Origin: Planctomycetota bacterium
GTDB taxonomy: Bacteria > Planctomycetota > JAJSAM01 > JAJVHW01
Direction: 5' to 3'
NCBI GenBank assembly: GCA_021776825.1
Contig: JAJFFG010000087.1
Location: forward strand, 1,850 to 65,849
DNA: 64,000 nucleotides
Shown: in pieces, positions 1 to 64,000 of the stretch
Layout of the letters: each line of letters starts with the position of its first letter
Numbering within the stretch: position 1 is the stretch's first letter
Position numbers and translations under genes: made by a program
Notes under the pieces: generated by a model
What the model saw: only the letters and a program-made list of their open reading frames with translations
Told to the model about the DNA's origin: nothing
The model's database searches: none

Positions 1-2
1 GT

Positions 3-608
3 CACCGCCGCGCGCCACTCCGTCCGGCGCCACGTTTGTAGCTCGAGACCCGACGTCAGGAGTCCGCGCACGCCCGCCGCGCGGGCCGGTGCGCGCAGCG
101 CACGGCGCATCCACCAGTCCGGCGCGCTACGCACAGCGACACTGACGACAACGCGACCGCCAGGACGCACGAGGCGCCCCAGTTCGCGAAGCAGACCGGG
201 CAGATCCTCGACGTACGACGCGAGCCCCAACGCGACAGCCGCATTGCACGTGGCGTCGCGCAGCGGTACGGCGCACGCGTCACCGACGATCGCTCTGGCG
301 CCCCCCTCGCGAGCGCGAGCCAGCATGGCGCGCGAACGATCCACCGCGACCACACGACAGCCGCGGTCGCGCAGCGCTCCCGTCAACGGACCGGGTCCGG
401 CGCCGACGTCGACGACGACGGCCCCGGCTGGCAGATCGAGCCAGTCGAGTGCGATCTCGCGCCGACGTCCTAGGAAGTGCCGATGCCACAGCCCACCGCC
501 CGGAGCGCGCTCGCCACCATATCCCGACACCGTGCGTTCGAAGTACTCGGGAGCACTGTCGCTGGATGCCACTGGAGGCGCGCCGAGTCGGTCCACCGAG
601 CGCGTCAC
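3..608 (-). CDS. Class I SAM-dependent methyltransferase (3' end runs off the window)
   Basis: Manual translation of the minus strand (not in ORF track because no stop in window): VVVDVGAGPG motif I, VVAVDRSRAML, ELGRLVRPGGRVVV. GTG at 608 overlaps the arfB TGA; alternative GTG at 572. Confidence 0.8.
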   Translation of the reverse strand, partial: MTRSVDRLGAPPVASSDSAPEYFERTVSGYGGERAPGGGLWHRHFLGRRREIALDWLDLPAGAVVVDVGAGPGPLTGALRDRGCRVVAVDRSRAMLARAREGGARAIVGDACAVPLRDATCNAAVALGLASYVEDLPGLLRELGRLVRPGGRVVVSVAVRSAPDWWMRRALRAPARAAGVRGLLTSGLELQTWRRTEWRAAV

Positions 609-1033
609 TCGCCCGACGGCGGACGACGATTCCGCTTCACGTCACCGCGCTGCTTCTTGGCCTTCAGACGCCGTTCGCGAGAACCGCGCGTGGGCCGCGT
701 CGCCCGCCGCCGCCGCGGCCGATGAAGGGCGGTGGCGAGCATCTCGCAGAGTCGGTCGAGGGCCGCTTGCACATTGCGTTCGCGGGTCCGCTCGGACTCC
801 GCGTGCACCACGATCTCGCCGGCCGTCGTCAGACGCGATGCGAGCCGTTCACGAATGCGTTCACGATCGAAGTCCGATAGGCCGGGGATGTCCGCGATCG
901 CGATCCGCGCCACCGCCTTCGTCTCGACCTTGTTCACGTTCTGCCCACCCGGACCGCCGCTGCGCGCGAACGTGATACGCACGGCATCCTCGGGAAAGGG
1001 CAGACCGGGCCGCAAGCGGCGCGAAGCGGGCAT
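605..1033 (-). CDS. arfB: Alternative ribosome-rescue peptidyl-tRNA hydrolase ArfB
   Basis: SGGPGGQNVNKVETK GGQ motif and basic C-tail RRATRPTRGSRERRLKAKKQRG; 142 aa. Confidence 0.93.
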   Translation of the reverse strand: MPASRRLRPGLPFPEDAVRITFARSGGPGGQNVNKVETKAVARIAIADIPGLSDFDRERIRERLASRLTTAGEIVVHAESERTRERNVQAALDRLCEMLATALHRPRRRRATRPTRGSRERRLKAKKQRGDVKRNRRPPSGE

Positions 1034-1148
1034 GACGGCATGTTCCCGGAGCCACGCCCCGCCCGCAACGTGCGCGTTAGGGCGAACTCGGGATCGGGGT
1101 TTCGGTGGAGTCGCCGCCGGGCTACATTCGAGGTCACGGAGGGCAACC

Positions 1149-1862
1149 GTGTACGCAGACGATCAGCACGTCGAGACGCCATCCACCGCAGAGTGGAGTG
1201 ACTTTCGCGACCGAGTTGTTCAACACCGCCAGACCGTCGAGCGCACGCTGCGCCGCGAGCTCGTCCACGATCCGCGCGCGGGCAGCGTGCGTCTGCAGAA
1301 CGTCGCGGTGCGCGACCTGGCCGACGAGGCCCTGTGCCAGGTGCTCGACGACTGGCGCAGCAAGCCGGGCGGCACTCCCCCGTTCCAGTGGATGCTGAAG
1401 CGCGGGCTGCACCTACTGGACGAGACGCTCGATCGAGAGGCACTCGCGGCCGAGAGTCGCGCCGAGGAGCGCGAGGAACAACGTCGGCTGTTCGCGCACG
1501 AGATCCTGCATGACGACGAGGAGCGCGCGCGTTGGCGCGAGATCGCGGGCTTTGCGACGCGCGCCGCCGCGGACGCGGGGACGGTCGAAACGGGCGACGA
1601 TCGGCTGCACTTCGACGGCATCGCGTCGTCGCGGAACGCGACGCCGGAGCGTCAGGTCGAAGCGCTCGAGACGCTGCGCATGCTCGCAGACGCGCTCCTC
1701 ACGCTGTCGGAGCCACAACGCCGCGCCGTGTCGCATCGGTACCTCGATGGGCTCGACGTCGACGACGTCGCCTTCCTGCTGGACGTGTCCGCGACCGACG
1801 TCGCGATGCATCTGGAGGCGGGACTCGCCGCGTTGCGCGTGGCGCTGGCCGCACAGGCCTGA
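1149..1862 (+). CDS. Sigma-70/ECF-like RNA polymerase sigma factor (atypical region 2)
   Basis: C-terminal region-4 HTH LLTLSEPQRRAVSHRYLDGLDVDDVAFLLDVS. Start moved to GTG 1149 after GGAGG. Confidence 0.65.
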   Translation: MYADDQHVETPSTAEWSDFRDRVVQHRQTVERTLRRELVHDPRAGSVRLQNVAVRDLADEALCQVLDDWRSKPGGTPPFQWMLKRGLHLLDETLDREALAAESRAEEREEQRRLFAHEILHDDEERARWREIAGFATRAAADAGTVETGDDRLHFDGIASSRNATPERQVEALETLRMLADALLTLSEPQRRAVSHRYLDGLDVDDVAFLLDVSATDVAMHLEAGLAALRVALAAQA

Positions 1863-1965
1863 GAGCTCCCGGCCTGAGGGCACGAGGCCTGACAGCATCG
1901 GGCTTGTTAGCTCACCGGGAAACCGACGGGCTGCGCAGTCCGGTCCGGGGTCGTAGACTGTCGCG

Positions 1966-3288
1966 ATGATCCGAACCACCGTGCGAGTCCTCGCGTGCCT
2001 GGCCGTACTGGCCGTCGCGGGGACGGCCCCGGCGCAGGACGTCCCGCTCGACGAGCGGGCCCGCATCGAGGGCTACGTCAAGCTGTTGGGCGACGATGCC
2101 GCCGACGTTCGTCAGCGAGCCGAAGACGCGCTCGTCGAGCTGGGTGCGGACGTGCGCCCGTTCGTGGTGCTCGCGCTCGAGGACGCGAACACGGAGGTGC
2201 GCCATCGGGCCCGCGCCGTGCTCGATCGGCTCGAGGCCGTGGCCAAGAGCGCCACGGGAGTCGATCTGACCTGGGCCGGTCTACGCGGTGGTCCCGAGCG
2301 CACCGGCGTCGCCGGTGGTGACCTGCCCGCCGCGCGCCCCGAGGCCATTTGGCGCGCGGACGTCCCCCACATCGAGCTCATGCAGGGGTCGGTCGTGCCC
2401 GGCCCCGACGTCGTGGCGTGTCTCTCACGCGACGGTGTGATCCGCGGCTTCGACACCGAGACGGGGAGTTCGCGCTGGCTGGCTCACCTCGATACCGAGA
2501 TCACCGCCTCGGCCGTCCTCGCCGCCGACCGTCTCGTCGTGCCGACCAAGAAGGGGCTCATCGCCCTCGACCTCCGCACAGGTCGGAAAGCCTGGGAGCA
2601 CGTGGCGGACTACGGCTGTGACGCCGCGCCCGCCGTCCGCGGAGGCCGTGTGTTCGCCGCGTTCAAGAACGACGGCGTCCGCGCGTTCGATCTCGGCACA
2701 GGCGAGCAGGAGTTCCGACGCCCGGTCGCGCCGAGCGGCGCGCTGCTCCTCGACGGCGACGTCCTGATCGTCGGAACTGAGGACGGCGAGCTGCTTCGCA
2801 TCCACCCCGACTCCGGCCGCGTGGTCTGGCGGAAGGACATCGGCTCGGCGCCGAACATGGGTCCGACGCTCGGCGCCGAAGGCATCGTCGTCGTGCTGGC
2901 CGAGAATCGCTATCTGCGGGCGTTCTCCACCTCACGGGGGCGGCTGCTCTGGGAGCGACGACTTACAGCCGGCAGTCGTTCGGAGTCACTCGCCGCCGGC
3001 GGTGGCCGTCTCTTCCTCAGCGACAGCCGCGGCGCGCTGCTCGGGTTCGATGCGGGCACGGGTGTCGCGCTCTGGAACCGGCACGAGGGCATGCTCGAGC
3101 TCGGCGGTCCCTGCGTCACATCCGAGCGCGTCTTGTGGGGCGCGCGCGGGCGGATCGTCTGTCGTTCCGCGCGCTCGGGCACCATCCAGTGGCGCCTCGA
3201 CCTGCCGGTCCCCGACTGCTCGGTGCCGGCGGCCCGCGACGGAACGGTGTTCGTGCTGACGGACCGGTCGCTGCTGGCGCTCCGGTAG
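1966..3288 (+). CDS. Secreted PQQ-like beta-propeller (BamB-like) protein with N-terminal HEAT repeat
   Basis: Signal peptide; LGDDAADVRQRAEDALVELG HEAT motif; WAGLRGGPERTG and repeated D..TG...W propeller motifs. Confidence 0.8.
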   Translation: MIRTTVRVLACLAVLAVAGTAPAQDVPLDERARIEGYVKLLGDDAADVRQRAEDALVELGADVRPFVVLALEDANTEVRHRARAVLDRLEAVAKSATGVDLTWAGLRGGPERTGVAGGDLPAARPEAIWRADVPHIELMQGSVVPGPDVVACLSRDGVIRGFDTETGSSRWLAHLDTEITASAVLAADRLVVPTKKGLIALDLRTGRKAWEHVADYGCDAAPAVRGGRVFAAFKNDGVRAFDLGTGEQEFRRPVAPSGALLLDGDVLIVGTEDGELLRIHPDSGRVVWRKDIGSAPNMGPTLGAEGIVVVLAENRYLRAFSTSRGRLLWERRLTAGSRSESLAAGGGRLFLSDSRGALLGFDAGTGVALWNRHEGMLELGGPCVTSERVLWGARGRIVCRSARSGTIQWRLDLPVPDCSVPAARDGTVFVLTDRSLLALR

Positions 3289-3382
3289 GGCGGGGGGAGC
3301 CTCCCCGGCCGCTCGAAGACCTGGACGAGGGAACGGCGTGCCGCCGCAAGCCCGTCGTCGGGGTCGCGTTGCCAACGATGCC

Positions 3383-3672
3383 GTAGGGGCGGACCCCCTG
3401 GTCCGCCCCGCCCGCTGGGGGACGCGCGGGCGAGATGGGTCCGGTGGCGCTCAGCGAACACTGCCGCTGATGCGGACGGCCATCGGCGAACACCGTCGAA
3501 AGGTGATCCCCGGATCCCCCGATCCACGGGGACATCGGGACAGACCCGCTCGAGTTGCGGCGCCACCGACCGACGGCCGCTCGCGTGACGATCCTCGTGC
3601 GCTGAGCGCCACACACCCGAGACGCACGAGCGGAGCGGGTCGGCGCGGGCGGACCAGGGGGTCCGCCCCTAC
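3383..3672. repeat. GTAG-type REP doublet (REPIN-like), copy 1
   Basis: GTAGGGGCGGACCCCCTGGTCCGCCC at 3383-3408 and its perfect reverse complement at 3647-3672; each arm is GTAG plus a hairpin. Confidence 0.85.
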
Positions 3673-3707
3673 AGAAGGCTTAGGCCGCGGAGCGGCCTAA
3701 GCCTTCT
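3673..3707. terminator. Hairpin between convergent genes, probable terminator
   Basis: AGAAGGCTTAGGCCGC-GGA-GCGGCCTAAGCCTTCT, perfect 16-bp stem overlapping the ppsR stop; no long U-tract. Confidence 0.55.
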
Positions 3708-4584
3708 TCCGCGTCCGCTTGGCTCCCTTGCCCTTCGCCTTGCGGCCGCTCTTCTTCGGCGGGCCCGAACCCTCGTAGCCGACGGCCTTGAGTACGAGGT
3801 GCGCGGTCTCTTCGATCGCCCGCTGGGTCACGTCGACAACGCGGATGCGGTTGCGCGCCAAGAGGCGGCGACTCCACATCAGCTCGTCGCGCACGGCCTC
3901 GTGATCGTCGTAGGCCATCCGCGTGCCGGGGGCCAAGTAGTCCATTCGTGAGCGCCGGATCTCAGCCAAGCGTTGCGGATCGATGAACAGGCCGACGACG
4001 CGCTCCGGCGGGAGGTCGAGGATCTGCTTCGGGACGGGCTGTCCGTGGACGAGCGGAACATTGCCGACGCGCCAACCCTCCAGCGCGAGGTAGACGGAGA
4101 GCGGTGTCTTGCCGGTGCGTGACACCCCGACCAGGACGAGATCGGCGTGCTTCAGGCCGTCGAGGTGCTTGCCGTCGTCGTGCATGACGGCGTACTCGAC
4201 GGCGTCGATGCGGCGGAAGTACGCCTCGTCGATCTTGTGCAGCAGGCCGGGCTCCTCCTGCGGCTTCTTGCGGAGGAACTGCTCGAGGCTGTCGAGCAGC
4301 GGACCGAACAGGTCGAGGGTGTCGACACCGAGGGCCTCGCACTCGTCGACCATCATCCTGCGCAGCGGCGTCGCGGCGAACGTGTGGGTCACCAGCGCCC
4401 CGCACTCCGCGGCCTCGCCGAGGATGCGCCGTACCTCGGACTTGCGCAGCACGTTCGGGAAACGCCGGATCGTGATCTTGCGACCGATGAACTGCTTCAA
4501 CGCCGCCCGCACGACGCGTGACGCGGTGTCACCCGTCGAGTCCGAGAGAATGAAAAGGAACCGCTCGGCACTCACGCCCAGCAC
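3697..4584 (-). CDS. ppsR: Pyruvate,phosphate/water dikinase regulatory protein (DUF299 kinase/pyrophosphorylase)
   Basis: ILSDSTGDTA, YFRRIDAVEYAVMHDDG, LVGVSRTGKTPLSVYLA, VDVTQRAIEETA. Confidence 0.93.
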   Translation of the reverse strand: MLGVSAERFLFILSDSTGDTASRVVRAALKQFIGRKITIRRFPNVLRKSEVRRILGEAAECGALVTHTFAATPLRRMMVDECEALGVDTLDLFGPLLDSLEQFLRKKPQEEPGLLHKIDEAYFRRIDAVEYAVMHDDGKHLDGLKHADLVLVGVSRTGKTPLSVYLALEGWRVGNVPLVHGQPVPKQILDLPPERVVGLFIDPQRLAEIRRSRMDYLAPGTRMAYDDHEAVRDELMWSRRLLARNRIRVVDVTQRAIEETAHLVLKAVGYEGSGPPKKSGRKAKGKGAKRTRKKA

Positions 4585-4587
4585 CGC

Positions 4588-4653
4588 TCACTCGTCGTGG
4601 TCGAACTCGTCGTCGTCCTCGAGATCGTCATCGTCGAACTCCTCCTCATCGAG
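4588..4653 (-). pseudogene. Orphan acidic C-terminal gene fragment (LDEEEFDDDDLEDDDEFDHDE*)
   Basis: Codon-like acidic run ending in TGA at 4588-4590, with no start of its own; abuts a MITE end fragment. Confidence 0.5.
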
Positions 4654-4696
4654 CTCGCCGCGATCCCGCGACGCCCTCGGGAACGATCCGGGCTAC
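4654..4696 (-). mobile_element. Terminal fragment of the about 240-bp CTAG MITE family
   Basis: Minus strand TAGCCCGGATCGTTCCCGAGGGCGTCGCGGGATCGCGGCGAG closely matches TGGCCCGGGTCGTTTACGAGGGCGTCGCGGGATCGCGGCGAG at 10602. Confidence 0.7.
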
Positions 4697-5157
4697 GCGG
4701 CGCCGAGCTGGTCGACGACGCTCAGGTAGATCTCGAGCGTAGCGTCACGGCTCTCCTCGTCGACGCCGATGCCGCCCGCTTCCTGCGGGTCGTACACCGC
4801 CCAGCCCGTCGCCGCGACGATGGCTCCGAGGACGGCGAACAGACGACCGAAGAGCGCCTCCGCCTCCTCGGCGTCGGTCGAGTACGCCACCGAGACGCGC
4901 GCAAAGCGGGGACCGACATCGGCCCGGAATCCGGCGCCATCGGCCACGACCAGTGTGGCATCGGGACCGTCCGACGGGGGCTGGAGCGCAGGATCGGCGG
5001 CGCGCGCGACGGCGGCGATCTCGTCGCGGCGAGCGAGTCCGTCCGCCGACGTGTCGGGGCGTTGATGCCCGCCGGCCAGGCGCACGACGAGCGCTTCGGC
5101 ACACTCCTCGAGGTCGCCCCCGGGAGGCACGGGCAGGGCCAGCAACTCGTAGCTCAT
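4693..5157 (-). CDS. Hypothetical protein
   Basis: 154-aa ORF with host-like codon usage; GWAVYDPQ motif typical of small conserved hypotheticals. Confidence 0.7.
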   Translation of the reverse strand: MSYELLALPVPPGGDLEECAEALVVRLAGGHQRPDTSADGLARRDEIAAVARAADPALQPPSDGPDATLVVADGAGFRADVGPRFARVSVAYSTDAEEAEALFGRLFAVLGAIVAATGWAVYDPQEAGGIGVDEESRDATLEIYLSVVDQLGAA

Positions 5158-5242
5158 CGCGGTCGGGTTATCGCGCGCCGCAGGCCGAGGCGCCAGAGCA
5201 AACGCGCCAGAACGAACACAGTGGCGGTGCTCCGCGACGTGG

Positions 5243-6205
5243 TCAGTCCAGTCGTGGACCCGGCACGACCACCTGGTCGCCTGGGAAGATGCCGTACTCG
5301 ATCACCACGTCATCGCCCTCGAGACCCCCGGCCTTGACGGTGCGCTCGAGGACCTCGCCGTCCTCCCACACGCGCACGATCGCCGCATCGCCTTCGTACC
5401 GAACCGCACCGCGCGGCACGAGACCGACGACCCGCTTCGTCGAGGGCAGCATCAGCCGGCCCGAGAGCTCGTTCTCGATGCCGTCGTGCTCCTCGAGACC
5501 GACGATCACAGTGACGTGGCCCCCGACCTGCGGGAGTGGCTTTCCGAGCAGCTCGTCATGCGCGGTCACGGTTCCGGTGACCGTGCCGAGGTCGTCAACG
5601 AGCTCGACCTCGACCTTCGCGCCAATGTTGGCACTCGCGGCCGCGACGTCTTCGGGGACGAGCGCCACGAAGCTAAAGCTCGATCGGTCGGTGATCACGA
5701 CGAGCGGGATGCCGACGTCGAACGGGACCTGACCGATCTCGGTCCAGATCGTGAGGACCTGACCGTCGGCCGGCGCTCGCAGCACCACGTTCTCGAGGTA
5801 GTGCTCGAAGCGCGCGATATTCGCCGTGTCCTTCCGCTCACGCGCTTCGGTCAGCGCCTTCTCCACCTGCTCGCGATCCAGCGTGATGAGCGGCTCGCCC
5901 TTGTCGACGAACTCACCGTGCTCGCGATGCACGCGCACGACCGGAACCCGCATCCCCTCGGGGGCGCGGATCTCGTGCGTGCCCTCGGCCGAGACGCGGC
6001 CCTTGAAGCCCTGGCGCACGACCATCTGATGCTCGCGCACCGACTGGAAGTGCTCGCCGCGGAGCAGGTCGTTCGGCGCGACGGCGTCCGTCTCCTCGAA
6101 CACTCGCTCATCCGGAGCCATCACCAGTCGGTAGCCCGAGTACGCGAGCATCCCGATGCCGGCCAGCGCCAGCGCCAACGGCCACATGCGTCGTACGTCG
6201 CTCAT
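5243..6205 (-). CDS. Efflux periplasmic adaptor (HlyD/MFP family)
   Basis: N-terminal TM, GEFVDKGEPLITLD lipoyl half-motif, LRAPADGQV, C-terminal GIFPGDQVVV. ATG 6205 overlaps the upstream stop. Confidence 0.8.
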   Translation of the reverse strand: MSDVRRMWPLALALAGIGMLAYSGYRLVMAPDERVFEETDAVAPNDLLRGEHFQSVREHQMVVRQGFKGRVSAEGTHEIRAPEGMRVPVVRVHREHGEFVDKGEPLITLDREQVEKALTEARERKDTANIARFEHYLENVVLRAPADGQVLTIWTEIGQVPFDVGIPLVVITDRSSFSFVALVPEDVAAASANIGAKVEVELVDDLGTVTGTVTAHDELLGKPLPQVGGHVTVIVGLEEHDGIENELSGRLMLPSTKRVVGLVPRGAVRYEGDAAIVRVWEDGEVLERTVKAGGLEGDDVVIEYGIFPGDQVVVPGPRLD

Positions 6206-7050
6206 CGCAGCCACTCCGGGTGATCGCCCGCGGTCCACTCGATCAACGCCCAGGACTCGCGCACAGCGTCCATGTAGGTCTGACGCGTGAAGGAGAGCTC
6301 GTGCGAACCGGTTCGTTCGGCGCCGGGTCGCTTGCCGCCTCGGTCGGCCATCTCGGTGCGATGGAACTGCACGGCCACCTCGACGGGCCCCGGGACGACG
6401 AACGGCTTCCGCTCATCGAGGTCCTGCAGCCCCTGCAGCACGCCGAGCCGGATCTCACGGTCCGTCTCGGCCGGGGTCTTGCAAATCGCCGATCGCGGAC
6501 CCGCCGCACGCTTCACGGCGACCGTCCGGACGTCGTCCCCGAGGTACTCACGCGCCTCGGCGCAGCCCGCCACGTCGCTGCTGACGAACACAACCGGCAC
6601 GCCGTGCTCCCCGGCAATCGCCGCGTTGAGCGCCATCTCGCCGAAGACACGCCCGTTGACGCGCACCTCGCGCACGATCGAGCCGACCCAGGTGTGCGGC
6701 AGCACCGCGTCCTTCGTCCCAGCGCGGGCGTGGTGACCGATGAGCAGCATGGCGCCGAAGCCGTCGTCAAAGCCCTCGCTCTGGCAGAGCGTGCGCGAGC
6801 TGGCCGGCCCGGTCACGAGCTCGCACCCGCTTGGCAGTCGCTCGATCAGCACGTTGCGCATCGTGCCGTGGCCGTCGCAGATTCGGACGCCGGAGACACT
6901 CTCGTACGCCAGCGCCGCCTCGGCGGCCGCAACGACATCGTTGGTCATGAGCTCGCGCCCGCGACCGTAGTCGTATCCGGAGGGACCAAGTTGGTCGCCG
7001 TGCACGATGCCCGTGCAGCCCTCCATGTCACAGCTGATGAACACCCGCAC
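6202..7050 (-). CDS. dppA: M55 family D-aminopeptidase
   Basis: VFISCDMEG, ICDGHG, IGHHARAG, LPHTW, GEMALNA. GTG 7050 follows AGGAG (track start 7083). Confidence 0.9.
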   Translation of the reverse strand: MRVFISCDMEGCTGIVHGDQLGPSGYDYGRGRELMTNDVVAAAEAALAYESVSGVRICDGHGTMRNVLIERLPSGCELVTGPASSRTLCQSEGFDDGFGAMLLIGHHARAGTKDAVLPHTWVGSIVREVRVNGRVFGEMALNAAIAGEHGVPVVFVSSDVAGCAEAREYLGDDVRTVAVKRAAGPRSAICKTPAETDREIRLGVLQGLQDLDERKPFVVPGPVEVAVQFHRTEMADRGGKRPGAERTGSHELSFTRQTYMDAVRESWALIEWTAGDHPEWLR

Positions 7051-7107
7051 GCGTGAAGTCTCCTGATCGCCCCGACCGGCCATCGTATCGGGGCCTGTAC
7101 AGCCCGT

Positions 7108-7177
7108 GTGGGTCTACCTGCGTGGGTATGGCTGTGTGGGTATGACTGTGTGGGTATGGCTGTGAGGCTCTACCTGT
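7108..7177 (+). repeat. 14-bp tandem repeat (GTGGGTATGGCTGT x3 plus two degenerate flanking units)
   Basis: Units read directly at 7108, 7122, 7136, 7150 and 7164. Confidence 0.8.
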
Positions 7178-8420
7178 GCTGATCGGCGAGTTCGGTCTGC
7201 CGCGAGGTCAGCTCGACCTCACGTCCGCCGATCCACATCCGCAACACGCGGGTGCGTGGCTGAACGACCGATCCATCGAGAACGATCACGTCGGCGGTGG
7301 CACCCGCGCGCAGCGCGCCCACCTGATCGGCGACGCCCAGGATCTCGGCCGGCGTGAGCGTGATCGCGCGCAATGCGTCGCGCTCCGATAGGCCGTTCGC
7401 CATGGCGAGGCCGGCCTGGTACGGGAGGTTGCGGGCGTTGTGGGTGTCGGCGGTCGTCAAGGCGACGCGCACGCCGGCGGCGGTCAGGATCGCGGCGCCG
7501 TCGGAGCGCGCGCCCAGCGTCTCGACCGAGTTGGGCGACTGTGTGACGGGACCGAGGATCACGGGGACGTCGGCAGCCGCCAGTCGGTCCGCGAGTTTCC
7601 ACGCTTCGGCGCCGCGCACGATCGCGATGCGCAGATCGAACTCGTCCCGGAGCCGCAGCGCCGCCTCCTCGCTGAGGCCGAATCTCAGGCACTTCGACGC
7701 CTCGTGCCAGAGGCGCTGGACGTCCGTCGAGCTGTCGGAGTGGATGACCACGTTCACCCCCGCCGCCTCGCACAGCGCCGCGTTGTGCGGGATGCCGTCG
7801 TAGGCCTCGACCTTGAAGCCCCACCAATCGGCCCACGTGGAGATGCCGATTCGGCGCCGCGCGAGCTCGTCGCGCATCTTGTAGGCCTCCAGTGCGTGAT
7901 GCAGCACGCGCGGCTGGATGTCGAACTCGTCGAAGACGCGCAGCTTGATGATGCAGGCCTCGCCGCCGATCAGGTTTGCACTGCCCGGCAGGATCATGAT
8001 CGTGGTGACACCGCCGGCGCGAGCCAGCGCGAACGCCGGATCTTCGACGTGCACCGAATCCGCCGCACGGACCTCGGGGGTGATGGGCGACGTCGCCTCG
8101 TTCCCGTCCGACGTGGCGCGCGACGAAGGCCACGGGTACACGCCCATGTGGGAGTGCGTGTCGATGATCCCGGGCGTCAGGAAGCGCCCCGTCGCGTCGA
8201 CGACGCGCGCGCCATCCGGCACGGCGACGCCGGCACCGACCGCTGTGATCTTCCCGTCGCGCAGGATCACCGTGCCGTTCTCGATTGACCCGGAGGGGCC
8301 AACCGTCAGCACCGTGGCACCGACGATCGCGACGACGTCGTCGTCCTGCGCAACCGCCGCTGGAATGACGGCCAGACCCGCCAGCAATGCCGCTAGGGCT
8401 GTGGCTCCCAGGCTCCGCAT
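7170..8420 (-). CDS. Amidohydrolase family protein, apparently a deletion chimera of two tandem amidohydrolases (likely non-functional)
   Basis: PGIIDTHSHMG metal motif; the late-barrel segment occurs twice (EFDIQ..HALEAYK..HSDS..GLSEEAAL, then EFDLR..GAEAWK..GLSERDAL); the central segment is missing. Confidence 0.7.
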   Translation of the reverse strand: MRSLGATALAALLAGLAVIPAAVAQDDDVVAIVGATVLTVGPSGSIENGTVILRDGKITAVGAGVAVPDGARVVDATGRFLTPGIIDTHSHMGVYPWPSSRATSDGNEATSPITPEVRAADSVHVEDPAFALARAGGVTTIMILPGSANLIGGEACIIKLRVFDEFDIQPRVLHHALEAYKMRDELARRRIGISTWADWWGFKVEAYDGIPHNAALCEAAGVNVVIHSDSSTDVQRLWHEASKCLRFGLSEEAALRLRDEFDLRIAIVRGAEAWKLADRLAAADVPVILGPVTQSPNSVETLGARSDGAAILTAAGVRVALTTADTHNARNLPYQAGLAMANGLSERDALRAITLTPAEILGVADQVGALRAGATADVIVLDGSVVQPRTRVLRMWIGGREVELTSRQTELADQHR

Positions 8421-8488
8421 GAGGCTCCCTCCCGAAGGCGCCCGGAGAGAGTACAGGAGTGGAGACAGGAGCCCGCGGGGGCGCTTGC

Positions 8489-10255
8489 TCAGCGGAGGAG
8501 CGGGAAGCGCTCGACGAGCGGCCCGGTCGGCGTGGCCGACACGAGATAGATGCTGCGACCGAGCGGATCGAGGATCGCGGCCGGGCGAGACCGCCCGCTG
8601 GCCGCCACGATGGTGTCCGAGCCCGGGATCACGACGCCGTCGGAGTCGATGACCACGCAGTGCAACTCACCGGAGCCCGACGCATCGAGCGGAACGATGT
8701 AGTGCACGATCGTCGCACCGGACTCGCGGTCGTAGACGACCGCCGTCGAGAGCGTCTCGTCGGTCCCCGGGTCGGCGACCGGTGTCTGATCCGGGCCCTG
8801 GGACTGCCACACCGCGCTGTAGCCCTGGCGATGCAGGTCGCTGGAGAGGCCGAAGTCGCTCGTGTCCGGCGCCCAGAGGTCGAACACCGAGTCGTCCGGG
8901 TTCCACGCCACACCGGCGCCCTCGCCGTGGGTGAGCGGGCCACCACCGATCGGGATCGTTCCCAGCAGGCTGAAGCCGGAGTTGAACGTGTAGAGCCGCA
9001 CGTCGTGGCCGTCCGGAACCGGAAGACCGACCGAGACGTTGACGCCGTCGGTCGCCAGGAACGGATCGGAGATCGGCGTCTGCAGGTTCAGCTCGACCTC
9101 GACGAAACCGTCGCGCTGCAGATCCTGGCCGCGGACGTACGCAAGCCCGACGTTGGAGCCGGAGGCCGTGAGCCAGAGGATCGTGTAGCCACCCGGTGAC
9201 TCGACGATGCGATGGCTACCGAGTTGCTCTCCGGGCTGCATGTCGCCGGGGATGACGAACGGAATCGCATTCGGCGTGCCCGGCCGCGTGAAGAGATCCC
9301 GATCGATGAGCTGGCCGGCGATCTCGGGACCCGTCGGCCCGTTTTGGACCGCCGTCACGAGGATCGAGTTGGTGATCGGGTCGTACGCGAGTCCGCCCTC
9401 GCCGATGCCGAACGTCACCGCGCGTTCGGCATCCGCCGGGCGCACGCTGATGTCGATGCCGGGCGCGTTCGAGAGCGACATCGGGACGTTGCGACGCACC
9501 TTGTTCTGCGTGACCTTCACGGTCGCCTGGAACTGCCCGAGCGTGCCGCCGTCGCGGTAGCCGATCTCGAACGAGTGGGTCGCGTTGGCGACGGCCGTGA
9601 ACCGTCGCGAGACGTCACCTTTCTTGGTGATCTTCTTGACGGTGAACGGGAAGTCGACGTTCGCGAGCGGACTGACGTAGCGATCCACCTGAGGGATGTC
9701 GCCGGAGATCCGCTTGAGCTTCACGCTCATGACGTCGCGGTTCAGGAGCGGGACGGCGATCACCGGATTGGTCTCGTCGAGCTCGATGCGCAGCCGACTC
9801 GGCCGCACTGTCTTGAAGCTGCCGCGCGCGCCAAGCAGTTGGAGGTTGACGATGTTGCCGCTGTTCGTCTCGGAGACGACCTGATAGCGACCCGTCGCCG
9901 GCGCCACGAAGTCGCGCAGCTTCAGCGTGCTCTTGTTCGCACGGACGCGGGTCTGGGCGAAGAAGCGGCCCGTGTCGAGCAGGGTCTCGCCGTCCGGCCC
10001 GATGATGATCGTGCGATTGAAGCTGATCGGGATCTTGGAACCGGTCAGCGAGAACGTGAGCCGCGGCTCGACGCCCTCGGCGCAGTCGAACTGGATCCGG
10101 ATCGTCTCTCCGGGGGGCACCGAGCCGGTGATCTTGTTGCCGTTGGCAAGGAGCACGGTGCTCTCGGCGGCGGCGGGAACGGCCATCGCGACGAGTGCCG
10201 CGACAGCGAGACCCAGAGTGGAGAGGCCAAGAGCGGAGAGGGAAGACGATCGCAT
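8489..10255 (-). CDS. Secreted hypothetical protein (beta-rich, propeller-like C-terminus)
   Basis: 588-aa ORF, signal peptide ending AAA-E, host codon usage. Confidence 0.7.
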   Translation of the reverse strand: MRSSSLSALGLSTLGLAVAALVAMAVPAAAESTVLLANGNKITGSVPPGETIRIQFDCAEGVEPRLTFSLTGSKIPISFNRTIIIGPDGETLLDTGRFFAQTRVRANKSTLKLRDFVAPATGRYQVVSETNSGNIVNLQLLGARGSFKTVRPSRLRIELDETNPVIAVPLLNRDVMSVKLKRISGDIPQVDRYVSPLANVDFPFTVKKITKKGDVSRRFTAVANATHSFEIGYRDGGTLGQFQATVKVTQNKVRRNVPMSLSNAPGIDISVRPADAERAVTFGIGEGGLAYDPITNSILVTAVQNGPTGPEIAGQLIDRDLFTRPGTPNAIPFVIPGDMQPGEQLGSHRIVESPGGYTILWLTASGSNVGLAYVRGQDLQRDGFVEVELNLQTPISDPFLATDGVNVSVGLPVPDGHDVRLYTFNSGFSLLGTIPIGGGPLTHGEGAGVAWNPDDSVFDLWAPDTSDFGLSSDLHRQGYSAVWQSQGPDQTPVADPGTDETLSTAVVYDRESGATIVHYIVPLDASGSGELHCVVIDSDGVVIPGSDTIVAASGRSRPAAILDPLGRSIYLVSATPTGPLVERFPLLR

Positions 10256-10289
10256 GGGGGCTCGATTCTACGCGCCCGTGCCGGGCCCG

Positions 10290-10550
10290 TCAGAGCGCGG
10301 GCTCGATTCCCGCGCGATCGGCGATGTCGCGGAGCTCGTCGGGCGACTCGACGTCGGCGAGACGCTTGCCGCGGCGACGCAGTTCCTCGTTGAAGCGAAC
10401 GGCGCGCTCCTGCATCTCCTCGTGCGTGTCCCGACTCCCGCCCACGAGGAGGAACTCGGAACCGCGCGTCACACGGCGATGACCCTCGTCGTCGTCGAGC
10501 CCGACTCCAAGGAGGAGGGACTGACGCTGACGAGAAGGCGGCTGCGACAT
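10290..10550 (-). CDS. Small conserved hypothetical protein
   Basis: LLGVGLDDDEGHRRVTRGSEFLLVGGSRDTHEEMQERAVRFNEEL resembles a family I recall from PVC bacteria; ATG at 10550. Confidence 0.75.
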   Translation of the reverse strand: MSQPPSRQRQSLLLGVGLDDDEGHRRVTRGSEFLLVGGSRDTHEEMQERAVRFNEELRRRGKRLADVESPDELRDIADRAGIEPAL

Positions 10551-10600
10551 GTCCACAGTGTAGCGCCTCCCGAGTGGTGGGCAATCGGGAGGCGACCGAC

Positions 10601-10838
10601 GTGGCCCGGGTCGTTTACGAGGGCGTCGCGGGATCGCGGCGAGACCGAGGAACGGCATGGGTGAACCCAGTGATGCTTCGCGTCCGCCCGTCGCGCAGCG
10701 TCCTGGCGGCGCCGAGTGCGGGAGATCTCGTTCCGGAGACGCGCATGCACCCTCTAGATGCGGTTGGAAAGCGGCGCCGGGGCGGGAGATCGCGTGCTCG
10801 GGACCGCCAGGCGTGGCGCACTGAACGATGCGGGCCAG
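10601..10838 (+). mobile_element. About 240-bp MITE-like repeat, copy A
   Basis: Both ends and the interior align with 22997-23235 (e.g. CACTGAACGATGCGGGC(C/T)AG at the right end). Confidence 0.7.
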
Positions 10839-10939
10839 AGCGTCGCGCAGCCTCGACCACACCGGAAATCACCGCCCACTGCACCCGATCTGCGTGACCG
10901 GTGCATACTGTGGGTCGAGGTCACGAGGAAGGACGCCCG

Positions 10940-13324
10940 ATGCCGGCCTGGAACGAGGAGAACGCAGCGCACCTGCTGCGTCGTGCAACGCACGGCCCCC
11001 GCCCCCGAGACATCGCCCGCGCACTGAAGCGCGGCTTCGACCGGACGCTCGAGGATCTGTTCGAGCCGCCGCGTGGCAACGACCGCTTCCCCCGCGGCGC
11101 AGAGGATCTCAGCGATCTGCAGGGCTGGTGGCTCAAGCGGATGACCCGCGGCAAGGCGCCGCTGACGGAGCGCATGACGCTGCTCTGGCACAACCACTTC
11201 GCCACGAGCCACTCGAAGATCGACGACCTCTTCCTGATGCACCTGCAGAACCGGACGCTGCGGCGCGACGCGCTCGGGTCGTTCCGGGAGCTCGTGCTCG
11301 CGATGGCGCGCGACCCCGCGATGCTCATCTGGCTCGACAACGAGACAAACGTCGCCGGCAACCCGAATGAGAACTTCGCGCGGGAGCTGATGGAGCTCTT
11401 CACGACGGGCGTCCTCGACAAGGCCGGGCAACCCAACTACACGGAGCGCGACGTCGAGGAGGCCGCGAGGGCATTCACGGGTTGGGGACGTGACGACGAG
11501 TTCTTCGAGTTCAACGAGGACCTGCACGACTTCGGTCCGAAGACCTTCCGCGGGCTGTCGGGGGATCTCGACGGCACGGACGTCATCGAGCAACTCGTGA
11601 CGGATCCGGCGACCGCTCGTCGCGTCGCGTGGCGCATCTACTCGTTCTTCGCCCACCCGGTCGATCTCGCCGACCCGGTTCTCGACCCGCTCGAGAGCGC
11701 GTACCTGGCGAACGACACGGCACTGCGTCCCGTGCTGGAGGCGCTGTTCCAGAGCGACGCCTTCTACTCGGCCACCGTTCGACAACAGCATGTGAAGAGT
11801 CCCGTCGAACTCGCGGTGGGCGCGGTCCGCCAACTCGGCGTGAAGATCGCGGGCAACCGTCACTGGGAGCTCGCCGAGTGGTGCACGGCGATGGGCCAGT
11901 CACTGTTCGCGCCGCCATCGGTCTTCGGCTGGAAAGAAGGGCTCGCGTGGGTGGGCACTTCGGGGATGCAGGTGCGTTCGGAGTTCGCGGCGTGGCTGAC
12001 GGCGACGCGGGGCGGGCAGACGACGCCGCGCGTCCGTTTTCGACCGGAGCCGCTTCTCGGCTCGCGCCGGGCGCGCAAGAAGCTGATGGCCTGCACACGA
12101 CGCGACCTCCTGAAGGGCATGCTGGCCGGTGCTCCGTTCGTCTTCCGAGGTCCTCAGTCGTTCGTCCGCGCGGCGTTCGGCGGTGGGACGGGAACCCGCA
12201 ACCTGATCCTGTTCGAACTGTTCGGTGGCAACGACGGGCTCAACACGATCGTGCCGTTCGGTCTCGACGGCGGCGTGTACTACGACGAGTACCGCCAGCG
12301 ACTTGCCGTGGCCGAGAGCACGCTGCTGAAGATCGACGACCGGCTGGGATTCCATTCGGCGATCGCGGAGTTGAAGTCCGTGTACGACAGCGGCCGCATG
12401 GCGATCTGCCAGGGTGTTGGCTACCCCACACCCAACTTCTCGCACGAGACCTCTGCCCAGATCTGGGCCTCCGGCGATCCGACCGCAAGCGAGAGCTCGG
12501 GCTGGTTCGCGCGGCACCTCGCCCGACGCCCGCCGACCGACTTTCCGTGCTCCGCGGACCTGTCCGGCACGATCGGTGGCGTGCTCCGCGGGAGCGGGCT
12601 CTTCGCGCCCGGTATCGAGTCGGTGGAGCGCTTCGCGTTCCCGGTGGACTTCTTCCACCCGCGCGAGCTCGGCAATCGGCGGACGGCCTATGATGCCATG
12701 GTCGCGGGCTTGGACGGTGCCACCGGTCCGGTCGGCGAGATCGCGCGCACCGCGGGCGGCCTGCTGGACCTGATCGACACGTTCGCCACCGTGCCGGCGT
12801 TCCCGCACGTCGGCGCGTACCCCGACTCGCCCGAGTCGACCGGGCTGCAGGAGACGGTGCGACTGATCGATGCGGATCTCGGACTGCGAACGTTCCACGT
12901 CGGCATCAGCGGCTTCGACACGCACTCGAAGCAGGACCAGGGTGAGTACCACGCTCAGCTCCTGCGCAACGTGTCCCAGGGCGTTTCGGCCATGATCACG
13001 GACCTCGAGTCGGTCGGTCGGATGGAGGACACGCTGATCGTCGTCTACTCCGAGTTCGGGCGCACCGTGTACGAGAACGGCAGCGAGGGCACCGACCACG
13101 GCACGGTCGCGCCCGTGTTCGTCATCGGCGACTCCGTCCGCGGCGGGCTGACCACCCCGCACCCGGGCCTGCGCGTCGACGACCTCACCGAGGACGAGGG
13201 CGAGCCGTCGCTGACGACCGACTTTCGCGACGTCTTCGGAACGGTGGTCGACCGCTGGTTGGTCGACGATCCGAACGCCGTGTTCCCGGGGCACGGGTAC
13301 ACGGACCTCGGCTTCTTGGGGTAG
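10940..13324 (+). CDS. DUF1800-DUF1501 in-frame fusion
   Basis: DUF1800 motifs ERMTLLWHNHFATS, PNENFARELMELFT, VKSPVE. DUF1501 begins MACTRRDLLKG at 12086 with GGNDGLN, GFDTH and SEFGRT...GTDHG. Confidence 0.85.
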   Translation: MPAWNEENAAHLLRRATHGPRPRDIARALKRGFDRTLEDLFEPPRGNDRFPRGAEDLSDLQGWWLKRMTRGKAPLTERMTLLWHNHFATSHSKIDDLFLMHLQNRTLRRDALGSFRELVLAMARDPAMLIWLDNETNVAGNPNENFARELMELFTTGVLDKAGQPNYTERDVEEAARAFTGWGRDDEFFEFNEDLHDFGPKTFRGLSGDLDGTDVIEQLVTDPATARRVAWRIYSFFAHPVDLADPVLDPLESAYLANDTALRPVLEALFQSDAFYSATVRQQHVKSPVELAVGAVRQLGVKIAGNRHWELAEWCTAMGQSLFAPPSVFGWKEGLAWVGTSGMQVRSEFAAWLTATRGGQTTPRVRFRPEPLLGSRRARKKLMACTRRDLLKGMLAGAPFVFRGPQSFVRAAFGGGTGTRNLILFELFGGNDGLNTIVPFGLDGGVYYDEYRQRLAVAESTLLKIDDRLGFHSAIAELKSVYDSGRMAICQGVGYPTPNFSHETSAQIWASGDPTASESSGWFARHLARRPPTDFPCSADLSGTIGGVLRGSGLFAPGIESVERFAFPVDFFHPRELGNRRTAYDAMVAGLDGATGPVGEIARTAGGLLDLIDTFATVPAFPHVGAYPDSPESTGLQETVRLIDADLGLRTFHVGISGFDTHSKQDQGEYHAQLLRNVSQGVSAMITDLESVGRMEDTLIVVYSEFGRTVYENGSEGTDHGTVAPVFVIGDSVRGGLTTPHPGLRVDDLTEDEGEPSLTTDFRDVFGTVVDRWLVDDPNAVFPGHGYTDLGFLG

Positions 13325-13362
13325 TCGGCGGGGGTGGCCACGCCGAGCGGCCCCCTTCGCTC

Positions 13363-13599
13363 GTACGGGCGGATCTCCTGATCCTCCCCGCCGACGCGCG
13401 GCGCACGGTCGACGCGGGCGGATGGCGGACCGCGAGCGTGCCCGGTGGTTCGCACAGTGCTCGGTCACAGGCGCTGCGACTCAACACGGCGCTGACCGAT
13501 TTCCGCCCGCATGTCGCGAGTCGCCCGCAGTCCGCCAGTGATCCTGCCTGGAGCGCATGACCCCAGCGGGCGCGGGCGGATCAGGAGATCCGCCCCTAC
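13363..13599. repeat. GTAG-type REP doublet (REPIN-like), copy 2
   Basis: GTACGGGCGGATCTCCTGATCCTCCC (13363-13388) and inverted GGGCGGATCAGGAGATCCGCCCCTAC (13574-13599); same family as 3383-3672. Confidence 0.8.
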
Positions 13600-13612
13600 G
13601 AATTGATCGCCG

Positions 13613-16600
13613 TCATTCCGGCATCCGCAGCTCCAGCCCCGTCGACCCGGCTTCCACATCGCCCAGCTCGACGAAGTTGCCGTGCGGCAAGGTGTTCCCC
13701 TCCGCGTCCGTCGCCTGGACGAACGCCTTCACGGCGTAGGTTGTCGCCTCCAGCCCCTGCGCTTCGAAGTTGCCGTCCGCGTCCGCCGTGACCCACGAGC
13801 TCGACTTACCGTCGGCCGCCTGGAACGACAACCCCTGCTTCGGCCGCGGATCGCCGTTGGCATCGACCACGCGCCCGCTCGCGGACAGGCCCTCCTCGAC
13901 CACGATGCGGACGATGGTCGTACCGGCGGCAACCGGACCGACGCGCGATGCGCGGTACACGCCGCCGCGCGCGACCAGGGTGTACTCCGCGTCATCCGCG
14001 AGGCCCTTGATCTCGAACCGGCCGTCGGCGCTCGATCCCACTCCGCTCGTCGAGTTCCCAGCCAGCTCCGCGTTGACGGGCACGGCGACGCCCTTCCCGG
14101 CGAGATCGACCACGATGCCGGAGATGCTCGACCCCTCGCTCAGCGAGAGTCGAAGGTTCGCCGTGCCCGCGGAGACGCGCCCGCCACCCTGCAGTACGAG
14201 GTGCTTGTCCTCGACCGTCTGACCGTTGCCGCGCCAGGTCTGTCGCTCGATCACGAAGTCGCCCGCCGCCAGTCCAGCGAACTCGAACTTTCCGTTCGCC
14301 GTCGTGGTCGTGTGCTTCCAGCTCTGCATCGTCTGCGGCTCGCCCTCCTCGAGCAGTCGCCGCGCGCTGAGTTGCTCGCCGACCCGCGCGGTCCCGCTCG
14401 CGTCGACCAGCTCGCCGGAGATCGAGAGACCGGACGAGAGCTGGATGACAATCTCCGCCCCGCCCGGAGAGATGCCCGCGCGCTTGACCTCCTGGTACCC
14501 GGCGTGCGCGTTCACGCTCAGCGTGAACGTGTCCGCGTCGAGTCCGACGATCTTGAACGCGCCGTCGGGCCCGGACTGGGTGCCGCGCCACATGATCGGC
14601 CGGCCGTCCGTCGGGGGGTTCTCGGGCTGTGCATTCACGTGCACGCCCGAGACGGCCTCCCCAGCGGGGTCGACGAGGCGCCCTTCGATGACATTGCCGG
14701 CCTCGGTCGTCAGCTCGAGATCGAGCGTGCCGGCCTCCACCGAGTCGATCGTCGCGGCCTTCACGTTGACCGACGAGTTCCAAGGCGCCTGGACCGTAAC
14801 GCGGTACTTGCCCGCGGCCAGATTCCGGACGCGAAACGAACCGGTATCGGTCGTGATGATCGTCTGCTGGACACCGCCGTACGGGTTGGCGGCCTGCTGC
14901 AGTGGCTGCGCCGAGATCTGCGCCCCGACCACCGGCGTCCCGTCGCCGAACCGCACCACGCCGGCGATTTCGAGCGCTGGCTTCAACTTGATGGAGACGT
15001 CCGTCATCTTCGGAAGCTCGACCGCCTTCGACGTGGCGACGTAGCCGGGAGTCGTGACGTCGGCGGTGAACTTGCCTTCACCGAGGTGAGCCAGCTCGAA
15101 GCGTCCCTCGGCATCGGTCACCGCGAAGATCGGACGCTGCTGATTCTGGGCGTACCACGGCTGCGTCGCGGCCAGCGGATGCTGGCGACCGAGCTTCACG
15201 TGGGCGCCGGCGATCGGGTCACCGGACGCCGAGTCGGTGACCACGCCCGTGAGCAGCGCCCCGGCACCGAGCTGCACGTCGACGACGTACTCGGACTGAC
15301 CCTCGACCACGTCGACCGGCTTGCTGGTCGTCGCGGCGAGACCGGACGCCACGGCGCGGACCACGAACTGGCCGCCTGACATCGGCATCGGCAGCTCGTA
15401 GCTCCCGTCTGCCAGGACGGGCACGCGCGCGGTCCACGCCCAGCGCCGGTCCGGGTCCTGCCAGTTCCACGGCTGGCTCGCGTTCGGCTTCGCGTGGCTC
15501 TGCATCTGGACGAACGCGTCGTCCAATGCGCCACCCTCGAGAGGGGAGATCGTGCCACGCACGGTTCCGGCCGGCTGGAGCTGGAGCCGAACGCCCTCGG
15601 TCTCGGCGCCGGCGCTGGCGCGGGTCTTCTCGGTCTTCGCGACGTAGCCGTCGGCGCGGGCCCAGACGGAGACGTCGACGTCGAGCGGAATGCCCTCGAG
15701 CCGGAATGCCCCCTTCGCGTCGGTCTCGACCGGTTCGCTGCCGCTCGGCTGACCCGTGATCTGCACCTTCGTGCCTGCGAGGGGCTCGCCCGAGATCGTC
15801 TCCACGTGACCACTCACGACACCACCGAGCGCCAGCTCCAGGTCCTTGGTGGCCGAGCCCTCCTCCTCGATCTCGACCGACCACTCCTCGGGGATGTTGC
15901 CGTTGTTCAGAGCCTCCCAGTAGTTGGCCGGGAACCCGGGCTGGAAGTGCCGGGCCGCCTTGACGGAGATCAGCGCCTTGCCCCCGTGCAGCCCCTCGAA
16001 GCGGTAGCGTCCCTGATCGTCGGCGACGGTGTTGTGACTGTTCCAGCCCTGGTTCACGCGCATGAGGTGCATCGTCACGTGCGCCCCGGGGAGAGGACCA
16101 TCGGGGCCCGTCAACGTGCCCTCGAGCGTCGCCGCCGGGCGTAGTTGGATATCGTGCGTGATGGTCTCGCCGGCCGTCAACGGGAGCTGCTGCCAAGGCT
16201 GCTGACCCGGCTCCCGCGCGATGACGTAGCCCTCTTTCTCGACCGCGACCTGATTCACGACGCACTCGAGCAGCGTATCGATGACGTATCTGCCGTCCGC
16301 ATCCGTGACGGCCACGGCCGTGCGGCTCGCGCCCTGCACCCAGCCGGAGGCCCGCACCGAGACGCCGACCACTGGTCCGCCGCCCTCCTTCAGCGTGACG
16401 GTGCCCTCGAGCCTCCCGCCGAGACGGAGCACGATGTCGAGCTGGCCGACCCGCGGCACCTCGACGAACGCAACCTGCGACGGGGCGCCGCCTGGCATGC
16501 CGACCCACACCGTGGTGTCGCCGACGTCGAGCGCGTCGAGGGAGTAGCGGCCCTCGGAGTCAGCGACCGTGCGCGCGTGCAACGGCGCGTTGTCCAGACT

Positions 16601-17458
16601 CCATGCGCCGCGCGCATCCATACCCATCACGAGCGCGTCGACGGCCGGCTTCCCGTCGTCGAACGTGATGCGGCCGGAGATGGTGTGGCCGGCGGCCAAG
16701 TGGATGGTGAGTTCATGCTCGTCCTCACCCGACTCCAGAGTGCGTCCGCGGACGCCGTTCGACGCGAAGCCGTCGGCTGTCGCGCGGAACGTGTACTTGC
16801 CGACCGAGATCGCGGGGAAGCGCGCCTTGCCATCGGCTCCCGTCGTGACATGCACGACCGAAACGGGCGCGACGCCGACCTGGGCCATGCGCTTCGACCA
16901 GTCGTAGCCCCACGAAGCCTCCTGCGTGACGAACGCATCGACACGCGCGCCGGAGACCGGCGCGTCCCGCAGATCCTTCACGGTGACCGTCACCGACACC
17001 GCGACGTCGAGGCGCAGCTCGCCGACGTTGCGCTCCTCGCGACGGTCGAGCGCGATGCCCGGCACGCGGATGGGGGCGAACTCGTCGACCGTCACCGACA
17101 GCTCGTACGGACCGCCGGCAGGCAGCGCGTCGAAGCGGAAGGCGCCGCTCGCAGACGTCGTCGTCTTCCACGCGGGGGTCCCGTCGCGCGCGAGCGTCAC
17201 TTCGAGGCCCGCCGCAGCATCGCGCTTCTTGCCGCGCACCACGGTGCCGAGGACCGCAGCGGTTCCCTCGCGACCCGCGCGCTTGCGTCCCGGACCGGCC
17301 TCGACGGTTGCCGCTTCCGGTGTGGCGGCGACGTCGGGCGCCGTTTCCTCGCGTGGCGGTTCCACGCCGGGGTCCTGCATGACGACCCACAGCCCGAGAC
17401 CGATCACCCCCACCACGCCCAATGCGAGCGCGGCCAACGCCATGCGCTGTCGTCCCAT
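13613..17458 (-). CDS. Membrane-anchored protein with tandem carboxypeptidase-regulatory-like (Cna-B-type beta-sandwich) domains
   Basis: N-terminal TM; many repeats of G.V.D..G.PV.GA.V...TD..GRF....L..G.Y; 1281 aa. Confidence 0.85.
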   Translation of the reverse strand: MGRQRMALAALALGVVGVIGLGLWVVMQDPGVEPPREETAPDVAATPEAATVEAGPGRKRAGREGTAAVLGTVVRGKKRDAAAGLEVTLARDGTPAWKTTTSASGAFRFDALPAGGPYELSVTVDEFAPIRVPGIALDRREERNVGELRLDVAVSVTVTVKDLRDAPVSGARVDAFVTQEASWGYDWSKRMAQVGVAPVSVVHVTTGADGKARFPAISVGKYTFRATADGFASNGVRGRTLESGEDEHELTIHLAAGHTISGRITFDDGKPAVDALVMGMDARGAWSLDNAPLHARTVADSEGRYSLDALDVGDTTVWVGMPGGAPSQVAFVEVPRVGQLDIVLRLGGRLEGTVTLKEGGGPVVGVSVRASGWVQGASRTAVAVTDADGRYVIDTLLECVVNQVAVEKEGYVIAREPGQQPWQQLPLTAGETITHDIQLRPAATLEGTLTGPDGPLPGAHVTMHLMRVNQGWNSHNTVADDQGRYRFEGLHGGKALISVKAARHFQPGFPANYWEALNNGNIPEEWSVEIEEEGSATKDLELALGGVVSGHVETISGEPLAGTKVQITGQPSGSEPVETDAKGAFRLEGIPLDVDVSVWARADGYVAKTEKTRASAGAETEGVRLQLQPAGTVRGTISPLEGGALDDAFVQMQSHAKPNASQPWNWQDPDRRWAWTARVPVLADGSYELPMPMSGGQFVVRAVASGLAATTSKPVDVVEGQSEYVVDVQLGAGALLTGVVTDSASGDPIAGAHVKLGRQHPLAATQPWYAQNQQRPIFAVTDAEGRFELAHLGEGKFTADVTTPGYVATSKAVELPKMTDVSIKLKPALEIAGVVRFGDGTPVVGAQISAQPLQQAANPYGGVQQTIITTDTGSFRVRNLAAGKYRVTVQAPWNSSVNVKAATIDSVEAGTLDLELTTEAGNVIEGRLVDPAGEAVSGVHVNAQPENPPTDGRPIMWRGTQSGPDGAFKIVGLDADTFTLSVNAHAGYQEVKRAGISPGGAEIVIQLSSGLSISGELVDASGTARVGEQLSARRLLEEGEPQTMQSWKHTTTTANGKFEFAGLAAGDFVIERQTWRGNGQTVEDKHLVLQGGGRVSAGTANLRLSLSEGSSISGIVVDLAGKGVAVPVNAELAGNSTSGVGSSADGRFEIKGLADDAEYTLVARGGVYRASRVGPVAAGTTIVRIVVEEGLSASGRVVDANGDPRPKQGLSFQAADGKSSSWVTADADGNFEAQGLEATTYAVKAFVQATDAEGNTLPHGNFVELGDVEAGSTGLELRMPE

Positions 17459-17546
17459 ACGATCCTCCCGCCTTCCCTATCTTGGACGATGACGGCCTCC
17501 CAGAGCGCCGGGACTTTCCCAAGCGCCATTTGGCTAGGCTCGTGCG

Positions 17547-18455
17547 ATGCGACTCGGACCTCTCGTCGCGGCATGCTCCCTGCTCCTGTTGGGCCCCACC
17601 GCAACGGCGCAAGACGAACCGGACCCCGACGCGAAGATCTGGGTCCTCGCGTTCGGCAACGTGCAGCTCTGTGCGACGCCGGACGCCTACCCGACGTTCT
17701 GCGAGAAGAACGCCGCGCGACCCCGTGGCGCGCTGCGGACCGAGACCGTCGCCCGACTCAAGGAGATCGCCGACGCAGAGCGACCCAAGATCCTGAAGGC
17801 GCTCGGCGACCCCAAAGTCGTGCTCCCGCTGTGGATCGTGAACGGTGTGGCGCTGCAGGTTCCGCGTAGCGCCGTGGAGACACTCCGGGAGCACGAGGAC
17901 ATCCGCTTCGTCTATGGCTGGGACTTCACGCAGAACAGCCCCGAGGTTCTCGACATCGGGAAGCGCCAGCACGGCACGCTCACGAGCAGCCTTGCGGTCG
18001 GAGATGGAACCGGCGGGACCATCACCGGTGTCGCGCCACGCGCCCGCCTCATGCCCATCCGCGCTTCAGGCGGGCCGTATCGCGCGGGACTCGCGATGCA
18101 GTACGCGATCGAGCAGGCCGGCGACGTGCTCTCGATGAGCTTCTCGATCCCGAACCTCGGCCATGGCCGGGGTCTGTGGCGCACGATGGCCGAGCATGCG
18201 TCGGCCGCTGGCCTCGTGCTCGTCTCCGGGTCGGGCAACTCGCTCTCGGCGCCCCAGGTGGCCGGGATCTGCGCGCTCATGCTCTCCGCCAACCCCGATC
18301 TTTCGCCGTGGCGCGTGAAGGCGATCCTCGAAGAGACCGCGAAGGACATCAAGCCGAGGGGCAAGGACCCCGAGACCGGCGCGGGACTGGTCAACGCGTT
18401 CAAGGCCGTCGAGCAGGCGAAGAAGGAGGTCCGCGTCGCGGAGACGCCCAGATGA
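17547..18455 (+). pseudogene. Subtilisin-like S8 peptidase with internal deletions
   Basis: Signal peptide, propeptide, HGT (His) and GNSLSAPQVAG (Ser) motifs present. The catalytic Asp (D-T/S-G) region and the segment between the oxyanion Asn and the Ser are absent; only 302 aa. Confidence 0.7.
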
Positions 18456-18497
18456 GGACCAGACCGGATAAGAACCAGAGCAGATGAGGAGAAGCCG

Positions 18498-19001
18498 TTG
18501 AGCACGATCCGTCGACTGACCGCCGCGGACGCTCTGATCTATCGCGCCGTGCGCGAGCGCGCGCTCGAGGAGCACGCCGACGCGTTTCTGACCAGCGTGG
18601 CGGAACAGCGAGCGCGGCCGATCGAGGAGACCGAGAAGCGTCTCGACGGAGGGACGGGCGCCGCTGTGTTCGGTGCGTTCGTCGGCGACCAGTTGATCGG
18701 GATCTCCGGCCTCTACCCGCTACCGAACGAGAAGCTCGCTCACCGCGCGATGCTCTGGGGCATGTACGTCGCCACCGAGCACCGCGGGCGCGGACTCGGA
18801 CGTGACCTGCTGCGCGCCGTCGTCGCGCACGCCCGGACCGTGGACGGCGTGGTCGCCGTCGGCCTGAGCGTCAACGCGAACAACACGCGCGCCCGCGAGC
18901 TGTACGTGGCGGAGGGCTTCGTGCCGTGGGGGCTGGAACGCGACGCATCGCGCAGCAGCGGCGTCTCCTGGAACGAAGAGCACCTGCGCCTCGAACTCTG
19001 A
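18498..19001 (+). CDS. GNAT family N-acetyltransferase
   Basis: WGMYVATEHRGRGLG acetyl-CoA motif, N.RARELY..EGF; TTG start after GAGGAG. Confidence 0.9.
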   Translation: MSTIRRLTAADALIYRAVRERALEEHADAFLTSVAEQRARPIEETEKRLDGGTGAAVFGAFVGDQLIGISGLYPLPNEKLAHRAMLWGMYVATEHRGRGLGRDLLRAVVAHARTVDGVVAVGLSVNANNTRARELYVAEGFVPWGLERDASRSSGVSWNEEHLRLEL

Positions 19002-19002
19002 G

Positions 19003-19386
19003 CTAGCAGCCTGTCGAAGTCTCGGCGTCGCCGTGCGAGAGACCGCCGGCGCGACAGGCTGCTAGTTAGACCCCCGCCGGGTGCCAGAGCGTCGCTGGCG
19101 TGGACGGTGATCTCGGCATGAGTGCAATCCTCAGGCGCTTCCTGCGCCGAGGCCTCGAGAAGGTCTCGGCGGAGTGGACCATGCTCTGCACGGCGCACAA
19201 CCTGCTGAAACTGGCCGCAGCGAGGGCGTGAGCAGCCGTTTCGAGACGGCTTCGACCCATCGTGCCTCCAGAGGCCGGAACGCCCTGCGATCCAACACCG
19301 CTCGCCACACCCGTCGGCCTATAACTAGCAGGCTGTCGCGCCAACCTGGGTGGCCCGTCGAGGCCGAAACTCCGACAGCCTGCTAG
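19003..19386. mobile_element. Composite IS remnant: two inverted about 63-bp CTAG-ended mini-elements flanking an IS1182-type transposase tail
   Basis: CTAGCAGCCTGTCG...CGACAGGCTGCTAG (19003-19065) and CTAGCAGGCTGTCG...CGACAGCCTGCTAG (19325-19386). Confidence 0.75.
19118..19231 (+). pseudogene. C-terminal fragment of an IS1182-family DDE transposase
   Basis: RRFLRRGLEKVSAEWTMLCTAHNLLKL matches the conserved C-terminus of that family. Confidence 0.75.
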
Positions 19387-20126
19387 TCTGCGATCAGCGT
19401 CTGCTCGGGGTGCGCAGCGACGAAGCGGCGTAGCGCGGCCTTGGAGTCGGCGGCCCAGCCGAAGTCCACGCTCTCGAGACTCGAGCTCTCGAGGAGATGC
19501 GCGAGGCCGACGTCGGTGATCTTCGTGTAGTGGATGTTCAACGTGAGCAGCGCGGGCATCGTTGCGACGTGGCGCAGGCCCTCGTCCGTGATCGCCTGCG
19601 CCTGCGCGAGCCACAGGCCACCGAGGCCCTCATGCGCCGACAGGCTACGGAGGCCAGCGTCGGTGAACGGAGCTGACCACCCACCGATGCGAAGCGTGCG
19701 GAGTCGCGGGATGAGTACGAGTGCGGCCAGGTCCTCGTCCGTCGGGGCCGGGCGTGGATGGGGCGGGGCGCGGTGCTCGCCGTCGCGCCAGATGATGACC
19801 TCCCTCAGAGCGGGAAGGTGGGCGAGAAGGTCGAGCTCCGCGGTCTCGTAGTCGCCGGAGATCCGGACCGACTCGAGGGTGGCCAGATCGTCGACGGAGA
19901 GCTCCGCGTACTGCTGATTGACGCGTTGCAGCCACGCGAGGGTCGCGGGAAGCAGGCGCGTGCGCCGCGCCTCGAGTTCCTCGGCGGCAGCGCTACCCTC
20001 GTCGTCCGCGTCAACGACGTCACCCGCTCCGGTCGGGCGATCGTCGCCGATCGGCTCCACCGGCGGATCCGCGCACGCGGCGAGGAGAGCGAGAGACACG
20101 AGGGCGCCATAGCTGTGGATCTTCAC
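19383..20126 (-). CDS. Leucine-rich-repeat lipoprotein
   Basis: Lipobox LLAAC; LRR units FTDAGLRSL, ITDEGLRHV, TKITDVGLAHL; start moved to GTG 20126. Confidence 0.8.
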   Translation of the reverse strand: MKIHSYGALVSLALLAACADPPVEPIGDDRPTGAGDVVDADDEGSAAAEELEARRTRLLPATLAWLQRVNQQYAELSVDDLATLESVRISGDYETAELDLLAHLPALREVIIWRDGEHRAPPHPRPAPTDEDLAALVLIPRLRTLRIGGWSAPFTDAGLRSLSAHEGLGGLWLAQAQAITDEGLRHVATMPALLTLNIHYTKITDVGLAHLLESSSLESVDFGWAADSKAALRRFVAAHPEQTLIAD

Positions 20127-20235
20127 ACCGCCTTGGACGCGGGACCGGCGAGGTGGTTCCCGCTGCGACGGGGAATCAGAGCGGCGGGCCGCGCTGCCGC
20201 GGCCCGCCCTTGGAGAGCGACGATCGGAGACGGAC

Positions 20236-22533
20236 CTACCGGCCGCGCTTCTCCGCGCGCTCTCGTGACTTGTGGAACTTGGAGAGATTGCGCAGCGCCT
20301 TCTTGCCCAGGCGGTTGGCGCGCCGCATCGCGGCATCCCGCTCGAACGACTGGCCGGTGCTGCGCGCCAGTGCGATCGACTGCTGCATCTGCGCCTGAGC
20401 CACGCGAGCCCGCTTCTGGTTGCGCTTCCTCTGACGCGACAGTTTCTGCTGCTTCGCCAACGGGAACGTGCCCGGTGCGCCCAGATCGATGGCCTGCGCA
20501 ACGATGTCGAGCTGCGCCGCCAGGAGGAGGTTCTCGATCGCCGTGATGCGATCGAGATCGCTGACATCCGAGATGAGGGCCTTGGCCTCGTCGAGATCCG
20601 TCAGCGCTCGGTCGACGGCGATGAAGTTGATGGTCAGTGTCTGGATCCGCTCTGGGTCAGTCGCGCCGCTCACGAAGTTCGGCACCTCGGTGCGGAAGCG
20701 AGGATCGACCCCGCTCAGCAACGCCATCGCGTTGACGACCTCGTTGAGTCCCAGATCGTAGAACGCCACCCCACCGAGGGAGCCGACGGGGTTCGTCGAG
20801 TTCAGCGGGTTCGCGCCGTTCGGATCGATGGCTCTGTAGAGGTGCGGTCGACCGTCGGTGGAGCCACCGATCAGGTCCTGGAGCACGTCGTTGTCCGACG
20901 ACGACGAGACCGCGATGCGGAGCTTGCTCGCGGGGTTCAGCGAGTTCGCGCGGGAGTGGTAGGGGATCGCGACGGTCGGCTGCGCGAACCCGTGCGGGAA
21001 CGCCTGCTCGACCACGAAGAACCCGGAGCCGTCATTGCGCAGGATCTTCACGTCGACGACGGCGCCGAGCACGAGATCGAGGTCACCGTCGTTGTCGCAG
21101 TCGATGGCGCCACCGCCCTGGCTCCACTTGACCTCGAGCTCCTGCTTGAGAACCATCGTCGGCACGCCGCCGACGTTGCCCTCGTTGTGGAAGATCTGCA
21201 CGCCCTGCGGCGTGACGTTGACGAGGTCCTTGTCGCCGTCGAGGTCGAGGTCGCCGCCCAGCGTGTACGTGGTGACGCCTGAGTACAGCGGTCCGGCCGC
21301 CCCCGAGTCGAAGAGCTGCACACCCGGGTGGAGACCCAGCACGGGTGTGATGTCCGCCAGCGTCGTCGCCTCGGTGTTGCCGAGGACGTAGTTGTCGGCG
21401 TCACCGCCGGGCGCCAGCGTGATGCCGGTAACCGTGACGGTCTTGTCCTCACCGACGAACGCGTCGTCGAACGTGCCGGGATCGGACGTGATGGTGAGGA
21501 CGTCGCTCCCGACGCGATCGTCGATCAGGGTCACCGTCGCGTCCGTCGTGCCGTCGACAGGCTTGTCGTCTGCGGTGATCGAGACGGTGAGCGTGCGGAT
21601 CGTGATCGAGCCGGTCGACGTCGGGACGAAGGTCACAAGGTAGTTGCTGACCTGCCGGCCCGGGCCCGGAGTGACGACACCGGTCGGCGTGAGCGTCTTG
21701 GTCGGCGAACCGGCGACGAGTTTGTCGGTGTAGATCTGCGTGAAGGCGAACGTGTCGCCGGCGAAAATTGTCCCGCTCGTGAGCAGCGGCAGTACGGGCG
21801 AGAGGTTGGTCGCGTCGTAGACCTTCGTGGCCGTCTGCGCCGTGATGTCGATCGGGTGCGGCGTGATCGTGCCAGTGCCCTGCGCGGACGTGTTCTGCAG
21901 CGCGTAGTTCCCCGCGTCGGCTCCGGCTAGGCCAAGGCCCGCCGCTGTCGCCGTCTGCCCGGCGCCCTCGTTCTCGCTGCCGTACGCCATCGACGTGAAG
22001 GTGGCCGTGACGTCGTCTCCGGCCTCCTTGCCGACGACCGAGAGCGAGCCGGTCGTGGTGGCGCTCCCGTCGTACTCCTTGCCATCCGGCACGAACTCGA
22101 TCGTGAGCGGCTTCGGGTCGATGTCGACGGTGCTGAAACTGACGTGAGTGCCCAGATTGAGCCCGAAGTGGGGAGGAGCGAACGTGTCGGAAGACGGGTT
22201 CGACGAGAACGCGAACACCGATCTTCCCGGGCCTGCCGCGGCGTCCCCCGGAGGAAGGAGGACGGCGTTCAGGAGGACGACTTCCGTGGTCCCTTCCACG
22301 TCGCCGACGACCTGGATGTTCGTCACCTGCGCGCTGACGTTCGAGTCCCCATTGTAGTCGCGGGGCGTCACGTCGTACGTCACCGTCACGGCTTCCGAGC
22401 CCGCGTAGGCCGACGATGGTGCCGCGGAGAACACTCCCGCCGCGAGGACCAGCGCGCCGAAGAACCCACGTGCGAAGGAGGCCCTTCGACGGACTCTCGA
22501 CACGCGTTGGACCAGATGTGTTCGGTTCGACAA
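20236..22533 (-). CDS. Secreted adhesin-like protein with YDG/MBG-type repeats, FG-GAP/VCBS motifs and a basic helical C-tail
   Basis: KEYDGS, KVYDAT, DADNYVL repeats; GDLDLDGDKDLV, DCDNDGDLDLV; TTG start 22533 after GAGGAG. Confidence 0.75.
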   Translation of the reverse strand: MSNRTHLVQRVSRVRRRASFARGFFGALVLAAGVFSAAPSSAYAGSEAVTVTYDVTPRDYNGDSNVSAQVTNIQVVGDVEGTTEVVLLNAVLLPPGDAAAGPGRSVFAFSSNPSSDTFAPPHFGLNLGTHVSFSTVDIDPKPLTIEFVPDGKEYDGSATTTGSLSVVGKEAGDDVTATFTSMAYGSENEGAGQTATAAGLGLAGADAGNYALQNTSAQGTGTITPHPIDITAQTATKVYDATNLSPVLPLLTSGTIFAGDTFAFTQIYTDKLVAGSPTKTLTPTGVVTPGPGRQVSNYLVTFVPTSTGSITIRTLTVSITADDKPVDGTTDATVTLIDDRVGSDVLTITSDPGTFDDAFVGEDKTVTVTGITLAPGGDADNYVLGNTEATTLADITPVLGLHPGVQLFDSGAAGPLYSGVTTYTLGGDLDLDGDKDLVNVTPQGVQIFHNEGNVGGVPTMVLKQELEVKWSQGGGAIDCDNDGDLDLVLGAVVDVKILRNDGSGFFVVEQAFPHGFAQPTVAIPYHSRANSLNPASKLRIAVSSSSDNDVLQDLIGGSTDGRPHLYRAIDPNGANPLNSTNPVGSLGGVAFYDLGLNEVVNAMALLSGVDPRFRTEVPNFVSGATDPERIQTLTINFIAVDRALTDLDEAKALISDVSDLDRITAIENLLLAAQLDIVAQAIDLGAPGTFPLAKQQKLSRQRKRNQKRARVAQAQMQQSIALARSTGQSFERDAAMRRANRLGKKALRNLSKFHKSRERAEKRGR

Positions 22534-22930
22534 GGACTCTCTCCTCGGTGTCACGACAGACGGTCGCCAGGGACCGCATCGTGTGTCTCTCGCCCGGCGG
22601 AGCGCGCAGTGCGCGCTCCAGCCAGGACTCTCTTCTGCCCGCACCGAGAGATGAATTCTGGGGCCGGACTCCCTGTGTCGAATTCGCACAACGGGCCTCT
22701 GAACGGCCCGCGAGCGCGTTGCGGAAACGCGACAGTCGAGGCCCACGATCATGCGTCGCCGTGCGCGCGTCGCAGGCGGCGCGCACTCTTTTTCGGGTTC
22801 AGTAGAACCCCTCCGCGACTCGCGTCGTTTGTGACTCCCATGACGAAGAGAGATCACTGTCAGCGCCGACACGAGAGCGGCGAGAGTGAGGGGCGCGACC
22901 CTCCGGCGTAGACGAGATCCGTACGGATCC

Positions 22931-22964
22931 CAGAGCCCCGGAGGTCGCCCCCTCCGGGGCTCTG
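22931..22964. repeat. Perfect 14-bp-stem GC hairpin (REP-like)
   Basis: CAGAGCCCCGGAGG-TCGCCC-CCTCCGGGGCTCTG. Confidence 0.6.
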
Positions 22965-22996
22965 TGGATTCCCGGAGACGCCGACGGACGGACGAT

Positions 22997-23235
22997 CTAG
23001 CCCGGGTTGTTCACGAGGGTCGCGCGTTGCGTGACGATGAACCGTGTGAACGCCAACTACGGCGCGCATGCGGCGACTCGCGGACGCCCGTCGAGGACCG
23101 TCCTGAGCAAGGACAGAGTGCCGAGATCAAGGAGGGGCTGCGAACGCGACGTAGGAGCGTCTCGGAGCAGGCGCGACGCGGAGATCGGTGCTCTGGACCG
23201 CTCAGGCGCGTGACTCACTGAACGATGCGGGCTAG
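22997..23235 (+). mobile_element. About 240-bp MITE-like repeat, copy B
   Basis: Imperfect TIRs CTAGCCCGGGTTGTTCA / TGAACGATGCGGGCTAG; internal GAGATCAAGG...GAGATC. Confidence 0.75.
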
Positions 23236-23478
23236 TTCCGTCGAGGAACCGTCACGTCACACCCGCGGGTGTGAGTGCAGCTTCGGCGGGACACCACTCG
23301 CACGGCCCGCGGCCGGGAACCCGCATCGACGCCGCCCAACCGGAATGAGCCCGCCCGACCGGAATGAGGTTGTCGGCGAACGCGCGCGCCCATCGATGCT
23401 CCAGGGCAGTGCCGGACGGCACTACTCCCCTGCGGCACCACGGAGTCACCTGGACTGCCCCCCACTGCCGAGGTTCAC

Positions 23479-23775
23479 CATGCCACGCCCCATCACCTTC
23501 AGCACCTCGCCCGCCGGAGCCGACCGCGTCTACCACGTGTCAGAGGACGACGTCCGCGTCGTGCTCAGCCGACTCCCGCCCGAGACGACAAAGCGACTCC
23601 GCGCGGTCCACTTCAACGACCGCCGCCGTGGCGCGCGCGTGCTCGGGTACGTCAGTCGCGGACGCCGTGAGATCGCCCTCTGTGCGCTCCCGCCCCGCGT
23701 GAGCCTCGCGCGTTTCCTCGTGCGCGGTCAGTCGCCCCGTCAGTTCGGCGCGCAGCGCGGCACGCAGTGGCCGAT
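23479..23775 (+). pseudogene. N-terminal fragment of a hypothetical protein (MPRPITF...GTQWP)
   Basis: Protein-like sequence after GAGG RBS degenerates abruptly at about 23775; wrongly merged with aspA in the ORF track. Confidence 0.45.
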
Positions 23776-23995
23776 AGACGTGCCAGACCGTCCCGAGATC
23801 GGTGCCGCTCGAGCACCGCGTCTCCTCTCCCAGAGTCGTCTCCACCATGGTGGTCCCCGGTGGCACGTCAATCCGCACGCGGAGCGACGGACAGCCGAAG
23901 CGGCAGACGAGAACCAGCGCGGCGACGCACGCAAGGACAACGAAGCACGTCCAGATCGACGCACGAGGCGACACGGAGGAGCGGTCGAGGTTCAT
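23776..23995 (-). pseudogene. N-terminal fragment of a membrane-anchored hypothetical protein
   Basis: MNLDRSS...IWTCFVVLACVAALVLVCRFG TM segment, truncated where it meets the convergent fragment. Confidence 0.35.
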
Positions 23996-24085
23996 GACGT
24001 CGACCAACGGTACCGCCGACCGAGGGCAACGCCGACGACCACGAAGCGAATACGATGTCGCGGCCCCTCCGACCCGGAGATCCCG

Positions 24086-25951
24086 ATGACCGACATGACC
24101 GCCGCCCTCGCCCGCGCCGACGTCTTCCACCGGCTCGAGCCCGAGGCGCTCGCGGCACTCGGCAGCATCGCCACACGCGAGGCGATCCCGGCCGGCACCG
24201 AGCTCTTTCGACAGGGGGAGCCGCGTGAGCGGTTGCGCGTCATCGAGGCCGGCCTGGTCGAGATCAAGCGCGGGAGCGGCTCCGGCGACGCGGTGTTCCT
24301 GATCTCGTACGGACCGGGCGACGTGCTCGGGGAAGGCATGCTGCTCGGCGGATACGTCCACAGCACGACAGCGACGACCGCGGTCTCGACGTCGATCCTC
24401 TGCATCGAGCGCAGCGCGTTGGAGGAGCGACTCGCCGTCGACCCCGCGCTGCGGGCGGACGTTCTCGCCGGCATCCTGGAGCAGGTGGCCGGCCGGCTCG
24501 ATCAGGTGTCGCCCCACGCCGCGCCCGTGCACGTGAAACTCTCGAGCGGCGAGACGCGCCGTGAGCACGATCTGATCGGCGATCGCGACGTGCCCGTCGA
24601 GGCCTACTACGGCGTGCAGACCCTGCGTGGGATCGAGAACTTCCATATCACGGGCATCCCGCTCTCGACGTATCCCGATCTCGTCGCAGCGCTCGCCATC
24701 GTGAAGCGCTCCGCGGCGCGGGCGAACGCCGCGTTCGGTCAGATCCCGCAGGACGTCGCTGACGCGATCGTCGCCGCATGCGACGAGATCATCGGCGGCA
24801 AGCTGCACAACCAGTTCGTGCTCGACATGATCCAGGGCGGCGCCGGCACCTCCACGAACATGAACGCGAACGAGGTCATCGCCAACCGCGCGCTCGAACT
24901 GCTCGGTCACGAGAAGGGCGACTACGAGCACTGCCACCCGAACAACCACGTCAACTGCTCGCAGTCGACCAACGACGCGTACCCCTCGTCGCTCAAGCTC
25001 GCGATGGCGATGGGCAACCGTCGGCTCACCGCCGAACTGCGCCTGCTCGTTCAGGCGTTCCGCGAGAAGGCGGCTACGTTCGGCGACGTCGTCAAGATGG
25101 GACGCACGCAGCTGCAGGACGCCGTGCCGATGACCCTGCGTCAGGAGTTCGACGCGTTTGCGACGAGCCTCGCCGAGAACCTGCGACCGCTTGACGCAGT
25201 GACGTCGAGCTTCCTGACGTTGGTCAACATGGGCGGCACGGCGATCGGAACCGGGCTGAACGCGCCCGAGGGCTTCCCCGCACGCGTGGCGCAGGAGCTC
25301 GCCGAGTACACGGGAATGCACTTCCAACCGGCCGCCGACCTGGTCGAGGCGACCCAGGACACGCAGTCCTTCGTGCTCTACTCGTCGTCGCTCAAGAGCC
25401 TGGCCGTGAAGCTCTCGAAGATCTGCAACGACCTGCGGCTGCTCTCATCCGGGCCGCGTTGCGGGTTCGGTGACATCCGACTCCCAGGCGTCCAGCCCGG
25501 CTCGTCGATCATGCCGGGCAAGGTCAATCCAGTGATCCCCGAGGTCGTCAACCAGGTGGCGTTCCGCGTCATCGGCAACGACCTGACCGTGACCATGGCC
25601 GCAGAAGCCGGACAGCTCCAGCTGAACGCATTCGAGCCCGTCATCGCCACCGCCGTGCTCGAGTCGATCGAGATGCTGAAGAACGCCGCGTCCACGCTGC
25701 GCCAGCACTGCGTCGTCGGCATCGAGGCAAACCGCGAGCGGTGTCGCGAGAACATCGAGCGCTCGATCGGGATCGTGACCGCGCTCGTGCCGATCCTGGG
25801 CTACGGCCCGTCGACGGAGATCGCCGCCGAAGCCCTCGCCTCGAACCGCGGCGTGGTCGAGCTCGTCCGCGAGCGCGGTCTGCTCGACGAAGCGCAGATC
25901 ACGGAACTGCTGTCACCCGCGAACATGGCGAACGATCACCGCCGAGTGTGA
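24086..25951 (+). CDS. aspA: Aspartate ammonia-lyase with N-terminal cyclic-nucleotide-binding domain
   Basis: YYGVQTLRG, QGGAGTSTNMNANEV, KMGRTQLQDAVP, GSSIMPGKVNPVIPE. N-terminal LFRQGE...GPGDVLGE...HSTTATT cNMP fold. ATG 24086 after GGAG. Confidence 0.92.
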   Translation: MTDMTAALARADVFHRLEPEALAALGSIATREAIPAGTELFRQGEPRERLRVIEAGLVEIKRGSGSGDAVFLISYGPGDVLGEGMLLGGYVHSTTATTAVSTSILCIERSALEERLAVDPALRADVLAGILEQVAGRLDQVSPHAAPVHVKLSSGETRREHDLIGDRDVPVEAYYGVQTLRGIENFHITGIPLSTYPDLVAALAIVKRSAARANAAFGQIPQDVADAIVAACDEIIGGKLHNQFVLDMIQGGAGTSTNMNANEVIANRALELLGHEKGDYEHCHPNNHVNCSQSTNDAYPSSLKLAMAMGNRRLTAELRLLVQAFREKAATFGDVVKMGRTQLQDAVPMTLRQEFDAFATSLAENLRPLDAVTSSFLTLVNMGGTAIGTGLNAPEGFPARVAQELAEYTGMHFQPAADLVEATQDTQSFVLYSSSLKSLAVKLSKICNDLRLLSSGPRCGFGDIRLPGVQPGSSIMPGKVNPVIPEVVNQVAFRVIGNDLTVTMAAEAGQLQLNAFEPVIATAVLESIEMLKNAASTLRQHCVVGIEANRERCRENIERSIGIVTALVPILGYGPSTEIAAEALASNRGVVELVRERGLLDEAQITELLSPANMANDHRRV

Positions 25952-26230
25952 TCAGCGAACGTCGTCGGCAGAGCACACGTATCCGCCGCGCCCGGCGGCG
26001 ATCTCGTCAAGCATCTGGCCGATGTCCGCAGTCGGGCATCCGTACGAAGCCGCATCGCGCACCGCGAGCAGCTTTGCCTCGACCGTCTCGTAAGGGCGCT
26101 CGCGACACGCCGTCGCGAGCACCTGCCGCACCCATGCGGCGACGGTCATGCCCTCGATCGCCGCGATCCGCCGAAGCTCCGCATACTGGTCGTCCGGCAG
26201 CAGCACGTGCAGGCTCTTGGTCATGTGCAC
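25952..26230 (-). CDS. Ribbon-helix-helix (CopG-like) antitoxin with no adjacent toxin
   Basis: TKSLHVLLPDDQYAELRRIA...TVAAWVRQ...PTADIGQMLDEI resembles antitoxins normally paired with PIN toxins. Confidence 0.65.
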   Translation of the reverse strand: MHMTKSLHVLLPDDQYAELRRIAAIEGMTVAAWVRQVLATACRERPYETVEAKLLAVRDAASYGCPTADIGQMLDEIAAGRGGYVCSADDVR

Positions 26231-26278
26231 GAGTCTAGTTCACCCATGCACATGAGCACCTCGAGCGCGGTGCGGCCA

Positions 26279-28714
26279 TTACCGCCCTGCGGCGTCGCGG
26301 AGCGTCGGGTCACCCTCGCGGATCTCGATGTGACGGTTGCCCTGGACGTCCTCGAAGGTCTGGCTCGCGCCGCTCGGCCAATGGACGGTCAAGCGCGCGA
26401 GCTTGCGGGCGTCACCGAGACCGAGGTGGAGATCGGTCGGGCCCTGGGCGTTGTTGCCGTTGTGCGGGTAGACCTCGCGGCGGAGGGTGCGACTCGCGAC
26501 CTCGGCGATGACGCGCGCGCCGATGCCGGCGGTGTTCGACGTGTCGCCGCGCAGGGTGACGGTCAGCCAGCCCGCCTCGGGGAAGCGGTTCTCGAAGACG
26601 AGCAGCGCGCCGCCGCCCATCTGGCGCACGAGCAGATCCTGCATGCCGTCCTGCGTGACGTCGACGGCGATGACAGAACGGCCGTCGCCCTTGCTGTCCG
26701 TCGCGGAGAGCGTCGAGATGTCGTGGAATGCGGTGCCGCCGACGTTCAGGTACGTTCGGTTGCGTTCGTACGAGCTCAGGTTGAAGCCGCGCGTCGCGAT
26801 CATCCACGGGTTCTCGACCCACCACTCGTCGAGGCGCTTGTCCGGCAGACGCGGGGCCGGGACCATCGCCGCGCGGTTCCAAGGCTGTGACACGACAGCC
26901 TGCCAGAGACACGCTCAGCCGTCGGGCTCGTGCGGGTCGACGCTCATGAAGCCGGCCGTCGCGTGGAGGTCCAGCCAGCCGTCGCCATCGAGGTCGGTGA
27001 ACACCGCGCCATATGCCCAGCCGACGTCCTGCAGACTCAGGCGTTCGGCCAGCCGCTCGAAGCGCGGAGCTCCGTCCTGGTCGGCCGCGTTGCGATAGAG
27101 CTCGGTGCCGGTGACGAACCGCTTCATGCGCGTCATCACCTCGGGCGGGTACGCGTCCTCAGCGAGGTTCTCGAGGATCCGCCGACCGGCCTTGCTGAAC
27201 ATGTTCGCCGTGTAGAGATCCGTGCGGCCGTCGTTGTCGATGTCGCCTACGGCGAGACCCATCGAGCCGAAGTCGCCGTCGCCGTTCTCGAGCAGGGTCT
27301 CGGTGAAGGCGCCGTTCGGACCGTTGAGCAAGAGAGCGCCCGGTCCGAACTCGCTGATGACGTAGATGTCCGTGCGTCCGTCTCGGTTCGCGTCGAGGCA
27401 CCCGGCCGTGAACACCGACCGCGTGCCCGCCGTCGCGTTCAACTCCGTCGCCCGCTCGTCGAAGCGCCAGCTGCCACGGTTCAGCCAGAGCTGGTTGCCC
27501 GGCCCCCCAGGGCCGTCGAACCACGACGTCTCGTGCAGCTCGATCTTGTGGGTGTTCGAGTACGTCGCGTAGAGGTCGAGCCGACCGTCGTTGTCGAAGT
27601 CCGCGATCACGCAACCGCTCGCCGCGGCGATGGGCAGCGCGCACTTGTACGAGATGTCCGAGAAGCGGCGGTTGCCGAGGTTCTTGAACGTCTTGTCGCC
27701 CGCGATGAGATCGATGTGGCCGTCGTCGTCGAAGTCGCCCAGAGCGATCGCGCCGTAGGGCAGCAACTCGCGCGGGAGGAGCCACTCCTTGCCGACCTCC
27801 GCGAACGTGCCATCGGCGAGGCCGTCGTAGAGCTGCAGGCCGTTGATGTCGATCACGAGGATCTCGTTCTGCGGATCGTCGTCGAGGTTGGCGGCGTAGA
27901 TGCCCCCGACGGCGCCCTGCATGCGCTTGCCGTCTTCGGCGGTCCACGAGTCGTAGAGCGCCGCGACGTCGAAGCCGCGTTCGGCGGCGACATCAACCAT
28001 CAGCGGAGCGAGCGAAGCCGACTCCGCGGCCTCGAGCACGCGCAGGCCGGAGATCCAGCCCTTCGCCGTCTTGATCTCCTCGACGCCCGGCATGCTGGCG
28101 AGATCGATCTCGAGCTCGAGCGACGCCTCACGCGGACCACCGTCGACACCCACGCCTCGCAGTTGCAGCACGCAGCGACCGGACCAACGCCCCGCGAACT
28201 CACCCGCGGTCACAGGCGTCACCGTGCGAATGCGGAAGCGTGCGGAGACGTCTTCGCCGAAGCGTCCCCGCAACTCCGTGAGGTAGTTGACGAAGCTGCT
28301 CGCGTCGGCCTCGCGCGCCGTCACGCCGGGGTCCCCCGAACGAGAGAGCCGCGTACGGAAGAGGCCCTTCGCCACCTTGCGGTAGTTCACCGGGTCCAGC
28401 ACGACGCCCGCGAACGCGGGCGAGAACGCCGCCTCGATCGCTTCGCCGCGACCCGCGACGAGATGTCGCGCGAGCGAGCCGAGTCCCTCGCGATCAAGCT
28501 TCAGCACGTGATGCTCGATCTCGGCGAGACGTTCGCGCTCCGCTTTCGGAAGCGTCAGGCCGTCCTCGCCGACCGGGACGGTCTCCACATCCGTCGTCGC
28601 GGCAGTTGTCGGCTCTGCGCCCGGCGGATCCGGTGGCGAAACAGGCTCGGAGTCATCACCACACGCGACCAGCGCGGCAGCGCAAACGACAAGACAGATC
28701 AACTGATCGCGCAC
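26279..28714 (-). CDS. CRTAC1-family FG-GAP + ASPIC/UnbV lipoprotein, probably one 811-aa selenoprotein (in-frame TGA at 26915-26917)
   Basis: ORFs 26915-28714 (lipobox LVAC, FG-GAP repeats) and 26279-26893 (YERN, LHLGLG..VHWPSG UnbV) are in the same frame, separated only by TGA-ACLWQAV; a hairpin follows the TGA. Confidence 0.8.
26882..26901 (-). promoter_or_regulatory. Candidate bacterial SECIS hairpin
   Basis: AGGCUGU-CGUGUC-ACAGCCU begins 13 nt after the UGA; loop is 20 nt from the UGA with G at loop position 2. Confidence 0.6.
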
Positions 28715-28761
28715 GGCTACCCAGTCTATGAGCCCCGGTCGCAGGACGTCAGCGCTGGACG

Positions 28762-31533
28762 TCAGCGAAGTGCGATCTCGACGGTGGCGATACCGTGCGG
28801 CCGGAGGGGCACCGTGACGCTGGTCTCATCGGCGACCGACAACGGATCACCGCGGCGCTCCAGAAGATCCGTGCGCCACGCGGCCTCGACCGCCGGTCCA
28901 ACCTCGACCGTCGCCTCGCGCGCCTCCGGTCCGAGGTTGAACAGACGCACGATGAGCGTGTCGCGCCCCTCGTGCCGCTTCACCGCGGAGACGCAGACCT
29001 GGTCGTCACGGACACGGACGAAGTCACCCGTGCCCGGCTGCTCGAGATCCTCGACGCCCTGGATGATCGCGGGTGGCAGCCGCCATCGCTGCGAGACGCC
29101 CTTCACTCCCGCAGTCAGCCAGTCGCCGGAGAACGGGAGCAGCGCATAGCGGAACGTGTGCGCTCCGAGACACTGCGCCTCCGGCGTTGGGATCGTCGGT
29201 CCGGCGTTCTGGCTGCGACGCGTCGGGAAGTCGTCGCGCGAGAGCCAGCCGACCGAACGCAGCAGCGTCAGTCCAAGGCCCAAGCGGCCGTCGAGACCGG
29301 CGATGGGTTCGATTTCCGGCAGGCCCTGGTTCAGCAACGCAAGCCCGCCCCCGGCGTCCTGCACCAGCGAGAAGTCGAGCTGCGGGAACGTCTCGGGATG
29401 CGGCTGCACGAAGTCGTCGTCGGACGGCCGCTCGATCGGACGCTCGATCACGTGGAAGTGTCCATCGGAGATCACGGTCGTCGCGTCCGCGAGATCCGGG
29501 AAGATCGCGCGGAGTCGGTGGTCCTCGACATCGTTCTCGAACGACACGGTGACATCGATGAGCGGGGATCCGGCAGTCAGGCAGACCGAGACGGTCACCG
29601 GACAGGCGACCCGGTCCTTCGTGCGGCGGCGGCGCCCCTCGTGGATCGCGCGCGGGAGCTCGATCTCGAACTCCGCCTGCAACGTCGCACGGAAGTCGGT
29701 CTCGCCGACGACGCGGATCTCGCCCGCGAGTCCCTGCGACCGCACGGTCAGCGACTCGGGAGCGGGCGAGTAGTCGTACTCGTCGCCGATGTCCTCGACG
29801 TCCTCGAGCACGTTCAACCCGCGCCAGCGTCGACCGGTCGCGAGCTGCACGACGTCCAGCGTTCCGTCCGGATGGAGCGTCACGCGCACCTCGGCGTTGC
29901 GGAGTGTGGAGCCGTCCACCGTCACGCGATCGACGGGCGGCTTGGCCGTCTCTGTCGGGGCGCGATCCGTGAGCCGGTAGTTGCGGTGACCGAGCGCCGG
30001 CAGATCGCGGGCGACGAACTGGAGGTCGAGGAAGCAGTCCGAGTCCTCGCGCTGACCCGGACGTCGGACGAAGCGATCCTTGAACGCGTCGAGGTAGCCG
30101 TAGAACTTCGCGCGCTGCGCGTCGGTATCGAACATCACGCGATAGTCGATGCCCCAGAAGCGCTCCACGTAGTCGCTGCGCGTGACAACGCACGGGACCT
30201 CACAGCCGTCTTCGTCGACGAGCCGCAGATCCGCCGGATCGACGCCGAGCGGCTGCAGGACCACGAGCCGCTCGAGGACCTCCGTGCGGCGCCGCGGCAG
30301 CGGGTTGGCAACGCACAGCACGGTGTCGCGATCGTCCTTCGCCTCGCGAGCGAACGTCGGCGCGAGATGCTCGAGCTCGCGGACGAGTACCTGCTCCATC
30401 GTCTGATCCACGGCGTCGAAGCGCGGCGCCATGTCGCGGTGAACCTCGTCGATGCTGCACCCGCAGATCGAGTCGTGCGGCTGGTTCTTCAACAGCTCGC
30501 GCCACGCGTGGTCGAAGAGACCCTTCTGCAGGTCGCGACCGTGCACGAAGTGCGTGTATGTGGCGAGCGGCTCCACGATCCCCGAGAGCAACGCCTGCGA
30601 CCGGGCGTTGCGCTGCTTCAGGGGCATGCGCGCCGACCACACCCCCGAGAGGATGTGGAAGTAGCGGCCCTGACAGAGCTCGCCGCGGAAGCGCTTCGTC
30701 GCGATGCCCTTCTCGCGGACCTCGGCCACGTACTCGGCCAGCGACGAGTGCACGAACTCGGTGTCGGGGTACGACTCGCGGAGCGCCGACAGAATGGGCC
30801 CCAGCTCGCGCTGCGGCGGGAAGTGGTCGCAGCCGTTGTTGAGCAGGACGACGTCGCCGTTCGAGAGACGGCCCATCGTGTCGAACAGCTTGCCGACCTT
30901 CTCGACGGCGCCGTCGATCGAGACGTTGCGCCGCGTGTGCGCGTGCCAGATCTCCTCGTGACCGAGACCCGCCGCGTTGCAGTAGCCGCCGCACTGCTGG
31001 ATGGCGAGCACGGTGCTGCCGTCCGGTGCCTCCCACAGGTACTCGTGGCCGGTCTCCTCGAGCTCCGAGCCGTTGCCGCGCGTGTAGACGAAGCTGTCGA
31101 TGCCGGCCTCGCGCAGGAGCTGCGGGATCTGCGCCGGGTGCCCGAACGAGTCGGCCATGTAGCCGACCGACTGCGCAGCGCCGACGCGCGCGCACGTCGC
31201 GTGACCGACGACGAGGTTCCGCACCATCGTCTCCGGACCGATCAAGTACTCATCCGGAAGCATGTACCAAGGGCCGATGCCCAGTGCGCCGCTGGTCACC
31301 AGGTCGCGGATGCGCTGTTCGTCCTCGGGGTGCGCCTCGAGGTAGTCCTCGAGCACAACCGCCTGACCGTCGAGGAGGAAGTGCTCGAAGGCGTCCTCGT
31401 TCTCGAGCGCGTCGAGCACCCGGCGCACCGCGTGCGCCAGGTTCACGCGGAACGTGCTGTACGTCAGATACCACTCGCGATCCCAGTGGGTGTGGGACAC
31501 GACGTACGCCTTGCGCGGCCGAAACTCGCTCAT
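28762..31533 (-). CDS. GH38 alpha-mannosidase (MngB-like)
   Basis: VVSHTHWDREWY, FLLDGQ, IGPWY, GYMADSFGH, NGCDH, NQPHDSICGCS; ATGA overlap with the upstream stop. Confidence 0.92.
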   Translation of the reverse strand: MSEFRPRKAYVVSHTHWDREWYLTYSTFRVNLAHAVRRVLDALENEDAFEHFLLDGQAVVLEDYLEAHPEDEQRIRDLVTSGALGIGPWYMLPDEYLIGPETMVRNLVVGHATCARVGAAQSVGYMADSFGHPAQIPQLLREAGIDSFVYTRGNGSELEETGHEYLWEAPDGSTVLAIQQCGGYCNAAGLGHEEIWHAHTRRNVSIDGAVEKVGKLFDTMGRLSNGDVVLLNNGCDHFPPQRELGPILSALRESYPDTEFVHSSLAEYVAEVREKGIATKRFRGELCQGRYFHILSGVWSARMPLKQRNARSQALLSGIVEPLATYTHFVHGRDLQKGLFDHAWRELLKNQPHDSICGCSIDEVHRDMAPRFDAVDQTMEQVLVRELEHLAPTFAREAKDDRDTVLCVANPLPRRRTEVLERLVVLQPLGVDPADLRLVDEDGCEVPCVVTRSDYVERFWGIDYRVMFDTDAQRAKFYGYLDAFKDRFVRRPGQREDSDCFLDLQFVARDLPALGHRNYRLTDRAPTETAKPPVDRVTVDGSTLRNAEVRVTLHPDGTLDVVQLATGRRWRGLNVLEDVEDIGDEYDYSPAPESLTVRSQGLAGEIRVVGETDFRATLQAEFEIELPRAIHEGRRRRTKDRVACPVTVSVCLTAGSPLIDVTVSFENDVEDHRLRAIFPDLADATTVISDGHFHVIERPIERPSDDDFVQPHPETFPQLDFSLVQDAGGGLALLNQGLPEIEPIAGLDGRLGLGLTLLRSVGWLSRDDFPTRRSQNAGPTIPTPEAQCLGAHTFRYALLPFSGDWLTAGVKGVSQRWRLPPAIIQGVEDLEQPGTGDFVRVRDDQVCVSAVKRHEGRDTLIVRLFNLGPEAREATVEVGPAVEAAWRTDLLERRGDPLSVADETSVTVPLRPHGIATVEIALR

Positions 31534-32489
31534 CGCTCGTGACACCTCCGAAGCAGGTCACCGATCGTCGTCGACGCCATGCACACACTGAGATCCGCGG
31601 CGCCGTAGTAGAGCCGCACGCGCGCGTCCGGAGCGGCGATCCCGTCGTCGTCGAGCGCCACGACCATCCCCGATGGGAAGACGACGTTCGGGACCTGGCC
31701 CACCATCTCGTACGTCTCCCGCGGCTCGAGCACGTTGTCGCGTGTTCGCGCGATGACGCGCGTGGGATCGTCGAGGTCCAGCAGCGCGGCGCCGGCCTGA
31801 TACACGCTCGCTCCGGCGAAGTGGGTGGCGACGCCGTGATAGACGAGCAGCCATCCGTCAGCGGTGCGGACCGGTGGCGGCCCTGCGCCGATCAGCTCGT
31901 CCCAGTAGTGCCAGCGACCCTCCATCACCGGGCCGACGACGCGCCACGTCACGAGGTCACCCGACTCGGCGAGCTCGATCGTCGAGCCACTCGTCGGTGA
32001 GCCCTCGGCCTGCGCGGTGTTCGGGCGCTGGAGACGCAGGTAGCGACCGCCTACGCGCTCGGGGAACAGCACGCCGTTGCGGCGATCGCCCTCCGGGTCG
32101 AACGAGACGAGTTCCAGTCGCTCGAGATCGGTCGTGCGCGCGATCCCGAGACGGCAGCCGTTGTCTGTGTCGGCCGCGAACACCACGTACATCGCGCCGT
32201 CGAGCACCGTGATGCGCGGGTCGTAGATGTGGTGGAGCGTCTCGCCGACTGCATCGAGCCCGGCGATCTCGGAGATGACCGGCCGCACGGTGAAGCGCAC
32301 GCCATCGTCGCTGTCCGCCGGCACCAGCAGGGTGCGACGTCCGCGCGTCTGCACGCGCAGCAGGAGCGACACTCCATCGGGAGTCGACACCGCGCCCGGG
32401 TTGAATGCGGCGGTCGCGTCGATCAGCCGCGGCGGGACGTCCGGTACGTCTTCGCGTGAGATCACCGGGTTCACGGGGCTACGTCTCAT
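31530..32489 (-). CDS. GH130 glycosidase/mannoside phosphorylase
   Basis: AFNPGA, YDPRIT, RNGVLFPE, IGAGPPP, WLLVYHGV, LEPRETYEMVGQVPNVVFPSG, YYGAAD. Confidence 0.9.
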   Translation of the reverse strand: MRRSPVNPVISREDVPDVPPRLIDATAAFNPGAVSTPDGVSLLLRVQTRGRRTLLVPADSDDGVRFTVRPVISEIAGLDAVGETLHHIYDPRITVLDGAMYVVFAADTDNGCRLGIARTTDLERLELVSFDPEGDRRNGVLFPERVGGRYLRLQRPNTAQAEGSPTSGSTIELAESGDLVTWRVVGPVMEGRWHYWDELIGAGPPPVRTADGWLLVYHGVATHFAGASVYQAGAALLDLDDPTRVIARTRDNVLEPRETYEMVGQVPNVVFPSGMVVALDDDGIAAPDARVRLYYGAADLSVCMASTTIGDLLRRCHER

Positions 32490-34458
32490 CGCACTGGGTC
32501 TCATCGCACTGGGTCTCATCGCGCACCATCCCGTCGTCGGTCTCGTCGCGGTCCATCGTGGAGAGGCGTCGCAGCATCTCCCGCACATCGCGCAGGCCGC
32601 CGATCGAGAACCAGAAGATGACGACGACGGCGATGGCAATCTGCACCCAGAAGTACCACTCCCAGTATCTGTTCCAGGACGCATCGCTCACGTCGCCATC
32701 GAACGCCAGGGTGTACGTGGTGCCGACGGCGAACGCGCCGATCCACAGGAACGACCAGATGTAGGTGATGACGTAGAGCACCTTGTCGCGTCGCGAGAAC
32801 TCGGCCGTGAAGCCAAACATCCGAGCGATGCGTCCAACGTGCACGCCCTCGAGGACCTTCTCGCCCTCGATGGCGTGCTTTCCGCGGCGCAGTACGAGGT
32901 CGAAGTCGGGAGGCGGGTTGCGATCGATGATCGAACCGAGCACGTAGAGCGAGGCCGCGACGTACATCCCGAGCGCCCAGACCTCCTGGCCGTTGATCGG
33001 GAAGTCGTTGCCGTACGCACCCTTCCACCACTGCTGCAGGGCGATGCCGCCAACGGCGATCACGGCGCCCGAGACGAGCGCCATCCACGCGCCCAACGCC
33101 GTGCCCCGTCGCCAGTACAGACCGCCGATGATTACGGCTCCGGATCCACCGGCGAAGATCGCGCCCGTGATCGCGAAGAACAGCATGATGTGCGTCGTCT
33201 GCGGCACGAGCCAGCTGAACAGGAAGATGAACACGGCGACACCGAGGATCGACCAGCGCAGCGCGCGAAGATGCTCGGCCTGCGTGTACGGCGTCTTCCG
33301 GAACGGCATCACGACGTCCTGGATGAACATGCTGCCCCACGAGTGCAGGTACGTGTCGTGGGTGCTGACGAACAGGCCGAGCATGACGGCCGCGAAGGAG
33401 CCGAGCAGCACTGGGGGGAGCAGGTGCGTCAGCGTCACGGGGATGCGCATCTGCGTCGCGATCGTCGGGTCGCCGATGGCGTCGAGAGTCACCTGCACGG
33501 ACTGCGCGGTCTGGGCGAAGTCGGCGTGGTGCAGCACGACGTAGCAGAGCGCCGGCACGAGCGTCAGCACGAGCCCCTGCGGGATGCCACGCCAGCCCGA
33601 GAGCATGCCGCCCATCTTGGCCTCATGCGCGCTCTTTGCCGACGTGCTGTACGCCTGTTCACCCTGCCACGCGAGGCGGCTGTACATGAAGCCGACCACG
33701 CCGATCACGAAGTACCAGAAGTTGAAGTCGGGGACGTTCGCTGTGTCGAACGCGTTCGTGAACGAGCGTCCTTCGGGACGATCGCTGAACGTCTCGAACG
33801 CGCGCGGCCAACCGACGAGGATCAGCAGGTAGACGGGCAGAACAACGAAGACGACGTTCGCGAACAGCCCCTGAAGGAAGTCGGTGACCATCACCGCCAC
33901 CTGCCCACCCGCGTAGACCATGAACAGCGAGGGCGCGAGGAGCAGCACCATCAGGATCGGGAAGAGCGAGAGCGTGACGCCCGCGACCGCGAACTCCTCC
34001 GGCAACCCGGTGAAGTACATGAAGAAGCGCGCGCCGACCGCCGGGAAGATCCCGAAGTTGATCAGCCCCGCGACGTACGCGACAACGCCGGCGAACACGC
34101 GGAACCGGCGGCTGTAGCGCCGCTCGAAGAACTCCGGCAACGTAAGGCAGCGCGTCTGCCGGAAGCGGTAGATGACCCAACCCGACGCCGTCACCGCGAG
34201 GATCACGAGACCCATGCTCTGGCCCCACCACGCCATCGTGAAGCCGGCCTCGTAGTTCATCTCGAAGTTGGCGACGACGGTGATCGCGCCGAGCCCGGCC
34301 ATGCCGCCCGCGACGCTGAGCATGTAGCGACCGGCGGTGCGCCCCGCCGCGAGGAAGTCCGCCACGCTGCGCATGTAGCGCTTCGTGACGAACACCGAGG
34401 CGATCAGGCCGACGTAGACGATCCCGAGGATCGCCCAGTCGACAGCGGTCATGTTCAC
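32479..34458 (-). CDS. Sodium:solute symporter
   Basis: DFLAAGR, TLPEFFERRY and many TM helices. Confidence 0.9.
   Translation of the reverse strand: MNMTAVDWAILGIVYVGLIASVFVTKRYMRSVADFLAAGRTAGRYMLSVAGGMAGLGAITVVANFEMNYEAGFTMAWWGQSMGLVILAVTASGWVIYRFRQTRCLTLPEFFERRYSRRFRVFAGVVAYVAGLINFGIFPAVGARFFMYFTGLPEEFAVAGVTLSLFPILMVLLLAPSLFMVYAGGQVAVMVTDFLQGLFANVVFVVLPVYLLILVGWPRAFETFSDRPEGRSFTNAFDTANVPDFNFWYFVIGVVGFMYSRLAWQGEQAYSTSAKSAHEAKMGGMLSGWRGIPQGLVLTLVPALCYVVLHHADFAQTAQSVQVTLDAIGDPTIATQMRIPVTLTHLLPPVLLGSFAAVMLGLFVSTHDTYLHSWGSMFIQDVVMPFRKTPYTQAEHLRALRWSILGVAVFIFLFSWLVPQTTHIMLFFAITGAIFAGGSGAVIIGGLYWRRGTALGAWMALVSGAVIAVGGIALQQWWKGAYGNDFPINGQEVWALGMYVAASLYVLGSIIDRNPPPDFDLVLRRGKHAIEGEKVLEGVHVGRIARMFGFTAEFSRRDKVLYVITYIWSFLWIGAFAVGTTYTLAFDGDVSDASWNRYWEWYFWVQIAIAVVVIFWFSIGGLRDVREMLRRLSTMDRDETDDGMVRDETQCDETQCDET
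32483..32522 (+). repeat. 15-bp tandem repeat GTCTCATCGCACTGG (2.7 copies) at a gene overlap
   Basis: Encodes DETQC repeats in the symporter tail and MRPSA repeats at the GH130 start. Confidence 0.85.
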
Positions 34459-35651
34459 TCGGGGCGTTCCGAGGGCTTGCGCCGTCTGATGCGGCCGTCC
34501 TCGTGGATCGTCAGGAACTCCACCATGTGCCAGCCGAGCGTGACGACGGCCGTAGCGTGGAAGCCTTCGCGCGACGCAGCGATCTCACCCCAGCGCGAGA
34601 AACGATAGTCATCACCGAGGGTGTCATCGAACGGCTCCTGCGTCCCGAGCAAGAGGTTTCGGCCGACGCCGACTCCCTCCTTCGCGAGCACGTCGATGTC
34701 CGACGAGTACGCGCCCGTCCGCCGTCGGTGGCTCCGCTGCGCGTAGTAGATCTGCCGCAGGAGCTGTGACGCGCCTTCCCAGGCCGTCTGGGCGACCGGT
34801 GCGCCCCCGCCCGGCGAGTTCCGAAACTCGACGAGTCCCCAGCGCTCTGGGTAGTGCATGTTGATGACGCCCTGCGGCGACCAAACCCAGTTGTCTTCCG
34901 GCAGGTTCTCGCCGGTCTCGGGATCGACGTCCTTCACGTACCGACCGCCGTCGACGTGCGTGCGCCACTGCACCCGTGAGAAGTTCACGCGCCAGCGATC
35001 GCCCGGGTTCGGGGGACACGGCGCGCCGGCGCCCTGTTGGAGGTCCGCCCAGGGGAACGCGATCTCAACGGTCCAGCCGCGGTCGGTGTCACTCGGGTCG
35101 TTGATGGTGCCGTCGACCTGCACGGCGCTCTTCATGCCCGGCATGTCCCACTGGTGGAGAGCGGGGCCACCGTCGCGGTAGGGCTTTCCGAGGTAGAGAT
35201 CCCACTCCGTGCCGAACGCGTTGATCTCGAACTCGAAGTAGTCGTGAGTGTCCTGGTCGGGGTCGAGGAACACCTCGAAGTCGTTGTCATGGAAGATGAT
35301 CGAATCGCGCTTCGTCCGCGTCGCCCAGACGTGCGGCTCGTCGAGATCGGCGGCGAAGTAGACGTACTCATCATCCCAGAGCATCTTCACGCGGCAGCGA
35401 TGACGCGGCGTCGGCCTCAGGTCGCCTTCGATGTCGACGAAGTCCGCGGTCCACGGCACGGCCTGCCACGCCGCGTCGTCGAGTCGCCCATCGATCACCG
35501 GGGCTGTGGCTGCGCGAGGGCAGGCGTACGTGAGCGGCGCGTACGGCAACGCAGGTGCCTTGAAGGGCGTCCACTCCTTCGCATCCGCGGCGGGAGCACC
35601 GTCGCCGGCGCAACCGCCGAGCACGATCAACAGAGCCACGCCACGCCGCAC
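34455..35651 (-). CDS. Carbohydrate-binding family 9-like (DOMON-type) lipoprotein
   Basis: PVIDGRLDDAAW, MLWDDEYVY, DNDFEVFLDP, YFEFEINA, WRVNFSRVQW, WVWSPQG; LGGC lipobox-like. Confidence 0.85.
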   Translation of the reverse strand: MRRGVALLIVLGGCAGDGAPAADAKEWTPFKAPALPYAPLTYACPRAATAPVIDGRLDDAAWQAVPWTADFVDIEGDLRPTPRHRCRVKMLWDDEYVYFAADLDEPHVWATRTKRDSIIFHDNDFEVFLDPDQDTHDYFEFEINAFGTEWDLYLGKPYRDGGPALHQWDMPGMKSAVQVDGTINDPSDTDRGWTVEIAFPWADLQQGAGAPCPPNPGDRWRVNFSRVQWRTHVDGGRYVKDVDPETGENLPEDNWVWSPQGVINMHYPERWGLVEFRNSPGGGAPVAQTAWEGASQLLRQIYYAQRSHRRRTGAYSSDIDVLAKEGVGVGRNLLLGTQEPFDDTLGDDYRFSRWGEIAASREGFHATAVVTLGWHMVEFLTIHEDGRIRRRKPSERPE

Positions 35652-35728
35652 GTCGGTTCCTCCGCCCCTTCGGCGGGGAGTCTAGCGCGCATCGTTCGCG
35701 CGCGTCGCGCGCTACGCTTCGTTCCACG

Positions 35729-36529
35729 ATGCCCGCCCACGTCGGCAGCCCGCTGCGATCCCGCTACGAACGCCACGGGTTTGCACTGGTCGAGCAGCCG
35801 ATCCTGAGCGCGGGTCTGGTGTCTCGTGCGCGCGACGGTCTCCGAGCCGTCGCCGACGGGAGCTACGACACGGGCCTCCCCCCGGAGCCGTCACCCTGGA
35901 CGCCGGGAGACGACTCGCGGTTGCTCGTGAAGATCGAGCTGCCGCACGTCGCGAGCCACGTACTCCGAGAGGTGGTCGGACACCCTGCCATCGGTCGATT
36001 GGCGGCCGAGGTCACTGGCGCCGAGCGTGTGCAGGTCTGGTGGGTCCAGGGCCTGATCAAACCGCCGACGGACGGAGGAGCCGCGACGACCGTCGGCTGG
36101 CACCAGGATCGGTCGTACTGGGGTGCGTGGGAGTCCGGGAGCGAGCTCCTGACCGCATGGGTCGCGCTCGACGACGTGACTGCCGAGTCCGGGCCGGTGC
36201 GCTACGTGATCGGCTCTCACGGCTGGGGCACAGTCTGCGCGAGCAACTTCTTCCGTCAGGATCGTGATGCTCAGAGCGAGGAGATCGCACCCCCCGGAGG
36301 ACTCGCCTGGGATGAGTGCCCGGCGGTGCTCCCCGCGGGCGCCGTGGCGTTGCACGAGCGGCGCACGCTGCACGGCAGCGGGCCGAACACGTCGGACCGA
36401 CCGCGTCCGGCCCTCGCACTCCACCTGCGCACGGAACGAGCCCGACCGGTCGGGGACGGCCGGACGGGATTGGTGCGATATCTCGACGATCCGATGCGAT
36501 GCCCGTGGATCTACGGAGGGGTGGGATGA
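35729..36529 (+). CDS. Phytanoyl-CoA dioxygenase (PhyH) family 2OG-Fe(II) oxygenase
   Basis: WHQD, TAWVALDD...GSH, LHGSGPN.S..R. Confidence 0.88.
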   Translation: MPAHVGSPLRSRYERHGFALVEQPILSAGLVSRARDGLRAVADGSYDTGLPPEPSPWTPGDDSRLLVKIELPHVASHVLREVVGHPAIGRLAAEVTGAERVQVWWVQGLIKPPTDGGAATTVGWHQDRSYWGAWESGSELLTAWVALDDVTAESGPVRYVIGSHGWGTVCASNFFRQDRDAQSEEIAPPGGLAWDECPAVLPAGAVALHERRTLHGSGPNTSDRPRPALALHLRTERARPVGDGRTGLVRYLDDPMRCPWIYGGVG

Positions 36530-36596
36530 GCGACCAACCGGCCTCGCACGCGGACTCGGGAGGCACGGTCGCGCGCCACCTCGCCGGATTCTGCTC

Positions 36597-36658
36597 GTAA
36601 CCTTTCGCCCCGCCCAACCGTCCCCCGAAGGGGGAGGGGGCGAGTGGGTGGGGGTGCG
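36597..36658 (+). repeat. 62-bp G-rich repeat, copy 1 (downstream of polA)
   Basis: 56/62 identical to 39844-39905 by manual alignment. Confidence 0.85.
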
Positions 36659-36758
36659 TCGCAGCAGCGCGAGTGTGGCGAGACACGGCGCTGCGGCGCG
36701 CTAGTCAGTGCTACACCGCGCGACTGGACGCGGCGCGCCACGTGCTCTGCGGCACGAG

Positions 36759-36794
36759 TCGCCGTGCTGGGTCTCGCCGTGCTGGGTCTCGCCG
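36759..36794 (+). repeat. 15-bp tandem repeat TCGCCGTGCTGGGTC (2.4 copies)
   Basis: Read directly; abuts the polA stop. Confidence 0.8.
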
Positions 36795-36795
36795 C

Positions 36796-39522
36796 CTAGT
36801 GCGCTTCGAGCCAGTCCGCGCCCCAACCCATGTCGACGACCAGCGGCACGCGCAGCTCGTACGCGCCCTCCATGTGTGCTCGCACCAGAGCGCTCAGCGC
36901 GTCCAGCTCACCGGGCGCCACATCGAACACCAACTCATCGTGCACCTGCAGGATCATCTCCGACTGGTACTCATCGCTCTGCAGCGCCGCATGCAGACTC
37001 AGCATCGCCACCTTGATGATGTCGGCAGCGCTCCCCTGGATCGGCGTGTTCACGGCGACGTTGTCCACGGCGGCCTGCACGCGAGGGTTCGTCGACTCCA
37101 TCATGTCGACCAGCGAGCGCCGGCGCCCCATGAGGGTCGTGACGAAGCCCTGCTCGCGCGCGGTCTCTTTCAGGCCATCGACGAACGCTCGGATGCGCGG
37201 GTAGGCGCGGAAGTACTCGTCGATGAACTCCGCCGCTTCCTTGCGGGAGATGCCCGTGTCCTGCGCGAGGCGCGTGGCCCCCATGCCGTACACGATGCCG
37301 AAGTTGATCGCCTTGGCGCGGCTGCGCACCTCGGACGTGACCAGCAGAGGCGACATGCCGAAGATGCGAGCGGCGGTGCTGCGGTGGATGTCCTCGCCCG
37401 CCTCGAACGCGGCGCAGAGGTGCTCGTCCTCGGACAGGTGCGCGAGGACGCGCAGCTCGACCTGGCTGTAGTCGGCCGACAGAAGCTGCCAACCCTCCGC
37501 GCGCGGGATGAACGCGCGACGGATCTCGCGCCCCTCCTCGGTGCGGATCGGGATGTTCTGCAGGTTCGGGTCGGAGGACGCCAACCGCCCCGTCACGGCG
37601 CCGGTCTGGCTGTAGCTGGTGTGGACACGGCCGGACCTCGGGTTGACGAGCTTCGGCAGCGCCTCGGTGTACGTGCCACGCAACTTTCTGAGCGTGCGGA
37701 AGCGCAGCAGTTTCTCGACGATCGGCTCGTTCGCGAAGGCGCGCAGCGTCCGCTCGTCGGTCGCCCAGCCGGTCTTCGTCTTCCGCACGCGTTTGCGACC
37801 CTGGATGCAGAGCTTCTCGAACAGGATCACGCCGAGCTGCTTCGGCGAGCCCACGTTGAACGCCTCGCCGGCGAGTTCGCACACCTGCCGCTCGAGCCGG
37901 CCGGCCTGCTCGGCCAGGTCGACGGACATGCGCTCGAGCGCGGGCACATCGAGCCGTACGCCGGCCCACTCCATGTCGGCGAGTACCGGCAGAAGCGGCA
38001 TCTCGAGATCGCGGAAGAGGCTGCCCACGGACGCCTCGGCGAGACGCGGCGCGAACTCCTTCGCGAGGCGGTACGCAAAGTCCGCGTCCTCGCACGCGTA
38101 GTCCCCGACCTCGTCGACGGGCACCTCGGCCATCGTGATCTGGTTGCGGCCGGTTCCGAGCAGCTCCGACGTGGGAGTCTTCCGGTACCCGAAGTGCCGA
38201 AGGGCGAGGGCGTCGAGGTTGTGCTGACGATGCTCGGGATCGAGGCAGAACGACGCGATGAGCGTGTCCAGTTCGACGCCACGAACGCGCACGCCAGCGT
38301 GCCGCAGCGCCAGGATGTCGTACTTGGCGTTCTGTCCACACTTGCGGATCGAGGGGTCCTCGAGAACCGGTCGAACGGCGTCGAGCACACGCGTCACCGC
38401 GTCCGCTCCCTCGCCCCCGAGGATCGGCGGATCCAGGTTGACCGGCACGTACCACCCCGTCGCCTCAGCGATCGAGAACGACAGCCCGACGAGAACTGCC
38501 TGCAGTGGGTCGAGGCCCGTCGTCTCGCAGTCGAACGCCACGAGGTCGGCCTCGCGCAGCGCCGCCACCATGGCGTCGAGCTGCTCGGACGTCTTGACGA
38601 TCGTGTAGTCGTGTTCCTCGTCGCGCGATCCGACCGCGGTGACCTCCGCGAGGAGTCGCGTGAAGTTCAGGTCGGTGAACATCTCGTGGAGCCGCTCGTC
38701 GTCACGTGGGCCCATCCGGAGCTCATCGAACGTGACCGGCACATCGACGTCGCGCTTCACCAGCACGAGTTCGTAGGAAAGCTCGGCCTGCTCCCGGAAC
38801 TCGCGGAGGTTCTGGCAGAGCTTCTTCTGCTTGACGAGCGGTGGCTCGGCGGCCGCAGCATCGAGGACCTTGGCGATCGGCCCGAACTCGTTGATCAGGC
38901 GGACTGCGGTCTTCTTCCCCACACCCGGCACGCCGGGAACGTTGTCCGACGAGTCACCCATGAGGGCGAGCACGTCCGCCACACGATCGGGAGGGACGCC
39001 CCAGGAGTCCTGCACGCCCTTCGCATCCAGGATCTCGGTGGCCTGACCCGGCTTCAGAATGTTGTAGATGTAGACGTGCGGCCCGACGGACTGACAGAGG
39101 TCCTTGTCACCCGTGACGATGTAGGCGTCAACGCCCTCCCCGGCCGCACGCTCGGCCATCGTGGCCATGACGTCGTCCGCCTCGAAGCCGGGGATCTCCA
39201 GGACCGGGATGTTGAAGGCGCGCACGACCTCGCGCAGGAGCGGAAGCTGTGCGGCGAGGTCCTCGTCCATGGACTCTCGCGTCGCCTTGTACGGCTCGTA
39301 GCGGAGGTGGCGGAACGTGGGACCGGGCGGATCGAAGCAGCAGCCGAGAAGCTCGGGTTGCTCGTCGCGCAGCAGCTTCAGCAGCGTGGCAACGAAGCCG
39401 TAGATCGCGCCGGTCGGCCGACCGCGCACGTCGGTCAGCCGCGCGCGGATGAACGCGAAGTGCGCTCGATAGGCGAGGGCCGTGCCGTCGAGAAGGAAGA
39501 GGCGCTCGCGGGTCTGACTCAT
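36796..39522 (-). CDS. polA: DNA polymerase I
   Basis: 5'-3' exo (LLDGTALAYRA, EADD), 3'-5' exo (FDCETTG), polymerase motifs ADYSQVELR, KAINFGIVYG, QVHDELVF. Confidence 0.98.
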   Translation of the reverse strand: MSQTRERLFLLDGTALAYRAHFAFIRARLTDVRGRPTGAIYGFVATLLKLLRDEQPELLGCCFDPPGPTFRHLRYEPYKATRESMDEDLAAQLPLLREVVRAFNIPVLEIPGFEADDVMATMAERAAGEGVDAYIVTGDKDLCQSVGPHVYIYNILKPGQATEILDAKGVQDSWGVPPDRVADVLALMGDSSDNVPGVPGVGKKTAVRLINEFGPIAKVLDAAAAEPPLVKQKKLCQNLREFREQAELSYELVLVKRDVDVPVTFDELRMGPRDDERLHEMFTDLNFTRLLAEVTAVGSRDEEHDYTIVKTSEQLDAMVAALREADLVAFDCETTGLDPLQAVLVGLSFSIAEATGWYVPVNLDPPILGGEGADAVTRVLDAVRPVLEDPSIRKCGQNAKYDILALRHAGVRVRGVELDTLIASFCLDPEHRQHNLDALALRHFGYRKTPTSELLGTGRNQITMAEVPVDEVGDYACEDADFAYRLAKEFAPRLAEASVGSLFRDLEMPLLPVLADMEWAGVRLDVPALERMSVDLAEQAGRLERQVCELAGEAFNVGSPKQLGVILFEKLCIQGRKRVRKTKTGWATDERTLRAFANEPIVEKLLRFRTLRKLRGTYTEALPKLVNPRSGRVHTSYSQTGAVTGRLASSDPNLQNIPIRTEEGREIRRAFIPRAEGWQLLSADYSQVELRVLAHLSEDEHLCAAFEAGEDIHRSTAARIFGMSPLLVTSEVRSRAKAINFGIVYGMGATRLAQDTGISRKEAAEFIDEYFRAYPRIRAFVDGLKETAREQGFVTTLMGRRRSLVDMMESTNPRVQAAVDNVAVNTPIQGSAADIIKVAMLSLHAALQSDEYQSEMILQVHDELVFDVAPGELDALSALVRAHMEGAYELRVPLVVDMGWGADWLEAH

Positions 39523-39623
39523 CCGAGCGATGCTACCGTCGCCACATCACGAGGCGGGCGCGTGGAACCGGGGGGTCGCTGAGAGTCCAAGGCAGGATGG
39601 CTGCGATCGGCCCGCAGTCGCGC

Positions 39624-39781
39624 GTCCAGCAGTCCGCCGGTCAGCCGTCGACCGGTCAGCCGGTCAGCCGGTCCGCCCGTCCGCCAGTCCGCCAGTCCCA
39701 CAGTTCCACCGTTCCACCGTTCCACCGTTCCACCGTCCGGCAGTCCCGCAGTCCCGCAGTCCCGCAGTCCGAGAGTCCGGC
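39624..39781 (+). repeat. Degenerate 8-bp-period minisatellite (about 20 units)
   Basis: Blocks of GTCAGCCG, GTCCGCCA, GTTCCACC x4 and GTCCCGCA x3. Confidence 0.85.
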
Positions 39782-39843
39782 GTACCGAGCAGCCGAGACA
39801 CCCGAGGGGGGTCCGCGCGGAACCCCCATTCTGATCGGCCGAT

Positions 39844-39905
39844 GTAACCTTCGGCCCCTCCGGACCGTCCCCCGTAGGGGGAGGGGGCGAGTGGGTGGGG
39901 GTGCG
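39844..39905 (+). repeat. 62-bp G-rich repeat, copy 2 (upstream of polA)
   Basis: Direct repeat of 36597-36658. Confidence 0.85.
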
Positions 39906-39973
39906 GCGGCCACGGCGATCGCGACCACGACGGCACCGCGAAGCAACCGGGGCGGGGCCACCAACCCGGACCG

Positions 39974-40861
39974 TCACGCCCGCGTTTGGGTGAGCAGACC
40001 GGCGTGGGTCACGATCGAGTTCACGAGTCCGTTCGACGGGATCGACCGGCGCCAGAGCTCCGCGCCGGAAGCCAGATCCACCGCGACCAGATCACAACTC
40101 ACCGCCACGCGCTCGGCGCGGGTCGCTGCGCGGGAGACACCGAAGTAGGCGGTGTCGCCGACCAGAGCGAGGCCCTTCGTGAAGTGACCGGGGTCCACCC
40201 AGACGGTCTCACACGACCGGGTGGCGCGATCGACGAGCAGCAGTCCCCCGCCGCGCGAGTCGCAGATCACGAACTGATCGCGCCACACAGAGATGTCGTG
40301 GCTGTTCTCGCCGACATCCTCGTAGCGCTCCTGGATCGAACCGTCGGCCCGATCGAGAACGGCCATCCAGCTCTTGCCCTTGTTGTGGCAGAGCACGAAC
40401 AGATGCTCGGGCTCGACGCAGACGGTGTTGACGTGGTTCTCGTGCGTGAAGCCGCCGTACTCGCGCTCGAGGCGGACACCGGGAAAGGCGTACACGAGCA
40501 CGCGGCCGCGAAACGTGTCCGTGACGAACAGGCGGTCCCCCACTCGAACGCCATGGTGGGTGTCGCGGGAGTCGAGCGGGATCTTCCGACTCGTGCGCCC
40601 GGAACGGTGGTCGATCAGCAGCAGGCGGTCGTTCTTGTCCTGCGATGGACGCGATACGACAAGGACGCGGCCATTCTCGTCCATCGCGGCGTCGGCCGGC
40701 GCCATGCCGTAGTACTTCCCGCGACCGTCCTGGACGACCCGGTGCGCTCCCGAGTCCGGGAACACCCAGAGCAGCCGGCCGAACGTGGCGACGAGGAGCC
40801 GCGGGCCGCCACCGGCCGCCGCCTCGTCATCGGGTCGTCGTCGGCCGAAGAGCCACGCCAT
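39974..40861 (-). CDS. Hypothetical beta-propeller protein (DUF4915-like)
   Basis: HVNTV, SHDI, FTKGLA...YFGVS blade motifs. Confidence 0.65.
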   Translation of the reverse strand: MAWLFGRRRPDDEAAAGGGPRLLVATFGRLLWVFPDSGAHRVVQDGRGKYYGMAPADAAMDENGRVLVVSRPSQDKNDRLLLIDHRSGRTSRKIPLDSRDTHHGVRVGDRLFVTDTFRGRVLVYAFPGVRLEREYGGFTHENHVNTVCVEPEHLFVLCHNKGKSWMAVLDRADGSIQERYEDVGENSHDISVWRDQFVICDSRGGGLLLVDRATRSCETVWVDPGHFTKGLALVGDTAYFGVSRAATRAERVAVSCDLVAVDLASGAELWRRSIPSNGLVNSIVTHAGLLTQTRA

Positions 40862-40898
40862 CGCGGGATGCTATCGGCGCGGGGCGCTGCGCACGCGC

Positions 40899-41139
40899 CT
40901 AGCCCGCCCTTCTCACCACGTCGCCACGCCTGACACATCGCGGGGACCACGATCTCTGCGTTGACACAGCTCGTTGGGGGGATCGGCCCCGACCACGCTG
41001 CGTCCGCCTTGATCTCGCGGCCCCCGCTCGGTCAGGACACTCTGTCGTTGGTCCGACGCCGGACTTCACGGCGGACATCCCTCGTCGTCCCTGCCTTCCG
41101 ACCGCATGCCGCGCCGACGTGCTGAGAAGGGCGGCCTAG
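40899..41139 (-). mobile_element. About 240-bp MITE-like repeat, copy C (opposite orientation)
   Basis: 25-bp TIR with 23/25 match (CTAGCCCGCCCTTCTCACCACGTCG); minus strand carries GAGATCAAGGCG...CAACGCAGAGATC like copy B. Confidence 0.7.
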
Positions 41140-41225
41140 CCTGCGACGTCCACGACGATTCGCGACCGACCGATCCGGAGCGCCGATCTACGCCTCGGGG
41201 CGGCGGCAACTCCTCCGACCGCCTC

Positions 41226-44200
41226 CTAGTCGTCGGGATAGAGCACCGCGAGACGCTCGATCTCACGCTGGAGGCGCTTCGGGGCTCCGCCCATCTCATC
41301 GTAGATGCGGCGGATCAGGCTGCGCGCAGTGCCGCCGTGGCCCTGCCTATGGTGGACGAGAGCCTGCCAGTAGACCGCGTCGATCAGCCCGCTCTCGAGG
41401 TCCGCGGCGCGCTCGAATCGAACGAGAGCAGCATCGAGGTCGCGGGCGTGGAGCTGCACGCGCCCCGCGAGCAACTCGACGGCCGCGTTGTCCGACAGCC
41501 CGGACGCCGCTGCTTCTGCGTCGGCCCGCGCGCCGTCGAGATCACCGAGCTCGATGCGAACCAGACCGCGCACCAGTCGCCCGTTGGGGAACTCATCCGC
41601 CAGGAGCAACGCGTCGTCGGACGCGCGCAGCGCAGCGACGAGGTCGTCGCGACTCTCCGCCAGTCGTGCACGGCGCAAGAGTGCTCGCGCGAGATCGAGC
41701 CGCGCCTCTCGGAGGAATGGCGACCCCCGCAGCGCAGCGCGCAGGTCGCGGATGGCCACGCCGACGAGCCCGCTGTCGAGAGCGCCCCGCCCGTTCTTCG
41801 CCAGCGCACGGTCCTCGCGCCGCGACGGTCGGAACCGTTCCAGGCCGGCCAGCATCGCATCTGCCGCACCGCTTCGAGCGTGGTCCGGGTGCGCGCCGAC
41901 GAACGCCCGTAGCGATCGGTACGCATCGAAGAGTCGCCCGGCCTCGTGGTAGATCTGGCCCGTCTGGAACAGAGCGTCGGGATCGCTCGGTGCGTCTGCG
42001 AGCACGCGCTCGAACAGTGCCAGGGCATCGCCCTTCCGACCAGCGCGCAGCGCCGAGCGGGCGGCACGAACGCGTTCGGTCACGAGAGCCGCCAAGCGCT
42101 GATCAGCAACGGCCTGCCGCTCGCGCTCGGCCAGGGCAACGCGACTCTCGTCAGCACCCGCGCGGCGGACCTCGTCGAGGTAGAGCGCGTAGTGCGCCTC
42201 CGAGTCGGCGAGCCGGTCCCGCCGTGCAAGCAGTCGGGCCAGTTCCAGATGAGCGTTCGGGTCCGGATCCGCTACCGCAAGCGCGCGCTCGAGTGACTGC
42301 GTCGCCATGTCGAGTCGACCGGCGGCACCGTGCAGGCGACCGAGGAGCACGAACGCCGCCGAGTGCTCGGGCAGGTACTCGAGGGCCCGATCGATCTCCT
42401 GCCGAGCCACACGGAGGGCCCCGCGTCGCAGGGCATCGTCGGCATCGTCGAGTCGAGGCTGTGCCCGCCGTTCGGCGGCGGCGCGGACGTCCGCGATCCG
42501 TTCGGCGGGTGAGCCGAGAGGCGCATCGCCCGGAAGGCGCCAGGCGTAATCGGCCGCCGACTCGAAGTCGCGGATGGAGACGAAGTAGAGGAACCGCCCG
42601 GCGTCGGAGACGGGCTCGGAGTCCGACGCCAGCAGGCGCTCGAGCAGATCCGCGGGCAGGCGCAGCGGCTCCAGACGCTCGACGCCCTCGCCGTCGGGGC
42701 GGATGACGACGAAGCGACCGTCCGGCTGCACGCCGCCGGTCGTGCCGCGGAACTCACGGACGGCAGGGCTGCGCAGGGAGAGTTCGACGGTCCCGAGCTC
42801 ACGCCACGCCGCGCGAACGCGGCTGGAGAGTGCCGCGGCCGCGAGAACGTCCTCCTCGAGGTGCGCGAGTTCGACGTCGTGCGCATCGAGGGTGCGATCG
42901 ACGGCGGCCGCGCGCAGTCCCGAGAGCGCCGACTCGACGCCCGACTCGTGGACGGCGAGGAGCGCGTCGCCCGCCACGGATCGGAAGTGCGCGGCCTGCG
43001 ACCGGCGATCGGCGCGGAATGCGCGGGCTGCGTTCGAGAGGTTGGCCTGCTCTTGGTCCACGGCATCGAGTCGTTCGTCGAGCGCGGCGTCGCGCGCCTC
43101 ACGGACGAACACGATCGCCCGCTCGAACTCTCGCTCGGTGGCGGCCCGGCGCGCCAGCGCGAGCAACGCATCGACGGCTTGGCGCGCGAGAACGCCCACG
43201 AGTTCGGTCTGCGCGTCGAGCTCCGCCCACGCGTCGGTGTCATCGAACTCGCGCGGGAAGGCCTCCAAGACCGCCAACGCCCCACGGAAGTCGTTCCGTT
43301 CGAGGAAGGCCTCGACCTTGCCCTGCCTCGCGGACAGGTCAGCGCGTGCGCGCTTCTGGTGAGCCGCCCAGAGGATCGCGTAGCGCTCGGCCGCGCGCTT
43401 CCCCGACGGGTAGGCGGCGTGCTTCTCGGCGAGCCACTCATAGCGGTCGATGACCTGCCGCGGCGACGTTGTCGGGGAGTCCTCCCACTTCAACGCGATC
43501 GTGAGCGCTTCGGCTCCCGGGTCGTCGAGCGGGGCACTTGGAACGGGGCCGGCCGCATCCACGACCGCGGTGTCGGGCGCGGTATCGGCCCCGGGCACGT
43601 CCCTGGGGATCGCACGCGCGCCGACCGCTGCGTGCTCGGTGGGGCGACCGGCGTCGTCCCAGGTCCACCAGCCACCCGCAATGAGCGCGGCGACGAGCGC
43701 GGCGGCGGCGACGCGACCGAGCCGACGATGACGCTGCGGACGGAGACGAGCACGGGCACCTTGATCCGCGAGGATCTCGGCCACGGCGCCCTCGCGATCG
43801 GAACGCAACTCCAGGGCGTGGACCGGTGGACGCCCCTCGACCACCGACGAGAGATCCGCGGCCAGATCGGCGAGCGTCGCGTAGCGCTGCGACGCATCCT
43901 TCTCCAGCATCTTCAGCACGACGCTCGCCGCCCCCGCACCCAACTCGAGCACGTGCTCGCGCGGGTCGCTCACGGCCTCGGTCAGGTGTCGGTGCACCAC
44001 GCTGACGCCGCGTTCCGCCACGAACGGAGGACGACCCGTCAACAGGTGGTAGAGCGTCGCCCCGAGCGCGTACTGGTCGGCGCGCCAGTCGACGGCGTCC
44101 GGGTCGCGGATCTGCTCGGGAGCCATGTACGCCGGCGTCCCGGCCAGGGTGCCCGCCGATGCAGCGCGCGCGGGGTCGGCCAGCGAGGGGCGAGCGAGCC

Positions 44201-44855
44201 CGAAGTCGCAGACCTTCACGACACCGTTCGGGGTGACGAGCAAGTTGGCCGGCTTGATGTCGCGATGCACGAGCCGGAACCGCTGCACGTACTCGAGCGC
44301 AGCGACCACGTCGAGCGCAACGCGCAGCGCCTCCGGCTCGCCGATTCGTCCGGCGCGGCTCAGTCGCGACGCCATGCTCTCGCCAGGCACGAGTTCCATC
44401 GCGAAGAAGCAGTAGCCGTCGGACTCTCCGCAGTCGATCCCACGGACGATGTTGACGTGGTTCAGCGTGACGGCCGTCCGCGCCTCGCGCAGGAAGCGCT
44501 CGCGGAAGCGAGCCGACGCTCGCGCCTCCGGCGGATGCGCCAGCACCTTCAGCGCGACCGTCCGGCCCAGCCGAACATCGCGCGCGCGCCAGACGACGCC
44601 GGTGCCACCGCTGCCGAGACGATCGAGGACTTCGTACTTCCCGACGCGGCGACGCGCGAGCGCCCGCTTGATCTCGTTGGCGCCCGCTTTGTCGAGGTAG
44701 CCCTTGCGCTGGGCGACGTCGGCGGCCGAGAGCGTCACCTCGACCTCGCCGAGCGCCGCCATCAGGCGACGACAGTCAGCGGCCTGCTCAGCGGTCAGGG
44801 CGCCGCGAGAGACAGCCTCGTCGAGGAAGCGTTCGGATGCGTGGTCGTCAGCCAT
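41226..44855 (-). CDS. Ser/Thr protein kinase with TM segment and C-terminal TPR repeats
   Basis: LGSGGTGVVW, VALKVL, HRDIKPAN, CDFGLA, GTPAYMAPEQ; TM; TPR helices. Confidence 0.92.
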   Translation of the reverse strand: MADDHASERFLDEAVSRGALTAEQAADCRRLMAALGEVEVTLSAADVAQRKGYLDKAGANEIKRALARRRVGKYEVLDRLGSGGTGVVWRARDVRLGRTVALKVLAHPPEARASARFRERFLREARTAVTLNHVNIVRGIDCGESDGYCFFAMELVPGESMASRLSRAGRIGEPEALRVALDVVAALEYVQRFRLVHRDIKPANLLVTPNGVVKVCDFGLARPSLADPARAASAGTLAGTPAYMAPEQIRDPDAVDWRADQYALGATLYHLLTGRPPFVAERGVSVVHRHLTEAVSDPREHVLELGAGAASVVLKMLEKDASQRYATLADLAADLSSVVEGRPPVHALELRSDREGAVAEILADQGARARLRPQRHRRLGRVAAAALVAALIAGGWWTWDDAGRPTEHAAVGARAIPRDVPGADTAPDTAVVDAAGPVPSAPLDDPGAEALTIALKWEDSPTTSPRQVIDRYEWLAEKHAAYPSGKRAAERYAILWAAHQKRARADLSARQGKVEAFLERNDFRGALAVLEAFPREFDDTDAWAELDAQTELVGVLARQAVDALLALARRAATEREFERAIVFVREARDAALDERLDAVDQEQANLSNAARAFRADRRSQAAHFRSVAGDALLAVHESGVESALSGLRAAAVDRTLDAHDVELAHLEEDVLAAAALSSRVRAAWRELGTVELSLRSPAVREFRGTTGGVQPDGRFVVIRPDGEGVERLEPLRLPADLLERLLASDSEPVSDAGRFLYFVSIRDFESAADYAWRLPGDAPLGSPAERIADVRAAAERRAQPRLDDADDALRRGALRVARQEIDRALEYLPEHSAAFVLLGRLHGAAGRLDMATQSLERALAVADPDPNAHLELARLLARRDRLADSEAHYALYLDEVRRAGADESRVALAERERQAVADQRLAALVTERVRAARSALRAGRKGDALALFERVLADAPSDPDALFQTGQIYHEAGRLFDAYRSLRAFVGAHPDHARSGAADAMLAGLERFRPSRREDRALAKNGRGALDSGLVGVAIRDLRAALRGSPFLREARLDLARALLRRARLAESRDDLVAALRASDDALLLADEFPNGRLVRGLVRIELGDLDGARADAEAAASGLSDNAAVELLAGRVQLHARDLDAALVRFERAADLESGLIDAVYWQALVHHRQGHGGTARSLIRRIYDEMGGAPKRLQREIERLAVLYPDD

Positions 44856-44910
44856 GAGGTCCCGAACCCATCGTATCCCCCGTTCCGGGTCTCCGCAGGC
44901 TCGAGGTGGC

Positions 44911-46149
44911 TCAGCGTCCGCCGGTAGCGCGCTCGAGCAGCTTCCGCAGGTCGAGGAGAGTGGCGGGTCGCTCAGCGGGCAGGCGGTGCATCGCCGCCTC
45001 GACGGCGCCGGCGAGCGCGGGGCTCACCTTCAGGTTGATGCGCCGCAGCGCAGGCGGCTTCTCACGGCGGGCCCGGGGTGCGATCTCCGCCGCCGTGGCG
45101 CCCTCGAACGGGGGGATGCCCGACAGCATGTGATAGAGCAGCGCGCCCAGGGAGTAGACCAGCGCCGACTCGTCGGCGGCGGTCGCGCGGCCATCAAGGA
45201 CCTCCGGCGCCGCATAGGGCGCTACCGCGTCCGGGATGCCGCCATCCTGGTCATCCCCGGGCTCGGAGAAGAGCAGGACCTTGACCTCGTGGTTCTCGGC
45301 GACGAGCAACTGCGCCGGCGAGATGAACCGCGGTACGTGGCCCTCTGAGACGGCATAGGCCATGCCATCGAGCGTGCCCATCCCGACGCTCAGAGCTCCG
45401 CGGATCTTCACGAATCGCCGGTCCCGCAGGATCGCCTGGAGCGTGACGCCGACGAAATGCTCCATGACGACGAAGCACATGCCCCGCTCCTCACCGAAGT
45501 CGAGGACCTGCAGGACGTGGGGGTGGAGGAACCGGGAAGCGCGGCGGACCTCGGCGAGCAAGGCATCCCGGTATCCCGGCTGCGCGACGAGAGGCGGATC
45601 GAAGAGCGCGAGATCGACGTGGCGGGTGAGGGAAGGTTGGTCGGCTCGGAACACGAATGCGCTTCCGAAGCGCTTGAGCCGCTCCACCACGCGGAACTCG
45701 CCAAGATCGGTCCCGATCAGGTGATCGAGGGAGCGACACGCAATGTGGAACGGCCGGCCGTCGGCGCCGCGGACGCGATCGGACTCGGTCGTGGGGAGGC
45801 CGCAGGACGCGCAGCGCGGCGTCACCTCGATCTCGCCGGTCTCGAGCAGGGCGTCGGCCTCGGAGAAACTCAGCGTCGAGAGCGTCCCGAGACGGAACAG
45901 CGTGCCGTCGACCAGGCGATGGCGTTCGACCTGCTTACCGTCGACCCAGACGCCGTTGCGGCTCTTGCGGTCCTCGACGTACCAGCCCTCGTCGTCGCAG
46001 GCGACCACGGCGTGAACGCGGCTCATGCCGGTGTCGAGCACGTGGAAGTCGTTCGTCTTGCTGCGGCCGATGGTGATCGCCGTGCGTGCGTCGGTGCGGT
46101 ACTCCAGCCCTGTACGGGGCCCGGCGACCACGGACAGCACGATCCCCAT
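44911..46149 (-). CDS. FHA domain + Cys/His Zn finger + pseudokinase
   Basis: FHA IGRS..SRVHA..SRNGVWV; CASC...FHIAC; kinase fold with HRD replaced by PRF and no DFG, YAAPE retained. Confidence 0.8.
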   Translation of the reverse strand: MGIVLSVVAGPRTGLEYRTDARTAITIGRSKTNDFHVLDTGMSRVHAVVACDDEGWYVEDRKSRNGVWVDGKQVERHRLVDGTLFRLGTLSTLSFSEADALLETGEIEVTPRCASCGLPTTESDRVRGADGRPFHIACRSLDHLIGTDLGEFRVVERLKRFGSAFVFRADQPSLTRHVDLALFDPPLVAQPGYRDALLAEVRRASRFLHPHVLQVLDFGEERGMCFVVMEHFVGVTLQAILRDRRFVKIRGALSVGMGTLDGMAYAVSEGHVPRFISPAQLLVAENHEVKVLLFSEPGDDQDGGIPDAVAPYAAPEVLDGRATAADESALVYSLGALLYHMLSGIPPFEGATAAEIAPRARREKPPALRRINLKVSPALAGAVEAAMHRLPAERPATLLDLRKLLERATGGR

Positions 46150-46350
46150 CCCTCGCTCCCTCCCGGCTCCCAGCTCCCGGCGCGCCCCCGCCCGAACTCT
46201 GAGCGGACAACACCGCGCGGACAACTCAGAGCGGATGATATCCAGCCGGGCGGTCCTGCCGAGAACTGCCGATCTCGCCGGGCCGGGCACTACCATGCGC
46301 CGTCCCGCCCGGAAGGCCGCTGCGGCGTTCGGGTCGAACACCAGGAGCGC

Positions 46351-46977
46351 ATGATGACCAGCTGGGATCCGCACCGGCCCGCGACCCCCTTCTTGGCTGA
46401 CGAGAAGGAAGACGAGAAGGCAGAGGCGACGCCGAACACGATCGTCAAGCACCTGCTCGAGAGCCGCACCGTGCTCCTGACCGGTCCGGTCACGGACGAG
46501 CTCAGCCTGAAGGTCATCGCGCAGCTGATCGCGCTCGACTCGATGGACTCCGAGAAGCCGATCCGGGTCTACATCAACTCGCCGGGTGGCTCGGTGGACG
46601 CCGGCTTCGCCATCTACGACACGATGCGCTTCGTCACGGCGCCCGTGCACTCCATCTGCACAGGCCTGGCAGCCAGCGCGGCCACGGTGATCCTGCTCGG
46701 CGCGGGCAAGGGCCTGCGCTTCTCGATGCCGAACACGCGCTTCCTGCTCCACCAGCCGTCGACCGGCATGCAGGGGCAGGCCTCCGACGTCGCGATCGGC
46801 GCTCAGGAGATCCTGAAGCTCCGGCGGCGCATCAATGAGCTCCTCGCCGCCGAGACCGGCCAGGCGCTCGAGCGCATCCAGAAGGACACGAATCGCGACT
46901 ACTGGATGACCGCTGAGGAGTCGAAGGAGTACGGGCTGATCGACACGATCGCCGCCTCGGCCTCCGAGCTTCCCTAG
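46351..46977 (+). CDS. clpP: ATP-dependent Clp protease proteolytic subunit
   Basis: YINSPGGSV, GLAASAA, LLHQP, RDYWMTAEESKEYGLID; AGGAG RBS. Confidence 0.95.
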   Translation: MMTSWDPHRPATPFLADEKEDEKAEATPNTIVKHLLESRTVLLTGPVTDELSLKVIAQLIALDSMDSEKPIRVYINSPGGSVDAGFAIYDTMRFVTAPVHSICTGLAASAATVILLGAGKGLRFSMPNTRFLLHQPSTGMQGQASDVAIGAQEILKLRRRINELLAAETGQALERIQKDTNRDYWMTAEESKEYGLIDTIAASASELP

Positions 46978-47138
46978 CCCCCTCTCCCACGAGGACGTCA
47001 CGCCTGACGGCCCCGGGCACACCATCTCCCGCACCGGGATCCATCAGGCACCGTGGGTTGATCGAGCCGACGCTCCACGGGTTCCGCCCCGCCTGCCTTC
47101 AGCCTCGCTCGCTGCCTTCCCGATGAGACGGGAAGACC

Positions 47139-48554
47139 ATGAGCGATCCGGCCCACTCCGCATCCCCTGAGCGCGACACCGCTCACGTCGGGGCAGATGT
47201 CGTCAAGGGGCTCTACGCGTCGACGAAGCTCGGGCACCTCTACGGCTTCGACGGACGCGTGGCTCGCGAGGCCCGCGAGAAGCTGATGAGCGTGCTCCAC
47301 GAGGCGTTCACCCGCTACGGCGGCGCGATGCTGCGGCTCGCCAACGAGACGCTGTATCTGAACGAAGCGCGACTGCGGATGGACTTCGACGGTTTCGTCG
47401 CGTTCCGCTACGTCGTCAACCTGTTCGACGAGCGTGGCATCGGCGAGATCGCGATCCCCGCCGGAGTGCAGGAGCCCGAGGTCGTGCAGTTCCTCGAGGC
47501 GGTCCTGAGTGTGGATCTCCAGGCCGACGAGCCGCCCCTCGCTCAGCTCGAACGGGCGATCATCGACAAGCGCGTCACCAACATCACCGTCGGCGAGCCG
47601 CGCGAAATCGAGGAGGAGGCCGACGACGAGGACCCCCTCGGCGATCTGCGCCAGGCGAGCATCCAGGCGTACTTCCGCTCGATCTTCGTCGTGAAGTCAC
47701 TGGCTGCTCAGAGCCGCCGCCCGGACGAGCCGATCGAGATGCGCAAGGCCAAGCGCGTCGTCCACGAGATGGTCGATCTGCTCGAGCGGGACGAGACGAC
47801 CCTGCTCTCGCTCATCGCCCTGAAGAACTTCGGCGACTACGCCGCCAACCACGCGGCGAACGTCGCCGCGCTCTCGATCGTGATCGGCAAGCGCGTCGGG
47901 CTACCGCGCCCGCTGCTCGCCGACCTTGGACTCTGCGCTCTGCTGCACGACATCGGTCGCAACGCAGTCGAGGACGATGGCACAGACGACGAGGAGCGTC
48001 ACGCTGTCGCCGGAGCGCGCACGTTGCTCCGCGACGGCGGGTATGCCGACGGAGCGGTGCGCGCGGTGCTGACGGCCCGCTGGCATCACGAGGGACCGAC
48101 GCGCGCGTCCGGAGGGCCGTCGCCCTTGATGCACCGCATCGTGCGCGTCGCCGACGTGTACGACACGCTGACGACGCCCGCCGGGCCAAGGCACCCGGCC
48201 CTTGCGCCGGCGACGGTCATCAACCTGCTCTCCCGCGACGACGGGACACACTTCGACCCGCTCGTGGTGAAGACGCTCGCCAGCGTGTGCGGCCCCCACC
48301 CGCTCGGCACGGTCATCGACCTCGACACCGGCGAGCGCACGCTCGTCTGCGGTCGCAACCCGCACTTCGACGACCCGCGGAGGCCGGTCGTCCGCGTCCT
48401 CCAGGACGAGTACGGCGACGACGTGACCGAACGCACCGAGATCGATCTGAGTCGCGTGGATCGCGAGAAGGGCCGCTTCGCCCACGAGATCGTGCAGAGC
48501 TACTCGGCCGGTCGGATCTTCAAGAAGCCTGCCGACTTCGTCGACGCGCTCTAG
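47139..48554 (+). CDS. HD-GYP-like domain protein (GYP loop degenerate)
   Basis: NHAANV, LLHDIG, WHHE, RIVRVADVYD, FDP; no GYP motif. Confidence 0.75.
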   Translation: MSDPAHSASPERDTAHVGADVVKGLYASTKLGHLYGFDGRVAREAREKLMSVLHEAFTRYGGAMLRLANETLYLNEARLRMDFDGFVAFRYVVNLFDERGIGEIAIPAGVQEPEVVQFLEAVLSVDLQADEPPLAQLERAIIDKRVTNITVGEPREIEEEADDEDPLGDLRQASIQAYFRSIFVVKSLAAQSRRPDEPIEMRKAKRVVHEMVDLLERDETTLLSLIALKNFGDYAANHAANVAALSIVIGKRVGLPRPLLADLGLCALLHDIGRNAVEDDGTDDEERHAVAGARTLLRDGGYADGAVRAVLTARWHHEGPTRASGGPSPLMHRIVRVADVYDTLTTPAGPRHPALAPATVINLLSRDDGTHFDPLVVKTLASVCGPHPLGTVIDLDTGERTLVCGRNPHFDDPRRPVVRVLQDEYGDDVTERTEIDLSRVDREKGRFAHEIVQSYSAGRIFKKPADFVDAL

Positions 48555-50269
48555 TCTTCGTAGGGCATCTCGACCGTGTCGAGGCGCGGGAGGTCGCCGC
48601 CGGTCCCGAGGCCGCCGAAGCGCACGCGGAAGCGCACGAAGCGCAGGCCGGGCACGCGCGAGAGGTCGGCCTCCCAGGCGCTGGCGAGGGCGACGTCCGG
48701 GCGGCCGTCTGGGCCCGCCGCCGTCGTCTGGAACTCGATCATCACTCCCGGGTCGAGCCGCACGGGGGGACGTCGAACGAGCGCCGAGCGCCAAGCGGGG
48801 CGCGGCGCGCCGGCGTCGTACCACGTCGAGAGCGCGCGGGGCGCGCCGCCGGTGACGAGCAGCGCAGCGGCGGGCATGAGCCGATCGACGCCGGCATCGG
48901 CAACGAGGGCCAGGCCCTCGACGTCGAGAGTGGCCGCGAGGCGCAGTTCCGATCCCGCGTGGACGCGGACCTCGACGAGCGTCCCAAGCCCCGGCACAAG
49001 GCGGACCGGCGACTGGAACGGCACGTCGACGTAGCCCAGTCCGTCGTCAGTGATCTCCACCACGAGCGGCTCGGTGGTGCGCGCCACGTCGCGCAGGTCC
49101 GCGGCAACGCGATTGGCGTCGAACGTCGGGTCCGCCCCCGTCAACGGGCTCGATCCGGCGAGCACGGCGACGGCCTCGACCTCGGAGCCCGGCGTCGCTC
49201 CGGCGAACCACAGTCGCATCCCCGATGCCGAGCCGCTCGGCGCCGCGTCGGCCGGGAACAGCACTTGGAAGAGCAGTTCGTCGCGCGGGCGCAGCTCGAG
49301 CGGATGACCGTCGTGCTCGCTCGCGCTCCAGACGAGGCGGCCGGCGCGAGCAACGAGGTAGCCCGGATGGCGCGGATCGGCCCACCCGGCGGTGGTCCCC
49401 TCCGGATCGGACTGCCCGGTCGTGATGAACTCCTCGGTCAACCGGTGGAGGCGGGTCGCCTCGGTTCGGAAGGCGATCGTGGCGGCGCGCGCCGGGTTGC
49501 CGGCGGTGTCGACGAGTGTCGGGCGCACCGACAGGACCACGTCGGCGTCGGGCGGCAACGGTCGACGGGGGCGCACCACGATGCGCGTCAGATCCGGCGA
49601 GATCCGCGTCTGCACGGCGACCGCCTCGCGGTCGACCGTGAGCGACACGGCCTGACCCCGACGGATCGCTCCGCGCAGCAGTGGCTCGGAGAACCGCAGT
49701 TCGACGTGTGAGCCGGGAGTGGCGCCCGTCGCACCATCACTCGGCGTGGACGCCACGAGGCGCGGCCCCTCGAGATCCGCGCGGCGCCGAGCGACGGCGC
49801 GGAACGGCAAATCGAGGCGCTCGCTCAGCATCTCGCCGTCCATCGACCGCACCGCACGCGGCGACGGCAGACCGTGGACGCGCAGCATCAGCACCTCGCC
49901 GATCGGGAACTCACGTCCGGCCGGCGGGGCCACGACCAGCGTCGATCCCTCGACCCACGCCCGCGCCTTGCGGATGGGACGCTGGCCCGCGCGAAGCACG
50001 CGCACCGACCGCCGCCCCACGGAGCCGACGTCGAGGGTCCGCGTGAAGCGGACACGAAGGGCGCCTCCGGCCGAGATCCCGCCATCCCTGAGATTGGTCC
50101 CGGCCAGGCCAAACGACTGAGCGGCGGCGGCCGGGCCGAGCGGAGCGACCTCGGTCGACGGCTCGCACGCAGCGAGCACGAACGCAGCGAGCACGGCAGC
50201 CACTCGGGCGGCACGAGGCAGACTCGTCCACGCCGTCGCCGATCCATCGCAGTCCGCCATCACCCGCAT
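48551..50269 (-). CDS. Ig-like (Big_5-type) domain lipoprotein
   Basis: Lipobox LAAC; P.LVASTPSDGATG, ELRFSEPL, LVDTAGNP; start uncertain. Confidence 0.7.
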   Translation of the reverse strand: MRVMADCDGSATAWTSLPRAARVAAVLAAFVLAACEPSTEVAPLGPAAAAQSFGLAGTNLRDGGISAGGALRVRFTRTLDVGSVGRRSVRVLRAGQRPIRKARAWVEGSTLVVAPPAGREFPIGEVLMLRVHGLPSPRAVRSMDGEMLSERLDLPFRAVARRRADLEGPRLVASTPSDGATGATPGSHVELRFSEPLLRGAIRRGQAVSLTVDREAVAVQTRISPDLTRIVVRPRRPLPPDADVVLSVRPTLVDTAGNPARAATIAFRTEATRLHRLTEEFITTGQSDPEGTTAGWADPRHPGYLVARAGRLVWSASEHDGHPLELRPRDELLFQVLFPADAAPSGSASGMRLWFAGATPGSEVEAVAVLAGSSPLTGADPTFDANRVAADLRDVARTTEPLVVEITDDGLGYVDVPFQSPVRLVPGLGTLVEVRVHAGSELRLAATLDVEGLALVADAGVDRLMPAAALLVTGGAPRALSTWYDAGAPRPAWRSALVRRPPVRLDPGVMIEFQTTAAGPDGRPDVALASAWEADLSRVPGLRFVRFRVRFGGLGTGGDLPRLDTVEMPYED

Positions 50270-50340
50270 GCCTTCATCTTGTATGACGTAAACCTCGCCC
50301 GAAAGTGTCACGTTCATGTCCCGATTTGTGCGGCTCGGGC

Positions 50341-50958
50341 TCACTCGGTGTCGTCGATCGTATCGCTCAGGATCTCCCGCAGGGCGGCGTGGGCTCGATT
50401 CAGTCGCGATTTCACGGTGCCCGGTGGCAGCTGCAGGATGTCTCCGATCTCCTCGTAGCTGAGCCCCTGCGGGTACCTCAGGAACGTGACCTGCGCGAGT
50501 TTCGGGGACAGGCGCTCGATCGCCGCGCGGACGAACTCGGCCCGCTCGGCCTCGAGCGTCTTCGCTGCCGGGCGACCTGACGGCGGCGCAGCCGGCTCGG
50601 GCACGCCCCGACCTTCACCGTCGTCCGGGCGGCCATCACGATCGGTCCGCGGCCCCAACGAGAGTGCCCGATGCCGGCGCTCACGACGCTGCAAGTCGAT
50701 GCACTGGTTCAGCACGACGCGATAGAGCCACGACGTGAATCGTGCGCGCGCCTGGAACCGAGAGGCCTTGCGATAGACCGTCAGGAACGCCTCCTGCACG
50801 GCATCGGCCGCGAGGGCTCGGTCACCGAGCACGCGGTACGCCAGGTCTGCCGCGCGGCGCTGATGGCGCTCGAAGATCACGGTGAAGGCTCGCTCGCGGA
50901 CCTTGGGGTCGCGGTCGTCGAATCGGCCGATCAGTTCCAGATCGCTCGGTTCGCTCAT
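50341..50958 (-). CDS. ECF (RpoE/SigW-like) RNA polymerase sigma factor
   Basis: DAVQEAFL, FTSWLYRVVLN, GLSYEEIGDILQLPPGTVKSRLNRA; ATG 50958 after GGAGGAG. Confidence 0.92.
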   Translation of the reverse strand: MSEPSDLELIGRFDDRDPKVRERAFTVIFERHQRRAADLAYRVLGDRALAADAVQEAFLTVYRKASRFQARARFTSWLYRVVLNQCIDLQRRERRHRALSLGPRTDRDGRPDDGEGRGVPEPAAPPSGRPAAKTLEAERAEFVRAAIERLSPKLAQVTFLRYPQGLSYEEIGDILQLPPGTVKSRLNRAHAALREILSDTIDDTE

Positions 50959-51331
50959 CCGGGACGCGGCTCCTCCGCCAGTGGACAGGACAAGCGAACA
51001 GTCGCTCCCCCTTCCGTCATTCCGGCGAACGAGCCGGAGGCCAGAGTATCCCCACGCGAGGCTCGGCGCCCGCGTGCCTGCTCTCACGCACCGCGAATGA
51101 GACCACCGCCTGACGTCGTGCGGAATCGCCCTCTCAATTTTCCCGACCCAACAGTCTCGATTTTCTCAAGTTGAGAGACCCTCACCTCATATCGACATAC
51201 AATCGCAACGCTGGTCGAACGACCGTGCTGGGCAGGCTCATGCGGCATTGCCGCAGTCCCACACGGCCCCGGGTCGGCCAGTGACACAGGAACCGACTCG
51301 CTCGGTTCCGTCACAGAGGGAGGGTGCCCCC

Positions 51332-51688
51332 ATGCGTGGGATTCACCACATTCCGCGTCGGTCACAGATTCTGACCGGCGCAGCTGCCTTCGTCCTCACT
51401 GCAGCGATGGCCGCGACGGCCAACCCGACTCCGCAAGTCGACAGCTTCGAGAAGCTGGGCATGGCGGGGGGAAACGACATCCTGGGCATCTCGGTCTCGG
51501 ACCCGATGCTCGATGGCGCCACGGTCGAGATCCACTGGGGGACGGACCCGAACAACGTTGTCGCGGTCGCCTCGGTCCAGCTCACGCTGGGCATGAACCA
51601 GGTGTTCATCACCGATCAAGGGCCGGGCTGGTACTCGCTGATTGGTGCCGTGGGCGGGACGGCGATCGACGACGATGGCATGGAGTAG
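51332..51688 (+). CDS. Small secreted hypothetical protein (118 aa)
   Basis: GGAGG RBS, signal peptide (RR..ILTGAAAFVLTAAMAATA), beta-rich mature part, acidic tail IDDDGME. Confidence 0.75.
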   Translation: MRGIHHIPRRSQILTGAAAFVLTAAMAATANPTPQVDSFEKLGMAGGNDILGISVSDPMLDGATVEIHWGTDPNNVVAVASVQLTLGMNQVFITDQGPGWYSLIGAVGGTAIDDDGME

Positions 51689-51703
51689 GCCGGATAACGC
51701 CGG

Positions 51704-54700
51704 TTAGCCCATCAGCGCTCGACGAACATCCTCGATGGAGAACGGCTTCGACAGGAGCCGGTCGACGCCGTTCGGAGGAGTCTCGAGGGCGCTGGTGATG
51801 ACGCCGGTCATGAGCACGATGCGGTCCGCCGCATCGTGCTCTCTTGCGCACTCGATGACGTCATAGCCCGAGACCTCGGGCATGTAGAGATCGGTGACCA
51901 CTACGTCGAAACGCTGGCCGTCGCGGAGCCGCGCGAGCGCCTCGGCGCCATCGACCGCCGACTCGACGACGAAGCCGCACTGCTCGGAGATCTCCGCCAC
52001 GATGTCGATGATCTCGGGATCGTCGTCGACGACGAGGGCGCGCCCGATCGTCCCCGGGGCTTCTTGCGCCGACGCCGTCGGTAGCGCGCGGACAGGGACC
52101 GTCACCTCGTCGATCGCCCACGGCAGCGAGACCAGCATCGTTGTCCCGACCCCGACGACAGAATCGACATCCAGCGTGCCGCCGTGGTGCTTCACGAGGT
52201 CCGCGGCGATGCTCAGCCCGAGTCCGTTCCCCTCATCCCCCTTCGTCGAGAAGAAGGGATCGAAGATGGAGGCACGGAGACGTTCCGGGATGCCCGGTCC
52301 GGTGTCGCCGACCGATACCAGCACCGCATCGTTGCGCACCTCGACGCGCACATCGAGGCGCCCTCCACCGTCCATCGCGTCGATGGCGTTCATCACGAGG
52401 TTGGTGAACACCTCGCGCAGCTCCGAGGGCACCCCGCGCACCATCGCGCGGCCGGGAGGGCAGAGGTTCATGCGCACGTCCGGCGCGGCTGACTTGTGGT
52501 TCGTGGCCCAACGCACGCGAGCGAAATCCAGCACCTCGCGAAGAAGTGTCGACGCGTCGAGCAACTCGACCTTGGCCTGCCCTCGTCCACGTGTCGCGTT
52601 CTGGATTCGTCGGATCGTCTCGGCCCCGTCCTCCGCAGCACGCTGGATGACCCCGAGCGAGCGCTCGACCCCGGGCGCCTGTCCGTTCTGGAGCAACAGT
52701 TCCGCATGGCCGAGGATGACCGAGAGTAGGTTATTGAAGTCGTGCGCCACCTCGCCGGCCATCTGTCCGAGCACGCGGAGGTTCTCGGCGCGCACAGCCT
52801 TCGCCCGGACGCGGCGAAGCTCGTCGACACGGCTCTCGAGTTGCTCGATGAGGCGTGCGTTCTCCAGCGCAATCGCAGCCTGCGCGGCGAAGCCATCCAG
52901 GAGCTGGACGTCTGACTCCGAGAAGCTCTTCGGCAGGCTCCGGTTCTCGGCGTACAGGTAGCCCACGATCTCGCCGCGCGCCTTCAGCGGCGCGATCAGG
53001 AGAGAGCGCGGCCGATAGCGCCGCACACTGGCCGCCCCACCCAGGGCGCTGGCCTGTGTCGCGTCGTCGAAGACGATCGTGCGCCCAGCCTCTTCTGCCG
53101 CCGACAGGGCCGACTGGCTCACCTCGGCGTCCGCACCATCGACGTCCCGGACCTCCGCAGCTTCGGCAATCTTGGCGTGCTTGGCGTCACCCTCTCCGAA
53201 GACGATTACCGCGCGCTCAGCGCGACAGACATCCAGCGTCGCGGAGACAATCTCACCTAGCGTCTCGGTGAGCGACGTAGATGAGCGTAGCCGCCGTGCG
53301 GACGCCAAGACGCGCTCCAGGCCCGCCGCTCGCCCTCTGGCTCCGCGAAACGTTGAGACCGCTCTGTGAAGTTCGGCTCGGAATGCCGTGAGACGCGATA
53401 CGCCGCGGTCAACCCGTCGCGGGCGCCGTGTGACGTCAACGCCAGCCGTCTCACCCACGGCTCCGAGCGGGAACTGGGCGGCGTACGCGCCACGAACATC
53501 CGGCCAGAGCCCGTGCAGGACGTCTTCCATTGCTGAAAGAATGCAGTGCGCCGTCACATCCGAAGGGTCAGCGCGACGCAGCACGATCTCGGACACGGCG
53601 AATGCCAGAGCCCACTCCCATCGCCGGCACCCGTGAGCACGCTTGTCCAGCATCGGGGACACATACTCCACGAGCCACATGCACGCGTCGCGGTCGCGCA
53701 CACCGTGGATTGCGATCGCGACAACGTGCGAGGCTGCCACGAACTCAAGCACTGCGTCCCCAACTTCGGCCGCGTCCGTCCCCCGCATGAACGCGAGCAA
53801 GTCAGGGAGTCGTCGCGTGTCCGGCAGGCCTCGACAGACGTCGCGCGCCAGAGGCCCAAGAAGCGGACTCCCCGAGTAGAGCGATTGCGCGATGGCTCGG
53901 ACGACAGCTCGAGTACGCAATGGCGTGTATGTGCGATGCGAGACGTAACGAAGGGCGACCCGCTTCGCCCGGTAGAACGCACGCTCGTGCACGTTCGCGG
54001 ATGATGCCATCGCAGGCCGCATCGCATGGCCGCACTCGACCTTGAGTCCATCGGCCAGCTCGCGAAGCTCGAAGTGATCGAACTCGACGCCGTCCGGCGG
54101 CGTGAGTCTCCAGCGGGAGTTCCACGCCTCCAAGCGATCTGCCGCGCCAGCTCGTATCCGCAACGCGTTCCGCCGCCACGCGGGTGCCGAGGTGACGGAT
54201 TCTCGCGCGGGGCCCTCGGCGTGGTCCAGTTCCGCTAGCGCCTCATCCGCATCTCCGGCCGCCAACCAACGGTGGGCGGCTCGTACCGAGAGGGCGAACG
54301 CGTCAGCTGCCATCCCCCAGGCGGAAGCGACGCGCGACAGAGCACGCCACTCACTGGCGTTCTCGCCGTCGCTTCGTTCATGCTGCGTGGCGATGAGCAG
54401 ATTCGTGTCGATCTTGAGGCGGGCTCGGATAGCGCCCGAGCCCTCGGCGAGGCCACGCGCAACTCGGAGGACTCGCACGGCAGACGCGACTCGACCGGAC
54501 ACGCGAAGTTCGTTTCCAAGGGTGGACAGCAGCAGGCTCACGTCGCTGTCGTCGAACGCTGCCCTTCGGCGAAGCGCGGCTCGGAGGACTCGATAGCCGC
54601 GACCCACGAAACGCCGCCGAGAGCCGAGCGCTCTGAACCTCGCCACGTGGGGTTCGATGTGTGGCTCGCGTCGCCGAGACCTCAACTGTGCAACGACCTT

Positions 54701-56545
54701 GCGCAACTCGTGGAAGCGCGATGCAGCCGCCAGCAGGTGCCCAACGCGCACGAGCCTCTGCGGGTCAGAGGCTGGCTCGTATCCGTCGAGCAGTTCTCGA
54801 GCAGCTCCGGTATCGCCGAGCTCGGCGTGGAGATCAGCCAGACGAAGCACCGAAGCCGGCGGCGGTGCCCATGAGGCCGTTCGAGCCATCTCTGCGGCTG
54901 CCGTGCACGCGGATCGCGTAGCCGCCGTGTCGCCCACGAGCACAGCCGACTCGCCTCGCTCAATGAGCGCTGTGAGTGCATCCGAGCTGGGAGGGGCGGT
55001 GCCTGCATGGCCACGCAGGCTCGCGACCACCGTGTCCGCGGGAGGCGGGCACGCCAGACCGGTTGTAACGCTTGCGGCCGCAGCCATCATCTCACCGTGT
55101 CCTGCGTTCTCGACCACGCTTCCACCGCAAACGCTGATCAGGCCGTCGCGACGCAGCGTGTTGGCCACCACCACGAATGCTTCACAAGAAGTGAACTCGG
55201 TCGAAGCGATCGCGGCCACGACGACGTCCGGTACGTGCGAGACCCCGAACTCCGCGTGACACAGCTCTCGTGTAAGCGACCAGCGTCCTCGGCGACTCCG
55301 AGGGGGACAGACGTTGGCGCTGACCGTCACGCGGACCCACTGTTCGCCAGCCGCCGCGAGAAGATGCCCAAGCTCCTTCCATGCGCCCCGGCCGAGAGCC
55401 TCCACCTCCCCGGTCGACGCGACGATCAGCCCCGGCCCCGCCCCCTTGAGCATTCGAACGATCTTGTGGACCGCGCCGCCAGACGCCGCGCGCCGAGCCT
55501 CCAGCTGCGATCTCAGGGCCGGCGAATTCCGTCCCGCGACACTCGCCGCTCCCAGCCACATCGCACCGAGACGGAACGCGTTCGCTCCACGCGCGATCCG
55601 CCAGCGATCGGCGATCGCCGTCAAGATCGCATTCCGGTGCTCGACGAGCGGCACGGCGATGGTGATCGGGACTTCGCCAGAATCTGCCGATGCCGCCGGG
55701 AGGCGCGCGACAAGAGAGCTAGCTCGATCTACGCACGATGCAACCGCCAAGTGCTGGGCATCGACTCCGGAGGCCCGAGGAGTGAGCCCAAGATCGATGG
55801 GCACTCCTCGATCAGCGGCGCACATCAGAGCTGAGACCAGCGGAGACGCAGAGGCGTCGAACAGGACTGTCGAGGCCTGTTTGGCCAGGACTGCTGCCCG
55901 TTCGCCCGAGAAGAGTCTTCGCCCGAGGCGCAACTCGCGAGCAAGCACCGCAAGTGCATACACGTCGTTGTGCGGCTGGGCGGAGTATCCAGACTCCCAA
56001 GCCGAGGGTGGCGCGTACCCGAGTGTGCCAGGGCACGAGGCCGCTCCTATCGGCCGGGCCAGTTCCCAGTCGATAATCCGGATCTCACCCGACGCCGTCA
56101 GCAGGACGTTCTCGGGCTTGATGTCACCGTGCACCCATCCGGCGGCGTGCGCGTGCGACGCGATGCGCACGAGTTGACCCACGACGCTCTCGATGTCTAT
56201 CTCAGCAGTCGGTTGCACCGACAGAGGTCGCCCATCGAGGAACTCCGTGACCACGCAGACGTGCTGGTCAGTCCGCACCATGTCGAGCGCACGCGGCACA
56301 CCGCGCTCGTGCATGGCCGTGAGCGCGCGGTACTCCATCTGGGCGCCAAGTGCTACGCTGGCGTCCGCTGCGCCGACGTCGCTCCGGGACCACCGCAAGA
56401 ACACGGTCCCACCATCCGCGGTCTCGCCCTCGCCGCAGCCACCCTCGCTCGCCGCCCGGAACACGGACCGAACCGTGTAGGGTCCGAAGTGCCCGAGGGG
56501 ATCGGAACGATCGCCTGACATCGCGGTGTTGCGGAGATTGGACAC
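51704..56545 (-). CDS. Giant hybrid sensor: Ser/Thr kinase domain + divergent helical region + GAF + histidine kinase + receiver
   Basis: HGDIKPENVLL, GTLGYAPP; GAF SLLIAPL...GYLYAEN...FSESD; AHDFNNLL, N/G1/F/G2 boxes; REC LVVDDD, TDLYMP, KPF. Confidence 0.85.
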   Translation of the reverse strand: MSNLRNTAMSGDRSDPLGHFGPYTVRSVFRAASEGGCGEGETADGGTVFLRWSRSDVGAADASVALGAQMEYRALTAMHERGVPRALDMVRTDQHVCVVTEFLDGRPLSVQPTAEIDIESVVGQLVRIASHAHAAGWVHGDIKPENVLLTASGEIRIIDWELARPIGAASCPGTLGYAPPSAWESGYSAQPHNDVYALAVLARELRLGRRLFSGERAAVLAKQASTVLFDASASPLVSALMCAADRGVPIDLGLTPRASGVDAQHLAVASCVDRASSLVARLPAASADSGEVPITIAVPLVEHRNAILTAIADRWRIARGANAFRLGAMWLGAASVAGRNSPALRSQLEARRAASGGAVHKIVRMLKGAGPGLIVASTGEVEALGRGAWKELGHLLAAAGEQWVRVTVSANVCPPRSRRGRWSLTRELCHAEFGVSHVPDVVVAAIASTEFTSCEAFVVVANTLRRDGLISVCGGSVVENAGHGEMMAAAASVTTGLACPPPADTVVASLRGHAGTAPPSSDALTALIERGESAVLVGDTAATRSACTAAAEMARTASWAPPPASVLRLADLHAELGDTGAARELLDGYEPASDPQRLVRVGHLLAAASRFHELRKVVAQLRSRRREPHIEPHVARFRALGSRRRFVGRGYRVLRAALRRRAAFDDSDVSLLLSTLGNELRVSGRVASAVRVLRVARGLAEGSGAIRARLKIDTNLLIATQHERSDGENASEWRALSRVASAWGMAADAFALSVRAAHRWLAAGDADEALAELDHAEGPARESVTSAPAWRRNALRIRAGAADRLEAWNSRWRLTPPDGVEFDHFELRELADGLKVECGHAMRPAMASSANVHERAFYRAKRVALRYVSHRTYTPLRTRAVVRAIAQSLYSGSPLLGPLARDVCRGLPDTRRLPDLLAFMRGTDAAEVGDAVLEFVAASHVVAIAIHGVRDRDACMWLVEYVSPMLDKRAHGCRRWEWALAFAVSEIVLRRADPSDVTAHCILSAMEDVLHGLWPDVRGAYAAQFPLGAVGETAGVDVTRRPRRVDRGVSRLTAFRAELHRAVSTFRGARGRAAGLERVLASARRLRSSTSLTETLGEIVSATLDVCRAERAVIVFGEGDAKHAKIAEAAEVRDVDGADAEVSQSALSAAEEAGRTIVFDDATQASALGGAASVRRYRPRSLLIAPLKARGEIVGYLYAENRSLPKSFSESDVQLLDGFAAQAAIALENARLIEQLESRVDELRRVRAKAVRAENLRVLGQMAGEVAHDFNNLLSVILGHAELLLQNGQAPGVERSLGVIQRAAEDGAETIRRIQNATRGRGQAKVELLDASTLLREVLDFARVRWATNHKSAAPDVRMNLCPPGRAMVRGVPSELREVFTNLVMNAIDAMDGGGRLDVRVEVRNDAVLVSVGDTGPGIPERLRASIFDPFFSTKGDEGNGLGLSIAADLVKHHGGTLDVDSVVGVGTTMLVSLPWAIDEVTVPVRALPTASAQEAPGTIGRALVVDDDPEIIDIVAEISEQCGFVVESAVDGAEALARLRDGQRFDVVVTDLYMPEVSGYDVIECAREHDAADRIVLMTGVITSALETPPNGVDRLLSKPFSIEDVRRALMG

Positions 56546-56619
56546 AGCACCCTTGGATCGGGCGTCATCGCTGTTCGGCTTGAGGTCTCCCGGCGACTTA
56601 GATTCAGTACTGGTGGGCG

Positions 56620-59600
56620 TCAGGTGAGGTATCTCGTGGCTCGCGCTCGGCCTGACGCGGTCACTACGCCGCGTGACACGAGGGTTCGAAGGCTTCGCTG
56701 AACCGTGCGCCGAGGGTGGCCCACGCGACTCACGATCGTGGAAATCGACTCGGGTAAGCCCGACCGCAGCGAGGCGAGAATCTCGGTCTCAAGCGCTGTC
56801 GTTAGACTCGCGGGGAGCGCAGCGCGACGGTGCTGCCACCCTGTCGATGCGAGGGCGGCGGCAGTGAGTGTGCCACCACTGAGCGCAGCGAGAGCCTGGA
56901 CGACGCTCTCGACTTCACCCAGCCCGCCGGGCCACGTGTACGCTCGTACCTCCGCGAGGAGGCACGGTGCCGCCACGGACTCGGAGCCTTGGCGCCTCAA
57001 CTCGCCTTGAAAGACACTCGCGCGCGCTTCCGCGTTGTCAAGCAGGCCCGGCACGCGTACGCGAACGCCGTCTCCCGACGCCACCAGAGCCGCGGCGAGA
57101 AGAGACCGGGCACCGAACTCAGCAGGCGGGCTCGCGAGCACAAGAGCCGTCCGCAGTCCGCGACTCCGCGCGGCGTCAACACTCGACAGGGCCGCTCTGA
57201 GATCGGACTCGGCGGCGAGATCCGGAAGCGCGACGCAACACGCCGTCTCGGACTCGAGGATCGACATATTCACGATTGTCGGTATGCGGAGCCCCCACGC
57301 GGCACGCACGAACTCTCTAGCCTCCGCCGGGTGAAGGGTCTCTGCGATGAGCGACTGAGAGACGCTCGCCTGAGCGAGCACCGGCTCCCACGCGGAACGC
57401 AACACTCCGCCTCGCGAATGAACGAGGCCTCCGCGCTCCAGGCGGGTCTCGGCGGAGCGAGGCCGCCGGCGCGGAAGGGTTCGCCAGCGCGGCCCGATGA
57501 GGCGAAGCAGTCGGAGGGCGCGAGCTACCGCGTCCCTGACTTCATTCCCAGCGTCTTCGCTCAGGAGACCACGTGCCGATGAGATCGCTCGACTGCGAAG
57601 ATCTCGCGCCGCCACGACACGCCCCTCGTTCGCACGAATCCTCGCGAGCGCGCCCAGTACCTGCCACTGCGCTGGTCGTGGAAACTCGGCAATCTGCGTC
57701 GCATCGAGACCGCGGATTATCTCCGCCACGCGTCCGCGCGGCTCGGCAACGCCGCTGAGAACCATGGCACTCGCGAGCATGGAACGATCCGTCGCGCTGT
57801 CCATCCCTATCGCCGCGTCCTGAAGGGCGGGACCCGTCCATGCCGGGGGCCACTCTTCATCCCCGAAGCAGCCACGGATGAGGAGCGCGACAACCAAGCT
57901 CGAAGCCTCCCGCGTGATCAACTCAGCCCGCTCAGGAGGGGCGCGGGAGCGGCGCACCGGCGATCGATGCGCGCTGGCCCGTCGCAACCAAGCAGCGACC
58001 CCCTCTCGCCCCACGCGCCAGGCGAGCGAGTGCTCGCGCAGGGAGGGAGGGAGATCACCGGTCAGGAGCAAACTCATCTGCACAGCGTAAAATCGAGCTC
58101 CGCGCGCGCGCCCCCCCGAGTTCCCGCCCGCGTCCAGCCGTTCGAGAATGCGATCGAGCGCGCGCGGTCGGAACCACCAATATGCGAATCCCGCCAGGAG
58201 TTCGCACAGCCGAACGAGGCGCGCATGAGGCATCCGTCCTACTTCACGAATCAGCCGTTCCACGACGCGACGATCTCCGGTTGAGACGTAACCTCCCGTG
58301 AGTGCGACGGATGCTCTGCGAACGCGAGCCATCTCAACCGTCCGCGGACAACCCGTCACGAGCGCCTGGCGGGCGGCCCGTTCGACGGCGCGACACCCGA
58401 CTGGCGAGCCGGACCGACGAGCCAGTAGGAGGGCCCGGGTTACCGTCATCGCATAGCGCGTGAACGAGGCCACCGCCGCGGCACCTGTGTCGAGCGCTTC
58501 AGCGCTCGACAGGACGGTCTCTGCGCGGCGTGGCCGTCCGATCATTCGAAGGACGTTTGCGACGCGCTGCAACGAGCGCGCGCGAGCGTCGTTCGAACCC
58601 TCCCGCCGAGCCGCCCGAGCGAGCGTCATCGCTCGACGGAGCGTCAGCCGGCGATCACCAGAGTCGCAGGACGCAAGGTAGTCGAACTCATGCCGGCTCA
58701 TCCGGATCGAGACGCTGGCGCTCGCGTCAGCGAGCTCGGCCTCCGCCAGTCGCCTCTCGCGCTCGGCGAGCGCTGGCTGACTGACGTACAGCCTGGCGAG
58801 CGCCCTGGCATACCGGAATTCGGTACGCATGACCGGATCGTCGAGCGTGTCAGGGATCACAAGGGTCGCGGCCTCTTCGTACTCTTCGGCCTGAGTCAAC
58901 ACCAACGCCAGCAGGACATACGCCGGCCCGCTTGATTCACCCTCACGCCCCTCCGCGCATGGGCCGGCTCGGAGGATCTCTAGGGCCTCTCCGTGGCGGC
59001 CGGCTTCGACGAGGAGTTGGGCGTGGCGGTACTCGTTGGCGTGGCGCCACGTGAGGGAGAGGGTGGTCGCGGCGTGGGCCAGATGGGCGATGGCGGCGGG
59101 GAGTTGGCCGGCGGCGACGAGGGTGGTGACAGCTTCGTCGGTGAGCTGCTCGGCGCGGGGGTCGGCGGCGCAGCGGGCATGCCACGCGGCAGCGGCTAGG
59201 TCGGGCATCGGCGGCTCGAGGCGCTCTTCCAGGAACTCGTGGTGGAGGCTGCGCCGACGCGCGTCGGAGACCGCGGCGTAGAGACGCTCGCGGACGGCAT
59301 CGGTGCGGATGCACCACGTGGCGCCGCTGCGGCGCAGGAGACCGACGCGGTCGGCCTCGTCCCCGGCCATCCAGAGTCGGGGGCCGGAGAGTTCGGCGTG
59401 GCGGCCGCAGTCTGCGCGGGAGAGACCGGCCGGGCCGGCGACGGAGAGCACGTCGACGAGCTCGACGGCGTCGCGACCGAGCACTCCACGGGCCGAGCGT
59501 ACGCCCTCGACCACTCCGGCTGTCGCGGCCTCTAGTCGGTGCGGCGCGATCTCGAGACGGCACCGCAGACCAATCCGGACAAGCGACCCGCAGCGCTCGA

Positions 59601-61041
59601 GTTCCTTCAGGTAGCTCACGACGTCGCCGGGGCGGCCCCCGACGATGCGGTACGTGGCGCCGGCGAGCTCATCCGCGGCGCTCGGGTGCTCGAGGACGTG
59701 ACGCAGCAGATCGGCGATCGTCGCGGCGCTCCATTCCTCGACCTCGATCGACTCGGCCGGGGCGCCCGGCTCCGGCGTCGTCGCCGCGCTCGCGCCCGTG
59801 ACCGGAACGACGCGGATCGCTGCGCCGTCCTGGTTCAACGTGCAGACGAAGCGCCCAATCGCCTCCCAGACGTACCGAGCTGTTGGCGAGAGTCGCTCCG
59901 AGTCGTCCAGCACGAGCACGCCCGGGCTCGTGAGGAACACCGCCTCGACGAGACCGGTCAGGAGCTGCGACATCGCCGACTGTCGGTCGCCTGAGACGGA
60001 GGGGCCGGTGCCGACCAGGTCCTCGAACGCCGCCACGTGCTGAGCGCACGCCGGAGCATCGCGGCCGACGATCTGCACCAGTTGCACCGCCAGGTCCCGC
60101 AGCGCACCCCAGCCGCCCCCACCGGAGCACGCAGCGCGAATCACCAGGCCTCCGGTCGCGCGGACTCGGTGCCCGAGCTCGTCGAGCAGGCGCGAGCGGC
60201 CGGAGCCGTGCGGCCCCACGAGTTCGACGAACGCGACGTGCTCGTCGTCGCGAACCGCGCTGTGCGCGCTGTGCTCGAGCAGCGCCAGGATGCGTTGGAG
60301 GCTCGCATCGCTCCCCACGAAGGGCGTGCTCCGCCACGGGTCGGAGGTATCGGGGCGGCCGAGCGCGGCGAGGACGTCGCCGGCTCCGCGGAACGCGTGT
60401 CCGACATCGACGGTCAGCAGGCGCGAGAGCACACGGCGGAAGTCACGCACCTCCGACAGCGCCTCGATGGCCGCCGCATCGGGGTCCGCCTCGGGGGCGA
60501 TGCCAGACCACGGAGTTCGAGTCAAGGCGAGTGCGAAGGTGACCCCGAGCGCGTGCAGGTCCTGCTGAACAGGGTCGATCTCCCGCGAAGGCGCGGCGGA
60601 CTCGTCGTCGAGCGCGAGCGCGTGACCCCAGTCGACCAGCCAGAACCCGCCGGACGGATCGGCCAGCACGCTCGCGCGGGAGATGCGCCCATGGGCCACT
60701 CCCCGCGAGTGCGCGCGGGCCACGACGCCGAGCAGCCGCACGAGACCAGCTCGCAGGGTGGCCGACGGCAGGTCGCGGAGATCGTGGAGCGGTCGGACGT
60801 CGGCGGGCAACTCGAGACGCAGCGGCCCACCACCTGAGGTGCGATGAGCGACCGGGATCCCGGAACCGGCGAGTCGCGTCAGGATCTCGGCCTCTCGCTC
60901 GAGATCGCGCGGGTCCTCGCCGAGGATCATCAGGGCCGGCACCATGCCCCCGCCCTCGGCACAGACGACCTCACCGACGCCACACGGCGTCACCATCGCA
61001 ACCGTCGAATACCTCCCCAAGAGGAGGTCCGTGCGCGTCAT
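56620..61041 (-). CDS. Giant regulator: pseudokinase + degenerate AAA/STAND ATPase + TPR-like region + degenerate sigma54-activator tail + winged HTH
   Basis: HGRISRASV..DWG pseudokinase; GPHGSGRS Walker A, VLVLDD Walker B; AYTWPGGLGEV; C-terminal RRTVQRSLRTLVSRG..GRARATRY. Confidence 0.75.
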   Translation of the reverse strand: MTRTDLLLGRYSTVAMVTPCGVGEVVCAEGGGMVPALMILGEDPRDLEREAEILTRLAGSGIPVAHRTSGGGPLRLELPADVRPLHDLRDLPSATLRAGLVRLLGVVARAHSRGVAHGRISRASVLADPSGGFWLVDWGHALALDDESAAPSREIDPVQQDLHALGVTFALALTRTPWSGIAPEADPDAAAIEALSEVRDFRRVLSRLLTVDVGHAFRGAGDVLAALGRPDTSDPWRSTPFVGSDASLQRILALLEHSAHSAVRDDEHVAFVELVGPHGSGRSRLLDELGHRVRATGGLVIRAACSGGGGWGALRDLAVQLVQIVGRDAPACAQHVAAFEDLVGTGPSVSGDRQSAMSQLLTGLVEAVFLTSPGVLVLDDSERLSPTARYVWEAIGRFVCTLNQDGAAIRVVPVTGASAATTPEPGAPAESIEVEEWSAATIADLLRHVLEHPSAADELAGATYRIVGGRPGDVVSYLKELERCGSLVRIGLRCRLEIAPHRLEAATAGVVEGVRSARGVLGRDAVELVDVLSVAGPAGLSRADCGRHAELSGPRLWMAGDEADRVGLLRRSGATWCIRTDAVRERLYAAVSDARRRSLHHEFLEERLEPPMPDLAAAAWHARCAADPRAEQLTDEAVTTLVAAGQLPAAIAHLAHAATTLSLTWRHANEYRHAQLLVEAGRHGEALEILRAGPCAEGREGESSGPAYVLLALVLTQAEEYEEAATLVIPDTLDDPVMRTEFRYARALARLYVSQPALAERERRLAEAELADASASVSIRMSRHEFDYLASCDSGDRRLTLRRAMTLARAARREGSNDARARSLQRVANVLRMIGRPRRAETVLSSAEALDTGAAAVASFTRYAMTVTRALLLARRSGSPVGCRAVERAARQALVTGCPRTVEMARVRRASVALTGGYVSTGDRRVVERLIREVGRMPHARLVRLCELLAGFAYWWFRPRALDRILERLDAGGNSGGRARGARFYAVQMSLLLTGDLPPSLREHSLAWRVGREGVAAWLRRASAHRSPVRRSRAPPERAELITREASSLVVALLIRGCFGDEEWPPAWTGPALQDAAIGMDSATDRSMLASAMVLSGVAEPRGRVAEIIRGLDATQIAEFPRPAQWQVLGALARIRANEGRVVAARDLRSRAISSARGLLSEDAGNEVRDAVARALRLLRLIGPRWRTLPRRRPRSAETRLERGGLVHSRGGVLRSAWEPVLAQASVSQSLIAETLHPAEAREFVRAAWGLRIPTIVNMSILESETACCVALPDLAAESDLRAALSSVDAARSRGLRTALVLASPPAEFGARSLLAAALVASGDGVRVRVPGLLDNAEARASVFQGELRRQGSESVAAPCLLAEVRAYTWPGGLGEVESVVQALAALSGGTLTAAALASTGWQHRRAALPASLTTALETEILASLRSGLPESISTIVSRVGHPRRTVQRSLRTLVSRGVVTASGRARATRYLT

Positions 61042-61218
61042 GGCGCTCCCCCTTTGGCCGCGGCAGCGCGGCCGTCCCGATCGTAGGAGATCTGGGACCA
61101 GAGTCGCAACGAAGCGGTAACTCTCTACCGTGAGATCACATACGTCCGTCGCTACGTGCCGGAGATGCGCATCCGCGGCGTCTCCGGGCCGAATCGCGCC
61201 AAATCGCGCCAGGCCGGC

Positions 61219-62151
61219 TCAGCGGGGCTTCGGCGCGCCTGGCGCCTCGACCTTCTCGATCTGGGCGTAGCTGAACTCGAACACGGCCGAGGCCTCGTCC
61301 TTCCGGATCGTCGCGCGGCGCAGGAGCACGATGCCGTCGAACTCGCCCCACTCGTAGTCGATCGTGGGCTGGCCGCCCTGGTGCCACTGCTTGACCAGGC
61401 GGTAGCGGCTGTGGAAGAACGCCCACTCGTAGTGGATGATCTCCGCCGCTGAGCGGGTCGCGTCGTCAACCGTGGTCCCGCGGGTCACGACCAGATCGCG
61501 ATCGTCGATGCTGTAGTTGGCCTGGATCTGGTGCTTGTGCGGCTGCGCCGTCACGACGCGATTCGCACTCACTCTGGACGGCGTGAGCAGAACCGGGGTC
61601 GGCGGGAAGTAGTGCGCGACGTGGCGGTGGGCGCCGTTCATCGACAGCTGTCCGAACTTGCGGGCCTGTTCGACGGCGCCACGCGGCACGGCATCGGCGT
61701 CCGCCGTCGGATCGAGGGCGGCGACCGAGCGCTCGCCGAGCTCACGGGCGTGATCGAAGTCGACGATCACGCGGGCGTGCTTCTCACCGACCCGGATCGC
61801 GACCGTGGCTTCGGCGCGCTGGAGCCCGGCATCGCGGAATGGCTCGAGAACACGGCTCTCGAACGAGGTCATCAGGCCCCGGCCGACGCGGTCCATCTCC
61901 CTGCGCCGCGCGGCACGCTTTTGCCGCGCCTGGGCGAGGTCCGGAGGGCCGGGCGGAGGGTCAGCCGCCGTCTCGCCTTCCACGATGATGGGCGTCGTCG
62001 GAGGCGGCGCGTCCTTCTCGACAATCGGCGCGGGCTCCTCTCCACGTAGCAGCGGAGGCGCCGGGGGGTCACCGCAACCGACGGCGGCGCCGATCAGGCC
62101 GGTGACGAGGACGAGCGCGGCGAGGCGAGGGAGCTGGATCACGGGCATCAT
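61219..62151 (-). CDS. Hypothetical lipoprotein
   Basis: Lipobox AVGC, Pro-rich linker, host codon usage. Confidence 0.7.
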   Translation of the reverse strand: MMPVIQLPRLAALVLVTGLIGAAVGCGDPPAPPLLRGEEPAPIVEKDAPPPTTPIIVEGETAADPPPGPPDLAQARQKRAARRREMDRVGRGLMTSFESRVLEPFRDAGLQRAEATVAIRVGEKHARVIVDFDHARELGERSVAALDPTADADAVPRGAVEQARKFGQLSMNGAHRHVAHYFPPTPVLLTPSRVSANRVVTAQPHKHQIQANYSIDDRDLVVTRGTTVDDATRSAAEIIHYEWAFFHSRYRLVKQWHQGGQPTIDYEWGEFDGIVLLRRATIRKDEASAVFEFSYAQIEKVEAPGAPKPR

Positions 62152-62265
62152 CGTAGCGCGTTCTGACGGATGAGCAGGCGGGGTCGGGACCGGAATCCCC
62201 CGTCGGGGCGCCTGGCGGCCGGGCTACCCTGAGCGGTTGCCACACGGTCGGCAGGGAGAAGTGCC

Positions 62266-63504
62266 ATGGAGTACGCTTCGATTCCGGAGATCCTCGACGA
62301 GATGCGCCAGGGGCGCTTCGTCGTCATCGTCGACGATCCGGACCGCGAGAACGAGGGCGACGTCATCATCGCCGCGGAGTCCATCACTCCGGCGCACGTG
62401 AACTTCATGCTCATGCACGCGCGCGGCGAGATCTGCACGACGCTGCCCGAAGAGCGCGCCAACGAGCTCGGCCTCCCGCCGCAGGCGACGGACAACACGA
62501 ACCCGCTGCACTGCGCGAAGTGCGTGACGGTAGATGCCGTCAAAGGCACGTCGACTGGCGTCTCGGCGAGCGACCAGGCCACGAGCATCAACAAGCTCGC
62601 CGACCCCACGGCGGTCGCGTCCGACTTCAGCCGTCCGGGCCACACGCGCCCGATCCGCTCTCGCAAGGGCGGTGTGCTCGTGCGGACCGGTCACACGGAG
62701 GCCTCGGTCGACCTCGCGCGCCTCGCCGGGTTCCAGCCGGTCGGCATCGTCTGCGAGATCCTCGACGACGAGGGCGAGCCGATGCGGCAGGCGGCGCTGT
62801 TCGACTACGCGGAGAAGCACGGCTTCAAGATCGGGACGATCGAGGCGCTGATCCGCTACCGCCGCGAGACGGAGACGCTCGTCAAGCGGGTGGTCTCGAC
62901 CAAGGTGCCGACGCCCTACGGACAGTTCGACCTGCACCTCTACACGAACATCATCGACCGCAATCAGCACGTCGCCCTGACGTTCGGCGTCGAGGTGCCC
63001 GAGGACGGCTCACCGGTCGGCGCGACGGAGAAGTCCGCGCTCGTGCGCGTCCACAGTGAGTGCCTGACGGGCGATATCTTCGGATCTCTTCGTTGCGATT
63101 GTGGGGCCCAGCTCGAGGCCGCGATGCGCACGGTCGCCGACCGCGGCCAGGGCGTCGTGCTCTACCTCCGACAGGAGGGCCGCGGGATCGGCCTCGAGGG
63201 GAAACTCCTCGCGTATCGCCTCCAGGAGCACGGGGCAGACACCGTAGAAGCCAACAAAAGCCTGGGTTTCAAGGCGGACGCCCGCGACTACGGCATCGGC
63301 GCGCAGATCCTCCACCACCTCGGTGTGCGGCGCATGTCGCTCATGACGAACAACCCGAAGAAGCTCCAGGCGCTCCCGGGATTCGGCCTCGAAGTGACCG
63401 AGCGAGTGCCCCTCGAAATCGCCTCCACCAGGGAGAGCGCGCGATATCTCCGCACAAAGAGGGACAAGTTGGGGCACCTGTTGGAGCATCTACCTGCAGA
63501 GTAG
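62266..63504 (+). CDS. ribBA: Bifunctional DHBP synthase / GTP cyclohydrolase II
   Basis: DDPDRENEGD, RTGHTEASVDL, VRVHSECLTGDIFGSLRCDCG, QEGRGIGL, MTNNPKK. Confidence 0.97.
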   Translation: MEYASIPEILDEMRQGRFVVIVDDPDRENEGDVIIAAESITPAHVNFMLMHARGEICTTLPEERANELGLPPQATDNTNPLHCAKCVTVDAVKGTSTGVSASDQATSINKLADPTAVASDFSRPGHTRPIRSRKGGVLVRTGHTEASVDLARLAGFQPVGIVCEILDDEGEPMRQAALFDYAEKHGFKIGTIEALIRYRRETETLVKRVVSTKVPTPYGQFDLHLYTNIIDRNQHVALTFGVEVPEDGSPVGATEKSALVRVHSECLTGDIFGSLRCDCGAQLEAAMRTVADRGQGVVLYLRQEGRGIGLEGKLLAYRLQEHGADTVEANKSLGFKADARDYGIGAQILHHLGVRRMSLMTNNPKKLQALPGFGLEVTERVPLEIASTRESARYLRTKRDKLGHLLEHLPAE

Positions 63505-63550
63505 CTCGTTGGCTGGTCACCCAGTCGGCCGAGTACGCTCCTCGTTCGCG

Positions 63551-63697
63551 ATGCAGGACATTCAGCTCCCCCCGCTCGACCCCCCTCGCCCCGAGGGCCT
63601 CACGTTCTCGCTCACCGGCGTGATGGTGACGGTGTTCCTCGTCGAGATTCTGATCATCGGCGGGTACCTGCTCTTCGTCCCCGAGTTCAGCGTCTGA
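63551..63697 (+). CDS. Small single-pass membrane protein
   Basis: 48-aa ORF with a strongly hydrophobic segment, located between ribBA and the MBL hydrolase. Confidence 0.5.
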   Translation: MQDIQLPPLDPPRPEGLTFSLTGVMVTVFLVEILIIGGYLLFVPEFSV

Positions 63698-63719
63698 TCG
63701 GACGCGAGCGGGAGCCGGG

Positions 63720-64000
63720 ATGCGTGTGACGATCCTCGGCTCCGGAACCGCGGTGCCGGACCCGGACCGCTTCCCCTCCGGCGTGCTCGTCGAGGCCGCC
63801 GGTCAGGTCGTGCTCGTGGACTGCGGACCCGGGACGCTCCGGCGGATGGCCCAGGCGGGGGTCGGCATAGAGAGCCTGAGCGCGGTCCTGCTGACGCACT
63901 ACCACACCGACCACACGGCCGATCTCGCGGCGCTCCTGTTCGCGCTGCGCAATCCGCGCTACACGGGTCGGCCGCCGCTGGTGATTCGGGGCGGCCGCGG
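63720..64000 (+). CDS. MBL-fold metallo-hydrolase (RNase Z-like), 3'-truncated by the window
   Basis: MRVTILGSGTAVP, LVDCGPG, LTHYHTDH. Confidence 0.85.
   Translation, partial: MRVTILGSGTAVPDPDRFPSGVLVEAAGQVVLVDCGPGTLRRMAQAGVGIESLSAVLLTHYHTDHTADLAALLFALRNPRYTGRPPLVIRGGR

Follow-up and report, generated by a model that had tools for sequence, protein, structure and literature searches.

Formate dehydrogenase H of Escherichia coli, encoded by fdhF, is the archetype of SelB/SECIS-dependent selenoproteins. Its in-frame UGA is followed immediately, within the coding region, by a hairpin whose GGUC apical loop lies at +19..+22 after the UGA. Other selenoproteins carry a U-x-C motif, among them the thioredoxin-like selenoprotein Sec.2 and the SO_0444 family Cu/Zn efflux transporter, both listed in a 2026 selenoprotein catalogue (PMC13188914). 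The Sec-x-Cys of these two families is taken for a redox or metal site.

In CRTAC1-type proteins a single chain carries FG-GAP repeats and, after them, a UnbV_ASPIC domain, with the fold seen in 9ETN. Their bacterial homologues are listed under names such as 'CRTAC1 family protein' and 'enediyne biosynthesis protein E4/UnbV'. Some are fused to TPR and peroxiredoxin/redoxin modules (P0125-P0135; 'TadD/peroxiredoxin' in JGI), and PF00578 or PF08534 occurs in about 22 of the 120 CRTAC1-like matches listed. Such fusions point to a thiol-redox context for the family, although this is no more than a hint, and any link to the Sec forms described below is inference only.

Here we describe a locus, in a 64,000-nucleotide stretch of bacterial DNA (the window), that resembles these systems in different respects. 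It shares with fdhF the in-frame UGA and the hairpin directly 3′ of it. The apical loop is similarly placed, being GGUC at +18..+21 in a distant subfamily of the gene and CGUGUC at +21..+26 in the window itself. However, fdhF encodes a molybdopterin enzyme, whereas the candidate is an unrelated beta-propeller and probably an exported lipoprotein. The candidate also departs from selenoproteins of the fdhF type in having no Rfam SECIS match, and in the rarity of Cys at the Sec column of its non-Sec homologues. The Sec-x-Cys spacing is common to Sec.2, SO_0444 and the candidate, but folds and families differ, and most members of the candidate's distant subfamily, like the relative L121, lack the Cys.

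Domain order and fold are those of CRTAC1, yet named CRTAC1-type proteins have ordinary residues at the column where the candidate carries its predicted Sec, and they lack its additional N-terminal alpha+beta domain. The non-Sec peroxiredoxin-fused proteins have the same propeller-plus-UnbV core, and around the column they share with the candidate the motif x-S-F-F-W-R-Q-V-V. Unlike the candidate, they are free of TGA, with A, Q, S, D, E or M at the column, and their redox module is a separate fused domain. We put the probability at about 0.9 that TGA codon 600 of the candidate gene is read as Sec by means of a SECIS hairpin, giving one 811-residue propeller protein. This estimate is made without selenium, RNA or proteome data.

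A reading frame interrupted by one TGA

The minus strand of the window holds a single frame from 28714 to 26279 that is interrupted only by TGA (Table 1). The upstream ORF comprises 599 codons and ends in ...VDPHEPDG, directly before the TGA. Past this codon the frame continues as ACLWQAVVSQPW..., up to the TAA at 26281..26279. The read-through product has 811 residues, including U600 and C602, and agrees with the continuous frame and the Sec-Ala-Cys site that a first-pass annotation had described. Residues A-C-L-W follow U600, and then comes the hairpin. As called, the downstream ORF has 204 codons for amino acids (26893..26279) and starts from a GTG 8 codons past the TGA.

Long open frames abound in such GC-rich DNA, with 25 overlapping ORFs listed in 5 kb. 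It is the comparative evidence, and not the window sequence, that takes the observation beyond chance. Directly upstream of the propeller gene are genes of GH38 and GH130.

Table 1. Positions of the predicted features of the propeller gene within the window.
Feature	Coordinates	Strand	Details
Read-through CDS	26279..28714	minus	811 codons plus TAA stop, GTG start at 28714 (translation with TGA=U)
In-frame TGA, codon 600, read as Sec	26915..26917	minus	conserved column in homologues
Cys602 codon TGT, Cys of U-x-C	26909..26911	minus	invariant in 50/50 of close subfamily
SECIS-like hairpin	26882..26901	minus	arms 26901..26895 AGGCUGU and 26888..26882 ACAGCCU; loop 26894..26889 CGUGUC
Signal sequence with presumed lipobox-like L-V-A-C (Cys18)	28661..28714	minus	sequence MRDQLICLVVCAAALVAC/GDD; model helix at 2-16
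N-terminal alpha+beta domain, residues 57-241	27992..28546	minus	secondary structure, high pLDDT; no named family
FG-GAP beta-propeller, residues ~237-714	26573..28006	minus	Pfam FG-GAP_3 and FG-GAP; structural alignment
UnbV_ASPIC domain, residues 730-796	26327..26527	minus	Pfam PF07593, E 3.7e-15; model beta strands 734-799

Conservation of the TGA among relatives

The family is large, with at least 582 related stretches in species-representative genomes. It ranges over the window's own phylum and metagenome-assembled genomes labelled Planctomycetota, Verrucomicrobiota, Myxococcota and Acidobacteriota. Among 120 related loci, 113 have TGA at the column of codon 600, demonstrating the conservation that the first-pass annotation had asked of homologues. 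These are 14 of the 20 loci L021-L040 (with L026 seen separately), 79 of the 80 loci L041-L120, and all 20 of a further set from the window's own phylum. For L021-L120 the query had Cys at the column and the alignment gave TGA the score of Cys; for the further 20 loci TGA was scored neutrally as X, and the result did not change. Sequences with N or with extra stops were removed before counting. Left out of the counts were a locus at a contig end (L078), three in which the column was unaligned (L026, L029 and L037) and one with a doubtful alignment (L032).

A sample of 301 genomes from the window's phylum gave 146 match rows, of which 114 contain TGA (exactly one in 109) and 32 contain none. 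TGA forms are present in 65 of these genomes, often in 2-3 copies each, and the window's own genome has a paralogue (L034) with TGA at the same column. Both halves of the gene are under purifying selection. Public annotation is broken at this point, as had been anticipated: 116 of the best 120 database homologues stop at ...DG, the residue preceding the TGA. Their names include 'VCBS repeat-containing protein' and 'FG-GAP-like repeat-containing protein, partial'. Reassignment of UGA to Trp was considered and rejected, as each gene has only a single in-frame TGA, which always falls at the one column, and database gene calls end there.

A hairpin maintained at the RNA level

The 5′ arm of the hairpin begins 13 nt past the TGA. 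A perfect 7-bp stem had been noted at this position; the stem is present, but only six of its seven pairs are conserved in relatives. The conserved core is the inner 6 bp, and in 31 of 49 distinct sequences the outer A-U does not form. Taken alone, the window hairpin is unremarkable: a 60-nt fold has z = -0.12, and 86 of 200 shuffles fold equally well or better. No Rfam family matched 26700..27000 at E <= 10. The minimum free energy fold 3′ of the TGA in the genome's own selD gave no clear hairpin for comparison.

The covariation that would support a SECIS element was found in the alignments. RNAalifold predicts the hairpin on an alignment of 50 homologues (A2), with compensatory changes in three pairs and one broken cell. 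In a mixed alignment of the distant subfamily (A3) the named helix is 86% paired with four compensatory pairs, a value reached by none of 500 shuffles. That helix was picked by eye from the sequences, which biases its pair test favourably, and RNAalifold itself returned no consensus structure for A3. A GGUC-looped stem occurs as well in a third group, whose peptides are unrelated (L028, L035 and L039).

Synonymous variation is suppressed over the same nucleotides. At conserved fourfold codons the third position has an entropy of 0.15-0.39 bits within the hairpin, compared with 1.3-2.0 outside it. Some of the hairpin's overall conservation is at the protein level, because the hairpin overlaps the conserved codons W-x-A-V-V. 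Comparison of the aligned sequences demonstrates selection on the predicted hairpin as RNA.

Protein architecture and fold

That the two halves belong to one CRTAC1-type chain had been inferred from the sequence, and both domain searches and structure prediction bear this out. PF13517 (FG-GAP_3, five stretches) scores 115 bits, PF01839 (FG-GAP) 58 and PF07593 56, all above their cut-offs. Only in the read-through product do FG-GAP repeats and UnbV_ASPIC stand in one chain. No NCBIfam family matched the 811-residue protein at E <= 0.01.

AlphaFold2 models the read-through product as one chain, with a mean pLDDT of 91.6 and a pTM of 0.91, and pLDDT is 93-95 across residues 591-610, which span the TGA. 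The TGA position falls within the propeller region. Sec600 is the first residue of a helix (600-609), and Cys602 lies in its first turn. Alignment of the model with murine CRTAC1 (9etn_A) by VIA-align covers 450 residues with Z 37.8 and rmsd 2.6, over a model range of 237..802 that spans the TGA; the entries that follow have Z 28.5. Other propeller chains align over a model range of approximately 237..710-714. Foldseek against 9etn_A gives E 2.9e-25 and TMt 0.71. Sequence identity to 9etn_A is 17-20%, and a PDB sequence search returned no more than a weak match to this chain. The model and its alignments establish a single fold across the TGA.

The N-terminal domain has no Pfam or NCBIfam match, and is conserved within the close subfamily (for example at E67 and H68). 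Ahead of it, the model has low confidence over the linker at 17-42, which follows the N-terminal helix. Residues 12-21 read ...AAALVAC/GDD, in which L-V-A-C looks lipobox-like. Relatives have comparable starts, with a hydrophobic run plus Cys. Export as a lipoprotein is inferred for the 811-residue product from sequence alone, and is probable. A selenoprotein of the thioredoxin fold (UxxC/CxxU) was also considered and rejected: neither Pfam nor NCBIfam gives a thioredoxin-type match, the proposed Sec lies in a propeller region, and the spacing is U-x-C rather than U-x-x-C.

Residues at and around the Sec column

In the close subfamily, the only Cys-type columns kept by half of the sequences or more are U600 and C602. 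Invariant residues elsewhere include D598, E650, D677, R679 and D685. The U-x-C site proposed at first pass holds for 55 of the 56 close-subfamily members, the exception being L121 with U-A-P. It does not extend to the distant subfamily, where Cys+2 is mostly absent.

The first-pass annotation had also looked to homologues for Cys at the Sec column, and this they mostly do not have. Among 29 non-TGA homologues with a recognisable motif, the column holds E in six, S in five, N and A in four each, C, L and D in two each, and other residues singly. The two Cys (2 of 29 spanning representatives) belong to P0314 and P0364. In a second set of about 28 non-TGA rows the column is D, S, A, Q, E or M, with no Cys. 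Such a predominance of non-Cys residues is atypical for a catalytic Sec. Non-Cys residues in the absence of a conserved TGA had been named in advance as refuting the Sec interpretation. That condition is unmet, because the TGA is strongly conserved.

Proposed decoding of the UGA

The genome possesses the machinery whose absence would have counted against Sec: selA (493 bits), selB (326 bits), selD (388 bits) and tRNA-Sec (68 bits) all score above cut-off. ARAGORN likewise finds tRNA-SeC with anticodon TCA, and selD contains one in-frame TGA of its own. The Sec interpretation of the first-pass annotation is supported. We propose that the UGA of codon 600 is decoded as Sec and not as termination. 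The hairpin, which begins 13-14 nt past the UGA and lies within the codons of Q-A-V-V-S-Q-P, would act as a bacterial SECIS element. It would recruit SelB with Sec-tRNA(Sec), whereupon the ribosome would insert Sec. The predicted product comprises the N-terminal alpha+beta domain, the CRTAC1-type FG-GAP beta-propeller and the C-terminal UnbV_ASPIC domain, and would be exported, probably as a lipoprotein. Since the TGA column and the hairpin are conserved in more than 100 related genes, these most likely constitute a large selenoprotein family. Incorporation of selenium into the protein remains an inference.

Programmed read-through could also occur without selenium, if the hairpin helped a near-cognate tRNA (Trp, Cys, Arg or Gly) to place an ordinary residue at position 600. 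There are no selenium data to set against this, and non-TGA homologues accept a range of residues at the column, among them D, E, S, A, N and Q. However, if any residue served, sense codons should be far more frequent than the 22 of 136 spanning rows in which they replace TGA in the sample from the window's phylum. Both the loop (GGUC or GU-containing) and its spacing from the UGA agree with the SECIS of E. coli fdhF. Moreover, TGA forms demonstrably co-occur with selA, which is present in 63 of the 65 genomes with TGA forms against 158 of the 236 others (221 of 301 overall; Fisher p = 6.8e-8, with the caveat that the genomes, being related, do not count as independent). Of the 80 genomes in which selA has no match, only two have TGA forms, and both are incomplete (G234, 90%; G251, 84%); four others (G153, G233, G236 and G255) have non-TGA forms only. 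Selenium-free read-through seems to us very improbable.

Alternatively, the TGA might be a true stop between two proteins, the second beginning at the GTG 8 codons downstream, perhaps by termination-reinitiation. This is how gene callers treat the locus, giving ORFs of 599 and 204 amino acids, and how nearly all of the best database matches end. The GTG at Val+8 is also nearly invariant, accounting for 47 of 48 Val codons there. Nonetheless, the frame is continuous and without a spacer in all 113 TGA loci, and the stop is always TGA, none of the 146 rows from the 301 genomes having only TAA or TAG. Between TGA and GTG, Cys+2 is present in 50 of 50 close-subfamily sequences although its codon varies (TGT in 13, TGC in 37), Trp+4 is invariant, and Ser+1 of the distant subfamily is encoded by AGC, AGT and TCG. 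Because Cys+2 and Trp+4 are invariant despite synonymous codon changes, this stretch must be translated. A start site would not explain the compensatory changes in the stem. The TGA also falls within the propeller of one continuous CRTAC1-like fold, and TGA forms are associated with selA. We consider a split gene very unlikely.

Finally, the window's assembly is of the metagenome type, and the TGA might have arisen as an error in sequencing or assembly, or through a recent mutation that inactivated the gene. The comparative evidence effectively refutes this: the paralogue has the same TGA, as do 112 other loci spread over many assemblies and phyla, and both halves are under purifying selection. 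The reads of the window itself neither independently confirm nor contradict the TGA. A contig of one sample (X1) is identical across the stretch, but X1 may be the source sample and is not independent. Contigs of the sole independent sample (X2) end at 26898 and resume at 26917, leaving the TGA unbridged (26899..26916 uncovered). None of the runs listed for this stretch is RNA.

Implications for the CRTAC1/ASPIC-UnbV family

The reading of codon 600 as Sec would add a family not previously catalogued, in keeping with the first-pass view that it is not among the classic ones. The propeller family is absent from the 119 prokaryotic selenoprotein families catalogued in May 2026 (PMC13188914), and the NCBIfam models for catalogued families do not match it. 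In term searches, neither this catalogue nor the Haft 2022 preprint mentions FG-GAP, VCBS, ASPIC, propeller, Planctomycet- or Verrucomicrob-. A literature search found nothing linking selenoproteins with FG-GAP, ASPIC or CRTAC1; the supplements of selenoproteome papers could still list the family.

What Sec does in this protein can only be inferred. From motif position and analogy alone, Sec600, together with Cys602 in the close subfamily, may form a redox-active selenylsulfide or a soft-metal site. We speculate further that these genes represent a very large and so far uncatalogued group of exported selenoproteins with a beta-propeller, whose Sec is not a substitute for Cys and whose selenium has a role different from ordinary thiol-like redox chemistry. 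Selenium might then bind a soft metal or a substrate where relatives use a carboxylate or hydroxyl. We regard this extended proposal as possible but doubtful.

If Sec at codon 600 is confirmed, one more widespread selenoprotein family would be added, and the known selenoproteomes of Planctomycetota and Verrucomicrobiota would be enlarged. Annotation would be mended for hundreds of genes that are now split or truncated in public databases. With Cys so rare at this column, a blind spot would come to light in discovery pipelines that rely on Sec/Cys pairs. Selenium would be located in an extracytoplasmic beta-propeller that is a homologue of vertebrate CRTAC1, a protein without a known biochemical function. 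Were the more speculative proposal of a Sec that does not stand in for Cys also true, searches based on Sec/Cys pairs would systematically overlook whole selenoprotein families. Many members of Planctomycetota, Verrucomicrobiota and the window's phylum would each carry several such genes, and Sec would offer a first way into the function of the enigmatic CRTAC1/ASPIC-UnbV family.

The in-frame TGA and its proposed decoding

A 599-codon ORF begins at a GTG, closes with the residues ...VDPHEPDG and meets a TGA. Beyond it the frame reads ACLWQAVVSQPW... and runs without a break to a TAA, so that the read-through product has 811 residues. Pfam places five FG-GAP_3 stretches, FG-GAP and, at residues 730-796, UnbV_ASPIC on this product. 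Judged against the lipobox consensus, the translated start of the protein (…AAALVAC|GDD) resembles a lipoprotein signal. The first-pass annotation had reported this TGA, the continuing frame and a 7-bp SECIS-like stem 13 nt further on, and all three are present as described. It read the TGA as selenocysteine (Sec). We regard Sec decoding at codon 600 (U600) as highly probable (about 0.9), although selenium incorporation has not been shown experimentally. The UGA would be recoded through SelB and a SECIS element, which is a known kind of mechanism, to give a single 811-residue chain with a propeller and an UnbV_ASPIC domain.

Features of the window around the putative selenoprotein gene
Feature	Position	Strand	Remarks
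878-aa ORF	20236-22872	minus	two YDG domains (Pfam)
Fumarase/aspartase-class lyase	23225-25951	plus	Lyase_1 + FumaraseC_C (Pfam)
92-aa ORF	25952-26230	minus	no Pfam match; directly downstream of the putative selenoprotein gene
CRTAC1-like gene, putative selenoprotein	28714..26279	minus	GTG at 28714; TAA at 26281..26279
In-frame TGA	26917..26915	minus	codon 600
Hairpin 5′ arm, AGGCUGU	26901..26895	minus	pairs with ACAGCCU
Hairpin 3′ arm, ACAGCCU	26888..26882	minus	pairs with AGGCUGU
GH38 alpha-mannosidase-type gene	28762-31545	minus	directly upstream
GH130 mannooligosaccharide phosphorylase-type gene	31530-32684	minus	upstream, beyond GH38 gene
CBM9-domain protein gene	34455-35651	minus	further upstream

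Conservation of the TGA

When residues 480-811 were searched, 116 of the 120 best matches stopped at ...DG, the residue preceding the TGA, which is the signature of gene calls halted by a common stop codon. Exactly one internal TGA was found in 14 of 20 matches from 41 related genomes, one of these being a paralogue in the window's own genome. With frames aligned to residues 521-700, TGA occupies the U600 column in 14 of the first 20 loci; locus L026 also has it, as seen apart from this alignment. A scan of species-representative genomes yielded at least 582 related stretches. Among the best 80, which were retained, 79 have TGA at this column, the sole exception being a locus truncated where its contig ends. 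Where carriers are named, they are MAGs labelled as Planctomycetota, Verrucomicrobiota, Myxococcota and Acidobacteriota. Because scoring TGA as Cys may have biased this alignment, it was repeated with TGA as X on 20 new loci of the window's phylum, and TGA sits at the column in every one. The conserved TGA that the first-pass annotation had sought among homologues is therefore present.

Across a 301-genome sample of the phylum, with at most three candidates scored per genome, TGA occurs in 114 of 146 match rows (exactly once in 109), no stop in 32, and only TAA or TAG in none. The TGA form is carried by 65 of the 301 genomes. Several (e.g. G006, G208, G140, G192 and G253) have at least three TGA-containing members, and real copy numbers may be higher given the three candidates scored. 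The own-genome paralogue (L034, G000:C57:133454-135829; 37% identity) also carries TGA in the U600 column, where its motif reads U-T-C, and has a hairpin with compensated pairing (GGCCGU...ACGGCC); it shares its contig with selA (C57:57554-58903), about 75 kb away.

Read-through or a split gene

Gene callers treat the TGA as a stop and start a second ORF at a downstream GTG. Such a split does not account for the conserved codons that lie between the two. All 50 close-subfamily sequences (relatives with U-x-C) have Cys at +2, encoded by TGT in 13 and by TGC in 37, and all have Trp at +4; in 38 distant-subfamily sequences, mostly without that Cys, Ser at +1 is kept via AGC, AGT and TCG. Since these residues are kept at the protein level despite codon changes, the stretch directly after the TGA is translated.

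The 599-residue product of a split gene would also be without the UnbV domain and the strands at 653-722. AlphaFold2, given an alignment of 108 rows, models the read-through chain with a mean pLDDT of 91.6 and pTM of 0.91, and with pLDDT 93-95 over residues 591-610. The model's top structural match is the murine CRTAC1 crystal structure, one chain (Foldseek E 2.9e-25; VIA-align Z 37.8, rmsd 2.6, 450 residues). The shared fold spans model residues 237..802, including the TGA position, in keeping with the single CRTAC1-type chain first proposed. Propeller chains align to residues 237..~714, so the TGA falls within the propeller region.

A hairpin under selection

The window's hairpin, with loop CGUGUC, folds no more stably than shuffled sequences do (z -0.12), and the GC-rich DNA here has many long open frames; taken alone, it therefore proves nothing. 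Its relatives are more informative, and bear out the SECIS proposal. They form three hairpin classes at nearly equal distance from the TGA. In the close subfamily, RNAalifold predicts a 6-bp stem with loop CGUGUC, with compensatory changes at three pairs (C-G to U-A, U-A to C-G) and one broken cell. The distant subfamily has a 6-bp stem closed by a GGUC loop; 86% of this helix is paired, four of its pairs are compensatory, and 0 of 500 shuffles reach these values. RNAalifold gave no consensus on this mixed set. In a third group (L028, L035, L039), the peptides after the TGA are unrelated, yet a 7-bp stem with a GGUC loop is present. In E. coli fdhF (NC_000913.3) the GGUC loop occupies +19..+22 counted from the UGA, compared with +18..+21 in the distant subfamily and GU at +22/+23 in the window.

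Because the stem overlaps conserved codons, synonymous sites were measured. Third-position entropy at conserved fourfold codons is 0.15-0.39 bits in the hairpin versus 1.3-2.0 bits outside, and 0-0.57 bits in the distant-subfamily hairpin. These low values show selection on the hairpin at the level of the RNA itself.

Selenocysteine machinery

A genome without Sec machinery would have refuted the proposal; selA, selB, selD and tRNA-SeC (anticodon TCA) were all found. The selD of this genome is a selenoprotein gene in its own right, with an in-frame TGA (...SHGGG-U-ACKIPAEDL; L002, G000:C111:44576-45502). In the phylum sample, selA occurs in 221 of 301 genomes: 63 of 65 with the TGA form versus 158 of 236 without (Fisher p = 6.8e-8, which overstates the case because related genomes are not independent). 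Of the two TGA-form genomes that lack a selA match, one is 90% and the other 84% complete; four further genomes with no such match (G153, G233, G236, G255) have only non-TGA forms.

The proposed Sec site and its possible function

In the model, helix 600-609 starts with U600, and C602 lies in its first turn. Thioredoxin-fold proteins likewise place their redox-active Cys or Sec at a helix N-terminus. Apart from U600 and C602, no Cys-type column is conserved in half or more of the close-subfamily sequences; residues invariant across 90 Sec forms include D(-2), U, the Glu of Y-E-R-N and the next blade's D..R..D. The U-x-C motif of the first-pass annotation thus holds for the 50 close-subfamily sequences, but not for the close-subfamily variant L121 (G235:C276; U-A-P) or most distant members, which have N, V or D at +2. 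In homologues without the TGA the column is mostly D, E, S, A, N or Q, with Cys in 2 of 29 spanning representatives (P0314, P0364) and none of about 28 in a second set. The first-pass annotation counted non-Cys residues as refuting only where no TGA is conserved, and here the TGA is conserved. In the close-subfamily variant P0341, Ser replaces Sec (…PDG-S-T-C-Y-W…).

All readings of the role of Sec600 are inferences. About 22 of 120 listed non-Sec full-length relatives carry TPR repeats and a peroxiredoxin/redoxin domain as fused modules, which hints at a thiol-redox setting. Many such fusions (P0125-P0135 and others) have ~1270-1290 residues and the JGI name 'TadD/peroxiredoxin'. Among the structural neighbours are propeller lectins that bind GlcNAc, a metal-dependent aldos-2-ulose dehydratase and the lyase YesW. 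Together with the GH38 and GH130 neighbours, these make a carbohydrate-related role possible, without functional data. The gene begins 47 nt past the GH38 stop on the same strand, so the GH38, GH130, CBM9 and putative selenoprotein genes may form one operon. On the other side, the fumarase/aspartase-class lyase is preceded by a cyclic-nucleotide-binding domain, which covers residues 320-403 when the longest ORF is taken; roughly the first 300 codons in this reading are probably non-coding.

A probable and apparently new selenoprotein family

NCBI-sourced relatives end at the TGA under names such as 'VCBS repeat-containing protein' and 'FG-GAP-like repeat-containing protein, partial'. An NCBIfam search of the protein gave no match; NCBIfam has models for most catalogued selenoprotein families. 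Our literature search found no description of a CRTAC1-like selenoprotein, although supplements were not covered and prior mention is not excluded. Table 1 of a review from May 2026 on prokaryotic selenoproteomes (PMC13188914) lists 119 families and subfamilies; it has no FG-GAP, VCBS, ASPIC or CRTAC1 protein, and the terms are absent from the text.

The original observation is thus confirmed and its interpretation supported, with selenium incorporation and function inferred in the absence of experimental data. These genes are best read as a real, widespread selenoprotein family on the CRTAC1/ASPIC-UnbV scaffold. The family appears to be new, and is unusual, among the homologues compared, in the rarity of Cys at its Sec column.
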